IMG/VR virus record: IMGVR_UViG_2563366798_000003
Span: 1-51,413 of that record
Length of the DNA: 51,413 bases
Strand: one strand, 5' to 3'
Source: a virus
Taxonomy: Duplodnaviria; Heunggongvirae; Uroviricota; Caudoviricetes
Shown here: piece after piece, positions 1 through 51,413 of the stretch
Layout of the letters: every line of letters begins with the position of its first letter
Position numbering within the stretch: position 1 is the first letter of the stretch
The notes under the pieces: generated by a model
Told to the model about the DNA's origin: nothing
Seen by the model: the letters and a program-made list of their open reading frames with translations, nothing else
Database searches by the model: none
Made by a program: the position numbers and the translations under genes

Positions 1-1143
1 CTATGCTGTTTTGATATCTACGATAATCCAGTCTTTACCACGATCATCATTGTATCGGTCGGTCATTTTTCTGGATTTATGACCTAACAACTTTTGCGTA
101 TCCAGCCCCTGTTCCCGATATAACCGTTCTGACAGAGATCGCTGCTCATGAAATGTGGGCGCAGTTCCTGGCTCCCATTTTATGCCACATTTTTCCCTGG
201 CCTTTTTAAAAGCCGTTGTAAGAGTATTTGCAGAAACCTGGTCTCCTCTGTTTGCTTGAGAGGTAGTGTGACGGTAATGGACCAGATATTTACTAACAAC
301 AGCATCCCTGCACTGAGATATAACTTCACGAAGGGTAATATTCAGAGCATCGCATTTCAGGCTAAGCGGAATAGCAAGTTTTGAACCGGTTTTTTCCTGA
401 GTAATGTGCAACATGTCGTCCCATATATCAGAGAATTTCAAATTGCAGATATCGCCTAAACGTTGTCCAGTGACAAGAGCAAGTAGCATCCCGCATTTTA
501 AATAGGGCTGCCGTCTGCTTACGCTGTCAAATATTGCCTGCCATTCGGACAGTGATAATCTTTGGCGGTTTACTCGATTTCGCGGTTGTTTTGTTGCCTG
601 CGCTGGGTTAAATCCTGGCGGAACATGTCCTGCGTGTTGTGCTTCTTTGAAGACGTCGATCAACACCATTCTCACGACTTGCGCCATCCTGTTATGACCT
701 TCAGCCTTTACAGCATCAATTATTTCGGCAATATCAAGTGCGGTAATATCCTTGAGGTGTTGCATTCCACAATGCTCACGGAAGAGACGAATGGGTTTGC
801 CTTTTTGCCGATAGGAGTTGGGTCTTAGTTCATTATGTTGCAGCCTGTCCTCCTGGATAGAAATATATTTATCAAGCCATTCTGTCACCGTAATGTCTGA
901 GCGCCTGCCTTTCATTCTTTCCAGACGCTCATTGACGCTTAATATTTGTCGGGTACGTTGTTCAGCAATAATGGTATTTGCTTCAGTAGCAACCTGTTTT
1001 GCTTCATTCTCATCAGTTCCTAAACTATGAAAACGACCGGATAGTGGATGTTTGTATTGCCAATATACCTTTCCGGTTCGCTTATCTAATTTGCAATATA
1101 AATTGGGTATAGAGATTTTGTGAGATCGGGGTCTAGCAGCCAT
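1..1143 (-). CDS. int: tyrosine integrase, lambda Int family
   Basis: 380-aa ORF; C-terminal region (TFHEQRSLSERLY...LLGHKSRKMTDRY) resembles the lambda Int catalytic C-terminus; stop codon at positions 1-3; overlaps upstream xis-like ORF by 11 nt. Confidence 0.9.
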   Translation of the reverse strand: MAARPRSHKISIPNLYCKLDKRTGKVYWQYKHPLSGRFHSLGTDENEAKQVATEANTIIAEQRTRQILSVNERLERMKGRRSDITVTEWLDKYISIQEDRLQHNELRPNSYRQKGKPIRLFREHCGMQHLKDITALDIAEIIDAVKAEGHNRMAQVVRMVLIDVFKEAQHAGHVPPGFNPAQATKQPRNRVNRQRLSLSEWQAIFDSVSRRQPYLKCGMLLALVTGQRLGDICNLKFSDIWDDMLHITQEKTGSKLAIPLSLKCDALNITLREVISQCRDAVVSKYLVHYRHTTSQANRGDQVSANTLTTAFKKAREKCGIKWEPGTAPTFHEQRSLSERLYREQGLDTQKLLGHKSRKMTDRYNDDRGKDWIIVDIKTA

Positions 1144-1369
1144 CAGCGATTATCCGTTGGAGTTTTGGGTTTGCGTTGATTGGGAGTTGCGGTTCTGCAA
1201 GCGTTCCTACAAAACGGGAATTTCGGTCAATCATCCAGTAGCGACCAACTTTTATAGCGGGTGGGGCCATCATTTTCCCTTGCGCGTATTTTTTCAGAAC
1301 TCGCTCACTTGGTGCTAAGTCCCCAAATTCTTCTTTAGCCCAGTCCTGTAAAGTGATTAGTCGAGACAT
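1133..1369 (-). CDS. xis: putative excisionase
   Basis: 78-aa ORF immediately upstream of and overlapping int on the same strand, the canonical xis position; no sequence identity to lambda Xis recognised. Confidence 0.55.
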   Translation of the reverse strand: MSRLITLQDWAKEEFGDLAPSERVLKKYAQGKMMAPPAIKVGRYWMIDRNSRFVGTLAEPQLPINANPKLQRIIADGC

Positions 1370-1508
1370 TTGTCCTCCTCTTAGCTGCTGAGGGAGTTTG
1401 TGACCGATATATCTGACATGATATTAAGCTTATGGCAGGTACATCTCTTGACTGGTCATAGAGATAAATTTAATGCTGAGAAATGCAGTATTGAATTTAT
1501 CAATTTTT

Positions 1509-1748
1509 CTATTTCCTGCGTATGGCACGTAACTTCTTAATGTGTTCTGCCGTTTCGATCTCTTCTGCTATCCGATCTGCATCAGCTTTATTCACAGGTT
1601 CAAAGTCATGATTAAAGCGGAACATGCTGGCGATACATGTTCTGCCTTTTCGGATGTAGTGAACTTTGTTGTGGGTAGAACGCAGGATTTTGCAGGGAGT
1701 GCCGTGGTGATCGACGTACCAGGTGTTAGGAAAAATGATTCTGAACAT
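1509..1748 (-). CDS. hypothetical protein (79 aa)
   Basis: ORF in the int-proximal accessory region, same strand as the pL operon. Confidence 0.4.
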   Translation of the reverse strand: MFRIIFPNTWYVDHHGTPCKILRSTHNKVHYIRKGRTCIASMFRFNHDFEPVNKADADRIAEEIETAEHIKKLRAIRRK

Positions 1749-1795
1749 TTTTACACCTCAATTGGACGATGTTAAAATTTGCTGCTTTGAGGCCA

Positions 1796-2014
1796 TCACA
1801 GTCCCCATTGTTTGTTCTTAAGTTCGATCTCCTCCTGGCAACTTGCACAAGTCCGACAACCCTGAACGGCCAGGCGTCTTCGTTCATCTATCGGATCGCC
1901 ACACTCACAACAATGAGTGGCAGATATAGCCTGGTGGTTCAGGCGGCGCATTTTTATTGCTGTGTTGCGCTGTAATTCTTCAATTTCTGATGCTGAATCA
2001 ATGATGTCTGCCAT
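1796..2014 (-). CDS. TraR/DksA-type C4 zinc-finger protein
   Basis: 72 aa with CCECGDPI...CRTCASC four-cysteine motif typical of phage TraR/DksA-like zinc fingers. Confidence 0.6.
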   Translation of the reverse strand: MADIIDSASEIEELQRNTAIKMRRLNHQAISATHCCECGDPIDERRRLAVQGCRTCASCQEEIELKNKQWGL

Positions 2015-2112
2015 CTTTCATTAATCCCTGAATTGTTGGTTAATACGCTTGAGGGTGAATGCGAATAATAAAAAAGGAGCCTGTAGCTCCATGATGATTT
2101 TGTTTTTCATGT

Positions 2113-2328
2113 TCACCGTTCCTTAAAGACGCCGTTTAACATGCCGATCGCCAGGCTTAAATGAGTCGGTGTGAATCCCATCAGCGTTACCGTTTCGCGG
2201 TGCTTCTTTAGTACGCTACGGCAAATGTCATTGACGTTTTTATCCGGAAACTGCTGTCTGGCTTTTTTGATTTCATAATTAGCCTGACGGGCAATGCTGC
2301 GAAGGGCGTTATTATGTTCTATTGTCAT
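2113..2328 (-). CDS. hypothetical protein (71 aa from internal ATG; longer 117-aa form would overlap the upstream gene)
   Basis: ORF 2113..2466 in track; ATG at 2328 gives a non-overlapping 71-aa product directly after the stop of the 250-aa gene. Confidence 0.35.
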   Translation of the reverse strand: MTIEHNNALRSIARQANYEIKKARQQFPDKNVNDICRSVLKKHRETVTLMGFTPTHLSLAIGMLNGVFKER

Positions 2329-2335
2329 ATTGGCC

Positions 2336-3088
2336 TCACACTTCGAATGCCAGTTGAGGGGTAAAGACGTCCCGTTCAGCGTTGTAATTAAGTGAACTGG
2401 CACTGTTGAATGATTCAATGCGTTCCACAAGAACTTGCGTACGGGTTTCTTTACTTGCGGGAGCATATGGCGAACCTACCCAGGATTTGTCGATGCCTAT
2501 ATTTCTTGCGACGTTCGTGCTGTCTGCAGACGAAAGCGGTACATGAGTAAAAATGTCTTTATTTAACATCCGTAACCCATGAATCTTGGTGATTGGGTAG
2601 CCGTACTGATCTACAACATGACGTATAAGATCGCGTAGTTTAGCCCGACACGCTCTCGGTCGTTTTGCATCGTATTCCCCCATCGAGCCGATGCAGACGC
2701 GGGGAAACTCATGGCACAGACGAATAAATCGCTCATCCGGTTCGTTCATGTGCCACACCGGAGCACCAATAAATTTACCGTGAGGCCATGCCGCAATCAG
2801 GGCGTCATTCTCTTCACTGGTTCCGCCGATAACATCCGGGATAACCGCGAATGAGAAACGAGGGTGATTACCCCAGCGTTCAACAAATCTGTAATATTCA
2901 TTCCAGTCTATGGCCTTGTTTTTTGTCCAGAATGTGAATGCACCATTATCAAGAGCAAATGATTGGGTGACTTCGGAAGCCAGATCAATCTGAGCTGGAT
3001 TAGCAAAACTGATGAATGCGTGTCTGCCTTTCCAGGCTTTCAACGCACAGGTATCGGGAGTTATTGGACCACCGTGAAAATGAATCAT
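2336..3088 (-). CDS. hypothetical protein (250 aa); weak resemblance to the tRNA-guanine transglycosylase/DpdA D-x-G-G-F motif
   Basis: Long ORF with start overlapping the stop of the upstream micro-ORF (ATGA); contains LDNGAF motif reminiscent of TGT DSGGFQ; no confident family assignment. Confidence 0.7.
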   Translation of the reverse strand: MIHFHGGPITPDTCALKAWKGRHAFISFANPAQIDLASEVTQSFALDNGAFTFWTKNKAIDWNEYYRFVERWGNHPRFSFAVIPDVIGGTSEENDALIAAWPHGKFIGAPVWHMNEPDERFIRLCHEFPRVCIGSMGEYDAKRPRACRAKLRDLIRHVVDQYGYPITKIHGLRMLNKDIFTHVPLSSADSTNVARNIGIDKSWVGSPYAPASKETRTQVLVERIESFNSASSLNYNAERDVFTPQLAFEV

Positions 3089-3243
3089 ACACTCTCCCGT
3101 TTATTATTTATCTCCTCAGCCAGCCGCTGGGCTTTCAGCGGATTTCGGATAACAGAAAGGCCGGGAAATACCCAGCCTCGCTTTGTAACGGAGTAGACGA
3201 AAGTGATCGCGCCTACCCGGATATTATCGTGAGGATGCTTCAT
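3085..3243 (-). CDS. small protein (52 aa), translationally coupled between exo and the 250-aa gene
   Basis: ATG overlaps the exo stop (ATGA) and its stop overlaps the ATG of the next gene (ATGA); a divergent second copy lies at 51059-51154. Confidence 0.4.
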
Positions 3244-3920
3244 TGCCATTGCTCCCCATATACAAAACCAATTTCAGCCAGTGCCTCGTCCATTTTTTCG
3301 ATGAACTCCGGCACCATCTCGTCAAAACTCGCCATGTACTTTTCATTCCGCTCAACCACGACATAATGCAGGCCTTCACGCTTCATGCGCGGGTCATAGT
3401 TGGCAAAGTACCAGGCATCTTTTCGCGTCACCCACATGCTGTACTGCACCTGGGCCATGTAAGCCGATTTTATTGCCTCGAAACCACCGAGCCGGAATTT
3501 CATGAAATCCCGGGAGGTAAACGGGCATTTCAGTTCAAGGCCGTTGCCGTCACTGCATAAACCATCGGGAGAGCAGGCGGTGCGCATACTTTCGTCGCGA
3601 TAGATGATCGGGGATTCAGTAACATTCACGCCGGAAGTGAACTCAAAGAGGGCTCTGGCGTCGTTCTCGTACTGTTTTCCCCAGGCCAGCGCCTTAGCGT
3701 TAACTTCCGGAGCCACACCGGTGCAAACCTCGGCAAGCAGGGTGTGGAAGTAGGACATTTTCATGTCAGGCCATTTCTTTCCGGAGCGGGGTTTTGCTAT
3801 CACATTGTGAACTTCTGAAGCGGTGATGACGCCGAGCCGTAATTTGTGCCACGCATCATCCCCCTGTTCGACAGCTCTCACGTCGATCCCGGTACGCTGC
3901 AGGATAATGTCCGGTGTCAT
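3240..3920 (-). CDS. exo: lambda-type exonuclease (Red alpha)
   Basis: 226-aa ORF matching the lambda Exo sequence from memory almost residue for residue ([50 protein letters not shown]...). Confidence 0.95.
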
Positions 3921-4702
3921 GCAGCCACCTTCTGTTCAGAGGCTTTCTGTTTCAGGAATCCAAGAGCTTTCATTGCTTCTGCCTGTGTCAGTTCTGACGA
4001 TGCGCGAATGTCGCGGCGAAATATCTGGGAACAGAGTGGCAATAAGTCGTCATCCCATGTTTTATCCAGGGCGATCAGCAGAGTGTTAATCTCCTGCATG
4101 GTTTCATCGTTAACCGGAGTGATGTCGCGTTCCGGCTGGCGTTCTGCAGTGTATGCAGTATTTTCGACAATGCGCTCGGCTTCATCCTTGTCATAGATAC
4201 CAGCAAATCCGAAGGCCAGACGGGCACACTGAATCATGGCTTTATGCCGTAACATTCGTTTGGGATGCGACTGCCACGGCCCCGTGATTTCTCTGCCTTC
4301 GCGAGTTTTGAATGGTTCGCGGCGGCATTCATCCATCCATTCGGTAACGCAGATCGGATGATTACGGTCCTTGCGGTAAATCCGGCATGTACAGGATTCA
4401 TTGTCCTGTTCAAAGTCCATGCCGTCAAACTGCTGGTTTTCGTTGATGATGCGGGACCAGCCATCAACGCCCACCACCGGAACGATGCCGTTCTGCTTAT
4501 CAGGGAAGGCGTAAATTTCTTTCGTCCACGGATTAAGGCCGTATTGGTTGGCGACGATCAGCAATGCGATGAACTGCGCATCGCTGGCATCGCCTTTAAA
4601 TGCTGTCTGGCGAAGAGTGGTGATCAGTTCCTGTGGGTCGACAGAATCCATGCCGACACGTTCAGCCAGCTTCCCTGCCAGCGTTGCGAGTGCTGTACTC
4701 AT
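3917..4702 (-). CDS. bet: single-strand annealing protein Bet (Red beta)
   Basis: 261-aa ORF matching lambda Bet ([69 protein letters not shown]...); overlaps exo start by 4 nt. Confidence 0.95.
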
Positions 4703-4707
4703 CCGTT

Positions 4708-5004
4708 TTATACCTCTGAATCAATATCAACCTGATGGTGAGCAATGGTTTCAACCATGTACCGGATGTGTTCTGCCATGCGCTCCTGAAACTCAACATC
4801 GTCATCAAACGCACGGGTAATGGCTTTTTTGCTGGCCCCGTGGCGTTGCAAATGATCGATGCATAGCGATTCAAACAGGTGCTGGGGCAGGCCTTTTTCC
4901 ATGTCGTCTGCCAGTTCTGCCTCTTTCTCTTCACGGGCGATCTGCTGGTAGTGACGCGCCCAGCTTTGAGCCTCAAGACGATCCTGAATGTAATAAGCGT
5001 TCAT
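4708..5004 (-). CDS. gam: RecBCD inhibitor Gam (short GamS-length form)
   Basis: 98-aa ORF matching the C-terminal 98 residues of lambda Gam; AGGAG Shine-Dalgarno 7 nt upstream; in-frame stop at 5059-5061 excludes the long form. Confidence 0.9.
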
Positions 5005-5079
5005 GGCTGAACTCCTGAAAATGGCTGTGAAAATATCGCCCGCTAAATGCCAGGCTGATTAGGTAAACAGGAAAGGGGA

Positions 5080-5286
5080 TTAGTGATTCAGGCCGTTGCC
5101 GCGTCCGTCGAGAAAAACTTCCACGAGCAAATCACGGGTATAAGTGCGCTCGATGCCGCGATGCAGATAAAGCCGTCCGCGTAAATTAGCTGATGCAGTC
5201 CAGGTACCATCTTTGTGTTTGACCAGCATTCCTGGCATGACCGCACCGCGATTAACGGTCTGCGTTCCGTAATGTTGATGAACCAT
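5080..5286 (-). CDS. hypothetical protein (68 aa), first well-supported gene downstream of the pL-like region
   Basis: ATG preceded by AGGAG at optimal spacing; position corresponds to the lambda kil/cIII/N early-left block, but no similarity recognised. Confidence 0.45.
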   Translation of the reverse strand: MVHQHYGTQTVNRGAVMPGMLVKHKDGTWTASANLRGRLYLHRGIERTYTRDLLVEVFLDGRGNGLNH

Positions 5287-5559
5287 AAAAACTCCTGCCC
5301 GTAAGCTGGGCTGCTGAACAAATAAGGGGTTGCGCAGTATCTGGCGGTGGATGGCCGCCGGTTGTCATAACTAAGTCGCCTCGTTGAAGCAACTGAGGTA
5401 TGAAGTGTTGAGTTGATTTCAGCTGGTCACACCGACGTTCACGCGTCCGTTTCACCCCTCGCACTCCCCGGAGCCTGCTGAAATTCAAGCTGCGGATCTA
5501 AGCGGTCATCGCAACGGTGAATCAGGTGGTTGCCGTATCGTTGTGTTGTTGCGACATGG

Positions 5560-5645
5560 TGATAATAGCTATTGCTATTGGTGATATCAATGCTTATTGC
5601 TATTGTTAGATGTGTTTTGCTATTAAATGTTTGATAGCAAAAAGA
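5560..5645 (-). promoter_or_regulatory. putative OL/pL operator-promoter region
   Basis: Three direct copies of TTGCTATT (5572, 5597, 5617) plus inverted ATAGCAA (5634-5640); same half-site recurs in the cI-cro intergenic region. Confidence 0.45.
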
Positions 5646-5730
5646 ATTAATTTTGTAACTTGAATCGCATAGCGATAACTGAAGCGAGGTCGTGGTGGTT
5701 TTTTGAACGGTTTGTGTGATGAGGGGAGGC

Positions 5731-5757
5731 AAAAGAAAACCCGGCACGGTGGCCGGG
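5731..5757 (-). terminator. rho-independent terminator after the 317-aa gene
   Basis: CCCGGC / GCCGGG stem (5740-5745, 5752-5757) followed on the minus strand by a U-run (plus-strand AAAAGAAAA 5731-5739). Confidence 0.5.
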
Positions 5758-5762
5758 TATCT

Positions 5763-6716
5763 TTATTCGAATGGAAGATCTATTTGCCTTTGAGGATTCA
5801 ACTGTTTTTTTACATGCTCAATTTCGAATATGGTTTTTATGGCATCTCCGATCATATATTGAGTTACTTTTAAATCTACAAGTAACATATCACCTTTAGA
5901 AAAATTTAAGGTGTTGTTATCAATATCGCTGATGAATTTCTGGTCTTTTATTTCAGCCAAAAAGCTACTGGCACCATCAGAAAACCGCCACCGGCTTCCT
6001 TCATTGAAGGAAATATTTTTAATTTGAAGGGCTTTCTCTACTGTGTACTCTGAAATTATTGATTCTGCTGGTAGATTGACTTTGAAATAATGTGCTTCTT
6101 GCTTGTTGATCGTCATGAATGTCAAACCATCATCGACAGTAGAGGCAAAGCTGTCAATGCCTTCCTGCTCTAATGGCTTACTTATAACTTCTTGTAATGA
6201 AGAGCGAAGTTTAATATTTTTATAAAGTTCAATAACGTTACTGTCGTAGATCTCGCTTTCGTCATCAACAAAGACTTCGATGTTGCTATCAGGCAAATTG
6301 TGTAATTTTTTTATTTTCCTTGGACCTATCCATTTTATCAGTTGAATTAGGCCTTTGCATATTTTTTCTTTAGAACCAGGACAGAGTCCAATAAAAGCAA
6401 TCAAATTCGCAGCGGCTGTTGCTGAATCGCCGGATAAAAAATCAACAGCCTGTTTGAACCAAGATGTAGATGAGGCAACCAGATCTATTCCAAATGAGCC
6501 AGCTTTAAATGATGCATTGACTTTTACAGAAACAACAGTCTTGTTTCCGTAGAGAGTTTTACCGGCTTCCTCTAATGCATCTGATAGTGATAGAAGGGCA
6601 GGAGCAAGGTCTCGCACGTTCATTTCATGCGTTTCCAGTGCCGGACCGTCGTATACTATCCTGAACTTCATATCATTGGTTTCCGAATTGTTGCCCGCAT
6701 CCATTATGGCATTCAC
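5763..6716 (-). CDS. hypothetical protein (317 aa) in the lysogenic rex slot between cI and pL
   Basis: Long AT-rich ORF on the cI strand, directly downstream of cI and followed by a terminator; no recognisable domain; start ambiguous (ATG at 6716 or 6704). Confidence 0.75.
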   Translation of the reverse strand: MNAIMDAGNNSETNDMKFRIVYDGPALETHEMNVRDLAPALLSLSDALEEAGKTLYGNKTVVSVKVNASFKAGSFGIDLVASSTSWFKQAVDFLSGDSATAAANLIAFIGLCPGSKEKICKGLIQLIKWIGPRKIKKLHNLPDSNIEVFVDDESEIYDSNVIELYKNIKLRSSLQEVISKPLEQEGIDSFASTVDDGLTFMTINKQEAHYFKVNLPAESIISEYTVEKALQIKNISFNEGSRWRFSDGASSFLAEIKDQKFISDIDNNTLNFSKGDMLLVDLKVTQYMIGDAIKTIFEIEHVKKQLNPQRQIDLPFE

Positions 6717-6777
6717 CTGATCACATATACAGTTAATTTACGATATTGTCTTAAATCTTAAAACTTCTATTGTATGG

Positions 6778-7506
6778 CTACCCATGCTTCCTATACGTCT
6801 GCGGCATGCTCCCAATAACCTTACCGAAGATGAACACCCGGTTCATCTCGTCTTTCTCGATCGGGTCCCAAGGTGAGTAGCTCTTGTTATCAGAGATAAC
6901 CAGCAGCTTATCCTTCATCATTTGCAGACGCTTTACATGGGCTGTGTCGTCGTACAGAAACGCATAGATACCATCACCGTCGAAAGATTTAACCGTGATA
7001 TCAACGAACAGCAGATCACCTGGTTCGATCGTTCCTGACATGCTGTCACCACGCACGTTAATGATGCGGATATTTTCCGCCTTCCTGCCATCGAACATGT
7101 GACGAGCATCGTCAAACGAGTACTCAACCGAGCGTAGAACTTCTACAAACTCACGATTGATGACACCCGGCCCGGCACTGACTTCTATATCAAGAACGTC
7201 AATCTTGAAGTATTTGGAATGGTTGACAGCAGGCTTCCCTGATTGTTGACCGTCATTTCTCATCGGGCCTATGCCTGATGAGAGCCACTCAGTTCGAACA
7301 CCCAATGCATTAGCTATTTCAACAATTTTTGTTGAGCCGCGCGCGTTGCCGCTTGTCAGTCTCCAGATTGTGGGTTGAGCTACGCCAGACGCCTTTGCAA
7401 GAGCGCCTTGAGACATTCCAGATTGTTCCATCGCTAGGTTTAAGCGATCAGCAAGAGTTTCTTTTTTCATAAGTTTTAATTTATACGCTCGCGTATTGAT
7501 GGTCAA
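6778..7506 (-). CDS. cI: CI-type repressor (HTH + S24 LexA-like peptidase domain)
   Basis: 242 aa; N-terminal HTH (MSQGALAKASGVAQPTIWRL), C-terminal S24 signature GDSM and putative Ala-Gly cleavage site; divergent from the Cro-like gene. Confidence 0.9.
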   Translation of the reverse strand: MTINTRAYKLKLMKKETLADRLNLAMEQSGMSQGALAKASGVAQPTIWRLTSGNARGSTKIVEIANALGVRTEWLSSGIGPMRNDGQQSGKPAVNHSKYFKIDVLDIEVSAGPGVINREFVEVLRSVEYSFDDARHMFDGRKAENIRIINVRGDSMSGTIEPGDLLFVDITVKSFDGDGIYAFLYDDTAHVKRLQMMKDKLLVISDNKSYSPWDPIEKDEMNRVFIFGKVIGSMPQTYRKHG

Positions 7507-7580
7507 AACACGTTTTGCTATTGATTGGGTTAATACGCATTGCTATTATCTATTCATTGCAATACCAATAGGAATTGATA
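7507..7580. promoter_or_regulatory. putative OR/pR/pRM operator region
   Basis: Divergent cI/cro intergenic region with near-palindrome CAAAACACGTTTTG (7506-7519) and two TTGCTATT half-sites. Confidence 0.5.
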
Positions 7581-7808
7581 ATGACAAATCAAACCATTCA
7601 ACTCGCAATCAGTATTACAGGTAGTCAAAAACGACTGGCAGATCTATGCGGTGTAGCCCAACCCACTGTTTGGCGTTGGCTACACGGTGGCGGAATTGAT
7701 GCCCGCTATGTAATGAAAATTGTCTCAGCCACTGGTGGAAAGATTAAACCAGCAGATATTCGTCCCGACCTCGCACCATTGTTTAACGCGAGTAATTCTG
7801 CCGCCTAA
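7581..7808 (+). CDS. cro: Cro-like HTH regulator
   Basis: 75 aa from ATG at 7581 (AGGAA SD upstream); HTH QKRLADLCGVAQPTVWRW; divergently transcribed from cI. Confidence 0.75.
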   Translation: MTNQTIQLAISITGSQKRLADLCGVAQPTVWRWLHGGGIDARYVMKIVSATGGKIKPADIRPDLAPLFNASNSAA

Positions 7809-7832
7809 ACTGCGGCGTTAACTGATAAGGCA

Positions 7833-8378
7833 ATGACTATGCAATCACTTACATACCAACAGACTAGCGGATTTAGCCCGACTGCGGTGATAAATCGTTC
7901 TCAAACAAAACAGGCGCCAGGCCACGAAAAAATCCGTGATGCCGTTCGCGCCTGGTCGGCTGCAGATAATCAGGATGTTGTTGCCGCACTCATTGTGAAT
8001 GAGTATCGGGAGCAGGGCGGCGGCACCATCGATTTCCCTGATGATGTCAGCCGTGCACGCCAGAAGCTGTTCCGCTTCCTCGATAACAAATTCGATTCTG
8101 AAAAATACCGAAATAACGTGCGTGAACTGACCCCGGCAATTCTGGCGGTACTACCGCTGGAATATCGCGGCCACCTGGTTGGGCAGGATAGCTTCATGGC
8201 TCGGCTGGCTGAAATGGAAAAGGAACTCAGTGAGGCAAAACAGGCTGTCATTCTCAACGCACCACGCCACCAGAAACTGAAGGAGATGAGTGAAGGCATT
8301 GTGTCGATGTTTCGTGTGGACCCGGATCTGGCTGGTCCACTGATGGCGATGGTCACCACCATGCTGGGGGCAATATGA
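7833..8378 (+). CDS. early regulatory protein in the cII position (181 aa)
   Basis: ORF between cro and O; larger than lambda CII and not recognisably homologous. Confidence 0.55.
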   Translation: MTMQSLTYQQTSGFSPTAVINRSQTKQAPGHEKIRDAVRAWSAADNQDVVAALIVNEYREQGGGTIDFPDDVSRARQKLFRFLDNKFDSEKYRNNVRELTPAILAVLPLEYRGHLVGQDSFMARLAEMEKELSEAKQAVILNAPRHQKLKEMSEGIVSMFRVDPDLAGPLMAMVTTMLGAI

Positions 8379-8464
8379 CAGGTTCAGAAATGGCGAAAGC
8401 CGGTCTGCGCGAACAGAACCGACTTTCAGGTGCAAATCGTAACACACTCATTGCGGGAGGAATT

Positions 8465-9394
8465 ATGGCAAACACTGCTGAGATATTCAATTTTCCAGTG
8501 CCGGATGTGGCACAAAAGGAGCCGCGCGTGGCAGATCTCGATGATGGTTATACGCGCATTGCAAATGAGTTGCTGGAAGCTGTAATGCTGGCCGGATTAA
8601 AACAGCACCAGCTTCTGGTCTTCCTGGCTGTCATGCGCAAAACATATGGCTTTAATAAAAAACTGGATTGGGTGAGCAACGAGCAACTTTCCGAATTGAC
8701 CGGGATATTGCCGCACAAGTGTTCTGCTGCAAAAAGCGTTCTGGTAAAGCGTGGGATTCTTATTCAGAGCGGGCGGAATATCGGCATCAATAATGTGGTC
8801 AGTGAATGGTCAACATTACCCGAATCAGGTAAGAAAAATAAAGTTTACCTGAAAGAGGTAAATTTACCTGAGTCAGGTAAGAAAAGTTTACCCAAATCAG
8901 GTAAAGGCACTTACCCGAATCAGGTAAACACAAAAGACAAACTAACAAAAGACAATATAAAACCTTTTTCGTCCGAGAATTCTGACGAATCCTCTGACCA
9001 GCCAGAAAATGCCCTTCCTGTGGTGAAACCGGATGCTGCGATTCAGAGCGGCAGCAAGTGGGGGACAGCAGAAGACCTGACCGCCGCAGAGTGGATGTTT
9101 GACATGGTGAAGACCATCGCGCCATCAGCCAGAAAACCGAATTTTGCAGGGTGGGCTAACGATATTCGCCTGATGCGTGAACGTGACGGACGTAACCACC
9201 GCGACATGTGCGTGCTGTTCCGCTGGGCATGCCAGGACAACTTCTGGTCCGGTAACGTGCTAAGTCCGGCCAAACTCCGCGACAAGTGGACCCAACTCGA
9301 AATCAACCGTAACAAGCAACAGGCTGGCGTGACAGCCGGAAAACCAAAACTCGACCTGACGAACACTGACTGGATTTACGGGGTGGAGCTATGA
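8465..9394 (+). CDS. O: replication initiator O (divergent N-terminal DNA-binding domain, lambda-like C-terminus)
   Basis: C-terminal about 110 residues match lambda O (SDESSDQPEN...WIYGVEL); GGGAGG SD before ATG at 8465; iterons inside the gene. Confidence 0.85.
   Translation: MANTAEIFNFPVPDVAQKEPRVADLDDGYTRIANELLEAVMLAGLKQHQLLVFLAVMRKTYGFNKKLDWVSNEQLSELTGILPHKCSAAKSVLVKRGILIQSGRNIGINNVVSEWSTLPESGKKNKVYLKEVNLPESGKKSLPKSGKGTYPNQVNTKDKLTKDNIKPFSSENSDESSDQPENALPVVKPDAAIQSGSKWGTAEDLTAAEWMFDMVKTIAPSARKPNFAGWANDIRLMRERDGRNHRDMCVLFRWACQDNFWSGNVLSPAKLRDKWTQLEINRNKQQAGVTAGKPKLDLTNTDWIYGVEL
8817..8965 (+). repeat. ori iterons plus AT-rich tract within O
   Basis: Four about 18-bp direct repeats TTACC(C/T)(G/A)A(A/G)TCAGGTAA(G/A) at 8817, 8864, 8888, 8911 plus partial copy at 8843, followed by A-rich stretch 8930-8965. 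Confidence 0.75.
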
Positions 9395-10092
9395 AAAACA
9401 TCGCCGCACAGATGGTTAATTTTGACCGTGAGCAGATGCGCCGGATCGCCAATAACATGCCGGAACAGTACGACGAAAAGCCGCAGGTACAGCAGGTAGC
9501 GCAGATTATCAATGGTGTGTTCAGCCAGTTACTGGCAACTTTCCCGGCGAGCCTGGCTAACCGGGACCAGAATGAACTGAACGAAATCCGCCGCCAGTGG
9601 GTTCTGGCTTTCCGGGAAAATGGGATCACCACGATGGAACAGGTTAACGCAGGAATGCGCGTAGCCCGTCGGCAGAATCGACCATTCCTGCCATCACCCG
9701 GGCAGTTTGTTGCCTGGTGCCGGGAAGAAGCATCCGTTAACGCCGGGCTGCCAAACGTCAGCGAGCTGGTTGATATGGTCTATGAGTATTGTCGGAAGCG
9801 TGGCCTGTATCCGGATGCAGAGTCTTATCCGTGGAAATCAAACGCGCACTACTGGCTGGTTACCAACCTGTACCAGAACATGCGGGCCAATGCGCTTACT
9901 GATGCGGAATTACGGCGCAAGGCTGCCGATGAACTGACTTGTATGACCGCGCGAATTAACCGTGGTGAGGCGATACCTGAACCAGTAAAACAACTTCCTG
10001 TCATGGGCGGTAGACCTCTAAATCGTGCACAGGCTCTGGCGAAGATCGCAGAAATCAAAGCGAAGTTCGGACTGAAAGGAGCAACTGTATGA
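9391..10092 (+). CDS. P: replication protein P (DnaB helicase loader)
   Basis: 233 aa matching lambda P (MKNIAAQMVNFDREQMRRIANNMPEQYDEKPQVQQVAQIINGVFSQLLATFPASLANRDQNE...); ATGA overlap with O. Confidence 0.95.
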   Translation: MKNIAAQMVNFDREQMRRIANNMPEQYDEKPQVQQVAQIINGVFSQLLATFPASLANRDQNELNEIRRQWVLAFRENGITTMEQVNAGMRVARRQNRPFLPSPGQFVAWCREEASVNAGLPNVSELVDMVYEYCRKRGLYPDAESYPWKSNAHYWLVTNLYQNMRANALTDAELRRKAADELTCMTARINRGEAIPEPVKQLPVMGGRPLNRAQALAKIAEIKAKFGLKGATV

Positions 10093-10385
10093 CGGGCAAA
10101 GAGGCAATTATTCATTATCTGGAGACGCACAAGAGCTTCTGTACGCCGGACGTTGCTGCGACAACAGGTGTGACATTAACCAGCATAAATCAGGCTGCGG
10201 CAAAAATGGCGCGGGCAGGAATCCTGGTCATTGATGGTAAGGTCTGGCGAACGGTGTATTACCGGTTCGCTACTAGAGAAGAACGGGAAGGAAAGGTGAG
10301 CACGAACCTGATTTTTAAGGAGTGTCGCCAGAGTGCCGCGATGAAGCGGGTGTTGGCGGTATATGGGAGATTAGTTATTACTTGA
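10089..10385 (+). CDS. ren: Ren exclusion protein
   Basis: 98 aa matching lambda Ren (MTGKEAIIHYL...REEREGK...KECRQSAAMKRVLAVYG); overlaps P stop. Confidence 0.9.
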   Translation: MTGKEAIIHYLETHKSFCTPDVAATTGVTLTSINQAAAKMARAGILVIDGKVWRTVYYRFATREEREGKVSTNLIFKECRQSAAMKRVLAVYGRLVIT

Positions 10386-10741
10386 TTTGATGGTTATCTC
10401 GAAAACATCCAATCAAATTTAATGGTTTGCTTTGTGCGGGGAACTATAACAATGTTTCTAGCTTGGTGCTGTATGAATTAGTGAATTAGTAGGGAATATA
10501 TCCACACATTGATTAACACAAAAATATTTCAGATATTAAATGTAACTCAAAGGATGAGTAATAATGGTTGTGTAGCGTATAACAGGATGCTGAGGTAGTA
10601 TTAAACAATGAATAAATCTGATTGACAAGCACCAGATAATACTGCGGGTCAATCATTAGACATGAACGCCACTAGTTACTGAGAGTAACTAATGGCGTTG
10701 TGTTTATAGTTAAGATGTTTTTTTAAAACATCAGGGGGGCT

Positions 10742-12289
10742 CTACTTGTCTTTTTTAATATGTTCAATCTCATCATTAAGACATTTATCTATTTTTTTTA
10801 TTAACACATTAATTTCTTCGGTGTTTTGGAGTTGAGTTGTCTTAGAAACAAAAACTCGAATAAAGAATTTAACATAGTGATAGGGTTGAAGTACATCGTT
10901 ATACTTACATAAATCATTTATTGTATACTTGCCGCCTGTTTCTTTTTTTATTATTTTAGCTTGACTTGTATCGATATCTTTAAAGTTATCTTCAATCTGA
11001 AAATCAAGAACCCATTCATCTCCTTTTAAATTATCCTCAATGATTTTGTTGATTTTCTTAGATATATTTTGTTTATATTCTTTGTATCTGTTGTCGGAAA
11101 TGTTAACATTAGAAAACGTGTGTTTTTTTTCATATATTTTTTTCCAAACATTTCTATCAACAATATCTTGAATTATAGCTTGAGAATTTTTATCTAATGT
11201 GTTTTTAAGAGTGTTTTCTAAAAACGTTTTGTCTGGGTTTTCACGATAAAAGTGTTTGATGGACTCAATGAGAGTGTTTTTAGATTTTAAAGAGACAACA
11301 TCATCAGTTTTTTTTCTAGAACACGCTTTGTTAAGCATCGCAGATAGTGCACGATTGGTCTTATGAAAATAAACTTGACTATAAAGCCCACTTCTTGCAT
11401 TGGCAAATTCTAGTATTGAATCCATACCACTTTCTTTATATGCCAGGTAAACACTATTTTCAACTTTCACAGGAATAAATGACATTAATAATCGTCCATA
11501 ATCATAAATCCCATATTTAACGCCGGAGAAGTAGCTATCTCTAAGTAGGTAGTCCATTCTGTCCGCATCTATAGGTGAAGATGATATGATTGAACATAAT
11601 AAAGGATATACATTTACTCCCTCAATGTTATTTTTAAAATCATATCTTTTATCAACAATTTTTATAATGCTTTCTGGATTAATAGCCGCTATGTTTTCTT
11701 TATAGACATCGTCGTCATTTGATTTATCTTGGGCTTCATTTTTTAATTCTTCAATAATTTCTTTAATAAAAATACATGATACTTGTTCGTGGGTTAACTT
11801 GTCATTATCACTTAAAGATATAATCTTATCGTATTGTTTATTTCCTTCAGTTTTGCATTTTTCTTTGAAATCTTTTACGGATATTGCAAAACTATCGAAT
11901 TGGTGGGCAAGTGGGCCATGCCCAACATCGTGTAACAATGCTGCAATACGTAACTCCTGTATAAGACTTGAAGGCATTTTTTTTATATCTAAATATAGAT
12001 CAATGCCCATATTTTTTCGGTCATAAATTAATGCATTCAAATTTATATTTTTCAAAATCTCATACGATAAATGCATTACACCGACAGAGTGTTCAAAGCG
12101 AGAGTGCATTGCAGAAGGAAATACTTTATATAGAAACGTGTTCTGCCTGATATCTCGTAGTCGTTGGAATAAAGGATGGTCAATTATCTTTTTTTCTAGC
12201 TTAGTTATTCGAATCACTCCATGTATGGGATCTAAAAACTTCCCCAGAAGTAAGTCTTCAAAGTTCTCAAGTTTGTTTTTGTTTGTCAT
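10742..12289 (-). CDS. HD-domain phosphohydrolase, Dgt/SAMHD1-like putative dNTP triphosphohydrolase
   Basis: 515 aa; motifs H-x-x-H (HSRFEHSVGVMH), HD (LLHDVGHGPLAH) and D-x-D-R-x-D-Y-x-x-R-D (DADRMDYLLRDSYFSG); AAGGAAAG SD; strongly AT-rich, opposite strand to flanking phage genes. Confidence 0.85.
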   Translation of the reverse strand: MTNKNKLENFEDLLLGKFLDPIHGVIRITKLEKKIIDHPLFQRLRDIRQNTFLYKVFPSAMHSRFEHSVGVMHLSYEILKNINLNALIYDRKNMGIDLYLDIKKMPSSLIQELRIAALLHDVGHGPLAHQFDSFAISVKDFKEKCKTEGNKQYDKIISLSDNDKLTHEQVSCIFIKEIIEELKNEAQDKSNDDDVYKENIAAINPESIIKIVDKRYDFKNNIEGVNVYPLLCSIISSSPIDADRMDYLLRDSYFSGVKYGIYDYGRLLMSFIPVKVENSVYLAYKESGMDSILEFANARSGLYSQVYFHKTNRALSAMLNKACSRKKTDDVVSLKSKNTLIESIKHFYRENPDKTFLENTLKNTLDKNSQAIIQDIVDRNVWKKIYEKKHTFSNVNISDNRYKEYKQNISKKINKIIEDNLKGDEWVLDFQIEDNFKDIDTSQAKIIKKETGGKYTINDLCKYNDVLQPYHYVKFFIRVFVSKTTQLQNTEEINVLIKKIDKCLNDEIEHIKKDK

Positions 12290-12648
12290 GAGGCTTTCCT
12301 TTTGCTGTAGTTATAATACGAAATTTAAATAGTAATGATGTTTATAGTTTCAATGTGTTATCTAATGGTTAACACATTGTGATGTAGCATATCAATATGG
12401 ATTCATATGTTCAATTGGTCTGTGGAGTTTAGTTATGAATAAGATTGATTCTGGTAATACTTTGTAGTTTAAGCTAGAGGCGGGATTCGTGATGTTCAAA
12501 TCAGTATGTAATGGAGGTTGTGCATTAGTACTTGCTGCTGGAAATTAAAAATAAAGTTGCAAGTAATCGACGTTTTCCGGGAGGAGGATGTAAGCATCGC
12601 TGACCAAAAAGTATCAACGATGCCTGTTTTGTTTTAACTACAAATTAA

Positions 12649-14151
12649 TTAAATTGCATCTGCAAACTCTGTGATTTTTCGCTCAAGTATGATTGATGAG
12701 TTGCTGTTGTCGATTTTTTTATTTTCATGATTACGAATAGCCAATGACTCATTAAAGTCTTTTGCGACTGCTGTCTCAATAAATTCAATTTCTGAATCAG
12801 AGTGTTTTTTAACAGCTTCTTTGATCTCATCCAGAGTAACATAGAAAAACTCTTTTCTACGATTTACAAGATTGACTCTCTTTTTATCGAAGACATCATG
12901 TAGTTTTTTTTCTAATGATGGAGCGTCCTCCGAATAAATCATGGCATGCACATCAAAAATAAAAGGAACAGATGCATCACCAAGCTCATTTACACGGTCT
13001 TGTGGATCAAGACGTCGTGTCATGCCTATTTTATAAACATTCTCCCCAAAAGAACCTATGTTCGAAATAATATAAACATGACCTTGTTTGGTTTGTTGTG
13101 CCATGGATAATGCTCTTTGATGCTTTGATTCAGCCTGCGACAAACTCTGTTCTAGTTCGGCAATGCGATTTTCGAGGCGCTGCTTCATGTCACCAGTAAC
13201 TTTTTCCATTTCCTTTCTTGCAGCTTCAATTGCTTTTTTATAACGGCGCTCTTCTGCCTCTGCGTCTTGCATGGCCTTTTCTATTTCTCGTTGTGCACGC
13301 TCCTCCTCTCTCATTTGTGCCCTTATTTCTGCCTGTTCTTCTTTTTCTTTCTGTTTTTGCTCACGATATTCATGGGTAAGCCACAACTCCTCAAGTTTTT
13401 TATTAAGGTATTTAGTATTTATATATATGTGATTTTGCTCGTTTAGTTTATTTATGGCCTCAAATGCCTTTGTGATGCGTTCTTCCATTTTAGTGATATT
13501 TTTCCACGTGCAATTACTAATTGCAGCATCACATTCATTATTAAATGCTCTAGTAGTTAGCCTAATATTTCTGTCTGTCATTTTTTTACCCTCTGCTCGA
13601 GAGCCTTCAACAGTCCATTGGGTTGTGCAATATACTGCACCAGAGTGGGTTTTATCCCGCAGCATTAATTTCTGTTCATCCCTGATGGATTTTATTTTGT
13701 TTTTAAATTGCTCTGAATCTTCAAAATTAAAATGAGGTTCGTAAAATCCTAGTTCGGCTAGTTCAACATCTTCTGAATAAATAGAAATTTGCTTTACTAG
13801 CTTATCATATATTTCTTTCTTCTCTTTATAAGTTCTTCTTAGTTCTTGGATTTGTTTATTGATACCATCCATTTTTTCAATGGTGTTTGTTAGTTCATTA
13901 TTGGCATTTTCTTTTACTTTTTGGGACTCTTCTTTTATAATGGAGCATTCTTGCTCTGTTTTCTCAATAAGCTTCTTACATTCCTCTTCCACATTAAAAT
14001 AATCTGCAAAGCGAGATTTGTATTCTTCATTTTTTTGATTGCTATCACTTAATTCTAATTGTATTTTTTTGATGCGTTTGATTGCAGCTATATATAGAAC
14101 AAGAACAACCAATAAAAATATGATTGCAAGTAATAGTGGAGTTTGAGTCAT
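12649..14151 (-). CDS. membrane-anchored coiled-coil protein with C-terminal T5orf172/GIY-YIG-like domain
   Basis: 500 aa; N-terminal hydrophobic helix (LLLAIIFLLVVLVLYIAAI), long charged coiled-coil segments, C-terminal GHVYIISN...VYKIGMT...VPFIFDVHAMIY motif; AAGGA SD. Confidence 0.8.
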   Translation of the reverse strand: MTQTPLLLAIIFLLVVLVLYIAAIKRIKKIQLELSDSNQKNEEYKSRFADYFNVEEECKKLIEKTEQECSIIKEESQKVKENANNELTNTIEKMDGINKQIQELRRTYKEKKEIYDKLVKQISIYSEDVELAELGFYEPHFNFEDSEQFKNKIKSIRDEQKLMLRDKTHSGAVYCTTQWTVEGSRAEGKKMTDRNIRLTTRAFNNECDAAISNCTWKNITKMEERITKAFEAINKLNEQNHIYINTKYLNKKLEELWLTHEYREQKQKEKEEQAEIRAQMREEERAQREIEKAMQDAEAEERRYKKAIEAARKEMEKVTGDMKQRLENRIAELEQSLSQAESKHQRALSMAQQTKQGHVYIISNIGSFGENVYKIGMTRRLDPQDRVNELGDASVPFIFDVHAMIYSEDAPSLEKKLHDVFDKKRVNLVNRRKEFFYVTLDEIKEAVKKHSDSEIEFIETAVAKDFNESLAIRNHENKKIDNSNSSIILERKITEFADAI

Positions 14152-14577
14152 TCGTGCTATTCCTTACGGACAATTTAAGACGTTTTGTATTAAATCCTGT
14201 TCAATGTGTATGCGGGTGATTGCTACCGCTTACAATCTTCATAATTATCAGTTAGATAGACTCGCTAGTAAATAATTTCATTTTTTGCAATATTCTTATT
14301 GAATATTTCAATTTATGAAATGAACTCTTTATCCTTTCAAGGCGAAAGGTTTCTTCTTCGGAAATATTTGCTCTCGTGTGACGTATAAAGGCCTTTGATT
14401 TTTAAAAAACAGTAGGGAATAATATAGTTACTGTCGGCCTGAACACCCGGCGGTGGGGTTGCGCTAAACGGGGACGTTTATGCGCACATACAATCTAAAC
14501 TCTCTTCTCCCTTCACAGATGCAGAAATGCACCTGCGATTTTTTGCATCCAACGTTTGACCTCTGCGGAGGTGAAGC

Positions 14578-15033
14578 GTGAACCTACCACAAGATGGCAT
14601 CAAATTACATCGCGGCAACTTTACCGCTATCGGCCAGCAGATCCAGCCTTATCTGGAGGACGGAAAATGCTTTCGCATGGTGCTTAAACCGTGGCGTGAG
14701 AAACGCAGTCTTTCCCAGAATGCACTCAGCCACATGTGGTACAGCGAAATCAGTGAATACCTTATCAGCAGGGGGAAATCGTTCGCTACCGCAGCATGGG
14801 TAAAAGAAGCTCTCAAACACACATACCTCGGTTATGAAACCAAAGAACTGGTTGATGTCGTAACCGGTGAAATCACCACTATCCAGTCGTTACGCCATAC
14901 CTCCGATCTTGATACCGGAGAGATGTATGTCTTCCTGTGTAAGGTTGAAGCCTGGGCGATGAATATTGGCTGCCACCTGACTATTCCGCAGAGCTGCGAG
15001 TTCCAGCAGCTCCGCGACAAGCAGGAGGCGTAA
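14578..15033 (+). CDS. ybcN: YbcN-family protein (DLP12 nin-region homolog)
   Basis: 151 aa, GTG start with GGAGGTGAA SD; sequence matches my recollection of DLP12 YbcN. Confidence 0.75.
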
Positions 15034-15203
15034 TGGCTACACCGCTTATTCGTGTCATGAACGGACACATCTACAGAGTACCAAATCGTCGTAAGCGTAA
15101 ACCTGAGCTGAAGCCTTCCGAAATACCAACACTGCTCGGATATACCGCCAGCCTGGTTGATAAAAAATGGTTGCGACTGGCAGCAAGGAGGAATCATGGC
15201 TGA
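15033..15203 (+). CDS. ninE: NinE protein
   Basis: 56-aa ORF ([56 protein letters not shown]) overlapping the ybcN stop (TAATG). Confidence 0.7.
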   Translation: MATPLIRVMNGHIYRVPNRRKRKPELKPSEIPTLLGYTASLVDKKWLRLAARRNHG

Positions 15204-15486
15204 TTTGAGAAAAGCAGCGCGTGGTCGGGAATGCCAGGTAAGAATCCCTGGCGTATGTAATGGCAACCCTGAAACGTCTGTACTGGCACATATCCGGCTG
15301 GCTGGATTGTGCGGCACCGGTATTAAACCGCCAGACCTGATTGCCACCATTGCATGTTCTGCCTGTCACGATGAGATCGACCGTCGCACGAATTTTGTTA
15401 ACGCTGGATATGCAAAAGAATGCGCGCTGGAAGGTATGGCGAGAACGCAGGTTATCTGGCTGAAAGAGGGGGTAATTAAGGCGTGA
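15196..15486 (+). CDS. ybcO: YbcO-family protein (DUF1364, putative nuclease)
   Basis: 96 aa from [23 protein letters not shown]..., cysteine-rich, matches DLP12 YbcO from memory. Confidence 0.8.
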
Positions 15487-15845
15487 ATACTTACCACATC
15501 ACACTACCCTGGCCGCCGAGCAATAACCGCTACTACCGCCATAATCGCGGGCGCACACACATCAGCGCAGAAGGGCAGGCATACCGCGATAACGTCACCC
15601 GAATCATTAAAAACGCAATGCTGGATATCGGCCTGGCTATGCCAGTGAAAATCCGTATTGAGTGCCACATGCCGGATCGCCGTCGCCGTGACCTGGATAA
15701 TCTGCAAAAAGCCGCTTTTGACGCACTCACCAAAGCAGGTTTCTGGCTGGATGATGCTCAGGTCGTTGATTACCGCGTTGTGAAGATGCCTGTTACCAAA
15801 GGTGGGAGGCTGGAACTGACCATCACCGAAATGGGGAATGAATGA
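15483..15845 (+). CDS. rusA: Holliday junction resolvase RusA
   Basis: 120 aa matching RusA ([36 protein letters not shown]...); overlaps ybcO stop. Confidence 0.9.
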
Positions 15846-15982
15846 TGTTTGAGTTTTATATGGCAGAACTTCTTCGCCACCGCTGGGGGCGTCTGCGCTT
15901 ATATCGTTTCCCCGGTTCTGTTTTGACCGATTACCGAATACTGAAGAATTACGCCAAAACCCTGACAGGAGCAGGAGTATGA
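15842..15982 (+). CDS. ylcG: small protein YlcG
   Basis: 46-aa ORF ([46 protein letters not shown]) overlapping the rusA stop (ATGA). Confidence 0.6.
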
Positions 15983-16067
15983 AGTCAGAGATAACAATCA
16001 ACTAATACTGTTTTGTTGATTTTTGCTTGTAATTGGCGTTCTGGTCTGATTTTTGTGGAGTAAGTTG

Positions 16068-16445
16068 ATGCGTGATATTCAGATGGTTCTTGAGCGTTGG
16101 GGAGCGTGGGCGGCTAATAATCATGAAGATGTGACCTGGTCGTCCATTGCCGCCGGTTTTAAGGGATTAATTCCTTCAAAAGTAAAATCTCGCCCACAAT
16201 GTTGTGACGATGACGCGATGATCATTTGCGGGTGCATGGCCCGTCTGAAAAAGAACAACAGCGATTTGCATGATTTATTGGTGGACTATTATGTCGGCGG
16301 CATGACTTTTATGGCGCTTGCACGTAAGCATGGGCGATCTGATTGTTGGGTTGGCAGGATGCTCCAGAAAGCTGAGGGCGTAGTGGAGGGTATGCTGATG
16401 GTGTTGGATCTCCGATTGGAGATGGATGCTGATTGTTCGAAATAA
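16068..16445 (+). CDS. Q: late-gene antiterminator Q (DLP12 QuuD-like)
   Basis: 125 aa from [33 protein letters not shown]..., cysteine cluster [12 protein letters not shown]; position upstream of lysis genes. Confidence 0.8.
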
Positions 16446-16457
16446 TTAAAGGAAAAG

Positions 16458-16486
16458 TTGCTGTCTGATTGTCATTAGTCTAACAT
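16458..16486 (+). promoter_or_regulatory. candidate late promoter pR'
   Basis: TTGCTG (-35) 17-nt spacer TAACAT (-10) immediately downstream of Q and upstream of a terminator hairpin. Confidence 0.3.
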
Positions 16487-16544
16487 TTTAAATGTTGGAA
16501 TCGCAACGTAGTTATTATCATATAACAGCTTGTTTCCTGATTTA

Positions 16545-16573
16545 GCCAGCCTCCCCAAAGGCTGGTTTTTTTC
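16545..16573 (+). terminator. rho-independent terminator (tR'-like)
   Basis: CCAGCC / GGCTGG stem with 8-nt loop followed by TTTTTTT. Confidence 0.55.
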
Positions 16574-16600
16574 TAATAAGTATCATTTCGGGTAGGGATT

Positions 16601-17125
16601 TTATTGTTTAACCCATAATAATTCATTGACATTGAATCCCAACTTTTGAGCGGTTCGCACATAGTCTGCTTTTACTTTATCTGGAATAGTTGAGGTCCTT
16701 GCCAGAATCCATAGGTATTCTCTGTTCGGACCACTGACAAGAGCATACTTATACTCATCATCCAGTTTGATTACATTATAGCCACCATAGAAGGGGCCAA
16801 AAAACGAAACCTTCAACGCTGCAGTTTTAGTATCTCCAGTAAAGTATGCTTTACCTTCGCTCTCGCTCCATTTATTTTTCGTTGGATCGTATCCACGGTT
16901 AAGTACACGAATCCCTCCGTCGTTCCGTTTTCCATAAGTAGCGCTGACCTGTTCCAGACCACGTTCGAACCGGTTCTCGAGGCGAGCTATTTCATACCAT
17001 TTTCCGAGGTAGCGGTTGGCGTCAAAATTTGTAATCGGCTGCACACCTTTAGGTGGTGTCGGGGTCTTACATGCTATAAGAGTGAAAGAGAGCGCAATGC
17101 CAGTCAACACAGGCCATAACTTCAT
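16601..17125 (-). CDS. lipocalin-family outer-membrane lipoprotein (Blc-like)
   Basis: 174 aa with lipoprotein signal (LSFTLIAC) and lipocalin motif (GKWYEIARLENRFE); moron position between Q and lysis genes. Confidence 0.8.
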   Translation of the reverse strand: MKLWPVLTGIALSFTLIACKTPTPPKGVQPITNFDANRYLGKWYEIARLENRFERGLEQVSATYGKRNDGGIRVLNRGYDPTKNKWSESEGKAYFTGDTKTAALKVSFFGPFYGGYNVIKLDDEYKYALVSGPNREYLWILARTSTIPDKVKADYVRTAQKLGFNVNELLWVKQ

Positions 17126-17317
17126 AATAAATCCTGTACTTTTGATAGTTGAGAGTAAGTATGAAAGATAGATGATTACGACCGATCACTTAAAGAACTT
17201 TCATACTATATTAGGAATAGTCCATAACAGAAAAATTGTCAGTGATGACGCCAGAAAGGCAATTTATTCCGTGCACTACACAGTTTATGTGTTAATGAAT
17301 TAGTCAAGGGGGAGGAT

Positions 17318-18277
17318 ATGATAAAAAAACCTGTGATTGGAATCAGCGGTTGTTTGGCCGGTTCTGCTGTTCGTTTTGATGGTGGTCACAAAAGAGCTGA
17401 CTTTTTAATGGACAAATTAGTGGAATGGGTAACATTCAGACCAGTATGTCCGGAAATGGCTATAGGGCTGCCAGTTCCGCGTCCTGCTCTACGTCTTGTG
17501 CGCTCGACGCAAGGAAATATACGGATGTGTTTCAGCCACGACCAGAATGAGGATGTGACAGAGAGAATGACAGAGTTTAGTCGTTCTTATATGGACAAAT
17601 TAAAGGATGTATCGGGGTTTGTGGTTTGTGCTAAATCTCCCAGCTGTGGCATGGAGCGCGTGCGTGTCTATGATGAAAATGGTAATCGAGGTCGTAAAGA
17701 TGGAGTGGGACTATTTACGAGCACTTTGATGGAAAAGTTTTCCTGGCTACCGGTTGAAGAGGATGGGCGATTACATGATCCAGTGCTTCGTGAGAATTTT
17801 GTTGAAAGAGTTTTTGCTTTGCATGAGCTCAATCACCTTTACAAGGAGAAATTATCAAGAAGAGAGTTATTGGCTTTTCATAGTCGTTATAAGCTTCAGT
17901 TGTTGGCGCATAGTCAGACAGGCTATAAAGATATGGGACCATTTGTGGCTGCAATACACGAGTGGGCGGATCTTGAATCATACTTTGAGGTGTATCGTGA
18001 TAAGCTGATGGCGATTCTCAGAAAACCTGCATCACGTAAAAATCACACGAATGTGCTGATGCATATACAGGGGTATTTTAGTAACTACTTAAGTACACGC
18101 CAGCGTAAAGAGTTGAGCGAGGTTATACTTAACTATCGTTCTGGCACATTACCTCTTCTTGCGCCGTTGACTCTGCTGAAGCATTATCTGGGTGAGTATC
18201 CTAATGATTACTTGCTTACACAGAATTACTTCGATCCCTATCCGGACGAACTGGCTCTAAGACTGATGGTAAATTAA
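17318..18277 (+). CDS. YbgA-like protein (DUF523 + DUF1722 architecture)
   Basis: 319 aa; N-terminus GISGCLAGSAVRFDGGHKR typical of the DUF523 family; GGAGG SD. Confidence 0.65.
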   Translation: MIKKPVIGISGCLAGSAVRFDGGHKRADFLMDKLVEWVTFRPVCPEMAIGLPVPRPALRLVRSTQGNIRMCFSHDQNEDVTERMTEFSRSYMDKLKDVSGFVVCAKSPSCGMERVRVYDENGNRGRKDGVGLFTSTLMEKFSWLPVEEDGRLHDPVLRENFVERVFALHELNHLYKEKLSRRELLAFHSRYKLQLLAHSQTGYKDMGPFVAAIHEWADLESYFEVYRDKLMAILRKPASRKNHTNVLMHIQGYFSNYLSTRQRKELSEVILNYRSGTLPLLAPLTLLKHYLGEYPNDYLLTQNYFDPYPDELALRLMVN

Positions 18278-18619
18278 TTGTATGCGATATCATCCAAAAG
18301 GATGAGTTCCTGCATACAGGATATTTACAATCGTAAAAACTACACTATGATACCCAGAGTGTCAGTTTGTATAAAAACTCTGTTTACGCTGAAGAAACCA
18401 TTGAGATGCAACTTAAATTTGGTAAACATGCCAGTCAAAATATATGATATTATGATTCCACGCAGCTATATATAATATAACAGATTGGTTTAATAATTTG
18501 TCTTTGTGAGTTAAATACATAATTTTATACTTGTGATGCAATGAGATTTTCCTTATTGTTGAACTGGCGAATATTGATTTTCCACCTATACTTACCTGGT
18601 GTAACCCCAATGATATCAG

Positions 18620-19360
18620 GTGGATAATATGCCATACATATGTTCTATCATTTTGGTGTTGAACTCGTTTGATGTCCGAATTGGTAAAGAAGATATTTTG
18701 TTTAAAAAAGGAAGTGCTGTTCTCATTGATTACAATTTAAAAGATTTTTTTTCATCAAATATAGATCATGTAATGATCGTAGATGTTGAAGAGAAAACAG
18801 TTAATGATTTCTTTAAAAGCAACACACTCTCACCTTTTTCTGTAAGAAGGTTTTATCCGGCATACTTGATGGTGGAATGTGAAGATTTTTCATTGTTAAA
18901 GAACTTGATTGCATGCTTGAATTGTGATGGCAGAACTGTGGATTTTGTTAGAAATCAAATATCACTTGCATGTCTTGCTATCTTATCTTCAGAGAAAATA
19001 GTGCAAAGTTTTTTATTTGGATGTCTTAATAGTTTAGGAAGTAAAGTTAAGGCTATTATTCACACGGATATATCTGCAACATGGAGACTTTGTGATATAT
19101 CTTCAAGACTGTATCTGAGTGAAAGTCTGTTAAAAAGAAAATTAAAGCACGAAGGCTTATCATTTAGTAAATTAATTCTTGAAGAGCGAATGGTGATGGC
19201 GGAAAGGTTATTAAGCTACAATTTATATTCTGTTGGAAAAGTTGCTGAGATATGCGGTTATGAAAACACGTCATATTTTGTAAGTGTTTTCAGAAGATAT
19301 TTTGGTGTTCCTCCCCATCAATATTCATCAAGATTTTTTTTAGAAAAAGACATGATGTAA
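18620..19360 (+). CDS. AraC-family transcriptional regulator
   Basis: 246 aa, AT-rich; C-terminal AraC HTH (VGKVAEICGYENTSYFVSVFRRYFGVPPHQY). Confidence 0.8.
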   Translation: MDNMPYICSIILVLNSFDVRIGKEDILFKKGSAVLIDYNLKDFFSSNIDHVMIVDVEEKTVNDFFKSNTLSPFSVRRFYPAYLMVECEDFSLLKNLIACLNCDGRTVDFVRNQISLACLAILSSEKIVQSFLFGCLNSLGSKVKAIIHTDISATWRLCDISSRLYLSESLLKRKLKHEGLSFSKLILEERMVMAERLLSYNLYSVGKVAEICGYENTSYFVSVFRRYFGVPPHQYSSRFFLEKDMM

Positions 19361-19421
19361 CGTGATGCGTTTTAATGATTTTGTAATTTTCGTATTTGAT
19401 AATTGTATGATGCTTTCAGCT

Positions 19422-19453
19422 ACGCCAGAATAATCGCTGGCGTTTTTCTTTTT
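19422..19453 (+). terminator. rho-independent terminator downstream of the AraC-family gene
   Basis: ACGCCAG / CTGGCGT stem followed by TTTTTCTTTTT. Confidence 0.5.
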
Positions 19454-19548
19454 GAATAGATGTTCAAGCCTTACGCTAATGTAACTTCTATACCTTTCCT
19501 CTTCGTTCCGAACCGTGTACACCATCCGTTATTTGCGGAGGTGAGGCT

Positions 19549-19764
19549 ATGAAATCCATGGATAAGTTAACAACGGGCATTGCCTACGGCACCTCCGCAG
19601 GCAGTGCTGGCTACTGGTTTTTACAGCTGCTCGATAAAGTCACGCCCTCACAGTGGGCAGCAATAGGTGTGCTGGGTAGCCTGGTATTTGGCCTGCTGAC
19701 GTACCTGACAAACCTTTATTTCAAGATTAAAGAAGATAAGCGCAAGGCTGCGAGAGGTGAATAA
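19549..19764 (+). CDS. S: class II holin / pinholin (phage 21 S-like)
   Basis: 71 aa with dual-start motif MKSM, two TM segments, charged C-terminus ([13 protein letters not shown]). Confidence 0.85.
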
Positions 19765-20261
19765 TGCCTCCATCATTACGAAAAGCCGTTGCTGCTGCTA
19801 TTGGTGGCGGAGCAATTGCTATAGCATCAGTGTTAATCACTGGCCCAAGTGGTAACGATGGTCTGGAAGGTGTCAGCTACATACCATACAAAGATATTGT
19901 TGGTGTATGGACTGTATGTCACGGGCATACAGGAAAAGACATCATGCTCGGTAAAACGTATACCAAAGCAGAATGCAAAGCCCTCCTGAATAAAGACCTT
20001 GCCACGGTCGCCAGACAAATTAACCCGTACATAAAAGTTGATATACCGGAAACAACGCGCGGCGCTCTTTACTCGTTCGTTTACAACGTGGGCGCTGGCA
20101 ATTTCAGAACATCGACGCTTCTTCGCAAAATAAACCAGGGCGATATCAAAGGCGCATGTGATCAGCTACGTCGCTGGACATATGCTGGCGGTAAGCAATG
20201 GAAAGGTCTCATGACTCGTCGTGAGATTGAGCGTGAAATCTGTTTGTGGGGTCAGCAATGA
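19764..20261 (+). CDS. R: SAR endolysin (lysozyme, R21-like)
   Basis: 165 aa; N-terminal signal-anchor-release segment ([18 protein letters not shown]) followed by lysozyme domain. Confidence 0.9.
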
Positions 20262-20716
20262 ACAGAGTAACCGCGATTATCTCCGCTCTGGTTATCTGCA
20301 TCATCGTCTGCCTGTCATTGGCTGTTAATCATTACCGTGATAACGCAATCGCCTACAAAGAGCAGCGCGATAACAAGGCCAGTGAACTGGAGAAGGCGAA
20401 CGCCACCATCGCTGACATGCGGAAGCGTCAACGTGATGTAGCAGAACTCGACGCAAGATACACAAAGGAGCTTGCTGATGCTAACGCGACTATCGAAAGT
20501 CTCCGTGCTGATGTTTCTGCTGGGCGTAAGCGCCTGCAAGTCGCCGCCACCTGTGCAAAGTCAACGACCGGAGCCAGCGGCATGGGCGATGGAGAAAGCC
20601 CAGGACTTACAGCAGATGCTGAACTCAATTATTACCGTCTCCGAAGTGGAATCGACAAGATAACCGCGCAGGTTAACTACCTGCAGGAATACATCAGGAC
20701 GCAATGCCTGAAATAA
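20258..20716 (+). CDS. Rz: i-spanin Rz
   Basis: 152 aa from [19 protein letters not shown] (N-terminal TM) with coiled-coil periplasmic domain; overlaps R stop. Confidence 0.8.
20472..20663 (+). CDS. Rz1: o-spanin Rz1 (embedded in Rz, +1 frame)
   Basis: 63-aa ORF with lipobox LLGVSAC and proline-rich mature region, fully nested within Rz. Confidence 0.7.
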
Positions 20717-20747
20717 TTTTTTTGCAAATCACAAAGTCCATTTAATG

Positions 20748-20802
20748 AGCCTCGCGATGCGGGGCTTTTTGCAATAAATGCGTACCGCAACGCATGTTTT
20801 TT
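20748..20802 (+). terminator. tandem rho-independent terminators after the lysis cassette
   Basis: Hairpin AGCCTCGC-GAT-GCGGGGCT plus TTTTT (20748-20771) and ATGCGT-ACCGCA-ACGCAT plus GTTTTTT (20778-20802). Confidence 0.5.
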
Positions 20803-20917
20803 ACACCGAACCTGCCCCTTTGGAATGGGCCTTTGAGGATACCAGTTAGTGCTGGCGAGCCTCGGTGGGCTGGTTTCCTGTGCGGCAAAGGTTCATTTCA
20901 AAGAGTAGGTACACGCT

Positions 20918-21415
20918 ATGAAATCATTAACCCTCTTCAATCAACCAATTCGTATCGGTGAAGATGGCATGATCTGCCTCACTGATATGTGGAAAGCCAG
21001 TGGTAAAAGTGAATCTGAATCGCCTTACCACTACCTGCGAAACAAGCAGACCAAAGAGTTCTTAGCCGAGCTGGAGAAAAACCACGAATCTGTGGTTTTT
21101 ACTGAGCGCGGTGTACACGGTGGAACATATGGCGGGAAGTTTGTTGCTTACGATTATGCGGCTTGGTTAAACCCCGGGTTCAAGTACGCGGCCTATAAAG
21201 TCCTCGATGACTACTTCACCGGAGAACTTCAGCATCGCAACAGCTTAAGTGCGCAGCTCAACATGAAATGTCATGAGTTTGACCAGAAGAAAGACATGGC
21301 GAGCTTCTGCGGACAAGGGCTGGCAGCATGGCGCTATACGAAGCCAGTGTTGGTCGCTGAGATTAACTCCCTGGCTAACCAGCTGCAGATTACGATCCCC
21401 GGGCTTCCGGGATGA
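20918..21415 (+). CDS. KilA-N/Bro-N-like domain protein
   Basis: 165 aa; N-terminus (FNQPIRIGEDGMICLTDMWKASGK) resembles KilA-N-type DNA-binding domains. Confidence 0.5.
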   Translation: MKSLTLFNQPIRIGEDGMICLTDMWKASGKSESESPYHYLRNKQTKEFLAELEKNHESVVFTERGVHGGTYGGKFVAYDYAAWLNPGFKYAAYKVLDDYFTGELQHRNSLSAQLNMKCHEFDQKKDMASFCGQGLAAWRYTKPVLVAEINSLANQLQITIPGLPG

Positions 21416-21693
21416 GTGATCGGGTTATTGAATGCGCCTCCAGAGCGGGGCGCGACTTCTCAGAGTTCATGAAAGGCGAGAAGGGCATGATGGAAGCATT
21501 GGCCTCGGTGGATGAGTTTGGCGAGCAGCTGCGCCTCAACGGCTGTGTCAATCATCACTTTGTTAGCTACATGATGCGGAACTCGATCATGCAGGCATTC
21601 ATGGACATGGCAAAAGCCGAGAGGAAAGAAGAGCGCCGGCGTAAGCGAGCGGAAGCAAAAGCAAAAGCAAAAGCAAAAGCAAAAGTGAAGTAG
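21412..21693 (+). CDS. hypothetical protein (93 aa) with C-terminal (Ala-Lys)n tail
   Basis: ORF overlapping the preceding stop; C-terminus encoded by a (GCAAAA)5 hexanucleotide repeat. Confidence 0.5.
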   Translation: MSDRVIECASRAGRDFSEFMKGEKGMMEALASVDEFGEQLRLNGCVNHHFVSYMMRNSIMQAFMDMAKAERKEERRRKRAEAKAKAKAKAKVK

Positions 21694-22281
21694 CCATTAC
21701 AAAGCCCATTTACGGGTGGGCTTGATAATGAAACCGGAATTTATTCTGGGCCACCAGTTAACGGCAGTACCACGAAACAACCCAAGCCAGTAAGTGGGGA
21801 AATAACACCGGCAGCCACTGAAAGATGAACCTCCTGCCTTATGGCAAAAAAGATTCTTTGTGGTGGCGGACTGATGGAAAGACATCCTAATTTCAGCCAA
21901 ACATTGAAGGAGTTGTTATGTCAGCAGAAGGTTTCAATAACCCATCAAAATTCCGGGATGAGTGGGATAGCAGCGTAAAGAGTAAGTGATGCCATCACAA
22001 AAGCCATTCCCTACAGAGTGGCTTTGATAATGGCTTATACCCTACACGGGATAACTTAACTGATATCCCTTTTAAAGGATAAAGGTATTCAAGCCTGACA
22101 CATCATGCGCTGTATCGTCGCCGTATTCCCGTATTAACAGAGACCGTAGCCCGACGGGGAATTCCTTCTGCGTGAGTGTGCGGGAATAATCAAAAACGAT
22201 GCACACCGGGGTTACCGGGTACACATATTTCATCATGCCAGCGAGTCCGGTTCTGGCGCGGAAGAAACCGGACGTTATGAT

Positions 22282-22707
22282 TTAGTGCGGAAATATTTGT
22301 GTAGTGTTCTGAATGTTCTCAGTAAATAGTAATGAATTATCAAAGGTATAGTAATACCTTTTGTTTTCGTGGATATTTGTAATCCATCTGAAAACCCCTG
22401 CTGTAGCAAGATTTTTCCTGTATTCGTAAAATGATAACTCTCCTGATTTGAATCCTTTTAAGGTGGCTTCTATAAGGCATTTATTTTTTGAAAATCTTAC
22501 ATTTACAACCTTACCCTGTCCTTTTATTAAAACCGTATTATCGTTTTCAAGAACAAGATGAATATTCTCTGTGGCTAAATAGTAAATGTAATGTGAGACA
22601 TTGTGACGTTTTAGTTCAGAATAAAACCAGTGATAGTTTAAATTATTTCGCACTTTATCGAATATTTGTTTAAAAATGGCAACCTGAGCCATTGTAGTAC
22701 CTTCCAT
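22282..22707 (-). CDS. YbcV-like protein (DUF1398-type), tentative
   Basis: 141 aa, AT-rich; position between lysis genes and cos matches DLP12 ybcV. Confidence 0.5.
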
Positions 22708-22749
22708 GTGATATGATGGGGCGTAGTCTGCACGATTATCTAAATTGCT

Positions 22750-22983
22750 TCAATCTGGTCTGACCTGTTTTCTGAGCAATTCAGTAATGTCACTCTTTTC
22801 TTTGTTTGCTTCAGGCGAAACTCTTTTTTCTGAGCACAGTCTCCGGCGGCAGGCTTCAATGACCCAGGCTGAGAAATTCCCGGACCCTTTTTGAACAAGA
22901 GCGATGTTAATTTGTTCAATCATTTGGTTAGGAAAGCGGATGTTGCGGGTTGTTGTTCTGCGGGTTCTGTTCTTCGTTGACAT
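22750..22983 (-). CDS. small ribbon-helix-helix-like protein (YlcI/DUF3950-like), tentative
   Basis: 77 aa, N-terminal basic region and RNIRFPNQMIEQINIA...SAWVIEACRRRL resembling RHH folds; directly upstream of the YbcV-like gene. Confidence 0.5.
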   Translation of the reverse strand: MSTKNRTRRTTTRNIRFPNQMIEQINIALVQKGSGNFSAWVIEACRRRLCSEKRVSPEANKEKSDITELLRKQVRPD

Positions 22984-23139
22984 GAGGTTGCCCTGTATTC
23001 AGTGTCGCTGATTTGTATTGTCTGAAGTTGTTTTTACGTTAAGTTGATGCAGATCAATTAATACGATACCTGCGTCATAATTGATTATTTGACGTGGTTT
23101 GATGGCGTAGATGCACGTTGTGACATGTAGATGATAATT

Positions 23140-23371
23140 ATTATCATTTTGCGGGTCCTTTCCGGCGATCCGACAGGTTACGGGGCGGCGACCTCGCGGG
23201 TTTTCGCTATTTATGAAAATTTTCCGGTTTAAGGCGTTTCCGTTCTTCTTCGTCGTAACTTAATGTTTTTATTTAAAATACCCCCTGAAAAGAAAGGAAA
23301 CGACAGGTGCTGAAAACGAACTTTTGGGCCTCTGTCGTTTCCTTTCTCTGTTTTTGTCCGTGGAATGAACA
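23140..23371 (+). other. cos site (cosQ-cosN-cosB) with 12-nt cohesive-end sequence GGGCGGCGACCT at 23183-23194
   Basis: Sequence matches lambda genome termini from memory: ...GCGGGTCCTTTCCGGCGATCCGACAGGTTACG / GGGCGGCGACCTCGCGGGTTTTCGCTATTTATGAAAATTTTCCGGTTTAAGGCG... Confidence 0.85.
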
Positions 23372-23892
23372 ATGGAAGTCAACAAAAAGCAGCTGGCTGA
23401 CATTTTCGGCGCGAGTATCCGTACCATTCAGAACTGGCAGGAGCAGGGAATGCCCGTTCTGCGGGGGGGGGGGCAAGGGTAATGAGGTGCTTTATGACTC
23501 TGCCGCCGCCATAAAATGGTATGCCGAAAGGGATGCTGAAATTGAGAACGAAAAGCTGCGCCGGGAAGTTGAAGAACTGCGGCAGGCCAGCGAGACAGAT
23601 CTCCAGCCAGGGACTATTGAGTACGAACGTCATCGACTTACGCGTGCGCAGGCCGACGCACAGGAGCTGAAAAATGCCAGAGACTCCGCTGAGGTGGTGG
23701 AAACCGCATTCTGTACTTTCGTGCTGTCGCGGATCGCAGGTGAAATTGCCAGTATTCTCGACGGGATCCCCCTGTCGGTGCAGCGGCGTTTTCCTGAACT
23801 GGAAAACCGACATGTTGATTTCCTGAAACGGGATATCATCAAAGCCATGAACAAAGCAGCCGCGCTGGATGAACTGATACCGGGGTTGCTGA

Positions 23893-23918
<26 letters not shown>
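23372..23918 (+). pseudogene. nu1: terminase small subunit Nu1, frame broken by an 11-G homopolymer (apparent +1 insertion)
   Basis: ATG 23372 reads MEVNKKQLADIFGASIRTIQNWQEQGMPVLRGGG then stops at 23480-23482; the lambda-like remainder (KGNEVLYDSAA...EYIEQSG) continues in the +1 frame; G-run at 23463-23473. Confidence 0.75.
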
Positions 23919-27599
<3,681 letters not shown>

Positions 27600-27619
<20 letters not shown>

Positions 27620-28931
27620 TCTCCCGCATATTGCCAGTATGGCCTTTAATGAGCCGCTGATGCTTGAACCCGCTTATGCGCGGGTTTTCTTTTGTGCGCT
27701 TGCAGGCCAGCTTGGGATCAGCCGCCTGACGGATGCGGTGTCCGGCGACAGCCTGACTGCCCAGGAGGCACTCGCGACGCTGGCATTATCCGGTGATGAT
27801 GACGGACCACGACAGGCCCGCAGTTATCAGGTCATGAACGGCATCGCCGTGCTGCCGGTGTCCGGCACGCTGGTCAGCCGGACGCGGGCGCTGCAGCCGT
27901 ATTCGGGGATGACCGGTTACAACGGCATTATCGCCCGTCTGCAACAGGCTGCCAGCGACCCGATGGTGGACGGCATTCTGCTCGATATGGACACGCCAGG
28001 CGGAATGGTGGCGGGAGCATTTGACTGCGCTGACATCATTGCCCGTGTGCGTGACATAAAACCGGTATGGGCGCTGGCCAACGATATGAACTGCAGTGCA
28101 GGTCAGCTGCTTGCCAGTGCCGCCTCCCGGCGTCTGGTCACGCAGACCGCCCGGACAGGCTCCATCGGCGTCATGATGGCTCACAGTAATTACGGTGCTG
28201 CGCTGGAGAAACAGGGTGTGGAAATCACGCTGATTTACAGCGGCAGCCATAAGGTGGATGGCAACCCCTACAGCCATCTTCCGGATGACGTCCGGGAGAC
28301 ACTGCAGTCCCGGATGGATGCAACCCGCCGGATGTTTGCGCAGAAGGTGTCGGCATATACCGGCCTGTCTGTGCAGGCTGTGCTGGATACAGAGGCTGCA
28401 GTGTACAGCGGTCAGGAGGCCATTGATGCCGGACTGGCTGATGAACTTGTCAACAGCACCGATGCGATCACCGTTATGCGTGATGCACTGGATGCACGTA
28501 AATCCCGTCTCTCAGGAGGGCGAATGACCAAAGAGACTCAATCAACAACTGTTTCAGCCACCGCTTCGCAGGCTGACGTTACTGACGTGGTGCCAGCTAC
28601 GGAGGGCGAAAACGCCAGCGCGGCGCAGCCGGACGTGAACGCGCAGATCACCGCAGCGGTTGCGGCAGAAAACAGCCGCATTATGGGGATCCTCAACTGT
28701 GAGGAGGCTCACGGACGCGAAGAACAGGCGCGCGTTCTGGCAGAAACCCCCGGAATGACCGTGGAAACGGCCCGCCGCATTCTGGCCGCAGCACCACAGA
28801 GTGCACAGGCGCGCAGTGACACTGCGCTGGATCGTCTGATGCAGGGTGCACCGGCACCGCTGGCTGCAGGTAACCTGGCATCTGATACCAATAAAGAATT
28901 ACTTAATACACCTGAAGCTTTACCGGTATAA
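27600..28931 (+). CDS. C: head maturation protease C (ClpP-like), GTG start
   Basis: Matches lambda gpC from TAELRNLPHIASMAFNEPLMLEPAYARVFF...; AGGAG SD before GTG 27600; overlaps B end. Confidence 0.9.
28314..28931 (+). CDS. nu3: scaffolding protein Nu3 (in-frame internal start within C)
   Basis: Internal ATG (MDATRRMFAQ...) in the C reading frame, as in lambda; exact start inferred. Confidence 0.55.
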   Translation: MDATRRMFAQKVSAYTGLSVQAVLDTEAAVYSGQEAIDAGLADELVNSTDAITVMRDALDARKSRLSGGRMTKETQSTTVSATASQADVTDVVPATEGENASAAQPDVNAQITAAVAAENSRIMGILNCEEAHGREEQARVLAETPGMTVETARRILAAAPQSAQARSDTALDRLMQGAPAPLAAGNLASDTNKELLNTPEALPV

Positions 28932-28940
28932 GAGGCAGTT

Positions 28941-29273
28941 ATGGCGTCAAAAGAAGAGTTTAACCATTACCAGCCGCTGGGTAACAGTGATCCGGCTCAT
29001 ACAGCAATTGCGCCTGGCGGATTGAGTGCGAAAACGCCTGCAATGACCCCGCTGATGCTGGATGGCACTACCCGTAAGCTGGTTGTGTGGGATGGCACCA
29101 CCGACGGTGCAGCCGTTGGCATTCTGGCGGTTGCTGCTGACCAGACCAGCACCACACTGACGTTCTACAAGTCCGGCTCGTTCCGTTATGAGGATGTGCT
29201 CTGGCCGGAGGCTGCCAGCGACGAGACTAAAAAACGGACCGCGTTTGCCGGAACGGCAATCAGCATCGTTTAA
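28941..29273 (+). CDS. D: head decoration protein D
   Basis: 110 aa matching lambda gpD. Confidence 0.95.
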
Positions 29274-29328
29274 TCTTCCCCTTCATCAACAAAGGCCGCC
29301 TGTGCGGCTTTTTTTATGGAAATAATTT

Positions 29329-30354
29329 ATGTCTGTATATACAACTGCAGAATTACTGGCATCGACCCAGCATCACTTTAAGTTCGATCCGCTGTTTCTG
29401 CGTCTCTTTTTCCGTGAAACCTATCCTTTCACCACGGAAAAAGTCTATCTCTCACAAATTCCGGGACTGGTAAACATGGCGCTGTACGTTTCGCCGATTG
29501 TTTCCGGTGAGGTTATCCGATCCCGTGGCGGCTCCACCTCTGAATTTACGCCGGGTTATGTCAAGCCGAAGCATGAGGTGAATCCGCAGATGACCCTGCG
29601 TCGCCTGCCGGATGAAGATCCGCAGAACCTGGCTGACCCGGCTTACCGTCGTCGCCGTATTATTCGGCAGAATATGCTGGATGAAAATCTGGCGATTGCC
29701 CAGGTCGAAGAGATGCAGGCAGTTTCTGCCGTGCTTAAGGGCAAATACACCATGACCGGTGAAGCCTTCGATCCGGTTGAGGTGGATATGGGCCGCAGTG
29801 CGGCGAATAACATCACGCAGTCCGGCGGCACGGAGTGGAGCAAGCGTGACAAGTCCACGTATGACCCGACCGACGATATCGAAGCCTACGCGCTGAACGC
29901 CAGCGGTGTGGTGAATATCATCGTGTTTGATCCGAAAGGCTGGGCGCTGTTCCGTTCCTTCAAGGCCGTCAGGGAGAAGCTGGATACCCGTCGCGGCTCT
30001 CATTCCGAGCTGGAGACAGCGGTAAAAGACCTGGGCAAAGCGGTGTCTTATAAGGGAATGTATGGCGATGTGGCCATCGTCGTGTATTCCGGACAGTACG
30101 TGGAAAACGGCGTCAAAAAGAACTTCCTGCCGGACAACACGATGGTGCTGGGGAACACTCAGGCACGCGGTCTGCGCACCTATGGTTGCATTCAGGATGC
30201 GGACGCACAGCGCGAAGGCATTAACGCCTCTGCCCGTTACCCGAAAAACTGGGTGACCACCGGCGACCCGGCGCGTGAGTTCACCATGATTCAGTCAGCA
30301 CCGCTGATGCTGCTGGCTGACCCTGATGAGTTCGTGTCCGTACAACTGGCGTAA
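29329..30354 (+). CDS. E: major capsid protein E
   Basis: 341 aa matching lambda gpE. Confidence 0.95.
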   Translation: MSVYTTAELLASTQHHFKFDPLFLRLFFRETYPFTTEKVYLSQIPGLVNMALYVSPIVSGEVIRSRGGSTSEFTPGYVKPKHEVNPQMTLRRLPDEDPQNLADPAYRRRRIIRQNMLDENLAIAQVEEMQAVSAVLKGKYTMTGEAFDPVEVDMGRSAANNITQSGGTEWSKRDKSTYDPTDDIEAYALNASGVVNIIVFDPKGWALFRSFKAVREKLDTRRGSHSELETAVKDLGKAVSYKGMYGDVAIVVYSGQYVENGVKKNFLPDNTMVLGNTQARGLRTYGCIQDADAQREGINASARYPKNWVTTGDPAREFTMIQSAPLMLLADPDEFVSVQLA

Positions 30355-30395
30355 TCATGGCCCTTCGGGGCCATTTTCTCTCTGTGGAGGAGTCC

Positions 30396-30791
30396 ATGAC
30401 GAAAGATGAACTGATTGCCCGTCTCCGGTCGCTGGGTGAACAACTGAACCGTGATGTCAGCCTGACGGGGACGAAAGAAGAACTGGCGCTCCGTGTGGCA
30501 GAGCTGGAAGAAGAGCTTGATGACACGGGCGACACTGCCGGTCAGGATACCCCTCTCAGCCCGGAAAATGTGCTGACCGGACATGAAAATGAGGTTGTAT
30601 CAGCGCAGCCGGATACCGTGACTGATACGGCTGATCTGGTCACGGTTGTGGCACTGGTGACGCTGCATACTGATGCACTTCACGCCACGCGGGATGAGGC
30701 TGTGGCATTTGTGCTGCCGGGAACGGCGTTTCGTGTCTCTGCCGGTGTGGCAGCCGAAATGACAGAGCGCGGCCTGGCCAGAATGCAATAA
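30396..30791 (+). CDS. FI: DNA packaging protein FI
   Basis: Matches lambda gpFI from MTKDELIARLRSLGEQLNRDVSLTGTKEELALRVAEL... Confidence 0.85.
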   Translation: MTKDELIARLRSLGEQLNRDVSLTGTKEELALRVAELEEELDDTGDTAGQDTPLSPENVLTGHENEVVSAQPDTVTDTADLVTVVALVTLHTDALHATRDEAVAFVLPGTAFRVSAGVAAEMTERGLARMQ

Positions 30792-30802
30792 CGGGAGGCG
30801 CT

Positions 30803-31156
30803 GTGGCTGATTTCGATAACCTGTTCGATGCTGCCATTGCCCGCGCCGATGAAACGATACGCGGGTACATGGGAACGTCAGCCACCATGACATCCGGTGA
30901 GCAGTCCGGCGCAGTAATACGTGGTGTTTTTGATGACCCTGAAAATATCAGCTATGCCGGACAGGGCGTGCGCGTTGAAGGCTCCAGCCCGTCCCTGTTT
31001 GTCCGGACTGATGAGGTGCGGCAGCTGCGGCGTGGAGACACGCTGACCATCGGTGAGGAAAATTTCTGGGTAGATCGGGTTTCGCCGGATGATGGCGGAA
31101 GTTGTCATCTCTGGCTTGGACGGGGCGTACCGCCTGCCGTTAACCGTCGCCGCTGA
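30803..31156 (+). CDS. FII: head-tail joining protein FII
   Basis: 117 aa matching lambda gpFII. Confidence 0.9.
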   Translation: MADFDNLFDAAIARADETIRGYMGTSATMTSGEQSGAVIRGVFDDPENISYAGQGVRVEGSSPSLFVRTDEVRQLRRGDTLTIGEENFWVDRVSPDDGGSCHLWLGRGVPPAVNRRR

Positions 31157-31167
31157 AAGGGGGATGT

Positions 31168-31746
31168 ATGGCCATAAAAGGTCTTGAGCAGGCCGTTGAA
31201 AACCTCAGCCGTATCAGCAAAACGGCGGTGCCTGGTGCCGCCGCAATGGCCATTAACCGCGTTGCTTCATCCGCGATATCGCAGTCTGCGTCACAGGTTG
31301 CCCGTGAGACAAAGGTACGCCGGAAACTGGTAAAGGAAAGGGCCAGGCTGAAAAGGGCCACGGTCAAAAATCCGCAGGCCAGAATCAAAGTTAACCGGGG
31401 GGATTTGCCCGTAATCAGGCTGGGTAATGCGCGGGTTGTCCTGTCCCGCCGCAGGCGTCGTAAAAAGGGGCAGCGTTCATCCCTGAAAGGTGGCGGCAGC
31501 GTGCTTGTGGTGGGTAACCGTCGTATTCCCGGCGCGTTTATTCAGCAACTGAAAAATGGCCGGTGGCATGTTATGCAGCGTGTGGCCGGGAAAAACCGTT
31601 ACCCCATTGATGTGGTGAAAATCCCGATGGCGGTGCCGCTGACCACGGCGTTTAAACAGAATATTGAACGGATACGGCGTGAACGTCTTCCGAAAGAGCT
31701 GGGCTATGCGCTGCAGCATCAACTGAGAATGGTAATAAAGCGATGA
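31168..31746 (+). CDS. Z: tail completion protein Z
   Basis: 192 aa matching lambda gpZ. Confidence 0.9.
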   Translation: MAIKGLEQAVENLSRISKTAVPGAAAMAINRVASSAISQSASQVARETKVRRKLVKERARLKRATVKNPQARIKVNRGDLPVIRLGNARVVLSRRRRRKKGQRSSLKGGGSVLVVGNRRIPGAFIQQLKNGRWHVMQRVAGKNRYPIDVVKIPMAVPLTTAFKQNIERIRRERLPKELGYALQHQLRMVIKR

Positions 31747-32138
31747 AACATACTGAACTCCGTGCAGCCGTACTGGATGCACTGGAGAAGCATGACACCG
31801 GGGCGACGCTTTTTGATGGTCGCCCCGCTGTTTTTGATGAGGAAGATTTTCCGGCAATTGCCGTTTATCTCACCGGCGCTGAATACACGGGCGAAGAGCT
31901 GGACAGCGATACCTGGCAGGCGGAGCTGCATATTGAAGTTTTCCTGCCTGCTCAGGTGCCGGATTCAGAGCTGGATTCGTGGATGGAGTCCCGGATTTAT
32001 CCGGTGATGAGCGATATCCCGGCACTGTCAGATTTGATCACCAGTATGGTGGCCAGTGGCTATGACTACCGGCGCGACGATGATGCGGGCCTGTGGAGTT
32101 CAGCCGATCTGACTTATGTCATTACCTATGAAATGTGA
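31743..32138 (+). CDS. U: tail terminator protein U
   Basis: 131 aa matching lambda gpU. Confidence 0.9.
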
Positions 32139-32145
32139 GGACGAT

Positions 32146-32886
32146 ATGCCTGTACCAAATCCAGCAATACCGGTGAAAGGTGCCGGAACCACCCTGTGGG
32201 TTTATAACGGGAGCGGCGACCCTTATGCAAACCCGCTTTCAGACGTTGACTGGTCGCGTCTGGCAAAAGTTAAAGACCTGACGCCCGGCGAACTGACCGC
32301 TGAGTCCTATGACGACAGTTATCTCGATGATGAAGATGCGGACTGGACCGCGACCGGACAGGGGCAGAAGTCAGCCGGAGATACCAGCTTCACGCTGGCG
32401 TGGATGCCCGGAGAGCAGGGGCAGCAGGCGCTGCTGGCGTGGTTTAATGAAGGTGATACCCGTGCCTATAAAATCCGCTTCCCGAACGGCACGGTCGATG
32501 TGTTCCGTGGCTGGGTCAGCAGTATCGGTAAGGCGGTGACGGCGAAGGAAGTGATCACCCGCACGGTGAAAGTCACCAATGTGGGACGTCCGTCGATGGC
32601 AGAAGATCGCAGCACGGTAACAGCGGCAACCGGCATGACCGTGACGCCTGCCAGCACCTCGGTGGTGAAAGGGCAGAGCACCACGCTGACCGTGGCATTC
32701 CAGCCGGAAGGCGCAACCGACAAGAGCTTCCGTGCGGTGTCTGCGGATAAAACAAAAGCCACCGTGTCGGTCAGTGGTATGACCATCACCGTGAACGGTG
32801 TTGCTGCAGGCAAGGTCAACATTCTGGTCGTATCCGGTAATGGTGAACTTGCTGCGGTTGCAGAAATCAACGTCACCGCCAGTTAA
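32146..32886 (+). CDS. V: major tail tube protein V (with C-terminal Ig-like domain)
   Basis: 246 aa from MPVPNP..., matching lambda gpV. Confidence 0.9.
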
Positions 32887-32901
32887 TCCGGAGAGTCAGC
32901 G

Positions 32902-33324
32902 ATGTTCCTGAAAACCGAATCATTTGAACATAACGGTGTGACCGTCACGCTTTCTGAACTGTCAGCCCTGCAGCGTATTGAGCATCTCGCCCTGATGAAA
33001 CGACAGGCAGAACAGGCGGAGTCAGACAGCAACCGGAAGTTTACTGTGGAAGACGCCATCAGAACCGGCGCTTTTGTGGTGGCGATGTCCCTGTGGCATA
33101 ACCATCCGCAGAAGACAAAGCTGCCTTCCATGAATGAAGCCGTTAAACAGATTGAGCAGGAAGTGCTTACCACCTGGCCCACGGAGGCAATTTCTCATGC
33201 TGAAAACGTGGTGTACCGGCTGTCCGGTATGTATGAGTTTGTGGTGAATGATGCTCCTGAACAGGCAGATGACGCCGGGCCTGCAGAGCCTGTTTCTGCG
33301 GGAAAGTGTTCGACGGTGAGCTGA
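32902..33324 (+). CDS. G: tail assembly chaperone G
   Basis: 140 aa matching lambda gpG. Confidence 0.9.
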   Translation: MFLKTESFEHNGVTVTLSELSALQRIEHLALMKRQAEQAESDSNRKFTVEDAIRTGAFVVAMSLWHNHPQKTKLPSMNEAVKQIEQEVLTTWPTEAISHAENVVYRLSGMYEFVVNDAPEQADDAGPAEPVSAGKCSTVS

Positions 33325-33740
33325 GTTTTGCCCTGAAACTGGCGCGTGAGATGGGGCGACCCGACTGGCGTGCCATGCTTGCCGGGATGTCATCCACGGA
33401 GTATGCCGACTGGCACCGCTTTTACAGTACCCATTATTTTCATGATGTTCTGCTGGATATGCACTTTTCCGGGCTGACATATACCGTGCTCAGCCTGTTT
33501 TTCAGCGATCCGGATATGCATCCGCTGGATTTCAGTCTGCTTAACCGGCGTGAGGCTGACGAAGAGCCTGAAGATGATGTGCTGATGCAGAAAGCGGCAG
33601 GGCTTGCCGGAGGCGTTCGTTTTGGCCCGGACGGGAAAGAAGTTATCCCCGCTTCCCCGGATGTAGCGGACATGACGGAGGATGACGTAATGCTGATGAC
33701 AGTATCAGAAGGGATCGCAGGAGGAGTCCGGTATGGCTGA
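33306..33740 (+). CDS. T: T portion of G-T tail assembly chaperone (expressed by -1 frameshift from G)
   Basis: -1 frame ORF matching lambda gpT; slippery heptamer GGGAAAG at 33300-33306. Confidence 0.85.
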   Translation: MFDGELSFALKLAREMGRPDWRAMLAGMSSTEYADWHRFYSTHYFHDVLLDMHFSGLTYTVLSLFFSDPDMHPLDFSLLNRREADEEPEDDVLMQKAAGLAGGVRFGPDGKEVIPASPDVADMTEDDVMLMTVSEGIAGGVRYG

Positions 33741-36294
33741 ACCGGTAGGCGATCTGGTCGTTGATTTAAGTCTGGATGCGGCCAGATTTGACGAGCAGAT
33801 GGCCAGAGTCAGGCGTCATTTTTCCGGTACGGAAAGTGATGCGAAAAAAACAGCGGCAGTCGTTGAACAGTCGATGAACCGGCAGGCGCTGGCTGCACAG
33901 AAAGCGGGGATTTCCGTCGGGCAGTATAAAGCCGCCATGCGTATGCTGCCTGCACAGTTCACCGACGTGGCCACGCAGCTTGCAGGCGGGCAAAGTCCGT
34001 GGCTGATCCTGCTGCAACAGGGGGGTCAGGTGAAGGACTCCTTCGGCGGGATGATCCCCATGTTCCGGGGGCTTGCCGGTGCGATCACCCTGCCGATGGT
34101 CGGGGCCACCTCGCTGGCGGTGGCGACCGGTGCGCTGGCGTATGCCTGGTATCAGGGCAACTCAACCCTGTCCGATTTCAACAAAACGCTGGTCCTTTCC
34201 GGCAATCAGTCGGGGCTGACGGCAGATCGTATGCTGGTCCTGTCCAGAGCCGGGCAGGCGGCAGGGCTGACGTTTAACCAGACCAGCGAGTCACTCAGCG
34301 CACTGGTTAAGGCGGGGGTAAGCGGTGAGGCTCAGATTGCGTCCATCAGCCAGAGTGTGGCGCGTTTCTCTTCTGCATCCGGCGTGGAGGTGGACAAGGT
34401 CGCTGAAGCCTTCGGGAAGCTGACCACTGACCCGACGTCGGGGCTGACGGCGATGGCGCGCCAGTTCCATAACGTGACGGCGGAGCAGATTGCGTATGTT
34501 GCTCAGTTGCAGCGTTCCGGCGATGAAGCCGGGGCATTGCAGGCGGCGAACGAGGCCGCAACGAAAGGGTTTGATGACCAGACCCGACGCCTGAAAGAGA
34601 ACATGGGCACGCTGGAAACCTGGGCAGACAGGACAGCACGGGCATTCAAATCCATGTGGGATGCGGTGCTGGATATTGGTCGTCCTGATACCGCTCAGGA
34701 GATGCTGATTAAGGCAGAGGCTGCGTTTAAGAAAGCGGACGACATCTGGAATCTGCGCAAGGATGATTATTTTGTTAACGATGAAGCGCGGGCGCGTTAC
34801 TGGGATGACCGTGAAAAGGCCCGTCTTGCGCTTAAAGCCGCCCGAAAGAAGGCTGAACAGCAGAGTCAACAGGACAAAAATGCGCAGCAGCAGAGCGATA
34901 CCGAAGCGTCACGGCTGAAATATACCGAAGAGGCGCAGAAGGCTTACGAACGGCTGCAGACACCGCTGGAGAAATATACCGCCCGTCAGGAAGAACTGAA
35001 CAAGGCACTGAAAGACGGGAAAATCCTGCAGGCAGATTACAACACGCTGATGGCGGCGGCGAAAAAGGATTATGAAGCGACGCTGAAAAAGCCGAAACAG
35101 TCCGGCGTGAAGGTGTCTGCGGGCGATCGTCAGGAAGACAGTGCTCATGCTGCCCTGCTGACGCTTCAGGCAGAACTCCGGACGCTGGAGAAGCATGCCG
35201 GAGCGAATGAGAAAATCAGCCAGCAGCGCCGGGATTTGTGGAAGGCGGAAAATCAGTTCGCGGTACTGGAGGAGGCGGCACAACGTCGCCAGCTATCCGC
35301 ACAGGAGAAATCCCTGCTGGCGCATAAAGATGAGACGCTGGAGTACAAACGCCAGCTGGCTGTACTTGGCGATAAGGTCACGTATCAGGAGCACCTGAAT
35401 GCGCTGGCGCAGCAGGCGGATAAGTTCGCACAGCAACAACGGGCAAAACGGGCAGCCATTGAGGCGAAAAACCGGGGGCTTACTGACCGGCAGGCAGCGC
35501 GGGAAGCCACAGAACAGCGCCTGAAGGAACAGTATGGCGATAATTCGCTGGCGCTGAATAACGTCATGTCAGAGCAGAAAAAGACCTGGGCGGCTGAAGA
35601 CCAGCTTCGCGGGAGCTGGATGGCAGGCCTCAAGTCCGGCTGGAGTGAGTGGGAAGAGAGCGCCACGGACAGTATGTCGCAGGTTAAAAGTGCAGCCACG
35701 CAGACCTTTGATGGTATTGCGCAGAATATGGCGGCGATGCTGACCGGCAGTGAACAGAACTGGCGCAGCTTCACCCGCTCCGTGCTGTCCATGATGACAG
35801 AAATTCTGCTTAAGCAGGCAATGGTGGGGATTGTCGGGAGTATCGGCAGCGCCATTGGCGGGGCTGTTGGTGGCGGCGCATCAGCGTCAGGCGGTACAGC
35901 CATTCAGGCAGCTGCGGCGAAATTCCATTTTGCGACCGGAGGATTTACGGGAACCGGCGGCAAATATGAGCCAGCGGGGATTGTTCACCGTGGTGAATTT
36001 GTCTTCACTAAGGAGGCAACCAGCCGGATTGGCGTGGGGAATCTCTACCGGCTGATGCGCGGCTATGCCACCGGCGGTTATGTCGGTACACCGGGCAGCA
36101 TGGCGGACAGCCGCTCGCAGGCATCCGGGAAGTTTGAGCAGAATAACCATGTGGTGATTAACAACGACGGCACGAACGGTCAGATAGGGCCACAGGCGCT
36201 GAAGGCGGTTTATGACGTAGCCCGTAAGGCGGCAATGGATGTTGTGACCGGGCAGATGCGCGATGGTGGTCTGTTCTCCGGAGGTGGACGATGA
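33733..36294 (+). CDS. H: tail tape measure protein H
   Basis: 853 aa matching lambda gpH. Confidence 0.95.
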   Translation: MAEPVGDLVVDLSLDAARFDEQMARVRRHFSGTESDAKKTAAVVEQSMNRQALAAQKAGISVGQYKAAMRMLPAQFTDVATQLAGGQSPWLILLQQGGQVKDSFGGMIPMFRGLAGAITLPMVGATSLAVATGALAYAWYQGNSTLSDFNKTLVLSGNQSGLTADRMLVLSRAGQAAGLTFNQTSESLSALVKAGVSGEAQIASISQSVARFSSASGVEVDKVAEAFGKLTTDPTSGLTAMARQFHNVTAEQIAYVAQLQRSGDEAGALQAANEAATKGFDDQTRRLKENMGTLETWADRTARAFKSMWDAVLDIGRPDTAQEMLIKAEAAFKKADDIWNLRKDDYFVNDEARARYWDDREKARLALKAARKKAEQQSQQDKNAQQQSDTEASRLKYTEEAQKAYERLQTPLEKYTARQEELNKALKDGKILQADYNTLMAAAKKDYEATLKKPKQSGVKVSAGDRQEDSAHAALLTLQAELRTLEKHAGANEKISQQRRDLWKAENQFAVLEEAAQRRQLSAQEKSLLAHKDETLEYKRQLAVLGDKVTYQEHLNALAQQADKFAQQQRAKRAAIEAKNRGLTDRQAAREATEQRLKEQYGDNSLALNNVMSEQKKTWAAEDQLRGSWMAGLKSGWSEWEESATDSMSQVKSAATQTFDGIAQNMAAMLTGSEQNWRSFTRSVLSMMTEILLKQAMVGIVGSIGSAIGGAVGGGASASGGTAIQAAAAKFHFATGGFTGTGGKYEPAGIVHRGEFVFTKEATSRIGVGNLYRLMRGYATGGYVGTPGSMADSRSQASGKFEQNNHVVINNDGTNGQIGPQALKAVYDVARKAAMDVVTGQMRDGGLFSGGGR

Positions 36295-36620
36295 AAACCT
36301 TCCGCTGGAAAGTGAAACCCGGTATGGATGTGGCTTCGGCCCCTTCCGTAAGAAAGGTGCGCTTTGGTGATGGCTATTCTCAGCGAGCGCCTGCCGGGCT
36401 GAATGCCGACCTGAAAACGTACAGCGTGACGCTTTCTGTTCCCCGTTGGGAGGCCACAGCGCTTGAGTCGTTTCTGGCTGAGCACGGGGGCTGGAAATCC
36501 TTTCTGTGGACGCCGCCTTATGAGTGGCGGCAGATAAAGGTGACCTGCGCAAAATGGTCGTCGCGGGTCAGTATGCTGCGTGTTGAGTTCAGCGCAGAGT
36601 TTGAACAGGTGGTGAACTGA
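36291..36620 (+). CDS. M: tail tip protein M
   Basis: 109 aa matching lambda gpM. Confidence 0.9.
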   Translation: MKTFRWKVKPGMDVASAPSVRKVRFGDGYSQRAPAGLNADLKTYSVTLSVPRWEATALESFLAEHGGWKSFLWTPPYEWRQIKVTCAKWSSRVSMLRVEFSAEFEQVVN

Positions 36621-37318
36621 TGCAGGATATCCGGCAGGAAACACTGAATGAATGCACCCGTGCGGAGCAGTCGGCCAGCGTGGTGCTCTGGGAAATCGAT
36701 CTGACAGAGGTCGGTGGAGAACGTTATTTTTTCTGTAATGAGCAGAACGAAAAAGGTGAGCCGGTCACCTGGCAGGGGCGACAGTATCAGCCGTATCCCA
36801 TTCAGGGGAGCGGTTTTGAACTGAATGGCAAAGGCACCAGTACGCGCCCCACGCTGACGGTCTCTAACCTGCACGGCATGGTCACCGGTATGGCGGAAGA
36901 CCTGCAGAGTCTGGTCGGCGGAACGGTGGTCCGGCGTAAGGTTTACGCCCGTTTTCTGGATGCGGTGAACTTCGTTAACGGAAACAGCGACGCCGATCCG
37001 GAGCAGGAGGTGATCAGCCGCTGGCGCATCGAACAGTGCAGCGAACTGAGCGCGGTGAGTGCCTCTTTTGTACTGTCCACGCCGACTGAAACGGATGGTG
37101 CTGTTTTTCCGGGGCGCATCATGCTGGCTAATACCTGCACCTGGATCTATCGCGGTGATGAGTGCGGTTATCACGGTCCGGCTGTCGCGGATGAATATGA
37201 CCAGCCGACGTCCGATATCACGAAGGATAAATGCAGCAAATGCCTGAGTGGCTGTAAGTTTCGCAATAACGTCGGCAACTTTGGCGGCTTCCTTTCCATT
37301 AACAAACTTTCGCAGTAA
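36620..37318 (+). CDS. L: tail tip protein L
   Basis: 232 aa matching lambda gpL. Confidence 0.9.
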   Translation: MQDIRQETLNECTRAEQSASVVLWEIDLTEVGGERYFFCNEQNEKGEPVTWQGRQYQPYPIQGSGFELNGKGTSTRPTLTVSNLHGMVTGMAEDLQSLVGGTVVRRKVYARFLDAVNFVNGNSDADPEQEVISRWRIEQCSELSAVSASFVLSTPTETDGAVFPGRIMLANTCTWIYRGDECGYHGPAVADEYDQPTSDITKDKCSKCLSGCKFRNNVGNFGGFLSINKLSQ

Positions 37319-37323
37319 ATCCC

Positions 37324-38067
37324 ATGACAGAGACAGAATCAGCGATTCTGGCGCACGCCCGACGATGTGCGCCAGCGGAGTCGTGCGGCTTCGTGGTGAG
37401 AACGCCGGAGGGGGAAAGATATTTTCCCTGCGTGAATATCTCCGGTGAGCCGGAGGAGTATTTCCGGATGTCGCCGGAGGACTGGCTGCAGGCAGAGATG
37501 CAGGGTGAGATTGTGGCGCTGGTCCACAGCCATCCCGGTGGTCTGCCCTGGCTGAGTGAAGCCGACCGGCGGCTGCAGGTGCAGAGTGATTTACCGTGGT
37601 GGCTGGTCTGCCGCGGGGAGATTCATAAATTCCGCTGTGTGCCGTATCTCATCGGGCGGCGCTTTGAGCACGGGGTGACGGACTGTTACACGCTGTTCCG
37701 GGACGCTTACCATCTGGCGGGGATTGAGATGCCGGATTTTCACCGCGAGGATGACTGGTGGCGTAACGGTCAGAATCTCTATCTGGATAATCTGGAGGCC
37801 ACAGGGCTGTATCAGGTGCCGTTGTCAGCGGCGCAGCCGGGCGATGTGCTGCTGTGCTGTTTTGGTTCATCGGTGCCGAATCATGCCGCCATTTACTGCG
37901 GCGACGGCGAGCTGTTGCACCATATTCCTGAACAACTGAGCAAACGAGAGAGGTATACCGACAAATGGCAGCGACGCACACACTCCCTCTGGCGTCACCG
38001 GGCATGGCACGCATCTGCCTTTACGGGGATTTACAACGATTTGGCCGCCGCATCGACCTTCGTGTGA
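37324..38067 (+). CDS. K: tail tip assembly protein K (JAB/MPN + NlpC/P60-like)
   Basis: 247-aa ORF matching lambda gpK; start taken as the longest form; overlaps I as in lambda. Confidence 0.85.
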   Translation: MTETESAILAHARRCAPAESCGFVVRTPEGERYFPCVNISGEPEEYFRMSPEDWLQAEMQGEIVALVHSHPGGLPWLSEADRRLQVQSDLPWWLVCRGEIHKFRCVPYLIGRRFEHGVTDCYTLFRDAYHLAGIEMPDFHREDDWWRNGQNLYLDNLEATGLYQVPLSAAQPGDVLLCCFGSSVPNHAAIYCGDGELLHHIPEQLSKRERYTDKWQRRTHSLWRHRAWHASAFTGIYNDLAAASTFV

Positions 38068-38636
38068 AAACGGGGGCTGAAGCCATCCGCGCACTGGCCA
38101 CACAGCTCCCGGTGTTTCGTCAGAAACTGAGCGACGGCTGGTATCAGGTACGGATTGCCGGGCGGGACGTCAGCACGTCCGGGTTAACGGCGCAGTTACA
38201 TGAGACTCTGCCTGATGGCGCTGTGATTCATATTGTTCCCAGAGTCGCAGGGGCCAAGTCAGGTGGCGTATTCCAGATTGTCCTGGGGGCTGCCGCCATT
38301 GCCGGATCATTCTTTACCGCCGGAGCCACCCTTGCAGCATGGGGGGCAGCCATTGGGGCCGGTGGTATGACCGGCATCTTGTTTTCTCTCGGTGCCAGTA
38401 TGGTGCTCGGTGGTGTGGCGCAGATGCTGGCACCGAAAGCCAGAACTCCCCGTACACAGACAACGGATAACGGCAAACAGAACACCTATTTCTCCTCACT
38501 GGATAACATGGTTGCCCTGGGCAATGTTCTGCCGGTTCTGTACGGTGAAATGCGCGTGGGGTCACGCGTGGTTTCTCAGGAGATCAGCACGGCAGACGAA
38601 GGGGATGGTGGTCAGATTGTGGTGATTGGTCGCTGA
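37965..38636 (+). CDS. I: tail tip assembly protein I
   Basis: 223 aa matching lambda gpI. Confidence 0.9.
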   Translation: MAATHTLPLASPGMARICLYGDLQRFGRRIDLRVKTGAEAIRALATQLPVFRQKLSDGWYQVRIAGRDVSTSGLTAQLHETLPDGAVIHIVPRVAGAKSGGVFQIVLGAAAIAGSFFTAGATLAAWGAAIGAGGMTGILFSLGASMVLGGVAQMLAPKARTPRTQTTDNGKQNTYFSSLDNMVALGNVLPVLYGEMRVGSRVVSQEISTADEGDGGQIVVIGR

Positions 38637-38696
38637 TGCAAAATGTTTTATGTGAAACCGCCTCCGGGCGGTTTTATCGTTTATGGAGCATGACGA

Positions 38697-41600
38697 ATGG
38701 GTAAAGGCAGCAGTAAGGGGCATATCCCGCGCGAAGCGAAGGACAACCTGAAGTCCACGCAGCTGCTGAGTGTGATCGATGCCATCAGCGAAGGGCCGGT
38801 TGAAGGTCCGGTGGATGGATTAAAAAGCGTGCTGCTGAACAGTACGCCGGTGCTGGACAGTGAGGGGAATACCAATATATCCGGCGTCACGGTGGTGTTC
38901 CGGGCCGGTGAGCAGGAGCAGACACCGCCGGAGGGATTTGAATCCTCCGGCTCCGAGACGGTGCTCGGTACAGAAGTGAAATATGACACGCCGATCACCC
39001 GGACCATCACGTCGGCAAACATTGACCGTCTGCGTTTTACTTTCGGCGTGCAGGCACTGGTGGAAACCACCTCAAAGGGTGACCGGAATCCGTCGGAAGT
39101 CCGCCTGCTGGTTCAGATACAACGTAACGGTGGCTGGGTGACGGAAAAAGACATCACCATTAAGGGTAAAACCACTTCACAGTATCTGGCCTCGGTGGTG
39201 GTGGATAACCTGCCGCCGCGCCCGTTCAGTATCCGGATGCGCAGGATGACGCCGGACAGCACCACAGACCAGCTGCAGAACAAAACGCTCTGGTCGTCAT
39301 ACACCGAAATTATCGATGTGAAACAGTGCTACCCGAACACGGCACTGGTCGGCGTGCAGGTGGACTCGGAGCAGTTCGGCAGTCAGCAGGTGAGCCGTAA
39401 TTATCATCTGCGCGGGCGTATTCTGCAGGTGCCGTCGAATTATAACCCGCAGACGCGGCAATACAGCGGTATCTGGGACGGAACGTTTAAACCGGCATAC
39501 AGCAACAACATGGCCTGGTGTCTGTGGGATATGCTGACCCATCCGCGCTACGGCATGGGGAAACGTCTTGGTGCGGCGGATGTGGATAAATGGGCGCTGT
39601 ATGTCATCGGCCAGTACTGCGACCAGTCAGTGCCGGACGGCTTTGGCGGCACGGAGCCGCGCATCACCTGTAATGCGTACCTGACCACACAGCGCAAGGC
39701 GTGGGATGTGCTCAGTGATTTCTGCTCGGCGATGCGCTGTATGCCGGTATGGAACGGGCAGACGCTGACGTTCGTGCAGGACCGACCATCAGATAAGGTG
39801 TGGACCTATAACCGCAGTAATGTGGTGATGCCGGATGATGGCGCGCCGTTCCGCTACAGCTTCAGCGCCCTGAAGGACCGCCATAATGCCGTTGAGGTGA
39901 ACTGGATTGACCCGAACAACGGCTGGGAGACGGCGACAGAGCTCGTGGAGGATACGCAGGCCATTGCCCGTTACGGCCGTAACGTCACGAAGATGGATGC
40001 CTTTGGCTGTACCAGTCGGGGGCAGGCACACCGCGCCGGGCTGTGGCTGATTAAAACGGAGCTGCTGGAAACGCAGACCGTGGACTTCAGCGTGGGTGCT
40101 GAAGGGCTTCGCCATGTACCGGGGGATGTCATTGAAATCTGCGATGATGACTATGCCGGTATCAGCATCGGTGGGCGTGTGCTGGCGGTGAACAGCCAGA
40201 CCCGGACGCTGACGCTCGACCGTGAAATCACGCTGCCATCCTCCGGCACCACGCTGATAAGCCTGGTTGACGGGCAGGGGAATCCGGTCAGCGTGGAGGT
40301 CCAGTCCGTCACCGACGGTGTGAAGGTGAAAGTGAGCCGTGTTCCTGACGGCGTTGCCGGATACAGCGTGTGGGGGCTGAAGCTGCCGATGCTGCGCCAG
40401 CGCCTGTTCCGCTGTGTGAGTATCCGTGAGAACGATGACGGCACGTATGCCATCACTGCCGTGCAGCATGTACCGGAGAAAGAAGCCATCGTGGATAACG
40501 GGGCGTACTTTGACGGCGACCAGAGCGGAACGGTGAACGGTGTCACGCCGCCCGCGGTGCAGCACCTGACTGCAGAAGTCACCGCAGACAGCGGGGAATA
40601 CCAGGTGCTGGCGCGCTGGGACACGCCGAAGGTGGTGAAGGGGGGGAGCTTTATGCTTCGCCTGACCGTGGCAGCGGATGACGGCAGTGAGCGGCTGGTC
40701 AGCACGGCCAGGACGACGGAAACCACATACCGCTTCAGGCAACTGGCGCTGGGGAACTACAGGCTGACAGTCCGGGCGGTAAATGCGTGGGGGCAGCAGG
40801 GCGATCCGGCGTCGGTATCGTTCCGGATTGCCGCACCGGCAGCACCGTCGCAGATTGAGCTGACGCCGGGCTATTTTCAGATAACCGCCACGCCGCATCT
40901 TGCCGTTTATGATCCGACGGTACAGTTTGAGTTCTGGTTCTCGGAAAAGCGGATTGCGGATATCAGGCAGGTTGAAACCACAGCCAGCTATCTTGGCACG
41001 GCGCTGTACTGGATAGCTGCCAGTATCAATATTAAGCCGGGTCATGATTATTATTTTTACGTTCGCAGTGTGAACACCGTTGGCAAATCGGCATTCGTGG
41101 AGGCTGTCGGTCGGGCGAGCGATGATGCGGAAGGTTACCTGGATTTTTTCAAAGGCCAGATAACCGAATCCCATCTCGGCAAGGAGCTGCTGGAAAAAGT
41201 CGAGCTGACGGAGGATAACGCCAGCAAACTGGAGGAGTTTTCGAAAGAGTGGAAAGACGCCAACGATAAATGGAATGCCATGTGGGGCGTCAAAATTGAG
41301 CAGACCGAAGACGGCAGGCATTATGTCGCGGGGCTTGGCCTCAGCATGGAGGATACGGAGGAAGGCAAACTGAGCCAGTTTCTGGTTGCCGCTAACCGTA
41401 TCGCGTTTATTGACCCGGCAAACGGGAATGAAACGCCGATGTTTGTGGCGCAGGGCAACCAGATATTCATGAACGACGTGTTCCTGAAGTATCTGACGGC
41501 TCCCACCATTACCAGCGGCGGCAATCCTCCGGTATTTTCCCTGACACCGGACGGGCGGCTGACGGCGAAAAATGCCGATATCAGCGGTAACGTGAATGCG

Positions 41601-42110
41601 AACTCCGGGACGCTCAACAACGTCACGGTAAATGAAAACTGTACGATTAAGGGCATGCTGGAGGCGAACCAGGTCAGAGGTGACTTCGTTAAAACTGTAT
41701 CCAAACCATTTCCGAAAAAGGCTGGTACGTGGGGTAACACGGAAACACCAAACGGGACGGTTACAGTCACCATCAGTGATGATCATAACTTTGACCGTCA
41801 AATCATTATTCCGCCCATTATCTTTAACGGAATAGCGTATAGCGATCCGGGAAGTGGTAATAACCCGGGAGGTACAAGATACACGGGTTATGGTTTTGAA
41901 GTTCGCAAAAACGGTGTATTAATCGCATCCAGAGAAACTAAAGGGGCCATTCCCGGTAGCTACAGTGCGGTTATTGATATGCCGAGTGGCAGGGGAAGCG
42001 TCACTCTGGAGTTTAAGATTTTCCAGAAAGGCAATCAGTGGGCAGGTAATATCACCGATTGTACGGTGATTGTGACCAAAAAAGCCGCTTCCGGCATCAG
42101 TATTCGTTGA
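38697..42110 (+). CDS. J: central tail fibre / host specificity protein J
   Basis: 1137 aa; N-terminal about 85% matches lambda gpJ, C-terminal about 150 residues divergent. Confidence 0.95.
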
Positions 42111-42179
42111 AATTGTTATAACCCATATAAGGGCACCAGAAATGGTGCCTTTTTTATTGCAGAAAAGCGAGAGGTAATT

Positions 42180-42779
42180 ATGCGTAAACTTTATGCCGCC
42201 ATTTTTTCCGCAGCCATCTGTCTGGCCGTATCCGGTGCGCCTGCATGGGCATCTGAACATCAGTCCACGCTGAGCGCGGGGTATCTTCATGCCTCGACGA
42301 ACGTTCCCGGCAGCGATGATCTTAACGGGATTAACGTGAAATACCGTTATGAGTTTACGGACACACTGGGGCTGGTGACGTCATTCAGCTATGCAGGAGA
42401 CAAGAATCGCCAGCTTACCCGTTACAGCGATACCCGCTGGCATGAAGATTCCGTGCGTAACCGCTGGTTCAGCGTGATGGCGGGGCCGTCTGTGCGCGTG
42501 AATGAATGGTTCAGTGCTTATGCGATGGCGGGTGTGGCTTACAGCCGTGTTTCGACGTTCTCCGGGGATTATCTCCGCGTAACTGACAACAAGGGGAAAA
42601 CGCACGATGTGCTGACCGGAAGTGATGACGGTCGCCACAGCGACACGTCTCTGGCGTGGGGAGCTGGCGTGCAGTTTAACCCGACCGAATCCGTGGCCAT
42701 TGATATTGCTTATGAAGGCTCCGGCAGTGGCGACTGGCGTACTGACGGTTTCATCGTGGGTGTCGGTTATAAATTCTGA
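42180..42779 (+). CDS. lom: Ail/Lom-family outer membrane protein
   Basis: 199 aa with signal peptide and C-terminal [24 protein letters not shown] identical to lambda Lom C-terminus. Confidence 0.9.
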
Positions 42780-42843
42780 TTAGCCAGGTAACACAGTGTT
42801 ATTACAGCCCGCCGGTTCAGGCGGGCTTTTTTGTGGAGTGGAT

Positions 42844-45201
42844 ATGGCAGCAGTAAAAATCTCAGGTGTGCTGAAAGATGGTGCGGGAAAACCAATACAG
42901 AACTGCACTATTCAACTGAAGGCAAAGCGTAACAGCACCACGGTACTGGTGAACACGGTGGCCTCTGAAAATCCGGATGAAGCCGGGCGTTACAGCATGG
43001 ATGTTGAGTATGGCCAGTACAGCGTCACCCTGCTGGTTGAAGGTTTTCCGCCTTCACATGCCGGGATCATTACCGTCTATGAAGGTTCCAGACCCGGTAC
43101 GCTGAATGATTTTCTCGGTGCCATGACGGAAGATGACGTCATGCCGGAGGCATTGCGTCGTTTTGAGGCAATGGTGGAAGAAGCGGCACGCAACGCCGAA
43201 GCCGCCTCTCAGAGCGCAGCGGCGGCAAAGAAATCCGAAACGGCTGCGGCATCATCGAAGAACGCGGCGAAAACCTCAGAAACGAATGCAGCTAACAGCG
43301 CACAGGCGGCAGCGGCCTCGCAGACTGCATCGGCAAACTCCGCGACAGCAGCCAAAAAATCAGAAACCAACGCGAAAAATAGCGAGACAGCCGCAAAGAC
43401 GAGCGAAACCAACGCAAAGTCCAGCCAGACGGCAGCGAAAACCAGCGAAACGAATGCCAAAGCCAGTGAAACTGCGGCGAAAAATAGCCAGAATGCAGCA
43501 GCCGAAAGCGAGAGTGCGGCAGCTGGTTCTGCGACTTCAGCAGCTGGATCAGCAACTGCTGCGGCTAACAGCCAGAAAGCAGCGAAGACGAGCGAAACTA
43601 ACGCAAAGTCCAGCCAGACGGCAGCGAAGACCAGCGAAACGAATGCCAAAGCCAGCGAAACTGCGGCGAAAAGCAGTCAGGATGCAGCAGCTGAAAGCGA
43701 GAGTGCCGCAGCTGGTTCTGCAACAGCGGCAGCTAATAGCCAAAAAGCTGCAAAAACCAGTGAAACTAACGCAAAGACGAGTGAAACAAAAGCAGCAGCT
43801 AGCGAGACAGAAGCAACGTCAGCCGCAACAAGAGCAGAGAATGCAGCCCGGATTGCAGAAGATGCCGCTGATCCTGCTTCTGTCCCTCCGCTTCCTGATA
43901 TCTGGCTACCCTTGAATGATTCTCTGGAAGCGATAACAGGGTATGCCCCGGGCTATAAAACAATAACCATCGGCAGTGATGAAATAACAATGCCTGTTAA
44001 TGGCATATGCCAATTTAGCCGGGCTTCATCTGCAACGTATATTGATAAGTCCGGGCATATTACCGTGGCAGGGAATAACGTTCCTCGTTTTGAAAAATAT
44101 GGTTTGCTGATAGAGAATCAGCGAACAAACATGTTCGTAAATAGTTTTAATCCTGATGCCTGGAATAAAAGCGGTGGTATATCTGTAACATCATCAACAG
44201 ATGAATTTGAGTTTAAATATGGACGTTTCACGGTAGGAAGCGATATAGCAGGAACGACAACAGGGAGAAATATATGCACAGTTGCTGGTAACAAAGGCAT
44301 AGATGTGACTGGCGATGATCAGTACAGTAAAGGTCCGTATGTTACCGCGTCGTTCAGGGTAAGAAGTGATCTCAATGTTCGCGCACGTATCCGTTTTGAA
44401 CGGTATAACTCGGAAGGATACACCTTCCTTTGCGACGCCTATTTGTCATTACAGACCCATGAACTACAAATTACTGGTGGCAATGCCCAGCTATTAACAG
44501 CAAACTTTGAAATCGATCCTGGTAGTGGATGGATATACTTTCAGGCAACACTGAAATGTCTGCCAGAATGGGGAATGGTTGGTACGCAGCTGCAAATTGC
44601 AGCCGACAGAGCTGTGGGGTCTTTTGCAACAGGTGACTGGATAGAAGTAACCACCCCGCAATTCGAGTATGGTGCTTGTGCAACTTCCTTCATCATAACG
44701 ACAACAGAGCCAGCGACTCGTGCATCAGATTTATGTAAATTTCCGCTGATGAAAAATATGTATACCATGCCTTTTACGTTCATGGTGGAAGTCCATAAAA
44801 ACTGGTTTATTTCTCATAATGCTGCACCGCGTGTCATTGATTCAGAAAATCACCAGTCCGGAGGCCCATTTATTATGGGGTTTGGTTCTTCTGGAACTAT
44901 TAGTCAGGACGGTTATTCGTATTGCGATATAGGCGGGGCTAACCGACGTGTATATGAATCATGCGGAGTAAGGGATCTCGTTATGGGATTCAGGGTTAAG
45001 GCTGACGGCATGACATGCTCATTTGCAAATAAGCATATAAGCACTGAAACAAAAACAGTATGGAAATATATTCGTGAAGCAGCCGTGATTCGTATCGGGG
45101 GGCAAACGACGACAGGATTACGACACCTTAATGGTCATATAAAAAACCTCCGTTTCTGGAACAGAGCATTGTCAGATACGCAGCTTAAGGAATACGTATA
45201 A
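42844..45201 (+). CDS. stf: side tail fibre protein Stf (lambda-like N-terminus, repeat-rich middle, divergent C-terminus)
   Basis: N-terminus MAAVKISGVLKDGAGKPIQNCTIQLKAKRNSTTVLVNTVASENPDEAGRYSMDVEYGQYSV matches lambda Stf; GGAGTGG SD before ATG 42844. Confidence 0.85.
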   Translation: MAAVKISGVLKDGAGKPIQNCTIQLKAKRNSTTVLVNTVASENPDEAGRYSMDVEYGQYSVTLLVEGFPPSHAGIITVYEGSRPGTLNDFLGAMTEDDVMPEALRRFEAMVEEAARNAEAASQSAAAAKKSETAAASSKNAAKTSETNAANSAQAAAASQTASANSATAAKKSETNAKNSETAAKTSETNAKSSQTAAKTSETNAKASETAAKNSQNAAAESESAAAGSATSAAGSATAAANSQKAAKTSETNAKSSQTAAKTSETNAKASETAAKSSQDAAAESESAAAGSATAAANSQKAAKTSETNAKTSETKAAASETEATSAATRAENAARIAEDAADPASVPPLPDIWLPLNDSLEAITGYAPGYKTITIGSDEITMPVNGICQFSRASSATYIDKSGHITVAGNNVPRFEKYGLLIENQRTNMFVNSFNPDAWNKSGGISVTSSTDEFEFKYGRFTVGSDIAGTTTGRNICTVAGNKGIDVTGDDQYSKGPYVTASFRVRSDLNVRARIRFERYNSEGYTFLCDAYLSLQTHELQITGGNAQLLTANFEIDPGSGWIYFQATLKCLPEWGMVGTQLQIAADRAVGSFATGDWIEVTTPQFEYGACATSFIITTTEPATRASDLCKFPLMKNMYTMPFTFMVEVHKNWFISHNAAPRVIDSENHQSGGPFIMGFGSSGTISQDGYSYCDIGGANRRVYESCGVRDLVMGFRVKADGMTCSFANKHISTETKTVWKYIREAAVIRIGGQTTTGLRHLNGHIKNLRFWNRALSDTQLKEYV

Positions 45202-45470
45202 TGCGGGATATAACATTACGATTCGATAACAGAGAACAGTTTAACGCAATTGTATATGACAGTGGCCTGTTCAGTCTTGAAGAAGAAAACGGGGTTCTTG
45301 TTGATGTTATTGGCTGCATTATCGATTACGAGGAGCCAGAAAACGAAAGATGTACAGGCATTGATCGCGGTGGTTTTTTCGTAAACATGAGGATTGTTGA
45401 TAGCAGTAAAAACATATCTTCTTTAATGCCTTTCATTACGACAGATCAGCATGTAAGGACATGGGCTTAA
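45201..45470 (+). CDS. hypothetical protein (89 aa) in tail-fibre module
   Basis: ORF overlapping stf stop (TAATG); AT-rich; no family recognised. Confidence 0.45.
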   Translation: MRDITLRFDNREQFNAIVYDSGLFSLEEENGVLVDVIGCIIDYEEPENERCTGIDRGGFFVNMRIVDSSKNISSLMPFITTDQHVRTWA

Positions 45471-45482
45471 TGGAGTAAGACA

Positions 45483-46523
45483 ATGGTTACAAAAACAGTA
45501 ATTCCTGATGACATCAAAACGCTAAAATCCGATGTTAGTAAACTAAAAACTGATCAAGGAAGCTATGCAACAAAATCATATGTAGACAATAAAACAACAT
45601 GGAATAGTTATTGCAATGTAATCTATGATCAAAAGGCATTGCCGACCACTGGAACTATATTTAGCGGTAAGATTCACTTGTCAAATAAGGCAGGAGAAAC
45701 CGAAAACGCTTATAGCGAGATGTACACCAGAAAAAATATTGACGGCACTAAAGATACAATGACAAGGATTGTCACACACAACGGAACAAAAGGTATCTTC
45801 TGGGATTTTAGCGATCTTTACGGTGGGACATTGATTTTCCCAGGAAATGAAGGTTACTTAAAAATGGGTAAGTGCCTCATGTCTTATGGGAATCGTGTTG
45901 ATAACGCCATTATTAAATTTGATTACACAGACACATTACAAATCAAATACGCTAATCATGGGTCAACCATGACATTAAACACACAGGGAACCGCTCACGC
46001 TGGCGTAACAACTAGACTATGGGGTAGTTCTAGCCGTCCGGTTGTTTATGAAGTTGGCGTAGATGAGGCTCTGTATATGTTCTACGCACAGAAAACTACC
46101 AGCAATACCTACGAATTAACGGTTAACGGCGCGTGCAATGCAAGTGCATTTAATCAAGGCTCTGACCGGGATCTGAAAGACAATATTCAGGTGATCGATA
46201 ATGCAACCGACCGCATTCGTAAAATGAACGGCTATACATACACGCTTAAAGAAAACGGTATGCCTTACGCTGGTGTTATTGCACAAGAAACCCTGGAAGC
46301 CATCCCCGAAGCCGTAGGGGCTATGATGAAATATCCAGACGGCGGGAGTGGATTAGATGGAGAAGAAGGTGAACGGTATTACACTGTAGATTATTCTGGT
46401 GTTACTGGCTTGCTTGTTCAGGTAGCCAGAGAGTCAGACGACAGGATAACAGCACTGGAAGAAGAAAACGCAGAATTAAGACAAAGATTATCTGCAATTG
46501 AGGCGGTGCTTGCGTCTAAATAA
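45483..46523 (+). CDS. tail fibre/tailspike-like protein with C-terminal intramolecular chaperone (peptidase S74-type) domain
   Basis: 346 aa; C-terminal region (SDRDLKDNIQVID...GYTYTLKENGMPYAGVIAQE...YYTVDYSGVTGLLVQ...coiled coil) resembles autoproteolytic chaperone domains of phage fibres. Confidence 0.65.
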   Translation: MVTKTVIPDDIKTLKSDVSKLKTDQGSYATKSYVDNKTTWNSYCNVIYDQKALPTTGTIFSGKIHLSNKAGETENAYSEMYTRKNIDGTKDTMTRIVTHNGTKGIFWDFSDLYGGTLIFPGNEGYLKMGKCLMSYGNRVDNAIIKFDYTDTLQIKYANHGSTMTLNTQGTAHAGVTTRLWGSSSRPVVYEVGVDEALYMFYAQKTTSNTYELTVNGACNASAFNQGSDRDLKDNIQVIDNATDRIRKMNGYTYTLKENGMPYAGVIAQETLEAIPEAVGAMMKYPDGGSGLDGEEGERYYTVDYSGVTGLLVQVARESDDRITALEEENAELRQRLSAIEAVLASK

Positions 46524-46550
46524 TATTAAGGGGCCGAGCGCCCCATTTTA

Positions 46551-46859
46551 TTGGGTAGGATGAAAATGGATATAACACCTTTCCTTCATGCACTTTGTGC
46601 TGTGGCTGCGCAGCTACTGATTGGTCTTTTTACCGGGAACTGGGCTTACGGAGCGATAGCCGGTTGTACGTTCTTCATTGCGCGTGAACACACCCAGGCA
46701 GAATATCGCTGGATCGAAATGTTCGGGCATGGCAAGCGAATGAATATGCCGTGGTGGGGCGGTTTTGATACACGTGCATGGGATGTGGCAAGCCTGATGG
46801 ATTTTGCTGTGCCGGTGGTGGCGTGTCTGCTGGTCTGGCTGTTGGTTAATCGTGGGTGA
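46551..46859 (+). CDS. small membrane protein (about 100 aa, two predicted TM helices)
   Basis: Hydrophobic segments LHALCAVAAQLLIGLF and FAVPVVACLLVWLLV; last gene before the AT-rich spacer. Confidence 0.45.
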   Translation: MGRMKMDITPFLHALCAVAAQLLIGLFTGNWAYGAIAGCTFFIAREHTQAEYRWIEMFGHGKRMNMPWWGGFDTRAWDVASLMDFAVPVVACLLVWLLVNRG

Positions 46860-47535
46860 AAAAAGGTGAGCTGTATATGCAACGGAGGAAGAAACCCCGT
46901 TGCTGGAAGCCTGGAAAAAGTATCGGATGCTGCTAAACCGTGTGGACACTTCCGTAGCACCAGATATCGAGTGGCTTATTCAACCATAATAAACAGTATG
47001 TATATCATAGGTTATTAATTGTGAGTTTTTTCGGTGTGTTATTTGTTTGTTTGATGTTATGCTTTTGCGCCCCAAAAGGTTGTTTAGATGTATTTTATCA
47101 ATTGATTTTCAATATCGTTTAATAAAGAAAAATTAAGCAAGCTGGATGTTGGTTTTTTGTTAATTGAATGGTTCTAATAATGTTTTTTTACTGTTGTTGA
47201 ATGTGACTTGATAAGAAATGCAAGTAAAAATGATACTCTTTTTATTTTAAATTCAAACGGTTGACATATATATAGCAAGAGGTTTCAGGTGCGTTGTAGT
47301 GAGTTTATGTTAATAAAAAGCATATTAATCGTTGAAAAAATGTAACTTTGAAATACGTTAGAATAAAAAACAATATACATATAATAATTTAATCTTAAAT
47401 GAAATTTATTAAAATTTGCAAACTATAATTTTGTGTATAAAAATATAAATGCACATCATCCTGATTATGATTGTGTATTTAATTGGTTGTTATTTGACTA
47501 CTATCAACTTGTTTTAATTTTATGATAGGTGCAAG

Positions 47536-48285
47536 ATGGATTATGTTTGCTCCGTAGTTTTCATCTGTCAATCATTTGATTTAATTATAAACAGGAGAGT
47601 TATCTCGTTCAAAAAAAATTCATTGTTTATTGTAAGCGACAAAATTAGAAGAGAGTTACCAGTATGCCCCTCTAAACTAAGAATTGTTGATATAGATAAG
47701 AAAACATGTTTATCCTTTTTTATCGACGTGAATAATGAGTTGCCTGGCAAATTTACTCTTGATAAGAATGGCTATATTGCTGAAGAGGAACCTCCATTAT
47801 CGCTTGTTTTTTCTCTGTTTGAAGGGATTAAAATAGCAGACTCACACTCCCTTTGGTTAAAAGAAAGACTATGTATATCCTTACTTGCCATGTTCAAAAA
47901 ACGCGAAAGTGTAAATTCATTTATACTAACAAATATAAATACATTTACCTGTAAAATTACTGGAATAATCAGTTTTAATATTGAGCGGCAATGGCATTTA
48001 AAAGATATTGCGGAATTGATTTATACGAGTGAAAGTTTAATAAAAAAAAGATTAAGGGATGAAGAAACGTCATTTACTGAAATATTGAGAGATACTAGGA
48101 TGAGGTATGCAAAAAAACTCATAACTTCAAACTCTTATTCTATCAATGTCGTAGCCCAGAAATGTGGCTATAACAGTACTTCATATTTCATATGTGCATT
48201 TAAAGATTATTATGGTGTCACGCCATCTCATTATTTTGAGAAAATAATCGGCGTCACAGATGGAATAAACAAAACAATTGACTGA
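47536..48285 (+). CDS. appY: AraC-family regulator, AppY-like
   Basis: 249 aa, strongly AT-rich, C-terminal AraC HTH; sequence and position next to ompT match my recollection of E. coli AppY. Confidence 0.75.
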
Positions 48286-48534
48286 TAATATTTATTACAA
48301 GTTGTCTACATGTTAATTATAATATTATACAGCGTGTTTTTTGATGTGATATTCTGGAACCATTAATTTGTAATTGGGTTGCTGTCGCCTATTTTATACA
48401 CACTATAATTGATGGTTTTCTATGTGATTTAGTTAATAACCTTCTGGGTTTATTTTAAGGGTTAATTGTTACATTGAAATGGCTAGTTATTCCCCGGGGC
48501 GATTTTCACCTCGGGGAAATTTTAGTTGGCGTTC

Positions 48535-49488
48535 TTAAAATGTGTACTTAAGACCAGCAGTAGTGATGAAGTTATAGTTTTCTATGCCTGCTCCATTTTT
48601 GCTGTAGTCTGAAGTGTTATTATTGTGATCATAAAGTGAAGTATTACCTTTTTTATTCGTAACCCGATTCCATGCGCCTTCAACATAAACTTTTGCGTTA
48701 GGTGTGACGTAATAACCTGCATTGACTGCAACAGAATAGTAATTTTGGTCTTTGACCTTACTGCGATAAGTGATTCTTTTTCCCGGGTCATAGTGTTCAT
48801 CGTTATCAGATGATTCCACCCAGCCGCTGTATTTAAATGTGCCACCTAGCTCAAAATCTTCATAACGATAACTTCCAGTCAAGCCAATGTAGGGCATTTT
48901 AAAACGTTGTTTGTAGCCGATTGCTCTTTCTCCATTCGGGAAGGAGCCGATATCATCTCTGAATCCCTCCTCAGAACTGTAGATATAGGAACCACCTCTG
49001 GCTGTAAAGCTATAACGGCTTTCCTGATATCCGGCCATGAGTCCCAGGCGGTAATTGGGTTCGTTGAGGAGCCAGCCTTTGATATTCAGATCAAATTCGT
49101 TGGCATAATTGAGTTGTGTATCAGGATGTCTACTTTCATCCGTCCAGGTTCCGGGGTTACTGGAATCCATCCAGTCCTGATCGACCATATTGCCACCTCG
49201 GCTGCCGAGTGTTGTCCAGCCAGCAGCCCCGATAGATATCTGAGGCATCAAATCCCAATTAATTGCACCTTTAATAATTGCAGCGTTATTGAATTTCCAG
49301 TCAAGTTGACTGACTTTTCGGCTTCCTTCTTCGGCTAGATAAACACGCTCTTTTGTTTTTCCGCTCAGAGTTCCAAGACTAATGTCCGCATTTATGTTGT
49401 CAGGAGTAAACGATAAAGTCTCGGTAGAAGCAAAAGAGTTGATCGCAATAGGGGTTGTCAGGACTATTCCCAGAAGTTTCGCCCGCAT
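48535..49488 (-). CDS. ompT: outer membrane protease OmpT (omptin)
   Basis: 317 aa matching E. coli OmpT (MRAKLLGIVLTTPIAI...TAGLKYTF). Confidence 0.95.
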   Translation of the reverse strand: MRAKLLGIVLTTPIAINSFASTETLSFTPDNINADISLGTLSGKTKERVYLAEEGSRKVSQLDWKFNNAAIIKGAINWDLMPQISIGAAGWTTLGSRGGNMVDQDWMDSSNPGTWTDESRHPDTQLNYANEFDLNIKGWLLNEPNYRLGLMAGYQESRYSFTARGGSYIYSSEEGFRDDIGSFPNGERAIGYKQRFKMPYIGLTGSYRYEDFELGGTFKYSGWVESSDNDEHYDPGKRITYRSKVKDQNYYSVAVNAGYYVTPNAKVYVEGAWNRVTNKKGNTSLYDHNNNTSDYSKNGAGIENYNFITTAGLKYTF

Positions 49489-50038
49489 AAAAGTTCTCCA
49501 TTCAATCGTTTTAATGATTGAATATGTATTTTTTATATCTAACTTAATGAGTCAATTACATATTGCTCCACTGTTTATATTTTGTTTAGTATTGAATGAT
49601 TATCACAATGCGCTATCTGTTTTTGGTTTAATTATCTGTTATTGTTTCATATTGCGGTTTTACTGTGTGGTTTTTTTATGATTTTGTGGTGCTTTTATCT
49701 ATTTAAGTGCCATGCCTTTAGAGGCATATAAGCGAAAATAGCATGAGGTTTATCCTCAATTACTATGTTTTTTAGTACAAAAAAGAGGGACAAAACTGAG
49801 ACACATAAGGCCTCACAAAGGTCTGCAAGGCTTCACATGTATTGAGATGTTAATAAAATGTAGGCTTGTAATTTTGATATAAATGGTAGATAAAACCTTT
49901 CCCCAAAATAAAAACGAACGTCAATAAAATCAAACGGTTGAATAAAGTTGATTTTGGCTAATAAAAAGACAATAAAATAATTTTTATCATTAAATATCAA
50001 TGAATTGAACTTAATGTTTTTATATACTGCTGCGCCAT

Positions 50039-50190
50039 ATGGGCTGGACTGAAGCCGCAGACCTGATTGTTAAAGGTATGGAAGGCGCAATCAACGCCAA
50101 GACCGTAACCTATGACTTCGAACGTCTGATGGAAGGCGCTAAGCTGCTGAAATGTTCAGAGTTTGGTGACGCGATCATCAAAAACATGTA
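50039..50190 (+). pseudogene. icd: 3' fragment of isocitrate dehydrogenase gene (icd C-terminal duplicate, icdC-like)
   Basis: Encodes ...[49 protein letters not shown]-stop, the Icd C-terminus, with no upstream coding continuation. Confidence 0.8.
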
Positions 50191-50214
50191 ATCACTACAT
50201 GTGTTAAATATTGT

Positions 50215-50244
50215 AACGGGCGTATAACACGCCCGTTGTTTTAT
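50215..50244 (+). terminator. rho-independent terminator downstream of icd fragment
   Basis: AACGGGCGT / ACGCCCGTT stem with ATAAC loop followed by GTTTTAT. Confidence 0.6.
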
Positions 50245-50260
50245 GTAAGTTTGCTAACGG

Positions 50261-50293
50261 TTATCAAAATTTTATCAAAATAAGTTATCAAAA
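50261..50293 (+). repeat. three direct TTATCAAAA repeats
   Basis: TTATCAAAA at 50261, 50272 and 50285; the second matches IHF-like consensus WATCAANNNNTTR. Confidence 0.5.
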
Positions 50294-50465
50294 CCTCTTA
50301 GTTGTTTGGGGTCGGTTGGTCAGTCAGATGACAGTTCTACTGCCAGGTTCCTATTAGACATTCCTCTATTTGGTGGACGCTCGTTAATATTTAGATCCGC
50401 TATGTGTCAGGTGCGGGCATTGTTATAAATGCCAATTGATATAACGTCAGCTCGTTTATCTCATC

Positions 50466-50876
50466 TTACAGAACCTCAACAACTTCAAACTCTTCCATAA
50501 TCAACTCCATATCTTCAGAAAAATGACCTTCCTGGGTGAAAAATCGTTGATGCTCTCTCTGCCAATATTCAAGGCTCAAATCGCCTTCACCTTCCTTGCG
50601 AGCTAACTCGGCAGTAACATCACAAAAACACACCAGTTGCATCGACACCAGCCTGGTCACGCATACCGGTACATCCTGGCCGTCAAGGATGATGTTATAG
50701 CTCCCAATCCTTGGGGCAAATTCTTCCTTCTGATAAGAGGCATAAGAGCCACAGGAGGCCGTTTTAATCCCTTTTTCTATAAGTGCTGCAAGCTCGTTAG
50801 CCAGTTCAGGGCTGTCGCCCATTTGCCAGGCATTCGCGTCCGGATATTTCATCTTTAGTTCATCAACCTTACCCAT
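50466..50876 (-). CDS. hypothetical protein (136 aa from internal ATG; longest ORF reaches 51026), possibly ASCH/PUA-like
   Basis: ORF 50466..51026 in track; family assignment is a guess from size and a G-x-K-T motif. Confidence 0.4.
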   Translation of the reverse strand: MGKVDELKMKYPDANAWQMGDSPELANELAALIEKGIKTASCGSYASYQKEEFAPRIGSYNIILDGQDVPVCVTRLVSMQLVCFCDVTAELARKEGEGDLSLEYWQREHQRFFTQEGHFSEDMELIMEEFEVVEVL

Positions 50877-51150
50877 TACACGTCCTTTCTGATTGTAAAT
50901 AATAGAGAAATAGCTGAGCATTAATTGTTCGAATATTAACAGTGATGCTTTCTTGCTAATATCATAGTTCGTTTTTCGCTCAAAGCGGGCTGTTTGGTTC
51001 TTTTTCATGTGGGGTGAGAAATTCAAGGAGGCGTTGAGACGTTTAAATTTTCACAACGCTACTTTGCGCCATTCTTTACCTCAATCATCATGATAACAAT
51101 CGGTTTGACGAAAGTGATCGCGCCTACGCGGATATTATCGTGAGTATGCT

Positions 51151-51413
51151 TCATCGCCATTGTTCCCCAAATACAAAACCAATTTCAGCCAATGTCTCGT
51201 CCATTTTTTCGATGAACTCCGGCAGCATCTCGTCAAAACTCGGCATGTACTTCTCATGTCAGGCTACTTATTTCCTGAACGGGGTTTTGCTATCACGTTG
51301 TGAATTTCAGAAGCGGTAATGACGCCGAGCCGTAATTTGTGGCACGCATCATCTCCCTGTTTGACAGCCCTCACGTCGATCCCGGTACGCAGCAGGATAA
51401 TGTCCGGTGCCAT
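51151..51413 (-). pseudogene. exo: second, internally deleted copy of exo (prophage remnant; continues beyond window)
   Basis: 51107-51255 aligns with 3196-3346 and 51256-51413 with 3765-3920 of the intact exo locus; about 420 bp missing at a TTCAT microhomology. Confidence 0.75.

What the first reader, a model, noticed from the sequence alone, without database searches (positions are those of the whole stretch)
23463..23473. 11-G homopolymer breaks the reading frame of terminase small subunit nu1
From the ATG at 23372 the Nu1 N-terminus (MEVNKKQLADIFGASIRTIQNWQEQGMPVLRGGG) reads into a run of 11 G and stops at 23480. The rest of Nu1 continues perfectly in the +1 frame. Lambda has a mixed CGAGGCGGTGGC sequence here, so one G fewer would restore an intact gene. 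This is either a homopolymer sequencing error, a real inactivating mutation that would cripple packaging, or a slippage-prone tract.
Basis: seen in the sequence. Interest (0 to 1): 0.6.

Follow-up and report, generated by a model that had tools for sequence, protein, structure and literature searches.

The report
Variable poly-G tract splitting prophage nu1
A run of 11 G really does break the small-terminase gene (nu1) of an otherwise intact lambda-like prophage. The same prophage in other public assemblies carries 9, 10 (intact) or 11 G, so this is a slippage-prone tract caught out of frame, an ordinary kind of lesion at an unreported site.

Summary
Window 23463-23473 is G11, the only homopolymer longer than 8 nt in the window. 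nu1 reads from ATG 23372 to TAA 23480-82 (36 aa), and the rest of Nu1 follows in the +1 frame to 23918. Deleting one G gives a 181-aa Nu1 identical to a protein seen on at least 1000 public contigs.

The tract is rare. Other nu1 alleles encode R-G-G-G with mixed codons (GAGGCGGTGG, GGGGTGGTGG). No G9-G12 allele occurs at 5,202 nu1 sites in 5,426 complete E. coli genomes or in 50,697 phage records.

The same prophage lineage (0-3 SNPs over 5-20 kb) recurs in at least 13 other assemblies, with G10 (5), G11 (7 or more, including GenBank Escherichia sp. KTE11) and G9 (1). Both alleles of a flanking SNP (27387 G/C) carry both G10 and G11. No other indel separates these copies. So tract length changes recurrently and far faster than point mutation.

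Best reading: a real hypermutable mononucleotide tract, with G10 intact and the window a +1 OFF allele that abolishes cos-specific packaging unless it reverts, is complemented or is leakily decoded. A homopolymer miscall cannot be excluded without reads. A prfB-like +1 frameshift context is noted but speculative. Interest is modest.

The parts
23463..23473 (+). G11 mononucleotide tract. It covers the last two bases of the R31 codon and the codons for G32-G34 of Nu1. G10 is in frame; G9 and G11 are out of frame.
   Evidence: unique; 0/100 shuffles. Sibling assemblies carry G9, G10 or G11.
23372..23482 (+). nu1 5' fragment. It encodes 36 aa: Nu1 residues 1-34 (helix-turn-helix and the first strand of the wing) plus Q-G, then TAA.
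   Evidence: Pfam PF07471 positions 1-36, E 3.5e-18. PDB 1J9I/6HN7 align to residues 1-68 and 1-98 of the repaired protein.
23475..23918 (+). nu1 3' part in the +1 frame. It holds Nu1 codons K35-G181 and the stop, covering the wing tip, helix alpha3 and dimer interface, the oligomerisation domain and the TerL-binding C-terminus. Gene callers start it at GTG 23487 (143 aa).
   Evidence: Pfam PF07471 positions 40-164, E 2.9e-73. Domain map from PMC9026076.
23307..23918 (+). 203-aa ORF (GTG start inside cosB, in the +1 frame) that runs through the tract into the Nu1 C-terminal part. It is deposited in GenBank as 'terminase small subunit [Escherichia sp. KTE11]' (ELC20358.1). This is an annotation artefact of the G11 allele and lacks the DNA-binding helix-turn-helix.
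   Evidence: P0110 is identical to this ORF. It is carried by 5 contigs.
23474..23482 (+). 0-frame codons CAA GGG TAA immediately after the tract. In the G11 allele only, the layout is a G-run (anti-SD complementary), a 3-nt spacer, GGG and then a stop. This has the form of the prfB +1 frameshift cassette, and a +1 slip here would give full-length Nu1 with K35Q. It is speculative.
   Evidence: Sequence. Duplex energy with the 16S 3' end is -10.9 kcal/mol against -10.7 for prfB, but lambda's mixed sequence gives -11.8, so this is not specific.
23893..25818 (+). terL (gpA homologue), 641 aa and intact, with a GTG start that overlaps the nu1 3' end by 26 nt as in lambda.
   Evidence: Pfam GpA_ATPase and GpA_nuclease in the gene table. 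The exact protein is listed in 54 blocks of public assemblies.
23183..23194 (+). cosN 12-nt cohesive-end sequence GGGCGGCGACCT. The cos region is intact upstream of nu1.
   Evidence: The identity of the lambda cohesive-end sequence is from established knowledge.

Best explanation
A rare sub-lineage of a DLP12-type lambdoid prophage has converted the R-G-G-G codons of the Nu1 wing (CGG GGT GGT GGC in its nearest relatives) into an uninterrupted G10 run by two synonymous T-to-G changes. This is inferred from the allele comparison. A G10 run is long enough to misalign during DNA replication, so the tract gains and loses single G's much faster than point mutations accumulate. G10 encodes intact Nu1. 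The window carries a +1 slip (G11). That allele ends Nu1 after residue 34 (+QG) and leaves residues 35-181 out of frame. Those residues hold the wing tip K35, helix alpha3 and the dimer interface, the oligomerisation domain and the TerL-binding tail. The 36-aa product cannot form the winged-helix dimer or recruit TerL. A lysogen with this allele should therefore still be inducible and lyse, but make few cos-packaged virions. Packaging could be restored in four ways: the tract slips back to G10 during lytic replication, another resident lambdoid prophage supplies its near-identical Nu1, RNA polymerase slips on the run, or the ribosome slips on it. Shown here: the tract, the frame break, the intact G10 siblings, the recurrent length changes and the rarity of the allele. 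Inferred: that the length differences are biological rather than technical, and all phenotypic consequences.
For: 1. Anatomy of the break.
2. The tract is a derived rare allele. Of 122 IMG/VR sites, 116 are GAGGCGGTGG, 5 are GGGGTGGTGG and 1 is GGGGTGGAGG. L152 and L153 have GAGGTGGCGG. The best match to a 91-nt G11 probe in 5,426 complete E. coli genomes (5,202 sites) is 96.7%, which corresponds to GGGGTGGTGG. No phage record reaches 99% identity to the probe, and the best listed is 94.5%.
3. The same prophage occurs elsewhere with different tract lengths. G10 is in L149, L151, L154, L155 and L157. G11 is in L150, L156, L158, L159, L161 and L162. G9 is in L160. The G11-specific 203-aa ORF P0110 is on 5 contigs, including KTE11 and GCA_902385815.1, and the variant P0121 is on another.
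4. Length changes are recurrent. L151 (G10) has 0 mismatches to the window over 7.9 kb. SNP 27387-C occurs with G10 (L149, L154, L157) and with G11 (L158). SNP 27387-G occurs with G11 (window, L156, L159, L161) and with G10 (L151, L155).
5. No other indel separates these copies over 5-20 kb, although A/T runs of 7-8 nt are present. General homopolymer noise therefore does not explain the difference.
6. Five IMG/VR contigs call GGGGTGGTGG correctly.
7. The rest of the prophage looks intact: int, recombination genes, repressor, O, P, Q, lysis genes, cos, terL, portal, head, tail, J, lom and stf.
8. Function of the lost parts: the wing is residues 31-39, K35 makes a minor-groove contact, the dimer interface uses residues 43/47/51, and the C-terminus binds TerL (PMC9026076).
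Against: No reads were available, so tract length in any single assembly rests on that assembler's consensus. Illumina chemistry misbehaves on G tracts (the 'G's end' effect in PMC9187656). Two Logan contigs start 5 nt before the run, which shows the site is hard to assemble. Recurrent miscalling would produce the same homoplasy as recurrent mutation. The lineage is absent from complete genomes (best 98.8% identity over 4 kb). I could therefore make no comparison with a finished (complete-genome) copy of this prophage. The tract is absent from nearly all nu1 alleles, and only G9-G11 were seen. The products expected from G7, G8, G12, G13 and G14 are not in the 15-billion-protein collection. Nothing therefore indicates that the tract is selected as a switch.
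Confidence: 0.62

Rival explanations
1. Homopolymer length miscall. The prophage in the source strain really has G10 and an intact nu1, and the extra G comes from sequencing or consensus calling at a difficult poly-G site.
For: Poly-G tracts are a documented trouble spot for Illumina sequencing and PCR (PMC9187656). Two Logan contigs break at the run. G10 siblings are identical in flanking sequence (L151). The repaired protein is a very common Nu1 allele (at least 1000 contigs).
Against: G11 recurs in at least 5 contigs carrying the 203-aa ORF, from different projects (KTE11, GCA_902385815.1, the ENA metagenome ERZ27305064 and others), and in at least 4 Logan assemblies. About half of all sampled copies would then have to be wrong. 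No other homopolymer indel is seen in 5-20 kb of comparison. One copy has G9.
Confidence: 0.28
2. Recoding. The G11 allele is expressed as functional Nu1. This could happen by RNA-polymerase slippage on the run, by a +1 ribosomal slip within the GGG GGG GGG codons (giving the wild-type protein), or by a slip at GGG-UAA three nucleotides after the SD-like run (a prfB-like cassette giving Nu1 K35Q). The frameshift would then lower Nu1 dosage rather than abolish it.
For: The form is right: a run of 11 identical bases, and a G-run, CAA, GGG, UAA layout with the same 3-nt spacing as prfB's AGGGGG-UAU-CUU-UGA. The prfB sequence and spacing are from established knowledge. The SD-like stimulator and stop-codon stall are described in PMC6815119, and GG_GGG as the RF2 SD-like element in PMC5009743. 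The anti-SD duplex is -10.9 kcal/mol against -10.7 for prfB. There is a precedent for low-level compensatory frameshifting on a G-run indel in herpesvirus thymidine kinase (PMC5009743). Terminase may be needed only in small amounts (inference).
Against: The configuration is not conserved. The overwhelming majority of homologues, and the sibling G10 copies, have an uninterrupted ORF. Lambda's mixed sequence pairs with the anti-SD as well or better. The stop is UAA followed by U, which from memory is a strong terminator context, unlike prfB's UGA-C. A GGG-to-GGU re-pairing has a wobble mismatch. Transcriptional slippage in bacteria is documented for A/T runs (PMC1088944). I found no data for G runs in E. 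coli. K35 is the wing-tip DNA contact, and only K35R is reported as tolerated.
Confidence: 0.06
3. The whole poly-G run is a systematic substitution artefact. Under this view the true sequence is GGGGTGGTGG, and GGT is miscalled as GGG on Illumina.
For: The nearest real allele differs from G10 only by two T-to-G changes, each following G's. T-to-G after GG is a known Illumina sequence-specific error (from memory, not checked here). No complete genome carries the tract.
Against: Substitution errors do not create length variants of 9, 10 and 11. No half-converted intermediate (one T left) was seen anywhere. Five IMG/VR contigs report GGGGTGGTGG correctly. The tract is confined to one SNP-defined prophage lineage that is simply absent from complete genomes (best 98.8%). 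That fits inheritance, not chemistry.
Confidence: 0.03

Closest known systems
Bacteriophage lambda Nu1 (TerS; Pfam PF07471 Phage_Nu1; PDB 1J9I, 6HN7)
   Same: The gene sits directly after cos and overlaps the terL GTG start by 26 nt. The repaired product is 181 aa. It differs from lambda Nu1 at 3 residues when compared with the lambda sequence as I recall it. The PDB chain 6HN7_B confirms the two differences within residues 1-98, and position 132 rests on memory. The RGGGKG wing motif is the same.
   Different: The wing glycines are encoded by an uninterrupted G run instead of GGC GGT GGC. In the window the run is one base too long, so the gene is split into 36-aa and 143-aa pieces.
Simple-sequence contingency loci (phase-variable poly-G/C tracts of Neisseria, Campylobacter, Bordetella; Bifidobacterium breve G-tract pilus switch, PMC9187656)
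   Same: It is a coding-region mononucleotide G tract of 9-11 nt. Its length differs by single bases between near-identical genomes, independently of flanking SNPs, and this toggles the reading frame.
   Different: It is in an E. coli prophage morphogenesis gene, not a surface or restriction-modification gene. The tract is a rare allele rather than a conserved feature of the gene. No within-culture switching and no benefit of the OFF state is shown.
Herpes simplex virus thymidine kinase G-run indels with low-level compensatory frameshifting ('savior indel', reviewed in PMC5009743)
   Same: A one-base gain or loss in a run of G's in a viral gene. Residual product by slippage on the same run is a realistic possibility.
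   Different: There, the indel is selected by drug pressure and the leaky expression has been measured. Here neither selection nor leakiness is known.
prfB (RF2) programmed +1 ribosomal frameshift
   Same: In the G11 allele the layout is a G-rich anti-SD-complementary element, a 3-nt spacer, a P-site codon and a 0-frame stop. A +1 slip would restore the downstream frame.
   Different: It is not conserved and arises only as a by-product of the extra G. The slip codon is GGG (to GGU) rather than CUU (to UUU). The stop is UAA-U rather than the RF2-specific UGA-C. There is no autoregulatory logic.
DLP12 defective prophage of E. coli K-12 (nohD, the Nu1 homologue)
   Same: The neighbourhood is the same: ybcV/ybcW/ylcI-type genes upstream of nu1 in the closest E. 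coli matches, which are annotated nohD, and appY-ompT downstream of the tail genes. The packaging gene is the damaged one.
   Different: The window's prophage is otherwise full length, about 47 kb from int to the tail-fibre genes. Its lesion is a single reversible base rather than large deletions. The deletions in DLP12 are from memory.

Membership tests
Lambda-type small terminase Nu1 (PF07471) | [quoted passage not shown] | tested here: met
   The 5' piece matches profile positions 1-36 (E 3.5e-18) and the 3' piece matches 40-164 (E 2.9e-73). The repaired protein aligns to PDB 6HN7_B and 1J9I.
Lambda-type small terminase Nu1 (PF07471) | Position immediately downstream of cos and upstream of, and overlapping, terL (gpA) | tested here: met
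   cosN is at 23183-23194, nu1 starts at 23372, and terL at 23893-25818 overlaps the nu1 end.
Lambda-type small terminase Nu1 (PF07471) | Single uninterrupted ORF of about 181 aa joining the DNA-binding and TerL-binding domains | tested here: not met
   The window has a stop after 36 codons, and the rest is in the +1 frame. This is a frameshifted allele of a family member, not an intact member. Siblings with G10 meet the criterion.
Simple-sequence contingency locus (phase-variable gene) | Mononucleotide tract of about 8 nt or more inside the coding region, whose length sets the frame | tested here: met
   G11 lies at codons 31-34. G10 gives 181 aa, while G9 and G11 give 46 and 36 aa.
Simple-sequence contingency locus (phase-variable gene) | Tract-length polymorphism among otherwise near-identical genomes, not tracking flanking SNPs | tested here: met
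   G9, G10 and G11 occur on copies with 0-3 SNPs per 5-20 kb. Both alleles of SNP 27387 carry G10 and G11. Caveat: the lengths are assembly consensus calls, not reads.
Simple-sequence contingency locus (phase-variable gene) | Tract conserved in the gene across strains or lineages (evidence of selection for mutability) | tested here: not met
   Among complete E. coli genomes, 0 of 5,202 sites have it. No phage record has it. In IMG/VR, 116 + 5 + 1 sites have mixed codons, and a separate scan for 8 or more G found 1 contig with the tract.
Simple-sequence contingency locus (phase-variable gene) | Measured reversible ON/OFF switching within a clonal culture, with a phenotype | not testable with these tools
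   This needs reads or UMI amplicons, fluctuation tests and phage titres.
Programmed +1 ribosomal frameshift (prfB type) | Slip-prone P-site codon followed by a 0-frame stop, with an SD-like element about 3 nt upstream | tested here: inconclusive
   The form is present: G-run, CAA, GGG, UAA, with an anti-SD duplex of -10.9 kcal/mol against -10.7 for prfB. However, lambda's intact sequence scores -11.8, and GGG-to-GGU re-pairing is imperfect.
Programmed +1 ribosomal frameshift (prfB type) | Frameshift configuration conserved among homologues | tested here: not met
   Homologues have one continuous ORF. Siblings of the same prophage have G10.
Programmed transcriptional slippage | Run of 9 or more identical bases, A or T in the documented bacterial cases, conserved with the out-of-frame arrangement | tested here: not met
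   The run length is met (11), but the base is G and the arrangement is not conserved. The literature retrieved covers A/T runs (PMC1088944).

The most novel reading that the evidence does not exclude
The poly-G run is a functional contingency switch in a temperate phage's packaging gene. Reversible G9/G10/G11 slippage would toggle the prophage between virion-producing and non-producing states. The OFF (G11) state might be kept leaky by slippage on the run or by a prfB-like +1 shift at GGG-UAA. Lysogen populations would then hedge between phage release and abortive induction. A phase-variable terminase has, to my knowledge, not been described for E. coli phages, and two literature searches found nothing.
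Probability: 0.08. Interest if true: 0.65.

Novelty: new member of a known kind. Interest (0 to 1): 0.3.

Why it matters
In practice, the site is a trap for annotation. GenBank already holds a 203-aa 'terminase small subunit' (ELC20358.1, Escherichia sp. KTE11). That protein is the frameshifted ORF with a spurious N-terminus and no DNA-binding domain. Prophage-completeness tools would score this element as intact or defective depending on one base.

In biology, it is a clean natural example of two synonymous changes creating a mutational hot spot in an essential phage gene. The first visible step of prophage decay, or a reversible OFF state, then falls exactly there. If the length variation is confirmed by reads, the strains listed give a ready-made system. 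They could be used to measure homopolymer slippage in E. coli prophages, and to ask how much Nu1 a lambda-like phage really needs. If it is a miscall, the site is a useful benchmark for poly-G consensus errors in short-read assemblies.

Tried and rejected
1. The JGI metagenome scan for left flank plus 8 or more G gave 3 hits. All are unrelated sequences, i.e. chance 19-mers.

2. The GTDB species-representative scan gave only 10-base mixed alleles. Many of these sit on small or roughly 48-kb contigs in assemblies of unrelated bacteria, which looks like lambda DNA contamination.

3. A general homopolymer-error platform as the cause was rejected. No other indel occurs in up to 20.6 kb of comparison with siblings, and all late genes have lambda-like lengths.

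4. A substitution artefact (GGT read as GGG) was rejected as the main explanation; see the rival explanations.

5. Exact look-ups of the products expected from G7, G8, G9, G12, G13 and G14 found none in the collection. This is weak evidence, because short ORFs are rarely called. The G9 contig L160 exists, yet its 46-aa product is not on record.

6. Homologues of 180-183 aa were checked for RGGKG or RGGGGKG (in-frame tract changes). None have them; their length differences lie elsewhere.

7. Curran 1993 (PMC309422), on P-site codon effects at the RF2 site, is not held. Only 2,055 characters of the prfB evolution preprint are held, and they contained none of the search terms. The slipperiness of GGG-U at a stop could therefore not be documented.

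8. Literature searches for a nu1 or terminase homopolymer, or for phase variation in prophage genes, found no prior report of this site.

9. No tRNA genes are in the window.

Full report
**What is in the sequence**

Window 23463-23473 is an uninterrupted run of 11 G. It is the only homopolymer longer than 8 nt in the 51.4-kb window. The next longest G run is 7 nt. None of 100 dinucleotide-preserving shuffles contains a G11.

The run lies inside nu1. The ORF from ATG 23372 encodes MEVNKKQLADIFGASIRTIQNWQEQGMPVLRGGGQG and stops at TAA 23480-82. The +1 frame carries the rest of Nu1 (K35 to G181) up to 23918.

Pfam Phage_Nu1 matches profile positions 1-36 on the first piece and 40-164 on the second. 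Deleting one G gives a 181-aa protein. That exact sequence is on at least 1000 public contigs (P0122). It aligns over residues 1-98 with the solved lambda TerS fragment 6HN7_B.

**Context**

The window is a full-length lambdoid prophage. It carries:
- an integrase at 1-1143 (minus strand), a YqaJ exonuclease and RecT;
- an S24/HTH repressor, and the replication genes O and P;
- nin-region genes, Q, and the holin, lysozyme and Rz lysis genes;
- cos, with the cosN 12-mer at 23183-23194, then nu1 and terL (641 aa, 23893-25818);
- W, portal, protease, D, E, FI, FII, Z, U, V, G, T, H, M, L, K, I, J, lom and stf.

These are followed by appY-like and ompT genes. The closest E. coli matches annotate the nu1 homologue as nohD, with ybcV, ybcW and ylcI upstream. 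This is therefore the DLP12-type neighbourhood. The late genes have lambda-like lengths. nu1 is the only visibly broken gene in the packaging and morphogenesis operon.

**The tract is a rare, derived allele**

Other nu1 genes encode the same R-G-G-G with mixed codons:
- 116 of 122 IMG/VR sites have GAGGCGGTGG (the lambda sequence), 5 have GGGGTGGTGG and 1 has GGGGTGGAGG.
- Two further loci have GAGGTGGCGG.
- A 91-nt probe spanning the G11 run found 5,202 sites in 5,426 complete E. coli genomes. The best identity was 96.7%, which corresponds to GGGGTGGTGG with identical flanks. A G9-G12 allele would score 97.8-100%.
- No record in 50,697 phage genomes carries the tract.

The protein motif RGGGKG is invariant even in homologues of 78-90% identity. 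The G10 run differs from GGGGTGGTGG by two synonymous T-to-G changes.

**The same prophage elsewhere carries 9, 10 or 11 G**

One IMG/VR contig (L149) matches the window over 12.1 kb with 3 mismatches and has G10. I looked up the window's exact TerL and the frameshift-specific ORFs in public assemblies. This returned more copies of the same lineage:

| Tract | Copies |
|---|---|
| G10 | L149, L151 (GCA_000408525.1), L154 (GCA_002965925.2), L155 (ENA metagenome), L157 (SRR6413562) |
| G11 | L150, L156 (SRR640000; the contig is seen in 4 samples), L158, L159, L161 (GCA_902385815.1), L162 (ENA metagenome) |
| G9 | L160 (SRR25724084) |

L161 is 100% identical to the window over 20.6 kb. The 203-aa ORF that the G11 allele creates (23307-23918) is on record as ELC20358.1, 'terminase small subunit [Escherichia sp. 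KTE11]'. It lies on 5 contigs of different sizes, and a one-residue variant (P0121) lies on another.

G11 is therefore reproducible across projects and assemblers, and so is G10.

**Tract length does not follow the flanking SNPs**

- L151 (G10) has no mismatch to the window (G11) in 7.9 kb.
- The only shared SNP in the set is 27387 G/C. The C allele occurs with G10 (L149, L154, L157) and with G11 (L158).
- The G allele occurs with G11 (window, L156, L159, L161) and with G10 (L151, L155).

At least two independent length changes, or a recombination event, are needed within a set of sequences that differ by 0-3 substitutions over 5-20 kb. No other indel separates these copies, although the compared stretch contains A/T runs of 7-8 nt. 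The site is therefore specifically unstable, either in the cell or in the sequencer.

**Biological or technical?**

Arguments for a technical origin:
- Poly-G tracts disturb Illumina sequencing and PCR (PMC9187656).
- Two Logan contigs begin 5 nt before the run.
- The lineage is absent from complete genomes. The best identity over 4 kb is 98.8%. I could therefore make no comparison with a finished copy.

Arguments for a biological origin:
- Roughly half of the sampled copies would have to be wrong.
- G11 recurs in at least five isolate or metagenome assemblies and at least four Logan assemblies.
- One copy has G9.
- IMG/VR contigs call the neighbouring allele GGGGTGGTGG without trouble.
- Consensus calling needs a majority of reads. 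I do not expect stutter on a 10-11 nt run to reach a majority. That is my own judgement and was not tested here.

I put about 0.7 on the polymorphism being real. I put about 0.6-0.65 on the window's G11 being genuine and inactivating. A pure substitution artefact that creates the run from GGGGTGGTGG is unlikely. It cannot explain the length variants, and no half-converted intermediate was seen.

**Consequence of G11**

According to the Feiss-laboratory review (PMC9026076), the Nu1 recognition helix is residues 17-24 and the wing is residues 31-39. K35 at the wing tip contacts the minor groove. The DNA-binding-domain dimer uses residues 11-13 against 43, 47 and 51. The central part oligomerises, and the C-terminal ~40 residues are implicated in TerL binding.

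The 36-aa product stops inside the wing and has none of the later elements. The 143-aa or 203-aa downstream ORFs lack the helix-turn-helix. By inference, a G11 prophage cannot assemble terminase at cosB, and would lyse on induction with few packaged genomes.

Four escape routes can be imagined:
1. The tract slips back to G10 among the many genome copies made during lytic replication. One revertant copy could package its G11 siblings in trans.
2. Another lambdoid prophage supplies Nu1. E. coli genomes with a nu1 homologue have a median of 2 such sites, and the repaired protein is a very common allele.
3. RNA polymerase slips on the run.
4. The ribosome makes a +1 slip.

On the fourth route, a slip within GGG GGG GGG would give the wild-type protein. 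The G11 allele also happens to place a G-run, CAA, GGG and UAA in the layout of the prfB cassette: an SD-like element, a 3-nt spacer, the P-site codon and a stop. The anti-SD duplex is -10.9 kcal/mol, against -10.7 for prfB. A slip there would give Nu1 K35Q.

I treat this as a curiosity for four reasons:
- The arrangement is not conserved.
- Lambda's intact sequence pairs with the anti-SD just as well.
- The stop context is strong (from memory).
- The re-pairing is imperfect.

The nearest precedent for leaky rescue of a G-run indel is herpesvirus thymidine kinase (PMC5009743).

**Comparison with known systems**

The gene is a frameshifted allele of lambda-type Nu1 (PF07471). It meets the sequence and position criteria and fails the intact-ORF criterion.

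The tract behaves like a simple-sequence contingency locus in form: a coding poly-G, single-base length polymorphism, and homoplasy. It fails the criterion that matters for calling it a selected switch, because it is absent from almost all alleles of the gene. Switching within a culture could not be tested. It is not a programmed frameshift or slippage site by the conservation criterion.

Two literature searches found no report of a homopolymer or phase-variable site in nu1 or a lambdoid terminase.

**Verdict**

This is a real and correctly read feature: a rare poly-G allele of nu1, caught one base out of frame. It most likely reflects replication slippage at a self-made hot spot in a prophage that is otherwise intact. 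It is an ordinary mechanism in a new place. Its practical relevance is for annotation, and there is a small chance of something more interesting, namely a reversible or leaky packaging switch.

Interest is 0.3. Novelty: new member of a known kind.

Noticed in passing
window 12649-14151 (-) and 10742-12289 (-): A 500-aa protein matches the PD-Lambda-1 defence model (padloc E 5e-198) and Pfam DUF4041 (labelled SNIPE in the precomputed Pfam list) plus T5orf172/MUG113. Next to it is a 515-aa HD-domain protein. Both sit in a 30-36% GC island between replication gene P and the nin genes. This looks like an anti-phage moron carried by the prophage.
   Followed up: partly
window 5763-6716 (-): A 317-aa ORF with no Pfam hit matches the candidate defence family PDC-S42 (E 3.4e-86). 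It lies immediately next to the cI-like repressor at 6778-7506.
   Followed up: partly
window 23307-23918 (+); GenBank ELC20358.1: The G11 allele creates a 203-aa ORF with a spurious 56-residue N-terminus read from inside cosB. It has been deposited as 'terminase small subunit [Escherichia sp. KTE11]'. This is a propagated mis-annotation of a frameshifted gene.
   Followed up: yes
loci L123-L148: The lambda-type nu1 sequence turns up in assemblies of unrelated bacteria (Kitasatospora, Bradyrhizobium, Paenibacillus, Oceanobacillus, Shewanella, Pseudomonas and others). It appears on tiny contigs or on contigs of about 48.4-48.5 kb, often at low coverage. This looks like lambda DNA contamination; a control-DNA or spike-in origin is my guess.
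   Followed up: no
hits H130-H135; proteins P0012, P0015 and others: Many E. coli genomes carry a 234-256-aa protein annotated 'Ail/Lom family outer membrane beta-barrel protein' that also contains the Phage_Nu1 domain. This appears to be a lom-nu1 fusion, perhaps from a deletion across the circularly permuted prophage junction in defective lambdoids (inference).
   Followed up: no
L158 and L159, positions 1-20 (window 23458 onward): Two Logan contigs from different runs start 5 nt upstream of the G run. Three others (L156, L157, L160) all start at window 23363, just before the nu1 ATG. These are assembly break points, either at the tract or at sequence shared between co-resident lambdoid prophages.
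   Followed up: partly
window 16601-19360: Cargo genes lie between the Q antiterminator and the lysis cassette, the position where Stx phages carry stx (the stx position is from memory). They are a lipocalin (minus strand), a DUF1722/2-thiouracil-desulfurase-like protein and an AraC-family regulator, in a region of about 35-43% GC (gene table).
   Followed up: no
proteins P0142, P0137, P0150, P0108: Other nu1 alleles in public data are also broken within a few codons of the RGGGKG motif. One is RGGGKG followed by MRCFMTLPPS in the E. coli O55:H7 RM12579 DLP12 prophage. Another is a 203-aa form that enters the Nu1 frame just before LRGGGKG. The region around codons 28-37 may be a recurrent site of lesions or of assembly breaks, even without the poly-G run.
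   Followed up: no

Follow-up and report, generated by a model that had tools for sequence, protein, structure and literature searches.

Tail fibres of lambdoid, P2 and T-even phages are mosaics in which conserved proximal parts are combined with swappable distal receptor-binding modules, and the internal repeats of phage tail fibre genes act as recombination substrates. The stf gene, the family of its product and the coiled-coil nature of the Stf segment considered here are already known, and expansion and contraction of fibre repeats is a familiar theme. In the side tail fibre (Stf) of Ur-lambda, the collar domain attaches the fibre to the tail (PMC12617516). Residues 102–393 of the same protein form a proximal coiled coil according to cryo-EM/ET and AlphaFold3; a trimeric bundle was resolved where the rod begins, and the segment was seen as a rigid rod (PMC12617516). 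Engineered chimeras that join the N-terminus of lambda Stf to a heterologous C-terminus are functional (PMC11338833).

We analyzed a stretch of viral DNA of 51,413 nucleotides (IMGVR_UViG_2563366798_000003:1-51413, hereafter the window) that encodes such a fibre. Like Ur-lambda Stf, the window Stf has the N-terminal collar domain, with residues 3–95 matching the solved Ur-lambda Stf N-domain (9e7m, chain Ta) at E=4.4e-48, then a short linker and, at the corresponding place, a long array of Ala/Ser-rich heptads, and the gene order J-lom-stf is that of lambda. In contrast, the array is 231 aa long in the window and about 290 aa in lambda, its sequence differs, and a 63-aa duplicated unit within it is not lambda's arrangement. 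The C-terminal module is unrelated to the OmpC-binding tip of lambda and has a GTA_spike_fiber-type domain (NF048003) instead.

The E. coli prophage Stf alleles of 791–792 aa (PHROG 1419; phage 2G7b and the APEC O1 tail fibre, clusters P0199 and P0170) share the architecture of the window Stf, about 96% DNA identity up to the end of the second copy of the unit, the duplicated unit itself and a total of 33 heptads. They differ in that their second copy has the full nine heptads (9+9), in the tail of the array and in a divergent C-terminal module, so that identity over the whole protein is 66–70% and no megablast match extends past query base 891. The L-shaped tail fibre pb1 of T5 (PDB 8hqz chain d) also has an N-proximal Ala/Ser/Glu/Lys-rich segment, which appears to be the same kind of shaft, but the similarity is weak and composition-driven (window aa 150–346 against 8hqz_d aa 33–227, E=1.7e-6), and pb1 has other attachment and tip domains and comes from another phage family. 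Set against the general shuffling of phage fibres, the window repeat is a defined 63-aa module of putative coiled coil that occurs once, twice or three times.

The stf gene, its domains and its mosaic joint

The gene and its domains are as follows.

42844..45201, + strand: stf, lambda-type side tail fibre gene, 785 aa (ORF list; RefSeq CDS WP_001516233.1, same coordinates in NZ_CP120568.1)
42850..43239, + strand: N-terminal collar domain, aa 3-132 (Pfam PF08400 phage_tail_N)
43186..43878, + strand: array of 33 uninterrupted heptads, aa 115-345, read as the proximal coiled-coil shaft (heptad layout)
43879..45198, + strand: short linker and C-terminal receptor-binding module, divergent "type A" (NCBIfam, DNA comparison)
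44107-44724, + strand: GTA_spike_fiber-type domain, aa 422-627 (NCBIfam NF048003, E=2.1e-12, 47.9 bits, cut-off 36)

The ORF list extends stf upstream to a GTG at 42796, and RefSeq starts it at the ATG at 42844. We place the start at ATG 42844, on the basis of the RefSeq record and the lambda-like N-terminus MAAVKISG that follows. The gene is 100% identical to its counterpart in the closed chromosome of E. coli strain 582 (NZ_CP120568.1), which is annotated with an intact lambdoid prophage inserted in icd. Both the ORF list and the RefSeq annotation give the order gpJ (38697-42110), lom (42180-42779), stf, placing stf 3' of gpJ and lom in the lambdoid tail gene cluster, where an Stf gene is expected.

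The product is a lambda-type side tail fibre. Its RefSeq name is prophage tail fiber N-terminal domain-containing protein; the match to PHROG 1419 ("tail protein") runs end to end (positions 1-793/793), and PF08400, the collar domain characteristic of Stf and homologous to lambda Stf residues 1-94, matches with E=2.5e-66 and 222 bits against a cut-off of 26.6. By homology to Ur-lambda, the window Stf would be trimeric and attached through this collar.

DNA comparison located a mosaic joint within the gene. Against phages 2G7b, ev207, Tritos and HannyBb, stf showed about 96% identity up to query base 891 and none thereafter. Base 891 is window position 43734, at the end of the second copy of the duplicated unit; the array therefore lies on the conserved side of the joint with the receptor-binding module. 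The functional lambda Stf fusions (PMC11338833) agree with this layout of collar, array and tip.

A tandem duplication within a continuous heptad array

The preliminary description of this DNA, made by eye from the sequence, had proposed an imperfect tandem duplication of a 168–189-bp unit inside stf, with the second unit lacking a 21-bp segment. We confirmed an imperfect in-frame duplication, with head-to-tail copies whose lengths are multiples of three, made up of the following elements.

43396..43584, + strand: copy 1 of the duplicated unit, 189 bp, nine heptads, 63 aa (Tandem Repeats Finder, alignment)
43522..43563, + strand: adjacent AGSATSA and AGSATAA heptads of copy 1 (copy 2 has one AGSAT heptad only, at 43711-43731)
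43585..43752, + strand: copy 2 of the unit, 168 bp, eight heptads, 56 aa (local alignment)
43753..43773, + strand: extra KTSETNA heptad restarting the unit and matching the beginning of copy 2 at 18/21 nt, which brings the total to about 2.1 copies

Tandem Repeats Finder reported a period of 189 at 43381-43721 (1.8 copies, 91% matches, score 591) and again at 43392-43794 (2.1 copies, 82% matches, 3% indels, score 546), with periods of 21 and 42 nt nested inside. When the region 43100-43900 was compared with itself, the check that had been suggested, the tandem structure was visible; all strong self-offsets were multiples of 21 nt, and 189 was the strongest. The boundaries first given (43398, 43587 and 43775) lie no more than 2 nt from codon and heptad boundaries, and the Ala/Ser/Thr/Lys-rich peptide first quoted for the repeat is exact. 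In the stf frame, copy 1 reads as the nine heptads KTSETNA, KSSQTAA, KTSETNA, KASETAA, KNSQNAA, AESESAA, AGSATSA, AGSATAA and ANSQKAA.

Local alignment of the two copies contained a single gap, of 21 bp and hence one heptad, in copy 2; the segment missing there is one of the two AGSAT heptads of copy 1. With the gap put at the second of these the copies are identical at 151/168 nt and differ at 17, and shifting it between heptads 7 and 8 gives 150 or 151 matches of 168. Most codon differences between the copies (12–15) are synonymous and only 2–3 are non-synonymous, which indicates that the duplication is not recent and that the protein sequence is under constraint. We compared the repeat with arrays in which the order of the 33 heptads had been shuffled. 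The best 126-nt diagonal of the window has 117/126 matches; shuffled arrays gave 83.4 ± 3.7 with a maximum of 101, and none of 1000 shuffles reached 117/126. Chance is thus excluded as the source of the repeat.

The duplication is not an isolated repeat but the most recent, top layer of a continuous array. Thirty-three heptads of the consensus [K/A]-x-S-[E/A/Q]-T-[A/N]-A (motif xxSxxAA) run through 231 residues with no break in phase, the sustained heptad periodicity expected of a coiled-coil shaft. Serine occupies heptad position 3 in 29/33 and alanine position 7 in 32/33, a 4/3 spacing like that of the a and d core positions. These Ser and Ala residues are unusually small compared with the core of a canonical coiled coil, a property that counts against a coiled-coil reading.

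From its position and its heptads we take the array to be the fibre's proximal coiled-coil shaft, which by homology with Ur-lambda would be alpha-helical and trimeric. PhiR70_1 has a lambda-like Stf whose array can be aligned with that of the window. An AF2 model of the monomer predicted helix at 102-226 and 237-340, at low confidence (pLDDT 55–69 over the array, mean 46.6 overall), and its sole helix break, aa 227-236, falls at the two Gly-containing AGSAT heptads of copy 1. The full-length model had a pTM of 0.31 and pLDDT below 50 in the C-terminal part, and the helix prediction is weak on its own.

Instead of a coiled coil, the array might form a fibre fold that is not helical, or be a flexible linker of low complexity, as its low-complexity composition and the low AF2 confidence would allow. 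Pfam also assigned no repeat family to it: PF03406 (Phage_fiber_2 tail fibre repeat) had no match in the window protein at E<=0.01, and among relatives matched only a distant Salmonella protein (P0092). However, a strict seven-residue register is kept along 231 residues, most length variants among relatives are in phase, AF2 gives continuous helix, and cryo-EM/ET shows the homologous segment in lambda as a rigid rod that has a trimeric bundle (PMC12617516). We consider a linker or non-helical fold improbable, and retain the coiled-coil shaft as the reading of the array.

The repeat had also been said to create spurious ORFs in other frames, and four such ORFs are present.

43133..43915, + strand: alternative-frame ORF, 260 aa, Arg/Gln/Lys-rich (ORF list; judged spurious)
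43209..43649, - strand: antisense ORF, 146 aa (ORF list; judged spurious)
43292-43555, - strand: antisense ORF, 87 aa (ORF list)
43549-43743, - strand: antisense ORF, 64 aa (ORF list)

At 260 and 146 aa, the two longest are long enough to raise the question of whether one of them, for example 43133-43915 on the + strand, is a real overlapping gene. Yet the ORFs lie wholly within a conserved gene, the differences between copies are mostly synonymous in the stf frame, and the composition of the ORFs is that of GCN, AAR, ACN and AGC codons read out of frame; nor did Pfam find a family match in the three ORFs tested (43133-43915 + and two antisense). We give practically no credence to an overlapping gene and judge the extra ORFs spurious: a codon repeat poor in stops, inside a gene conserved in the stf frame, is expected to produce them.

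Copy number within the allele and among relatives

That reads might reveal a collapse artefact had been raised with the first description. Related database proteins are often truncated at contig ends in or after the repeat region, and the sole one-copy form with the window C-terminal type (P0166) comes from a 2.2-kb contig, but nothing specific points to a repeat collapsed or expanded during assembly here. The window gene is 100% identical to that of a closed chromosome, dozens of complete genomes assembled independently share its arrangement, as do isolated phages, and the copies differ at 17/168 positions, so reads can separate them.

The gene is 2358 bp long in 40/40 of the complete E. coli genomes listed (full-length matches at 98.1–100% identity) and in 3/3 phage genomes that cover all of it (PhiR55_1, PhiR47_1 and PhiR11_1); a fourth phage, PhiR11_1_star, matches stf bases 7-2358 in register. 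To read copy number from alignment spacing, we used a synthetic query consisting of stf with copy 1 deleted. In 60/60 listed genomes with the window allele, this query aligned in two pieces that together spanned the query length plus 189 bp. Those 60 were drawn from about 127–131 complete genomes with the allele, and a rare length variant may occur among the others. With the 40/40 and 60/60 listed genomes and the three phages in agreement, collapse is excluded for the window, and an assembly artefact is scarcely conceivable. As far as seen, then, the 9+8 arrangement is fixed within the window allele, with no length variant in finished genomes among the matches listed. The sister allele is almost as uniform, with two copies in 59/60 listed complete genomes.

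The same data bear on the claim that such repeats are prone to slippage and recombination. In its strongest form this would make stf a hypervariable contingency locus, with high-frequency slippage and fibre-length heterogeneity within populations. The tandem structure with its 21-bp periodicity and the existence of length variants among relatives are in keeping with such a locus. Among the genomes listed, though, close strains with the same allele showed no length differences: the gene was 2358 bp in 40/40 complete genomes and the three full-coverage phages, and the two-copy spacing was found in 60/60 genomes with the window allele. Moreover, a unit as long as 189 bp, with about 10% divergence, sets stf apart from short-repeat contingency loci. 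That the two copies are near-fixed argues against frequent switching, and we regard a contingency locus as very improbable. Recombination does fit the data; "prone" overstates its rate, since the window allele is invariant in the finished genomes seen.

Comparison of repeat number across related prophages, another suggested check, revealed one, two or three copies. For each of 201 related proteins, array length was taken as the distance separating two fixed motifs, ARNAEAA and PLPD[IV]W. These distances replaced a count of gap lengths in pairwise protein alignments, which had been uninformative, its signal being swamped by small gaps in the divergent linker that lies between array and C-terminal module. 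Because the 201 proteins were gathered by similarity to a two-copy query and many are partial, the class frequencies that follow are biased. Arrays ranged from 18 to 42 heptads, with the unit present once (24 heptads), twice (32–33) or three times (42). Thus the idea that the repeat could vary fibre length holds over evolutionary time. The array length was in heptad phase in 193/201 relatives and out of phase in 8/201, and about 80% of length variants keep the phase; heptad phase is favoured, not absolute.

With the window C-terminal type, 78 clusters had 33 heptads and one, P0166, had 24; coming from a 2.2-kb contig, this one-copy form could reflect collapse. With the sister C-terminal type, 33 heptads were again found in 78 clusters, along with 42 in 3, 32 in 4, 31 in 2, 24 in 10 and 18 in 13, among others. 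Unit number varies in reliable assemblies as well. Finished sequences with a one-copy form are those of phage IdasGreatGrand (731 aa) and of E. coli MSB1_4I, a closed chromosome (738 aa); two-copy forms include the window and 2G7b, the 9+9 form being that of the very common 791–792-aa alleles; and the three-copy proteins P0163–P0165 (854 aa, 42 heptads, in the order copy 1, copy 1, copy 2) come from contigs of up to 580 kb. Single-heptad indels occur among relatives too, and in other alleles an analogous loss of one heptad leaves 32. Two of the length variants within the 18–42-heptad range, IdasGreatGrand and PhiR49_2, are isolated, viable phages.

Unit gain and loss, and what it means for the fibre

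The variants themselves carry traces of how units are gained and lost. At the DNA level, heptads 1–6 of the single unit of IdasGreatGrand match copy 1 (20–21/21 nt each) and heptads 7–9 match copy 2 (20–21/21), with scores of 14–17 per heptad against the wrong copy. The one-copy unit is thus chimeric, with a copy-1 head and a copy-2 tail, which is the product expected of unequal homologous crossing-over; the three-copy form, with its 1-1-2 order, is a product of the reciprocal kind. In addition, almost every combination of the polymorphisms K[N/S]SQ[N/V/D/A]AA and A[E/Q]SESAA is seen in one copy or the other when alleles are compared. Their being shared by both copies points to exchange between copies or between alleles.

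We think it very probable that the feature is an in-frame duplication of a nine-heptad module in the proximal coiled-coil shaft of Stf, whose length has been changed by recombination or slippage. In this model, the shaft would connect the exchangeable C-terminal receptor-binding module with the collar domain at the N-terminus that binds the tail tip. Since the array is 21-bp periodic, misaligned homologous recombination or replication slippage could add or remove heptads or whole 189-bp units, and products that keep the heptad phase would predominate. The eight-heptad copy 2 of the window equals the nine-heptad second copy of 2G7b minus its eighth heptad. The 9+8 form likely arose by duplication, after which either copy 2 lost an AGSA-type heptad or copy 1 gained one.

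A coiled coil rises by about 0.15 nm per residue. By this value each unit of 63 residues should account for about 9 nm, in a rod of about 34 nm, so that an extra unit would alter the reach of the receptor-binding tip and leave the fold as it is. We infer this effect of unit number on length, and any consequence that it may have for fitness.

Whether the module serves any function is where explanations of the feature diverge. The duplication may be a neutral relic that arose once and spread with a successful stf N-terminal module, having no adaptive role, with the length variants as rare and nearly neutral accidents. Two copies in 60/60 listed genomes with the window allele and 59/60 with the sister allele speak for this, as does the divergence of the copies (about 10%, mostly at synonymous sites), which indicates that the duplication is old and stable. 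Neutrality fits most of the data, and it departs from our preferred account, duplication followed by recombination or slippage, only on whether the feature functions. The persistence of 18–42-heptad variants in viable phages indicates that a wide range of lengths is tolerated and neither proves nor excludes tuning. We find a neutral relic quite plausible, though we lean slightly away from it.

At the other extreme, the 63-residue module might be a length-tuning cassette, with crossing-over switching between one, two and three units in steps of about 9 nm and selection matching the reach of the fibre to the thickness of the host O-antigen or capsule, or to the length of the central J fibre. In that case the AGSAT heptads, which contain Gly and lie at the predicted helix break, may be a built-in flex point. 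We consider such tuning unlikely, if conceivable, in each of these forms.

A literature search found no paper describing this polymorphism of one, two or three copies of an stf module. The variable module is a small addition to what is known, and in-frame duplication is an ordinary route by which phage fibres change in length. There are practical uses: in annotation, the alternative-frame ORFs should be ignored and stf started at ATG 42844, and in assembly quality control the repeat region is a plausible point of breakage or collapse in short-read assemblies. For the engineering of chimeric Stf proteins, the natural range of 18–42 heptads indicates tolerance of shaft length and marks the end of the array as a natural fusion point. 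Minor on its own, the stf repeat shows how a lambdoid side fibre is built, from a collar, a heptad rod and a swappable tip, and how the length of the rod changes by steps of whole heptads or whole modules.

The prophage, its insertion site and its cargo

The annotation of record NZ_CP120568.1 (E. coli strain 582) shows the window, from 1 to 51413, as a lambdoid prophage that is complete and has icd as its insertion site. The features of its ends, early region and tail fibre region are as follows.

1-51413: annotated gene order icd-int-xis ... stf ... appY-ompT-icd (fragment)-iraM (right end about 47536-49500)
about 10200-10500 (+; record 2856872-2857174, -): ren, a pseudogene by annotation (internal stop)
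45201-46523: region 3' of stf, an 89-aa ORF followed by a second fibre protein gene (PHROG, Pfam, annotation)

The early region also carries, by annotation, a YdaT toxin-domain gene and the efflux gene emrE. The window shares its accessory genes with the defective DLP12 of K-12 (emrE, ybcK, ybcN, ninE, ybcO, rusA, ylcG, essD, rrrD, appY and ompT). From this gene set and the insertion in icd, the prophage appears to be related to DLP12 but intact, to occupy the e14 attachment site and to have appY and ompT as cargo.

Genes directly after stf

The start codon of the 89-aa ORF (PHROG 1361) overlaps the stop codon of stf, the side tail fibre gene. The second fibre protein encoded beyond it (346 aa, PHROG 4563) ends in a Peptidase_S74 intramolecular-chaperone domain (PF13884, E=8.7e-14). 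A lambda-type tfa gene is absent, and the annotation has only a tfa remnant, further downstream.

Continuity of the Stf shaft

In a low-confidence model, the sole gap in the predicted shaft helix falls at the Gly-containing heptads AGSATSA AGSATAA (43522-43563, Stf aa 227-240), which are also the site of the length difference between the two tandem copies in the heptad array. At that low model confidence, the shaft may have a flex point here. In a few related Stf proteins, mostly clusters of one sequence each (P0095, P0098, P0086, P0093, P0076, P0081 and P0186), the array length does not divide by 7; examples are deletions of 30 aa in P0095 and 41 aa in P0098. Such lengths would break the continuity of heptad register in these relatives.

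Spread of the collar-plus-array DNA in E. coli

Of 5426 complete E. coli genomes, 4823 gave megablast matches to the DNA encoding the N-terminal collar and the array (42844-43734), at a median of 2 and a maximum of 14 places per genome. By this distribution, the collar-plus-array is a widespread substrate for recombination between prophages sharing one host genome.

Follow-up and report, generated by a model that had tools for sequence, protein, structure and literature searches.

A widespread, exchangeable tail-fibre cassette and an accessory membrane-protein gene in the stf region of a lambdoid prophage integrated at icd

In phage DT57C, LtfB was shown by genetics to be attached through LtfA, giving a branched, L-shaped fibre in which the two proteins recognise different O-antigens (PMC4728585, PMC10713586). 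In the lateral fibre locus of the T5-like phage IrisVonRoten (Bas32 of the BASEL collection), the proximal fibre Gp22 is followed by Gp23 and by Gp24, a "T-shaped" fibre with an S74 chaperone domain; an AlphaFold-Multimer model seats Gp24 on Gp22, whose last domain is galectin-like (10.1101/2024.09.12.612763). The locus described here has the same gene order. By published description, it also resembles DT57C in having a second, S74-chaperoned fibre, here most likely joined via the first fibre and not via the tail, although LtfA carries an S74 chaperone of its own and lacks the type of C-terminal domain found here, and no gene for a protein of about 90 aa is described in DT57C.

The DNA analysed (the window, 51,413 nucleotides; IMGVR_UViG_2563366798_000003) is a lambdoid prophage at icd with a 100% match to Escherichia coli strain 582. 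Its stf gene (42844..45201, plus strand, as are all features below) encodes the proximal subunit of the side tail fibre, 785 aa from the PGAP start within an 801-aa ORF that opens at GTG 42796, and the product matches phrog_1419 across its full length. Stf has an N-terminal anchor of the lambda type, then a shaft of Ala-rich repeats (about 43340-43800, with tandem repeats of 21 nt and 189 nt at 43344-43794) and a foreign, lectin-like C-terminal half. As in lambda, the gene follows J and lom and the N-terminus carries the tail-attachment domain PF08400 (Pfam phage_tail_N; E 2.5e-66, residues 19-148 of the 801-aa ORF). The C-terminal part of about 450 residues, StfC (43900..45198), is encoded by low-GC DNA and matches NCBIfam GTA_spike_fiber (E 2.2e-12, residues 438-643) and PDB 6tb9, the RcGTA head spike fibre Rcc01080 (E 7e-4). 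In contrast to lambda, the C-terminal receptor-binding region and the chaperone Tfa are replaced by StfC, an 89-aa protein and an S74 fibre. Three ORFs of 89 aa, 346 aa and 102 aa (the last from a TTG start) lie 3' of stf, as a preliminary description of this DNA had reported. They are uninterrupted in several sequenced phages, and each has a full-length match to one PHROG family (phrog_1361, phrog_4563 and phrog_1443, respectively); therefore, none of them is a chance ORF.

The same description had regarded the genes after stf as a separate module added to the fibre. This view is not borne out, since the StfC, 89-aa and S74 genes travel jointly, homologous and in the same order, across lambdoid, Queuovirinae and T5-like phages, and the back half of Stf together with the 89-aa and S74 genes is one widespread, exchangeable tail-fibre cassette. 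Carriers include PhiR11_1, 2G7b, the virulent Nonagvirus JenP1, the Seuratvirus VogelGryff and the T5-like IrisVonRoten, and the 14 loci with an S74 gene all keep the order of StfC, the gene for about 90 aa and the S74 gene. In PhiR11_1, which forms plaques on MG1655, all four proteins are conserved (Stf 98%, 89-aa protein 99%, 346-aa protein 90%, membrane protein 97% identity). The divergence from 2G7b is uneven (Stf 66%, 89-aa protein 33%, S74 fibre 73%, membrane protein 99%), showing that sub-modules have been exchanged as a mosaic. Over Stf residues 131-785, identity is 45% to IrisVonRoten Gp22, the C-terminal lectin-like domain included, 44% to VogelGryff gp22 and 39% to JenP1 gp23, the last along its full length. 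IrisVonRoten thus shares a homologous C-terminal domain of the proximal fibre, a gene for about 90 aa (Gp23, 33% to the 89-aa protein) and an S74 fibre in order, Gp24 having both the docking peptide described below and the S74 domain. It differs in its T5 Ltf-type N-terminal anchor, where the window has a lambda Stf-type one, in the size of Gp24 (574 aa with two receptor-binding domains, while a length of 346 aa leaves space for one), and in being virulent with no membrane-protein gene downstream. The cassette is likewise found in JenP1 (gp23-24-25) and VogelGryff (gp22-23-24); for JenP1, identity is 29% between gp24 and the 89-aa protein and, across 333 residues, 80% between gp25 and the 346-aa protein, but both phages are virulent siphoviruses with neither a membrane-protein gene nor a tfa scar.

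The 89-aa gene (45201..45470), whose start overlaps the stf stop (TAATG), occupies the position of tfa. No full-length Tfa gene follows stf directly, that position being held by the unrelated phrog_1361 protein; all that is left is a 36-codon 3' remnant at 46879..46989, annotated by PGAP as a pseudogene ("tail fiber assembly protein, missing N-terminus"). The absence of tfa where lambda has it had been noticed before, and the remnant is the scar of an ancestral stf-tfa arrangement. The gene for about 90 aa lies directly 3' of the StfC domain in 29 of 29 loci, whether or not an S74 gene is present. The S74 gene comes next in about half of the loci: it is present in 14 and missing in at least nine with enough downstream DNA, among them that of the classical phage 21. 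This coupling to StfC shows that the 89-aa gene belongs to Stf and not to the S74 gene. The protein may be a dedicated assembly or accessory factor of StfC, which would make it a functional substitute for Tfa. Alternatively, it could be a structural adaptor that joins the S74 fibre to Stf: its gene always lies between the two fibre genes where both exist, and the IrisVonRoten homologue is labelled "tail fiber protein" in GenBank. We regard this as rather doubtful, because the gene is kept in the loci without an S74 gene and because the divergence of the protein tracks StfC, not the S74 fibre. Structure prediction gave moderate confidence (pLDDT 67), a search for structural neighbours returned nothing informative, and the PADLOC defence profiles had no match at E up to 0.1.

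The S74 gene (45483-46523) encodes a 346-aa fibre with a C-terminal intramolecular chaperone, in agreement with the preliminary description. The match to Pfam PF13884 (Peptidase_S74; E 8.7e-14, 52 bits against a gathering cut-off of 22) covers residues 227-278, in the C-terminal part, and the chaperone region of PDB 6f45 matches residues 214-332 (E 0.0019). A catalytic dyad is present as Ser227-Asp-Arg-Asp-Leu-Lys232, which has the S-x4-K spacing of Ser1264/Lys1269 in T5 pb1, where the roles of these residues and the mechanism have been described (PMC4690869). The scissile bond is predicted between Gly226 and Ser227, separating a mature fibre part (residues 1-226; 45483..46160; phrog_4563, E 8.4e-200) from the chaperone (residues 227-346; 46161..46523), the C-terminus of which resembles a coiled coil. 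The predicted mature part comprises a conserved docking peptide at its N-terminus (residues 1-17), then a short heptad-like stretch, then the receptor-binding tip. Its residues 87-226 can be aligned with the distal ends of proteins in the long tail-fibre families phrog_5668 and phrog_6578. As a fibre with an intramolecular chaperone, the protein plausibly bears a receptor-binding tip.

How this protein is attached bears on the reading of it as a second, independent tail fibre on the tail tip, with a receptor specificity separate from that of Stf. Its gene is a complete ORF with its own start codon and a Shine-Dalgarno-like GGAG, the distal region is of the receptor-binding type and is followed by the S74 chaperone, and exchange of the S74 sub-module is uncoupled from that of StfC (73-80% against 39-66% identity). 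On the other hand, no anchor or tail-attachment domain was found in the N-terminus with Pfam, NCBIfam or PHROG. What the 346-aa protein has in common with JenP1 gp25, IrisVonRoten gp24 and VogelGryff gp24 at this end is MVTKTVIPxDIxxLK, and the 17-residue N-terminal peptide is all that it shares with the otherwise unrelated S74 fibres of these cassettes. Fibres with the docking peptide follow the StfC and ~90-aa pair at every locus examined, and these loci span three unrelated tail types (lambda-like, T5-like and Queuovirinae); one peptide with three tail types fits docking on a shared element of the cassette, not on three tail tips. In addition, the published model seats the IrisVonRoten homologue on the proximal fibre. 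An independent extra fibre is therefore unlikely, and the protein, as judged from sequence comparison, most likely docks on Stf as an optional subunit, either distal or forming a branch. The suggestion of a second receptor specificity is retained in part: the S74 tip is a plausible carrier, but, lacking an anchor domain and hung on Stf, it would place any second specificity on the same fibre. We infer that the 346-aa protein would trimerise with the aid of its chaperone, which would then cleave itself off at Gly226-Ser227, and that the mature trimer of ~24 kDa may dock via the conserved N-terminal peptide onto the distal part of Stf. The side fibres would then bear two glycan- or receptor-binding elements, the lectin-like domain of StfC and the S74 tip. 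Meanwhile, the VogelGryff S74 homologue is annotated as a "putative lateral tail fiber chaperone", i.e., some annotators treat it as non-structural, which speaks against a fibre subunit.

The base composition of the region is consistent with its acquisition by horizontal transfer, as proposed before, in that it is both compositionally foreign and mosaic. J and the front of stf have 52-63% GC; at about 43900 in stf the value falls from 50-57% to 39-47%, and a low-GC block (33-47%) extends to the end of the S74 gene (~46520). An AT-rich stretch thus exists, but with boundaries other than those first drawn: it begins inside stf and leaves out the membrane-protein gene, which has 50-54% GC. Between the fibre and membrane-protein genes, a terminator scan found a GC-rich hairpin (46530..46553; GGGGC-CGAGC-GCCCC followed by ATTTTATT), which is a weak terminator-like element.

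The last gene (46566..46859; phrog_1443, E 3.3e-58) encodes a conserved membrane protein of 97 aa from ATG 46566 (RefSeq PGAP) or of 102 aa from an alternative TTG at 46551. Strong hydrophobicity in two stretches (about residues 3-25 and 73-95) is in line with the two membrane spans first claimed for it, while AlphaFold2 shows three helices (4-23, 26-53 and 74-96; mean pLDDT 87.5), so that it could have two or three transmembrane segments. The family comprises 453 homologues, with about 60% identity as far as Aeromonas and Comamonas, and 424 clusters at 50% identity, all stand-alone, in alpha-, beta- and gamma-proteobacteria. Its invariant core is REHTQAEYRW...MPWWGGFD; among polar residues, D2, E41, Q44 and E46 are invariant and H8, Q16, H42, D68 and D79 nearly so, a conservation far above that of the adjacent genes. 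No match was found in family, defence or structure libraries (Pfam, NCBIfam, and PADLOC at E up to 0.1).

In proteobacterial prophages the gene usually lies 3' of tail-fibre or tailspike genes, and the type of receptor-binding gene next to it varies among siphoviruses, podoviruses and myoviruses. In the P22-like phage Gally its neighbours are the tailspike gene before it and int behind it; an S74 fibre gene precedes it in an Aeromonas P2/HP1-like prophage, and the ~90-aa gene does so in phage 21. Some chromosomal contexts do not look like prophages. Phage 21 (gp22-23-24, OL657228) is similar to the window in its icd-type integration, in a Stf with StfC, in a 92-aa protein and in a 97-aa "putative membrane protein" (95% identical), but it has no S74 fibre gene and carries sitABCD cargo where the window has appY/ompT-like cargo. 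All four presence/absence combinations of the membrane-protein and S74 genes are found, and an S74 protein is encoded upstream of the membrane-protein gene at only 4 of 38 diverse loci. Therefore, the membrane protein is not tied to the S74 gene; it is a separate, optional gene that recurs immediately 3' of the receptor-binding genes of many prophage types.

Genes for superinfection exclusion or conversion occur beside receptor-binding genes in several phages (T5 llp, T1/phi80 cor, P22 gtrABC, HK97 gp15). The present gene has a similar position and its product is likewise membrane-embedded, but the protein has no lipobox and no library match and is much more conserved across bacterial classes. 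From gene position, we tentatively consider an inner-membrane factor whose target may be a conserved component of the envelope or of entry, and which would exclude superinfecting phage or spare progeny. Such extreme conservation is unlike that of typical receptor-specific exclusion proteins and counts against exclusion, as do the lack of a recognisable promoter of its own in the window and the location of the Comamonas copies in a late operon beside lysis genes. A receptor-blocking lipoprotein like Cor or Llp was rejected on the missing lipobox (a basic n-region is absent from the N-terminus, MDITPFLHALCAV, and Leu precedes Cys11) and the lack of a family match.

The Comamonas loci also raise the least probable reading that we weighed, namely a lysis-associated or late envelope factor (a holin, an antiholin or a release-related protein) in place of a lysogenic-conversion or exclusion protein. 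There the gene is part of the late operon, where stop and start codons overlap, and holin-like, endolysin and Rz-type spanin genes follow it directly; this position is the lone point in favour of a holin as such. In phage 21 the 12 nt that separate it from the preceding ~90-aa gene hold nothing but a ribosome-binding site, and the protein is small, with 2-3 membrane helices. However, no Pfam or PHROG holin family matches it, its C-terminus (...LLVNRG) is short and not highly charged, and other holin-like candidates are already present in the Comamonas loci. In the window the gene lies 3' of fibre genes, not of lysis genes, and the lysis cassette lies well apart from it in lambdoid prophages of E. 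coli, in P22-like prophages and in P2/HP1-like prophages of Aeromonas; its sole constant neighbour is a receptor-binding gene. That neighbour is usually a glycan-binding fibre or spike gene, which would also suit a protein that alters the cell surface through the O-antigen or another undecaprenyl-phosphate-linked glycan pathway and so lowers adsorption of its own and related phages. Seroconversion genes adjoin tailspike genes in an analogous way; the slot between tailspike and int in Gally is the one that holds gtrABC in P22 and oac in Sf6. The conserved polar residues suggest a ligand or active site more than a simple plug. Such a role is nevertheless improbable, given that no glycosyl- or acetyltransferase is known to be as small as 97 aa and that the protein resembles neither GtrA nor any Pfam family and lacks a structural neighbour.

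As a whole, the region probably codes for a side tail fibre of composite make-up, built on a modular plan that is already known, and for one accessory protein unrelated to it. The fibre part is an ordinary member of a known architecture, and the uncharacterised part is one membrane-protein family, widespread in phages, predicted to reside in the inner membrane and encoded beside receptor-binding genes. It is possible, though we suggest it with reserve, that this family targets a conserved component of the envelope or of DNA entry and may represent an undescribed, generic form of exclusion or surface conversion.

The window comprises a complete lambdoid prophage within a segment of the E. coli chromosome, which carries from its left end the integrase, early genes, lysis genes, terminase, head, tail, J, lom and stf. 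In the queried segment (44800-47100) its sequence matches that of E. coli strain 582 (NZ_CP120568) at 100% identity; in that strain, appY- and ompT-like genes come after the prophage, and then a duplicated 3' piece of icd; an attachment site with such a piece is of the phage-21 type. In the window, the space from the fibre region to the duplicated icd 3' end (~50024-50191) holds a gene for an appY-like AraC regulator (47536-48285) and an omptin gene resembling ompT (48535-49488, minus strand), and the 500-bp stretch before appY is extremely AT-rich (25-30% GC). This arrangement resembles the appY-ompT pair that closes prophage DLP12 in K-12; unlike that in DLP12, the pair here sits in a phage-21-type icd prophage. 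An ompT gene is also found at the equivalent position in phage 2G7b.

Three open reading frames follow stf, as stated in the preliminary description, and each has a full-length match in a known PHROG family. RefSeq labels the first (89 aa, 45201-45470, plus strand) and the third as hypothetical proteins and the second (346 aa, 45483-46523, plus strand) as a 'tail fiber domain-containing protein'. It places the start of the third at ATG 46566, giving 97 aa up to the gene end at 46859, and annotates a tfa pseudogene fragment shortly 3' of this gene. The chaperone-type domain proposed for the 346-aa protein was recovered as a Peptidase_S74 match (E 8.7e-14) whose first residue is exactly Ser227. 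Together with Lys232, this residue forms an S-x4-K dyad, the same as Ser1264/Lys1269 of T5 pb1 (PMC4690869). While the ORFs and the S74 domain stand, the interpretation of the region as an acquired, AT-rich module holds only in part: the low GC content is real, but the borders differ, with GC falling at ~43900 within stf, staying at 33-47% until the S74 gene ends, and returning to 50-54% in the membrane-protein gene, which thus lies outside the block.

The right-hand recombination scar of the cassette swap is a 36-codon remnant of the tfa 3' end (46879-46989), and the cassette has therefore replaced the ancestral stf C-terminus together with tfa. Two tfa fragments occur at the equivalent place in 2G7b. 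Stf retains a lambda-type N-terminal anchor (PF08400), while its low-GC C-terminal part, here StfC (~43900-45198), matches NCBIfam GTA_spike_fiber and the structure of the RcGTA head-spike fibre (6tb9). The shaft before it contains 21-nt units (7 aa, KTSETNA-like) and a 189-nt duplication at 91% identity (43344-43794), with a very strong AT skew of up to 0.73; these repeats are likely a substrate for length variation and recombination among fibre genes. In Lambda_4C10 (LR595861, 2127-7305), a three-ORF insertion sequence breaks stf within the StfC region and the 92-aa and 97-aa genes remain intact, which makes the phage a natural stf knock-out much as laboratory lambda is.

The same gene string is carried by PhiR11_1, PhiR47_1 and PhiR55_1, all induced from ECOR strains, and by the lambda-like 2G7b and Tritos. 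PhiR11_1, for which K-12 MG1655 is the listed host, shares 98% (Stf), 99% (89-aa protein), 90% (S74 fibre) and 97% (membrane protein) protein identity with the window. The cassette is also present in virulent phages with quite different tails, namely Nonagvirus JenP1 (gp23-24-25), Seuratvirus VogelGryff (gp22-23-24) and T5-like IrisVonRoten (gp22-23-24). IrisVonRoten Gp22 is 45% identical to residues 131-785 of the window Stf, and only the N-terminal anchor differs; Gp22 was described as ending in a galectin-like domain that possibly binds a receptor itself (10.1101/2024.09.12.612763). Among 5426 complete E. coli genomes, 3243 contain matches to parts of the 2.3-kb query region, the membrane-protein gene included, and 76 have the full arrangement. 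A 2.8-kb contig (JAGZNZ010000051.1) assigned to a 'Collinsella sp.' MAG also bears the StfC, ~90-aa, S74 and membrane genes known from E. coli phages, with 96% identity for the membrane protein; this contig is almost certainly a binning contaminant.

HMMs were built for StfC, the ~90-aa protein, the S74 chaperone (from four seeds) and the membrane protein, and every collected locus was scanned. The ~90-aa gene follows StfC in 29 of 29 loci. Of these 29 loci, 14 carry the S74 gene, and at least nine that have sufficient downstream DNA lack it; phage 21 is among the loci with StfC and the ~90-aa gene and no S74 gene. In the comparison with 2G7b, the 89-aa protein (33% identity) has diverged together with StfC, whereas the S74 fibre (73%) has not. 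On the basis of this coupling and joint divergence, the 89-aa protein belongs to Stf. Its gene occupies the position of tfa, and its start overlaps the stf stop (TAATG). The ~90-aa protein, mostly labelled 'hypothetical', is the constant partner of StfC; the S74 fibre is added to the pair only in some loci and is optional. The AlphaFold2 model of the 89-aa protein shows a small alpha/beta fold (pLDDT 67) for which no informative structural neighbour was found; the protein may serve either as a chaperone or as an adaptor. A group of IMG/VR prophage predictions of ~53 kb (L060-L072) encodes a 604-aa StfC-type fibre with an ~88-aa partner, and in most members the predicted prophage stops at the partner gene. 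In L063-L065, three members whose downstream DNA exceeds 1.5 kb, both the S74 fibre and the membrane gene are absent; the S74 gene is likewise missing from L072, whose downstream DNA is too short to judge the membrane gene.

No attachment domain was detectable in the 346-aa protein with Pfam and NCBIfam. However, its N-terminal peptide, MVTKTVIPDDIKTLK, conforms to the motif MVTKTVIPxDIxxLK, which is common to JenP1 gp25, IrisVonRoten Gp24 and VogelGryff gp24. In their receptor-binding parts, these three proteins are otherwise unrelated to the 346-aa protein. Since the peptide is kept on cassettes of three tail types that share the StfC-type proximal fibre, it is best explained, judging from sequence, as a docking element for that component. 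An AlphaFold-Multimer model for IrisVonRoten likewise proposes docking on the proximal fibre (10.1101/2024.09.12.612763), and the genetically supported LtfA-LtfB arrangement of DT57C offers a parallel (PMC4728585, PMC10713586). A literature search for virion proteomics of the Nonagvirus phage 9g returned nothing relevant. In the mechanism that we infer, the 89-aa protein would assist or cap StfC, and the 346-aa protein would trimerise on its own chaperone and then cut at Gly226-Ser227. The mature trimer of ~24 kDa would dock onto Stf, and the outcome would be a side fibre bearing two binding elements.

The third protein had been described as a small two-TM protein; it has two strongly hydrophobic segments, and its confident AlphaFold2 model (pLDDT 87.5) contains three helices. 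Homologues number 453 in a word-index search, with ~60% identity extending to Aeromonas, Comamonas and Leclercia and weaker members in Sphingomonas and Desulfovibrio. An HMM scan of 1.84 billion representative proteins gave 424 clusters, all stand-alone proteins of ~60-146 aa, with no domain fusion in the full-library search. The core REHTQAEYRW...GKR.NMPWWGGFD is essentially invariant, and polar D2, H8, Q16 and D79 are also conserved. No described function for the family was found in the searchable literature.

The usual site of the gene is right after the last receptor-binding gene, and tail and tail-fibre families are the commonest among the proteins encoded upstream; certain loci look chromosomal rather than prophage-borne. 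In the window, as in a P2/HP1-like prophage of Aeromonas, it follows the S74 fibre gene; in phage 21 and numerous lambda-like phages it follows the ~90-aa gene, and in Comamonas testosteroni a giant gpJ. In the P22-like podovirus Gally (OV696608, 5001-5288), a homologue with 79% identity is the sole gene between the tailspike gene and int, the slot in which P22 and Sf6 carry O-antigen conversion genes. A specific coupling to S74 fibres, prompted by the Aeromonas locus, was rejected: among 38 diverse loci, just four have an S74 protein upstream, and all four combinations of presence and absence of the two genes were found. The virulent phages with the same fibre cassette (JenP1, IrisVonRoten, VogelGryff) are without the membrane-protein gene.

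In a Comamonas kerstersii prophage (L017, 3802-7620), genes with overlapping stops and starts encode a tail fibre, a StfC-like protein (phrog_5939), a 95-aa protein (phrog_18574), the membrane homologue, an endolysin and an Rz-like spanin. The presence of the trio in this beta-proteobacterial prophage implies that the StfC/small-protein/membrane-protein trio of phage 21 long predates the E. coli phages. The endolysin and spanin genes that follow the homologue there would fit a late-infection or lysis-linked role, which is possible though not likely. In the window, a short GC hairpin and a weak T-run precede the membrane-protein gene; the promoter scan gave no convincing promoter of its own, and the sole nearby 9-of-12 match lies within the S74 gene, upstream of the hairpin. 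By contrast with this weak hairpin, lom (42180-42779) lies between strong terminator-like hairpins (42129-42152 and 42806-42827), the classic moron layout. The most natural reading of the gene's position, although a tentative one, is that the protein might act in superinfection exclusion, as suggested previously, or in surface conversion. Extremely conserved from one bacterial class to another, the protein more probably has a conserved cellular component than a phage-specific receptor as its target.

The BASEL papers (among them 10.1101/2024.09.12.612763) describe this architecture for T5-like phages and mention it for small siphoviruses, and the fibre cassette is another member of it. In the literature examined, it does not seem to be stated explicitly that the ~90-aa gene is strictly paired with StfC or that the S74 subunit is optional. 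In thousands of E. coli genomes the cassette genes are annotated in generic terms. The relevance of the fibre part lies mainly in annotation and in phage engineering, for which concrete swap boundaries for retargeting lambdoid particles lie at ~43900 within stf and at the tfa scar (46879). A lambda-type Stf can bear an exchangeable cassette that is also in use by T5-like and Queuovirinae phages.

Follow-up and report, generated by a model that had tools for sequence, protein, structure and literature searches.

The genes appY, for a stress regulator, and ompT, for a protease that is both a determinant of antimicrobial-peptide resistance and a nuisance in protein expression, lie near the right-hand end of the window, by which we mean the whole 51,413-nt stretch of viral DNA analysed here, and their position raises the question of whether they are cargo of a prophage or part of the chromosome at its border. 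We conclude that the pair is very probably a moron cassette in the b region, from the tail fibres to attP, of a lambda-like temperate phage integrated in icd by a phage-21-type integrase. The cassette lies inside the att boundaries, and it is about 99% the same DNA as the right end of DLP12 in Escherichia coli K-12 and the b region of the isolated phages Kati and PhiR68_2.

Gene identity and layout

An earlier note on this DNA had described an AppY-like AraC regulator and an OmpT omptin, and both open reading frames are intact and lie where it had placed them (Table 1). Judged by their sequences, the predicted products are AppY and OmpT. The C-terminal helix-turn-helix region of the former matches Pfam HTH_18 over residues 159-235 (56 bits, 3.7e-15) and also HTH_AraC, and 248 of its 249 residues agree with K-12 AppY, the single change (G177E) falling inside the HTH domain; the comparison with AppY of phage Kati gave the same count and the same change. 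OmpT matches the omptin family (PF01278) at full length (residues 28-317, model positions 1-283 of 283, 431 bits, 2e-129) and is identical to K-12 OmpT at 315 of 317 residues, the changes being G56S and S17N, the latter in the signal peptide and the one substitution in an otherwise retained 20-residue leader. Residues D83, D85, D210 and H212 are all present, and these we take, from knowledge of the OmpT structure and in mature numbering, to be the catalytic pairs Asp83/Asp85 and Asp210/His212.

Table 1. Features of the window that bear on the placement of appY and ompT (positions are those of the window)
Feature	Position	Strand	Description
Phage-21/icd-type tyrosine integrase gene	1..1143	-	380 aa; Pfam Arm-DNA-bind_1 and Phage_integrase
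lom	42180..42779		Pfam match
tfa remnant, tfaX-like	46879..46990	+	last 36 codons; the block shared with K-12 DLP12 starts here
appY upstream region	46991..47535	+	545 bp, 24.8% GC; whole, within the 98.9%-identical DLP12-type block
appY	47536..48285	+	249-aa ORF; predicted AraC/XylS-family transcriptional activator
ompT	48535..49488	-	317-aa ORF; predicted omptin outer-membrane protease; convergent with appY
ompT upstream/promoter region	49489..49786	-	298 bp, 27.9% GC; layout identical to K-12, Kati and 2G7b (alignment)
Segment common to argU- and icd-type att modules	49787..49846	-	about 55-60 bp; right-hand joint of the cassette
Phage-21-type attP P arm	49787..50027	+	now the phage side of attR; contains the TTTCCCCAAAA motif
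attR core/crossover zone	50028..50055	+	28 bp identical to icd at the 23AR0806 attL
icd 3' fragment	50028..50245	+	ORF 50039..50191; terminator hairpin 50213-50239
Second tandem element, start	50246..51413	-	e14-type P' arm, ASCH-domain gene, exo/bet-like sequence
ASCH-domain gene	50466..51026	-	Pfam match

The open reading frames and the GC content also confirmed that the pair lies between the tail-fibre genes and an icd fragment, with AT-rich spacers around it. Upstream of the cassette, the gene for lambda J is followed by lom, then by genes for a side tail fibre and, after a small ORF, for a second tail fibre that includes an S74 chaperone domain. Next come another small ORF and the tfa remnant, whose homologue carries the annotation "partial tail fiber assembly protein" both in strain 582 and in K-12. 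The gap between appY and ompT measures 249 bp at 32% GC, and the GC content of the cassette is 34.6% as against 54.8% in the late region. The complete K-12 upstream regions of both genes are retained. A promoter consensus scan returned 14 sites against 14.7 expected from shuffles, which is no excess, and for this reason promoter assignments were taken from K-12 homology. Terminator-like sites showed a modest excess, and among them are the terminator of icd and the hairpin in the segment common to the two kinds of att module. Rfam searches of 46800-51413 gave sub-threshold matches only, namely IS009 at 54 bits (gathering threshold 117) and STnc150 at 25.6 bits (gathering threshold 60).

Prophage boundaries

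Since the window begins at the int stop codon, it stops just short of attL and of the body of icd, and the left boundary was taken from E. coli 23AR0806, a strain with an identical integrase end. The leftmost 3 kb of the window are 100% identical to 23AR0806, in which icd ends 113 bp before int. The core was located by anchoring three sites on their shared sequence, the attL of 23AR0806, the attR of the window and the attP of phage 21. The first two are identical precisely from 50028 to 50055, and the crossover is bounded only to this 28-bp identity. Over 461 bp, positions 49787-50245 match the phage 21 att region (M61865.1) at 93%, unbroken through P arm, core and icd', and the TTTCCCCAAAA motif in the P arm resembles repeats beside the phage 21 int gene.

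The icd core occurs once in the window with up to 3 mismatches allowed (0 expected), and no tRNA-type att was found anywhere in the window. If an att site separated appY from the tail fibres, both genes would be outside the element; such a site was looked for, and neither an icd core nor a tRNA att copy is present between 42796 and 50027, the sole icd core being the one just described. The crossover lies 540 bp beyond the ompT start codon, and appY and ompT are therefore inside the element, whose core-to-core length is about 50.3 kb with the left end taken from 23AR0806. The att mapping, with the P arm and the only core to the right of ompT, thus upholds the proposal that the pair is carried inside an icd-type lambdoid prophage.

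The same note had taken the icd fragment as the junction. This held in that the attR core is there, but the fragment is a phage-21-like variant (…MEGAKLL…IIKNM) and not the native end of K-12 icdC or strain 582, as seen in an alignment of K-12 icdC, strain 582, phage 21 and the e14 attL, and it abuts a second element instead of chromosomal backbone. Starting at 50246, the window has about 80% identity with the stretch that immediately follows icd in ECONIH5 and in e14 of K-12, and the e14-type P' arm there has three TTATCAAAA repeats (50262-50296). An e14-type arm and phage-like genes after the icd fragment mean that a second icd-type element lies in tandem, one that has neither int nor xis at this end. 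The same tandem layout is found in an IMG/VR contig that matches 46565-51413 at 98.9%, and among 5,426 complete E. coli genomes there is none in which 80% or more of 46900-51413 is covered.

Completeness of the prophage

PhiR11_1, which forms plaques, covers 96% of the late region (24001-47000) at 96% identity, and Perceval, ev243, 2G7b and 434 cover 83-86% of it; the early region is mosaic, with 47-57% covered. The integrase is full length, as are the open reading frames from terminase through J and the tail fibres, there are Q and a repressor of the S24 type, and nothing suggests decay. From this gene content and its size the prophage is plausibly intact. The packaging limit of lambda is about 105% of 48.5 kb, which puts 50.3 kb within range and near the top, and related isolated phages reach 50.1-50.5 kb. 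The tandem icd-type element on the right could interfere with clean excision. The same prophage carries PD-Lambda-1 and a PDC-S42 candidate among its defence genes. For a genome scan, the useful outcome is the corrected boundaries, the two tandem icd-type elements and the defence genes elsewhere in the prophage.

Comparison with DLP12 of K-12

Positions 46879-49846 (2,968 bp) are 98.9% identical to the right end of K-12 DLP12, a length and identity that exclude chance as the source of the pattern. The K-12 blastn match begins at 46879, and the shared block comprises the tfaX remnant, appY, ompT and 358 bp upstream of ompT. In K-12 the pair had been said to sit beside DLP12, a description that needs correction, as the genes are inside that prophage, before its argU-derived attR. 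In MG1655 the 45 bp at 586057-586101 (attR), 424 bp beyond the ompT start, exactly repeat the 3' end of argU, and the DLP12 of RefSeq (564755-586056) includes both genes, with the argU copy immediately after it and envY next. This copy agrees with the published description of the DLP12 attR (PMC6379469), and appY has already been treated in the literature as prophage-encoded cargo (PMC10057817).

DLP12 thus resembles the window in gene order, orientation and position between tfa remnant and attR, but its integrase and att are of the argU type and it is defective, a remnant of 21 kb, whereas in the window int and att are of the phage-21/icd type and the lambda-like gene set is full. The two sequences diverge at 49846, inside the shared hairpin segment. 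Beyond that segment, a six-way alignment showed that K-12, Kati and 2G7b continue into sequence ending in the 3' half of tRNA-Arg argU.

Isolated phages carrying the cassette

Matches to ompT were found in 13 of 50,697 phage records, two of which hold the whole cassette, Kati (PP925833, 98.9%) and PhiR68_2 (PV340576, 98.7%). The other eleven records represent nine phages with ompT alone at about 97% identity, among them 2G7b, ev243, Turner, PhiR26_1, PhiR29_1/2, PhiR30_1 and PhiR49_1. The order in Kati is tfa remnant, appY, ompT, tRNA-like attP and integrase, and in Turner and 2G7b it is hydrolase, ompT, attP and integrase, an alpha/beta hydrolase taking the place of appY in the ompT-only phages. 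Kati, PhiR68_2 and the ompT-only phages share with the window the b-region position by attP and late genes that are 95.6-96% identical, and in the window as in DLP12, Kati and PhiR68_2 ompT abuts the att arm. Unlike the window, Kati, Turner and 2G7b have a 387-aa DLP12-type integrase, and Kati and Turner a tRNA-like attP. The icd-type module was not seen in any ompT-bearing phage record, the region having been inspected in Kati, Turner and 2G7b.

Close relatives are thus already known to package ompT, and appY with it, in infectious particles. PhiR68.2 is among the temperate relatives of lambda that served as a panel for plaque assays (PMC13190303, which cites Brenes and Laub 2025), and Mathieu et al. 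(2020) reported an outer-membrane protease labelled SopA as "found twice" among cultivated Lambda phages from infant E. coli isolates (PMC6969025). We infer that the two SopA phages are 2G7b and ev243, names that are absent from the main text of that paper. Phage-borne ompT is accordingly not a new proposal, and ompT and appY are known cargo of lambdoid prophages.

As to dispensability, the plaque-forming phages PhiR11_1, 434, 4A7 and 1W share late or int regions with the window at 96% and are not among the ompT-matching records. In this the cassette is like the lambda morons lom and bor and the b-region accessory genes, which are outer-membrane or host-fitness genes of deviant composition, dispensable for lytic growth and carried between the late genes and att. 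It differs from them in having two genes, long AT-rich regulatory regions and, as one of its products, a global regulator of host genes.

Pairing with an icd-type integration module

The only unusual point is that the cassette is paired with an icd-type int/att module, and ordinary modular recombination is the simplest explanation of this. Phages 21, 4A7, 1W, 3W and Lambda_4C10 resemble the window in integrase and attP arm (92-96%) and in a phage-borne icd 3' end, but their b regions are without appY and ompT. Prophage NC-SV of NC101 is another lambda relative described at icd (PMC12803456).

The pairing is rare but recurrent, occurring in about 5 of the 5,426 complete E. coli genomes (strains 582, 7CC, Z1323HEC0016, Z1323HEC0300 and FHI_NMBU_03), and the same icd layout is present in two IMG/VR contigs. 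Strain 582 matches 38900-50244 at 99.1%, continues into iraM, and has its sole ompT copy at icd. In Z1323HEC0016, the one examined among it, Z1323HEC0300 and FHI_NMBU_03, ompT is truncated. Across the complete genomes ompT is present in 3,095 (57%), mostly as a single copy, and a study of OmpT in uropathogenic E. coli gives the nfrA-ybcH locus alone as its context and does not mention icd (PMC6854850). A cassette that can be combined with different integration modules helps to explain why no more than 57% of the complete genomes have ompT. Otherwise the window matters little beyond correct annotation: it confirms ompT and appY as lambdoid-phage cargo, and the detail that it adds to known biology is the different integration module and the tandem neighbour.

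Both edges of the cassette are joints between phage sequences, the left one within the tfa remnant. On the right, K-12 homology ends at 49846, and homology to phage 21 starts at 49787 and to 4A7 at 49780. Folded on the int-sense strand, this shared segment forms a hairpin (49797-49841) with a U-rich run after it (-19.1 kcal/mol, z -1.9), and the terminator-like scan also gave a match here. The hairpin occupies the position of lambda tI/sib. It was considered as a homologue of lambda sib/tI and rejected, as there is no significant sequence similarity and the match is one of position and of hairpin and U-run alone.

Origin of the layout and alternative explanations

The cassette would have come to its icd-type int/att module when lambdoid phages recombined through short stretches of homology, which lie in the tfa remnant on the left and in the hairpin segment of about 55 bp on the right. 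A different origin would be gene conversion from a DLP12 on the same chromosome into a resident and possibly grounded icd prophage, in which case the layout would reflect intrachromosomal recombination and not mobility of ompT. The 98.9% identity of the cassette to DLP12 fits such an event, the tfa fragment and the 55-bp shared segment are the substrates that it would use, the tandem second element suggests a recombination-active locus, and the truncated ompT in one icd prophage indicates that decay occurs. We nevertheless consider conversion unlikely: the single ompT of strain 582 is at icd, leaving no DLP12 donor copy in that genome, the same joint recurs in several unrelated isolates and in IMG/VR contigs, and the structural genes are full length and collinear with those of infectious phages. 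Even if conversion had taken place, ompT would have landed in a potentially mobile genome.

The other two alternatives are less probable still. The AT-rich composition of appY and ompT, sharply unlike that of the phage late region, and the truncated tfa before appY, which could be read as a prophage end, might suggest that the genes are chromosomal and that the true attR is to the left of appY, just after the tail fibres. The att mapping has already refuted this, given the lack of any icd core or tRNA att copy from 42796 to 50027 and the phage-21 P arm that follows ompT and runs unbroken into the core, and free phages hold the same genes between tfa and attP, so that the chance of a chromosomal location is vanishingly small. 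It is likewise extremely improbable that the cassette is a transposable unit, inserted beside the att arm by an IS or by another form of transposition. Insertions do occur here, as in one IMG/VR relative an insertion of about 1.3 kb, including a 301-aa ORF, separates the tfa remnant from the upstream region of appY, and IS1 and IS5 are inserted in this region in some E. coli genomes. But positions 46860-50027 hold no transposase ORF, no terminal inverted or direct repeats bracket the cassette (short AT-rich chance matches were the only ones found), and its two edges are homologous phage sequence and not target duplications.

Proposed function

As a b-region cassette of an icd-type lambdoid phage, appY and ompT would be expected to act in the lysogen, where each gene would be transcribed from its own AT-rich upstream region, independently of phage repression, as extrapolated from K-12. 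By analogy with the K-12 orthologues, OmpT would act at the cell surface, cutting cationic antimicrobial peptides and other proteins at dibasic sites, and AppY would switch on hya, appCBA and the genes for acid resistance and increase the level of RpoS. AppY is described as an activator of anaerobic, phosphate-starvation and acid-resistance genes whose own expression is controlled by H-NS, ArcA and RpoS (PMC10057817). Upon excision the 50.3-kb genome would take the cassette out with it and into the phage particle; the phage would gain a fitter host and the genes would gain horizontal mobility.

A further idea, which we regard as distinctly unlikely, is that ompT benefits the phage as well as the host, with an anti-phage or exclusion role and expression by read-through from pL, and that the shared hairpin doubles as a recombination linker between att modules. 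In every phage examined, ompT directly adjoins attP on the side opposite int and points in the same direction as int, so antiterminated pL transcripts could read through the hairpin into ompT after excision or infection. This is also the position that the ea genes of lambda occupy beyond tI/sib. In a genome-wide screen, overexpression of ompT raised fitness against phages T3 and T7 (PMC7553319).

Variation in the appY–ompT cassette

While the AppY protein of this prophage (gene at 47536..48285) has Glu at codon 177, within its HTH_18 domain, K-12, strain 582 (an E. coli with the same cassette at icd) and phage Kati all have Gly at this codon. In one relative of this prophage, the tfa remnant is split from the region upstream of appY by an insertion of about 1.3 kb (positions 4919..6248 of L014, from IMGVR_UViG_2541047874_000003), which holds a 301-aa ORF on its minus strand and may be an insertion sequence. 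For the icd prophage of E. coli Z1323HEC0016, which carries this cassette too, we noted that appY is intact while ompT is cut down to a C-terminal fragment (L007 5752..5994, DNA of that strain), indicating decay of the cassette in some lineages.

Attachment arms and a tandem second element

About 190–230 bp from the core lies a hairpin followed by a U-rich run, which is kept across both argU-type (K-12 DLP12, Kati and 2G7b) and icd-type (phage 21 and this prophage) att arms. Its position matches that of lambda tI/sib; no sequence similarity to lambda was found for it. The hairpin may act in retroregulation or as a terminator, and may serve as the linker for the exchange of att modules. Beyond the right junction, a second icd-type element follows in tandem (50246..51413), comprising in order an e14-like P′ arm that contains three TTATCAAAA repeats, an ASCH-domain gene standing where int and xis of this element would be expected, and exo/bet-like sequence. 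At 50245/50246, phage-21-like icd′ meets the e14-like arm, making a hybrid of the displaced icd fragment.

Additional cargo and candidate defence genes

Further cargo was identified between Q and the lysis genes (16601..19360), consisting of three genes, the last of which encodes an AraC-family protein, making two AraC-type regulators in this prophage when AppY is counted. A PD-Lambda-1 defence gene, with the replication genes on one side and the nin region on the other, encodes DUF4041 and T5orf172/MUG113 nuclease domains, those treated for the membrane nuclease SNIPE (PMC13190303), and is adjoined by an ORF for an HD-domain protein. A PDC-S42 candidate, in which a Pfam search found no domain, lies next to the S24-type repressor gene on its downstream side, the position held in lambda by rexAB.

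Positions of the hairpin and of genes outside the cassette
Feature	Position	Strand	Size	Match
PDC-S42 candidate defence ORF	5763..6716	-	317 aa	family match, 3.4e-86
S24-type repressor gene	6778..7506	-		
HD-domain ORF	10742..12289	-	515 aa	dGTPase-like, marginal only
PD-Lambda-1 defence gene	12649..14151	-		PADLOC, 5e-198
Q	16053..16445			
Blc-type lipocalin	16601..17125	-		
2-thiouracil desulfurase/DUF1722 protein	17318..18277	+		
AraC-family regulator	18620..19360	+	246 aa	
Hairpin with U-rich run	49797..49841	-		
ASCH-domain gene, second element	50466..51026	-

Follow-up and report, generated by a model that had tools for sequence, protein, structure and literature searches.

How does the 3′ end of an isocitrate dehydrogenase gene (icd) come to lie alone near the right end of a viral sequence record, and what are the three short direct repeats that follow it? 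We addressed these questions in a stretch of 51,413 nucleotides, hereafter called the window, in which a sequence-only reading had recognized the displaced original icd 3′ end at the attR of an icd-integrating phage. We conclude that the region is very probably the attR of a lambdoid prophage, roughly 50 kb in length, which carries a phage-21-type int-xis pair and is inserted in icd beside a decayed e14-type element, the TTATCAAAA triplet being arm sites of that relic. The host of the prophage is most likely Escherichia marmotae. The arrangement is already known from phages 21 and e14 and from tandem arrays at icd, and nothing in it is new in kind. Indeed, phage 21 and e14 are classical examples of elements that insert into icd, with a surrogate 3′ end of the gene provided by the phage and the resident end displaced (PMC6379469; PMC12803456). 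The features on which our interpretation rests are given in Table 1.

Table 1. Features near the two ends of the window, with the basis of each assignment.
Feature	Position	Strand	Basis or remark
Integrase, phage 21 type	1..1143	-	99% identity to phage 21 Int
Excisionase	1133..1369	-	100% DNA identity to annotated excisionase of E. coli 23AR0806
P arm of 21-type attachment site, right end of prophage	49800..50027	+	Homology to phage 21 attP left arm
Candidate 21-type arm site CTTTCCCCAAAA in P arm	49897..49908	+	Fits YYTTCCCCAAAA; about 128 bp left of core
IHF-like consensus matches in P arm	49928-49940 (AATCAAACGGTTG); 49995-50007 (TATCAATGAATTG)	+	2 of 8 in window
Left edge of attP/attB homology, TGCTGCGCCATATGGGCT	50028..50045	.	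Four-way alignment
Displaced resident icd 3′ end, last 53 shared codons and stop	50028..50191	+	DNA homology, tblastn
icd terminator hairpin and T tract	50213..50245	+	Folding, conservation, phage 21 annotation
Remainder of putative relic e14-type P′ arm	50246..50425	+	Homologous to e14 and to tandem prophage of strain MS1657, up to GGTGGACGCTCGTTAATATTTAG
Three TTATCAAAA direct repeats	50261..50293	+	Starts 50261, 50272, 50285; spacing 11 and 13 bp
ASCH-domain gene	50466..50876	-	Pfam PF04266; 92% to ASCH gene in E. coli 2547 prophage
e14-type int stub, last 19 codons, internal stop	51051..51107	-	Match to IntE C-terminus
DUF1317 fragment fused to int stub, and lambda-exonuclease pseudogene with internal deletion	51108..51413	-	Remains of older element's early-left operon

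The icd fragment and its terminator

An open reading frame of 50 amino acids at 50039-50191 corresponds to the C-terminus of isocitrate dehydrogenase (IDH), and when we used the K-12 IDH C-terminus as a tblastn query, residues 20-74 matched window positions 50024-50188 with 93% identity. The DNA homology to intact icd starts at 50028 and not at 50039, which gives the fragment a length of 164 nt (54 codons). Its reading frame is closed upstream by a TAA at 50012-50014, beyond which we found the AT-rich non-coding phage arm and, before that, ompT and appY. The sequence-only reading had described an isolated IDH C-terminus with no upstream continuation, as we found, and had named membership in an intact icd as an outcome that would refute it; this is ruled out by the stop that closes the frame at 50012 and by the phage arm and ompT that precede it. 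Homologous fragments elsewhere are annotated as incomplete isocitrate dehydrogenase without the N-terminus.

The terminator hairpin that had been noticed after the icd end was recovered as well. It lies at 50213-50239, with an 11-pair stem that includes 6 G-C pairs, a 5-nt loop and TTTTATG immediately after it, and its folding energy in a 76-nt context was -20.1 kcal/mol, for a z of only -1.7 against shuffled sequences. The hairpin is present in every icd copy examined, whether from the host, phage 21 or e14, and in e14 it is maintained via compensating changes in the stem (GGGCGT..ACGCCC vs GGGAGCG..CGCTCCC). A terminator is also annotated at this place in the GenBank record of phage 21 (OL657228.1). 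The homology that is common to the host, 21-type and e14-type copies of icd stops at the terminator and its T tract.

Integrase and left end of the window

When we compared the integrase of the window with that of phage 21, we found 99% identity overall, the first 180 amino acids being 100% identical, in contrast to an identity of about 60% with IntE of e14. The protein contains the Pfam domains Arm-DNA-bind_1 and Phage_integrase. An Int that is orthologous to that of phage 21, together with a P-arm site of the YYTTCCCCAAAA type, indicates at the sequence level that the window carries a phage 21-type integration module.

Since the int stop codon occupies positions 1-3 of the window, the attL P′ arm and icd should lie just beyond the left edge, where the sequence-only reading had also placed the intact icd. 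Among contigs with an identical Int, a full icd of 416 amino acids was found 113 bp from the int stop in all 24 that were read; the window starts at the int stop. Most IMG/VR contigs with these integrases end exactly at this stop codon, so prophage calls routinely miss the attL arm. The right edge of the window falls on the ATG of the exo pseudogene, and the stretch was seemingly cut on gene calls at both ends. It is without the attL P′ arm on one side, and on the other it runs about 1.4 kb past attR, into what remains of the older element.

The right junction of the prophage

We aligned, column by column, the attR of the window with attB from empty sites, attL from the identical-Int relatives and attP of phage 21, and this four-way alignment placed the switch of partner at 50027/50028. 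The window tracks attP through 50027 and attB from 50028 on. In the comparison with the e14 and phage 21 attachment sites that the sequence-only reading had proposed, the DNA to the left of 50028 proved to match the left arm of phage 21 attP (93% identity, and up to 96% with other icd-integrating lambdoid phages), which bears out its view of an attR. The DNA to the right shows homology to an e14-type arm. Homology common to phage and host runs from 50028 to about 50245, just beyond the terminator, and the recombination core presumably corresponds to the left edge of this segment, at 50028..50045. With the right end of the prophage placed at 50027/50028, the final ~1.4 kb of the window lie outside it and are the remains of an older element. 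The practical value of knowing this true right end is mainly for annotation.

Both IHF-like matches in the P arm sit between the P-arm site and the core. They are kept in the attP of phage 21 despite neighbouring substitutions, the second one reading TATCAGCGAGTTG there, and by sequence they appear to be better IHF-site candidates for the 21-type prophage than the match found within the repeats.

Just inside attR, at 47536-49488, lie appY and ompT, which are cargo of the right arm of the 21-type prophage. They are 99.9% identical to the annotated appY and ompT of E. coli strain 582. In K-12, the same two genes belong to the DLP12 prophage, at another attachment site.

The junction can be accounted for by the following scheme. 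The phage would bring its own copy of the last ~54 icd codons plus the terminator, and Int would act on the core, at 50028 or just to its right, so as to leave icd whole at attL with the phage-borne end. The resident icd end would pass to attR as a promoterless fragment, that at 50028-50191, and excision by Int and Xis would reconnect this fragment with icd.

Empty sites and the origin of the displaced end

To find loci without the prophage, we used the protein encoded by the ASCH-domain gene, which led to six distinct places. At five of them (L006, L007, L008, L009 and L011), which are E. marmotae records, an intact icd runs directly into DNA corresponding to window positions 50028-51413, with 97.4-99.3% identity. 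L006 is an E. marmotae genome (CP025979; PMC6650469), and the sixth locus, L010, which comes from a genome listed as E. marmotae (CP099351.1; PMC12299893), has the same prophage right end as the window, with ompT and appY. When the right flank was compared with complete E. coli genomes, the best identity was 92% and only 2 records covered at least 80% of the junction; it was E. marmotae that matched instead.

Because the empty-site genomes run an intact icd into 50028-51413, the fragment in the window is the resident icd end from the time prior to insertion of the prophage. Thus, of the earlier claim that this is the displaced original icd 3′ end at attR, both the attR and the displacement of a resident end stand. 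What does not stand is the word original, insofar as it means the host's own end, since the e14-arm homology and the int stub point to an e14-type surrogate. The "host" icd 3′ end of E. marmotae appears to be itself phage-derived, and to consist of an e14-type surrogate end followed by its P′ arm. In K-12, the true host flank, at icdC, has the terminator and lacks the repeats, while the e14 arm downstream of icd reads GGTTATCAAAA-TT-TTATCAAAA-AAAG-TTATCAAAAC and is homologous to the window through about 50425.

A different host flank was seen in E. coli A37, where an icd fragment adjoins ycgX (L001, 4293-4380). This flank reads GTTATAAAATAACGTATCAAAAGTCAAGTGAACACA, unlike that of K-12 icdC; it resembles a degenerate TTATCAAAA triplet and is apparently host-side. 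By this likeness, the "native" icd flanks of some E. coli may also be old e14-type relics.

The relic e14-type element

Homology to the e14 arm covers the triplet and about 130 bp beyond it, and so extends well past the icd-like segment. It is followed by the ASCH gene, which occupies the e14-type cargo slot between the P′ arm and int. Elsewhere, the same slot holds ymfD/ymfE/lit (e14), a P-loop ATPase gene (MS1657) or a DUF262 gene (689R6). The int stub translates as QTDCYHDD*GKEWRKVAL*, compared with QTDRYHDDRGKGWSKVAL* at the C-terminus of IntE; tblastn gave 74% identity over IntE residues 357-375, and the DNA is 86% identical to the 3′ end of e14 intE. A breakpoint at about 51107 marks the deletion through which the older element lost int and xis together with what lay next to them. 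A 33-codon ORF on the minus strand (51059-51160) spans this point, joining the N-terminus of DUF1317 to out-of-frame int 3′ sequence. At the six related loci, we found no second icd fragment within 10 kb to the right.

The e14-arm homology, taken together with the int stub and the DUF1317 and exo remnants, leads us to the view that an e14-type element once occupied icd and has since decayed. Its integration at icd would have supplied the surrogate icd end; decay would have followed, and the 21-type prophage would have inserted later at the same core.

Two small RNAs are known from prophages at icd. The e14 sRNA C0293 (co293; L012, 2212-2283) lies between the P′ arm and ymfD, and svsR is encoded by the NC-SV prophage at icd (PMC12803456). 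The homology between the relic arm of the window and e14 ends at about 50425, before the position that would correspond to C0293 (window 50440-50470).

The repeats and the type of integrase

The three direct repeats had been reported from the sequence alone, and they proved to be exact: the copies starting at 50261, 50272 and 50285 are the only exact occurrences of TTATCAAAA in the 51.4-kb window. No other 9-mer is tripled within 40 bp anywhere in the window, and none of 200 simulations under a first-order Markov model gave such a cluster. The observation that one repeat is IHF-like was also confirmed, in that repeat 1 with its spacer (50262-50274) reads TATCAAAATTTTA and fits the IHF consensus WATCARNNNNTTR, which repeats 2 and 3 do not. 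This is a consensus match, one of 8 to WATCARNNNNTTR on both strands of the whole window, and it arises from repeat 1 abutting repeat 2. In the attR of L010, aligned to 50250-50295, two of the three repeats are found, because one 11-bp unit has been deleted. The loss fits what is expected of a decaying and unconstrained relic arm.

A triplet of another motif is found downstream of the terminator in phage 21 and in the identical-Int relatives, where three copies of YYTTCCCCAAAA stand; these are annotated as attP subsites in the phage 21 record (OL657228.1). The candidate site CTTTCCCCAAAA in the P arm of the window holds the only exact TTCCCCAAAA of the window, and it is found at the same place in phage 21 attP. 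In e14, TTATCAAAA occurs three times downstream of icd, and a single GGTTATCAAAAC lies to the left of icdC at a distance of about 118 bp, a 3+1 layout that mirrors the three P′ sites and one P-arm site of phage 21.

We scanned one genome per bacterial species for the TTATCAAAA triplet at exact spacing and obtained 65 loci across Enterobacterales. The icd coding end lies 72-74 bp upstream of the triplet in 63 of the 65, and every full-length Int found beside the triplet in these species-representative loci is nearer to IntE than to Int21. At least 8 loci have truncated icd fragments that start with MLRHMGW, and these look like junctions of the same kind as that of the window, in tandem arrays. 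Since the scan selected exact triplets, it cannot gauge the conservation of the repeats. As for exceptions, one locus from Moraxella lincolnii (L039) is without an icd or Int match within 8 kb, and in Rosenbergiella gaditana (L055) the icd end is about 1.95 kb from the triplet. In L083 the triplet is at the edge of the locus, where icd would fall outside.

As the first scan had selected on the repeats, a second set of loci was picked by the Int protein alone. Three copies of TTCCCCAAAA were found 21-46 bp from the int stop in 11 of 11 informative Int21-type loci, and the TTATCAAAA triplet in none of them. Conversely, among the loci chosen for an IntE-type protein, six have the TTATCAAAA triplet and none has the 21-type triplet; most IntE-type viral loci were uninformative, either because cargo puts int more than 1.5 kb from attL or because the contig ends at int. 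Over the first 70 alignment columns, which we take to be the arm-binding domain, identity between the two groups of integrases is only 61-63%. Some loci combine both motifs. Four Int21-type viral loci (L196, L200, L226 and L235) have the 21-type triplet by int and TTATCAAAA at about 405 bp, in the P-arm position, and one IntE-type locus (L144) has the reverse combination, like the window. These five look like hybrid tandem-array junctions in both orders, or like chimeric attP sites.

The triplet of the window stands at the position of phage 21's three YYTTCCCCAAAA, and the motif tracks the type of Int, which argues that the repeats are most likely relic P′ arm sites of an e14-type integrase, outside the junction proper of this prophage. 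As P′ sites of the older element, they would have been recognized by the N-terminal domain of its e14-type integrase; today they would be inert and take no part in excision of the 21-type prophage. Both the binding of Int at these arm sites and the inertness of the relic arm we infer from sequence comparison and from analogy with better-known attachment sites. Work by Wang and colleagues in 1997 reportedly dealt with the arm-site specificity of 21 and e14, each integrase preferring its own arms. In PMC7192596, which cites Wang et al. 1997 on this point, icd-targeting integrases are said to differ in their preference for recombinant att sites in tandem arrays. Which type of integrase last occupied the site may be read from a triplet beside icd: TTATCAAAA points to the e14 type, YYTTCCCCAAAA to the 21 type.

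Alternative explanations

Could the fragment, the terminator and the repeats all be native host DNA, with the repeats as host or IHF sites that serve this attR? The fragment really is the pre-integration resident end, repeat 1 does fit the IHF consensus, and the A37 flank by ycgX shows a weak, degenerate likeness to the repeats. We nevertheless hold this explanation to be quite unlikely and largely refuted, given that the repeats are absent from the K-12 icdC host flank and present in e14's own arm, to which both the triplet and the following 130 bp or so are homologous, and that an int stub comes next. Moreover, another site motif goes with the 21-type Int at this position. If lambda is a guide, an attR requires just a core-type site on its B′ side. 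It is very unlikely that the repeats are instead functional sites of some other protein, such as IHF, Fis, Xis or DnaA, that serve to regulate the cargo or the 3′ region of icd. This would suit the IHF match that spans repeats 1 and 2, which is found in e14 too, and the persistence of the triplet in many species without an int in the fetched 8 kb; TTATCAAAA is also close to a weak DnaA box, being one mismatch away from TTATCCAAA. However, a DnaA-box or IHF-only reading is made less likely by the switch of motif with Int type at the same position. A fourth copy occupies the mirror position in the P arm of both systems, L010 has lost a repeat, which speaks against constraint, and the persistence without int is in part an effect of having selected exact triplets.

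It is extremely improbable that the e14-type element downstream remains active and that two live prophages therefore stand in tandem, even though a truncated icd, the triplet and a full e14-type int do occur together elsewhere (L044, L049 and MS1657). For the visible part of the element it is refuted by the 19-codon int stub with its internal stop, the internally deleted exo and the DUF1317 remnant fused to the stub. The same remnant lies beside intact icd in several E. marmotae genomes, with non-phage genes within about 1 kb, and the missing second icd fragment within 10 kb weighs in the same direction. A last variant accepts the relic e14-type arm and supposes it to be maintained rather than inert, as a pre-armed landing site at icd for e14-type elements, as a modulator of 21-type excision or in an icd 3′ role with IHF or another protein. 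The exact-spacing triplet is found beside icd in about 60 Enterobacterales species, often without an integrase nearby, and we give this variant a small chance. The reading of the triplet as decayed arm sites of an e14-type integrase is the one we retain.

Comparison with known systems

The integration module of the window is closest to that of phage 21 (OL657228.1, M61865.1). Besides the near-identical Int, the two share xis and a DUF4222 gene in the same order, a P arm with the TTCCCCAAAA site at the same place, and an icd-like 3′ segment with its terminator; the identical-Int relatives of the window have their three YYTTCCCCAAAA 21-46 bp from the int stop. They differ in the right arm, where phage 21 has sitA and other genes in place of appY and ompT, and in that the window presents an attR and not an attP.

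To the right of the junction, the likeness is with e14 attL in K-12, which has the icd surrogate end, the terminator, three TTATCAAAA at the same 11- and 13-bp spacing, an arm of about 130 bp and then cargo followed by a leftward int. In K-12, however, e14 still possesses intE and xisE, and its attR contains icdC, whereas in the window only the 19-codon int stub is left, and the related loci showed no distal icd fragment within 10 kb; the cargo is also different, with ASCH in place of ymfD/ymfE/lit.

As a whole, the locus resembles the tandem arrays of integrative elements at icd and the K-12(21) lysogens (Wang et al. 1997, J Bacteriol 179:5705, as cited in PMC7192596 and PMC12803456), where likewise a 21-type prophage occupies the icd core and has an e14-type element as its resident neighbour. 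The window has the same hybrid junction, made of a 21-type P arm, the core and an e14-type P′ arm. It differs from those arrays in being a natural one, most likely of E. marmotae, and in that its e14-type partner has decayed.

Finally, the lambda attP (P1, P2, P′1-P′3; H1, H2, H′) offers a more distant parallel. Here too, three close direct repeats lie in the P′ arm by int and one copy in the P arm, IHF-like sites are placed between the P-arm site and the core, and Int has an Arm-DNA-bind_1 N-terminal domain. By this analogy, the TTATCAAAA triplet would correspond to lambda P′1-P′3, as well as to the three YYTTCCCCAAAA of phage 21. The motif is different from that of lambda, and the arm sites of the window are candidates assigned by sequence. 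The distance from core to P′ sites is also different, at about 235 bp in the window, because the arm must hold the icd 3′ end and its terminator.

Follow-up and report, generated by a model that had tools for sequence, protein, structure and literature searches.

A decayed exo copy beside a lambda-like prophage at icd is very probably the relic of a second, older lambdoid prophage

Introduction

DLP12 of Escherichia coli K-12, a grounded lambdoid prophage, lies at argU, keeps intD, and has the gene order intD-xisD′-exoD′-peaD′-renD′-emrE-ybcK-ybcL-ybcM and onward. Its exoD is a 3′ fragment of a lambda-type exo gene (equivalent to positions 3214-3519 of the DNA analyzed here) that is joined to the 3′ end of P (9781-10168; peaD). 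The cryptic K-12 prophage e14, whose integration in icd has been described (PMC6379469), is accompanied by a duplicated icd 3′ fragment and carries ymfD, ymfE, lit, an intact intE and xisE. The exonuclease of the lambda Red system (Exo) belongs to the YqaJ / PD-(D/E)XK family.

Here, we analyzed a 51,413-nt stretch of viral DNA, positions 1 to 51,413 of the IMG/VR record IMGVR_UViG_2563366798_000003 (hereafter, the window). It holds a lambda-like prophage with an intact exo gene, which we call prophage A, and ends on a second, decayed copy of exo, which we call exo′. A previous sequence-only reading of the window had attributed this copy to a neighboring prophage remnant. The remnant, termed B below, runs past the end of the window and could be followed in related contigs.

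The closest parallel of exo′ is exoD of DLP12. DLP12 and remnant B are both grounded lambdoid prophages whose left end holds a truncated lambda-type exo, and both have lost the immunity and replication genes and continue with a ren fragment followed by emrE, ybcL, ybcM, ylcH and ninE. They differ in site and in detail, since DLP12 lies at argU with intD, whereas B lies at icd and keeps 19 codons of an IntE-type int. Unlike exoD, exo′ has an internal 418-bp deletion with both gene ends kept, and bet′ is joined to ren′; in addition, B has a BD-FAE alpha/beta hydrolase gene in place of ybcK and lacks ybcN. B therefore shows neither of the two features that identify DLP12, namely integration at argU with intD and the same deletion scars. 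With their different truncations and sites, exo′ and exoD are parallel decay products of related phages, with independent histories, rather than the same scar. A common alignment end-point at 51257 had made the same deletion in K-12 exoD a candidate, which was rejected because exoD runs through into the exo interior.

Compared with e14, B has the same attachment site, a duplicated icd 3′ fragment, a similar flank downstream of icd, and an int relic of IntE type. The segment 50976-51107, which corresponds to the lit-intE intergenic stretch and the intE 3′ end, is 86% identical in DNA to K-12 e14 (L013 6106-6236). Unlike e14, B has no ymfD, ymfE, lit, intact intE or xisE, and an ASCH-domain gene stands in their place. 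The only parts of B with an e14 counterpart are the icd-proximal flank, the lit-intE intergenic stretch and 57 nt of intE, and the rest of B is DLP12-like, not e14-like; B thus shares with e14 the attachment at icd with a duplicated icd 3′ end, but not the gene set. With respect to lambda Exo, both ends of exo′ are 90-95% identical in DNA to lambdoid exo genes, whereas codons ~53-193 are missing, the junction is frameshifted, and a stop stands at codon 50.

Materials and methods

The last 613 bases of the window were compared with the rest of the window by blastn. Related contigs were collected by exact look-up of the ASCH protein, which yielded short Logan contigs alone, and by exact-match searches with the junction sequence. 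They number eight: L002, L003, L004 and L005 from Logan, L008 from IMG/VR, and the metagenome contigs L009, L010 and L011. Complete E. coli genomes (5,426) were searched by megablast, and GTDB species-representative genomes were searched with an exact 40-mer across the deletion junction and scanned for the ASCH protein.

Results

Prophage A carries the intact reference copy of exo

By its gene content, prophage A is a complete lambda-like prophage, extending in the window from a lambda-type int (1-1143) through ompT (48535-49488). Next to int lies xis (1133-1369), and the element also has a CI-like repressor, O, P, a tail gene set, appY and ompT. Its exo (3240-3920, minus strand; 226 aa; Pfam YqaJ, E 3e-30), annotated as 'lambda exonuclease family protein' in matching E. 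coli records, served as the reference copy. The 3′ end of exo is overlapped by 10 nt by a DUF1317 ORF (3085-3249, minus strand; 54 aa; Pfam DUF1317, E 2e-33), and an intact bet of the RecT family (3917-4702) and an intact gam adjoining it (4708-5004) lie on the same strand as exo. The left arm of prophage A is 98% identical to lambdoid phages including Lambda_4C10, 4A7, 1W and Perceval.

Several further features of prophage A were observed. The right end of prophage A (46879-49846), comprising a tfaX-like region, appY (47536-48285) and ompT, matches that of K-12 DLP12 at 98.9% identity, and yet prophage A lies at icd, not argU. Because emrE, ybcL and ybcM are found in B, DLP12-like modules are split over two adjacent elements. 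Between ren and the nin region, a 500-aa ORF (12649-14151, minus strand) strongly matches the anti-phage defence protein PD-Lambda-1 (PADLOC E 5e-198; Pfam DUF4041 and T5orf172), and the adjoining ORF (10742-12289, minus strand) encodes a 515-aa HD-domain protein with a marginal dGTPase-like PADLOC match. In the early-left region, a 317-aa ORF (5763-6716, minus strand) matches the PADLOC candidate defence family PDC-S42 (E 3e-86) and has no Pfam domain.

The window end aligns with exo in two blocks around a 418-bp deletion

The blastn comparison revealed two ungapped blocks. In the first, 51107-51257 matched 3196-3346 (141 of 151 bases identical, 93.4%; E 5e-62), and in the second, 51251-51413 matched 3758-3920 (147 of 163, 90.2%; E 2e-60). 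The blocks are co-linear and share one strand. The third-best match of the window end within the window (51069-51104 with 28-63; E 0.026) is a weak homology between an integrase relic and the 3′ end of prophage A int.

The two blocks share seven bases, TTCTCAT in the copy and TTTTCAT at both 3340 and 3758 in the intact exo; the microhomology is therefore 7 bp, not 5. Only two TTYTCAT sites occur in exo, in the intact copy of the window and in the exo of an O157 prophage (L014) alike. Assigning the shared bases to the first block pairs 51107-51257 with 3196-3346 and 51258-51413 with 3765-3920, and exactly 418 bp of the exo interior are missing between them. The sequence-only reading was right about a two-block alignment, which has an E value of about 1e-60 for each block, and about an internal deletion; its block boundary was 2 bases off, its deletion of 'about 420' bp becomes 418 bp, and its 5-bp microhomology TTCAT has to be replaced by the heptamer.

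Four gene fragments lie in a row at the window end

The interval 51059-51413 holds four gene fragments, namely int′, DUF1317′, and the 3′ and 5′ parts of exo′, all on the minus strand. The first is a relic of an e14-type (IntE) integrase gene (51051-51106), which comprises the last 19 codons including the stop and has an internal stop. Together with the junction base 51107 (57 nt), it translates as QTDCYHDD*GKEWRKVAL*, where the C-terminus of K-12 e14 IntE reads QQTDRYHDDRGKGWSKVAL*. The segment 51059-51106, which had been included in the exo copy, accordingly belongs to the 3′ end of this integrase gene and is not exo. Homology to prophage A stops at 51106/51107, where the int relic is fused, with a microhomology of 1 nt, to the first 18 codons of DUF1317 (51107-51160).

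The exo′ 3′ fragment (51151-51257) falls in the first block and holds the last 35 codons and the stop. It ends on the deletion junction TTCTCAT (51251-51257), the counterpart of the two heptamers of intact exo. The exo′ 5′ fragment (51258-51413) in the second block holds codons 1-52, and the last three bases of the window (51411-51413) are its ATG. The described content, the exo 3′ end, the start of the overlapping micro-ORF and the exo 5′ end, was thus borne out, with 35, 18 and 52 codons, respectively.

In the 5′ fragment, TAG stands at codon 50 (51264-51266), where intact exo has Trp50, and the reading frame changes between the 5′ and 3′ parts. As 418 bp is not a multiple of 3, the frameshift together with the stop at codon 50 makes exo′ a pseudogene from which no exonuclease is possible. 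Roughly codons 53-193 are absent, and with them the nuclease catalytic core is gone; the active-site residues of lambda Exo presumably fall within this absent part. By sequence homology, exo′ belongs with the lambda-type exonuclease genes of the YqaJ family, but an uninterrupted frame of ~226 codons with a central catalytic core is not found in it.

Relative to the exo of prophage A, exo′ has diverged by 6.6-9.8%. It is slightly closer to the exo of the O157 prophage, to which its two blocks are 94.7% and 92.0% identical, than to that of prophage A. Substitutions in the 5′ fragment number 3, 3 and 10 at the first, second and third codon positions, with seven amino-acid changes in 52 codons, and those in the 3′ fragment number 4, 2 and 2. 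These counts agree with a gene that diverged while it still worked and then decayed neutrally.

An icd 3′ fragment separates the two elements

To the left of exo′, an icd 3′ fragment (50024-50191, plus strand) holds the last 55 codons of isocitrate dehydrogenase and is 94.2% identical to the K-12 pseudogene icdC. This fragment is attR of prophage A and attL of remnant B at once. Homology of the window to contigs free of prophage A begins at 50028. E. coli strain 582 carries an A-type prophage but lacks B, and its homology to the window stops at 50250. In this strain, the host gene iraM comes immediately after the A-type prophage end, which comprises J, lom, tail fibres, appY, ompT and icd′; the DNA right of ~50250, with the ASCH gene and exo′, is therefore extra and not part of prophage A. 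Directly downstream of icd, an e14-like stretch (50251-50393, plus strand) forms the left flank of B, and 50027-50393 as a whole is 82% identical to the left end of K-12 e14 (L013 2711-3090). At 50209-50280 on the minus strand, directly after the icd′ stop, a sub-threshold Rfam match to STnc150 was observed (25.6 bits against a gathering score of 60; E 0.007), which is probably the conserved icd terminator region. In K-12, a small RNA, C0293, is annotated a few hundred bases downstream of icd.

The ASCH-domain gene (50466-51026, minus strand; Pfam ASCH, E 7e-22), whose true start may lie further in, is the only intact-looking gene of remnant B within the window, and it adjoins icd in the contigs without prophage A too. 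Copies 92-96% identical occur as cargo in other prophages (L001 6001-6411, L007 10001-10489); those in P2-like prophages are ~92% identical. The copy in a P2-like prophage of E. coli strain 2547 adjoins a restriction endonuclease gene and a retron Ec67 gene, and another lies in an E. ruysiae prophage (L007), in an unrelated prophage context without exo′. From this distribution, the ASCH gene looks like a mobile moron.

The window starts on the int stop codon (1-3) and ends on the exo′ ATG, and another IMG/VR provirus contig (UViG_2513237361_000013, L008) ends at the same base. With both edges on gene boundaries, the ends are software cuts of a provirus call, and attL of prophage A is missing from the window. 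The right edge of the call, ~1.4 kb (50028-51413), is thus a different, dead element, and neither the ASCH gene nor exo′ should be counted among the genes of prophage A.

Remnant B continues past the window end and occurs without prophage A

Five of the eight related contigs (L002, L008, L009, L010 and L011) span exo′. With the window, this gives six aligned copies that are 97.4-98.8% identical and have every junction of the exo′ region and both stop codons in common. Four contigs (L002, L009, L010 and L011) read beyond the window end, where they have 38 bp of the bet 3′ end, ~66 bp resembling ren of prophage A (window 10174-10239), and then emrE, which begins ~235 bp past the window end. In L009, emrE is followed by the BD-FAE alpha/beta hydrolase gene, ybcL (PBP family), ybcM (AraC type), pieces of ylcH and ninE, and a late-promoter-like region of generic lambdoid character; the emrE-to-ninE content of B is ~90% identical to K-12 DLP12. 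The hydrolase ORF (L009 2503-3546, plus strand; 347 aa) lies on the strand opposite to emrE and replaces the DLP12 recombinase gene ybcK, with ybcN missing.

Taken together, the window, L009 and L011 give the order icd′, ASCH, int′, DUF1317′, exo′, bet′, ren′, emrE to ninE, that is, phage-derived genes in lambdoid order at a known attachment site. Loss is extensive, with int reduced to 19 codons and bet to 38 bp, and the stretch from exo′ to emrE has no xis, gam, immunity region, O or P. The sequence-only reading had proposed to look for bet and gam homologs downstream; none survive there, since the contigs beyond the window contain only the short bet 3′ end and no gam.

What precedes B varies. 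In L009, L010 and L011, B directly follows an intact 416-aa icd with mnmA, nudJ and rluE upstream, and prophage A is absent. In L002, L003 and L004, the icd′ before B is preceded by an e14-like prophage end, which carries a GIY-YIG gene in all three and, in L002, a Pin-type resolvase as well. An A-type prophage stands before B in the window and L008. Each element therefore occurs without the other, A alone in strain 582 and B alone in L009-L011, and in the window, prophage A, one icd′ copy and B follow one another in the same orientation. The proposal of an adjacent or tandem decayed lambdoid prophage was well founded, given the icd′ between the elements and the DLP12-like content past the window end. 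The tandem model, icd::A-icd′-B, can be considered proven on the left side of B only; on the right, where the model predicts a second icd′ fragment and then iraM, L009 ends past the nin region, and the part of L010 covered was 3.8 kb of a 294-kb contig.

The remnant was absent from the 5,426 complete E. coli genomes, in which only intact exo genes were hit, matching in two pieces. The 40-mer across the deletion junction had no exact match in the GTDB species-representative genomes, and the ASCH-protein scan of the same set returned only the E. ruysiae locus. The core flank mnmA-nudJ-rluE-icd of L011 (1-2800) is at most 95.1% identical to any of the complete E. coli genomes. Since the window itself holds no core gene, it is this flank of a related contig that suggests a non-coli Escherichia species or cryptic clade as the lineage carrying B.

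Exchange between the two exo copies would be rare

The two copies had also been put forward as a substrate for recombination. They are direct repeats 47.9 kb apart, prophage A encodes intact Exo, Bet and Gam, and exchange of DNA by Red-type recombinases has been shown for lambda and defective prophages (PMC3945230). A deletion between the repeats, 47.9 kb in size, would leave int-xis-...-exo′(hybrid)-ren′-emrE. Recombination over a 700-bp region of 88% identity, in which no perfect stretch exceeded 49 bp, occurred there at ~2e-6, and the longest perfect runs of the tested substrates ranged from 49 to 298 bp (PMC3945230). The exo repeats are shorter and poorer than these, with blocks of 151 and 163 bp and longest perfect runs of 29 and 23 bp. 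Given such short blocks and runs, exchange is conceivable but would be rare. Furthermore, no conversion of the window's exo′ towards prophage A was seen, and two differences private to the window's copy move away from A. A recombination substrate thus exists in principle, but a weak one (~150 bp, 90-93% identity, at most 29 bp perfect), and it is unlikely that the two copies are a working substrate that rearranges the locus. For prophage A itself, the icd repeats flanking it are the obvious excision route.

Other explanations of exo′

The high identity of all copies (97-99%) and their place between the intact-looking ASCH gene and emrE might be taken to mean that the relic is kept for a function, either as regulatory or promoter DNA controlling emrE or ASCH, or as a short peptide (residues 1-49 of Exo, or a 33-aa fusion with DUF1317). 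We consider this very unlikely, because the identity is no higher than that of the surrounding B sequence and the stops are fixed across the exo′ copies. Promoter-like and terminator-like sites over the remnant were at chance level, with none in 51050-51413, and an Rfam search over the remnant gave no match above chance. In the exo′ 3′ fragment, substitutions fall at all codon positions, although the 5′ fragment is enriched at position 3. The exo′ relic itself has no function.

That exo′ arose as a segmental duplication of prophage A's own exo region, a true paralogue that subsequently suffered deletion and decay, has hardly any probability left, even though both copies have the same orientation and the same order of DUF1317 and exo. 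The copy is present in L009, L010 and L011, where there is no prophage A, so exo′ did not originate as a copy of A's gene; the A-free configuration refutes the idea in practice. The flanks of exo′ (the IntE-type int relic, ren′ and emrE) are also unlike those of A's exo, and the divergence from A's exo, with the O157 prophage exo slightly closer, speaks against it as well. The earlier judgement that the copy is diverged and not a recent duplication therefore stands, and it can be added that the two copies were acquired separately.

Window edges that fall exactly on the exo′ ATG and the int stop might raise the suspicion of an artefact of assembly or provirus calling, for example a collapsed repeat or chimeric join, but its probability is negligible, with identical junctions in six independent assemblies (Logan, ENA and JGI metagenomes, IMG/VR) and four of them reading straight past the window end.

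Discussion

We conclude that exo′ is a dead relic that very probably derives from the recombination region of another, older lambdoid prophage, remnant B, which lies at icd immediately to the right of prophage A. B is constant while different phages precede it at icd, which suggests that prophage A arrived after B; the order in which B came first and A later is based on the wider distribution of B.

The following history would account for the present structure. Prophage B may originally have had the usual order attL(icd), int, xis, ..., DUF1317, exo, bet, gam and onward, and would have been reduced by three or more illegitimate deletions. One may have run from 19 codons before the int end to 18 codons into DUF1317. 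A second, the 418-bp deletion in exo, could have occurred by slippage or illegitimate recombination between the 7-bp TTTTCAT repeats, and a third would have left 38 bp of the bet 3′ end joined to ren. The deletions were presumably followed by point decay, including the TAG at exo codon 50 and the stop in the int relic. B has kept cargo of the DLP12 kind, namely ASCH, emrE, the alpha/beta hydrolase gene, ybcL, ybcM and part of the nin region. Later, prophage A would have integrated into the icd site on B's left end, resulting in icd::A-icd′-B. The microhomologies at the junctions point to the mechanism of the deletions, and the order of events given here is likewise a proposal drawn from the sequences.

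Remnant B is a previously uncatalogued cryptic lambdoid prophage relic of a familiar class at a hot-spot attachment site. The exo′ locus is an ordinary cryptic-prophage scar, of little consequence beyond bookkeeping and no surprise to specialists. It nevertheless provides a textbook case of prophage grounding by microhomology-mediated deletions, and it illustrates that icd is a repeatedly used attachment site, since in different strains this one relic stands behind an e14-like element, behind a lambda-like phage, or with no phage element before it.

A more speculative idea, to which we give only a slim chance, is that B is an old, vertically inherited, domesticated island in non-coli Escherichia that has converged on the outcome seen in DLP12, and that Red-mediated exchange between A's exo and exo′ could restore int-xis to it. 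Shared gene content is what hints at the domesticated-island reading. If true, the DLP12-like outcome of B would have been reached independently, with the int, recombination, immunity and replication genes lost and emrE, ybcL and ybcM kept. Relaxed Red exchange between A's exo and exo′ would then yield an int-xis-exo′-ren′-emrE layout as in DLP12, and a grounded prophage may in this way be re-equipped.
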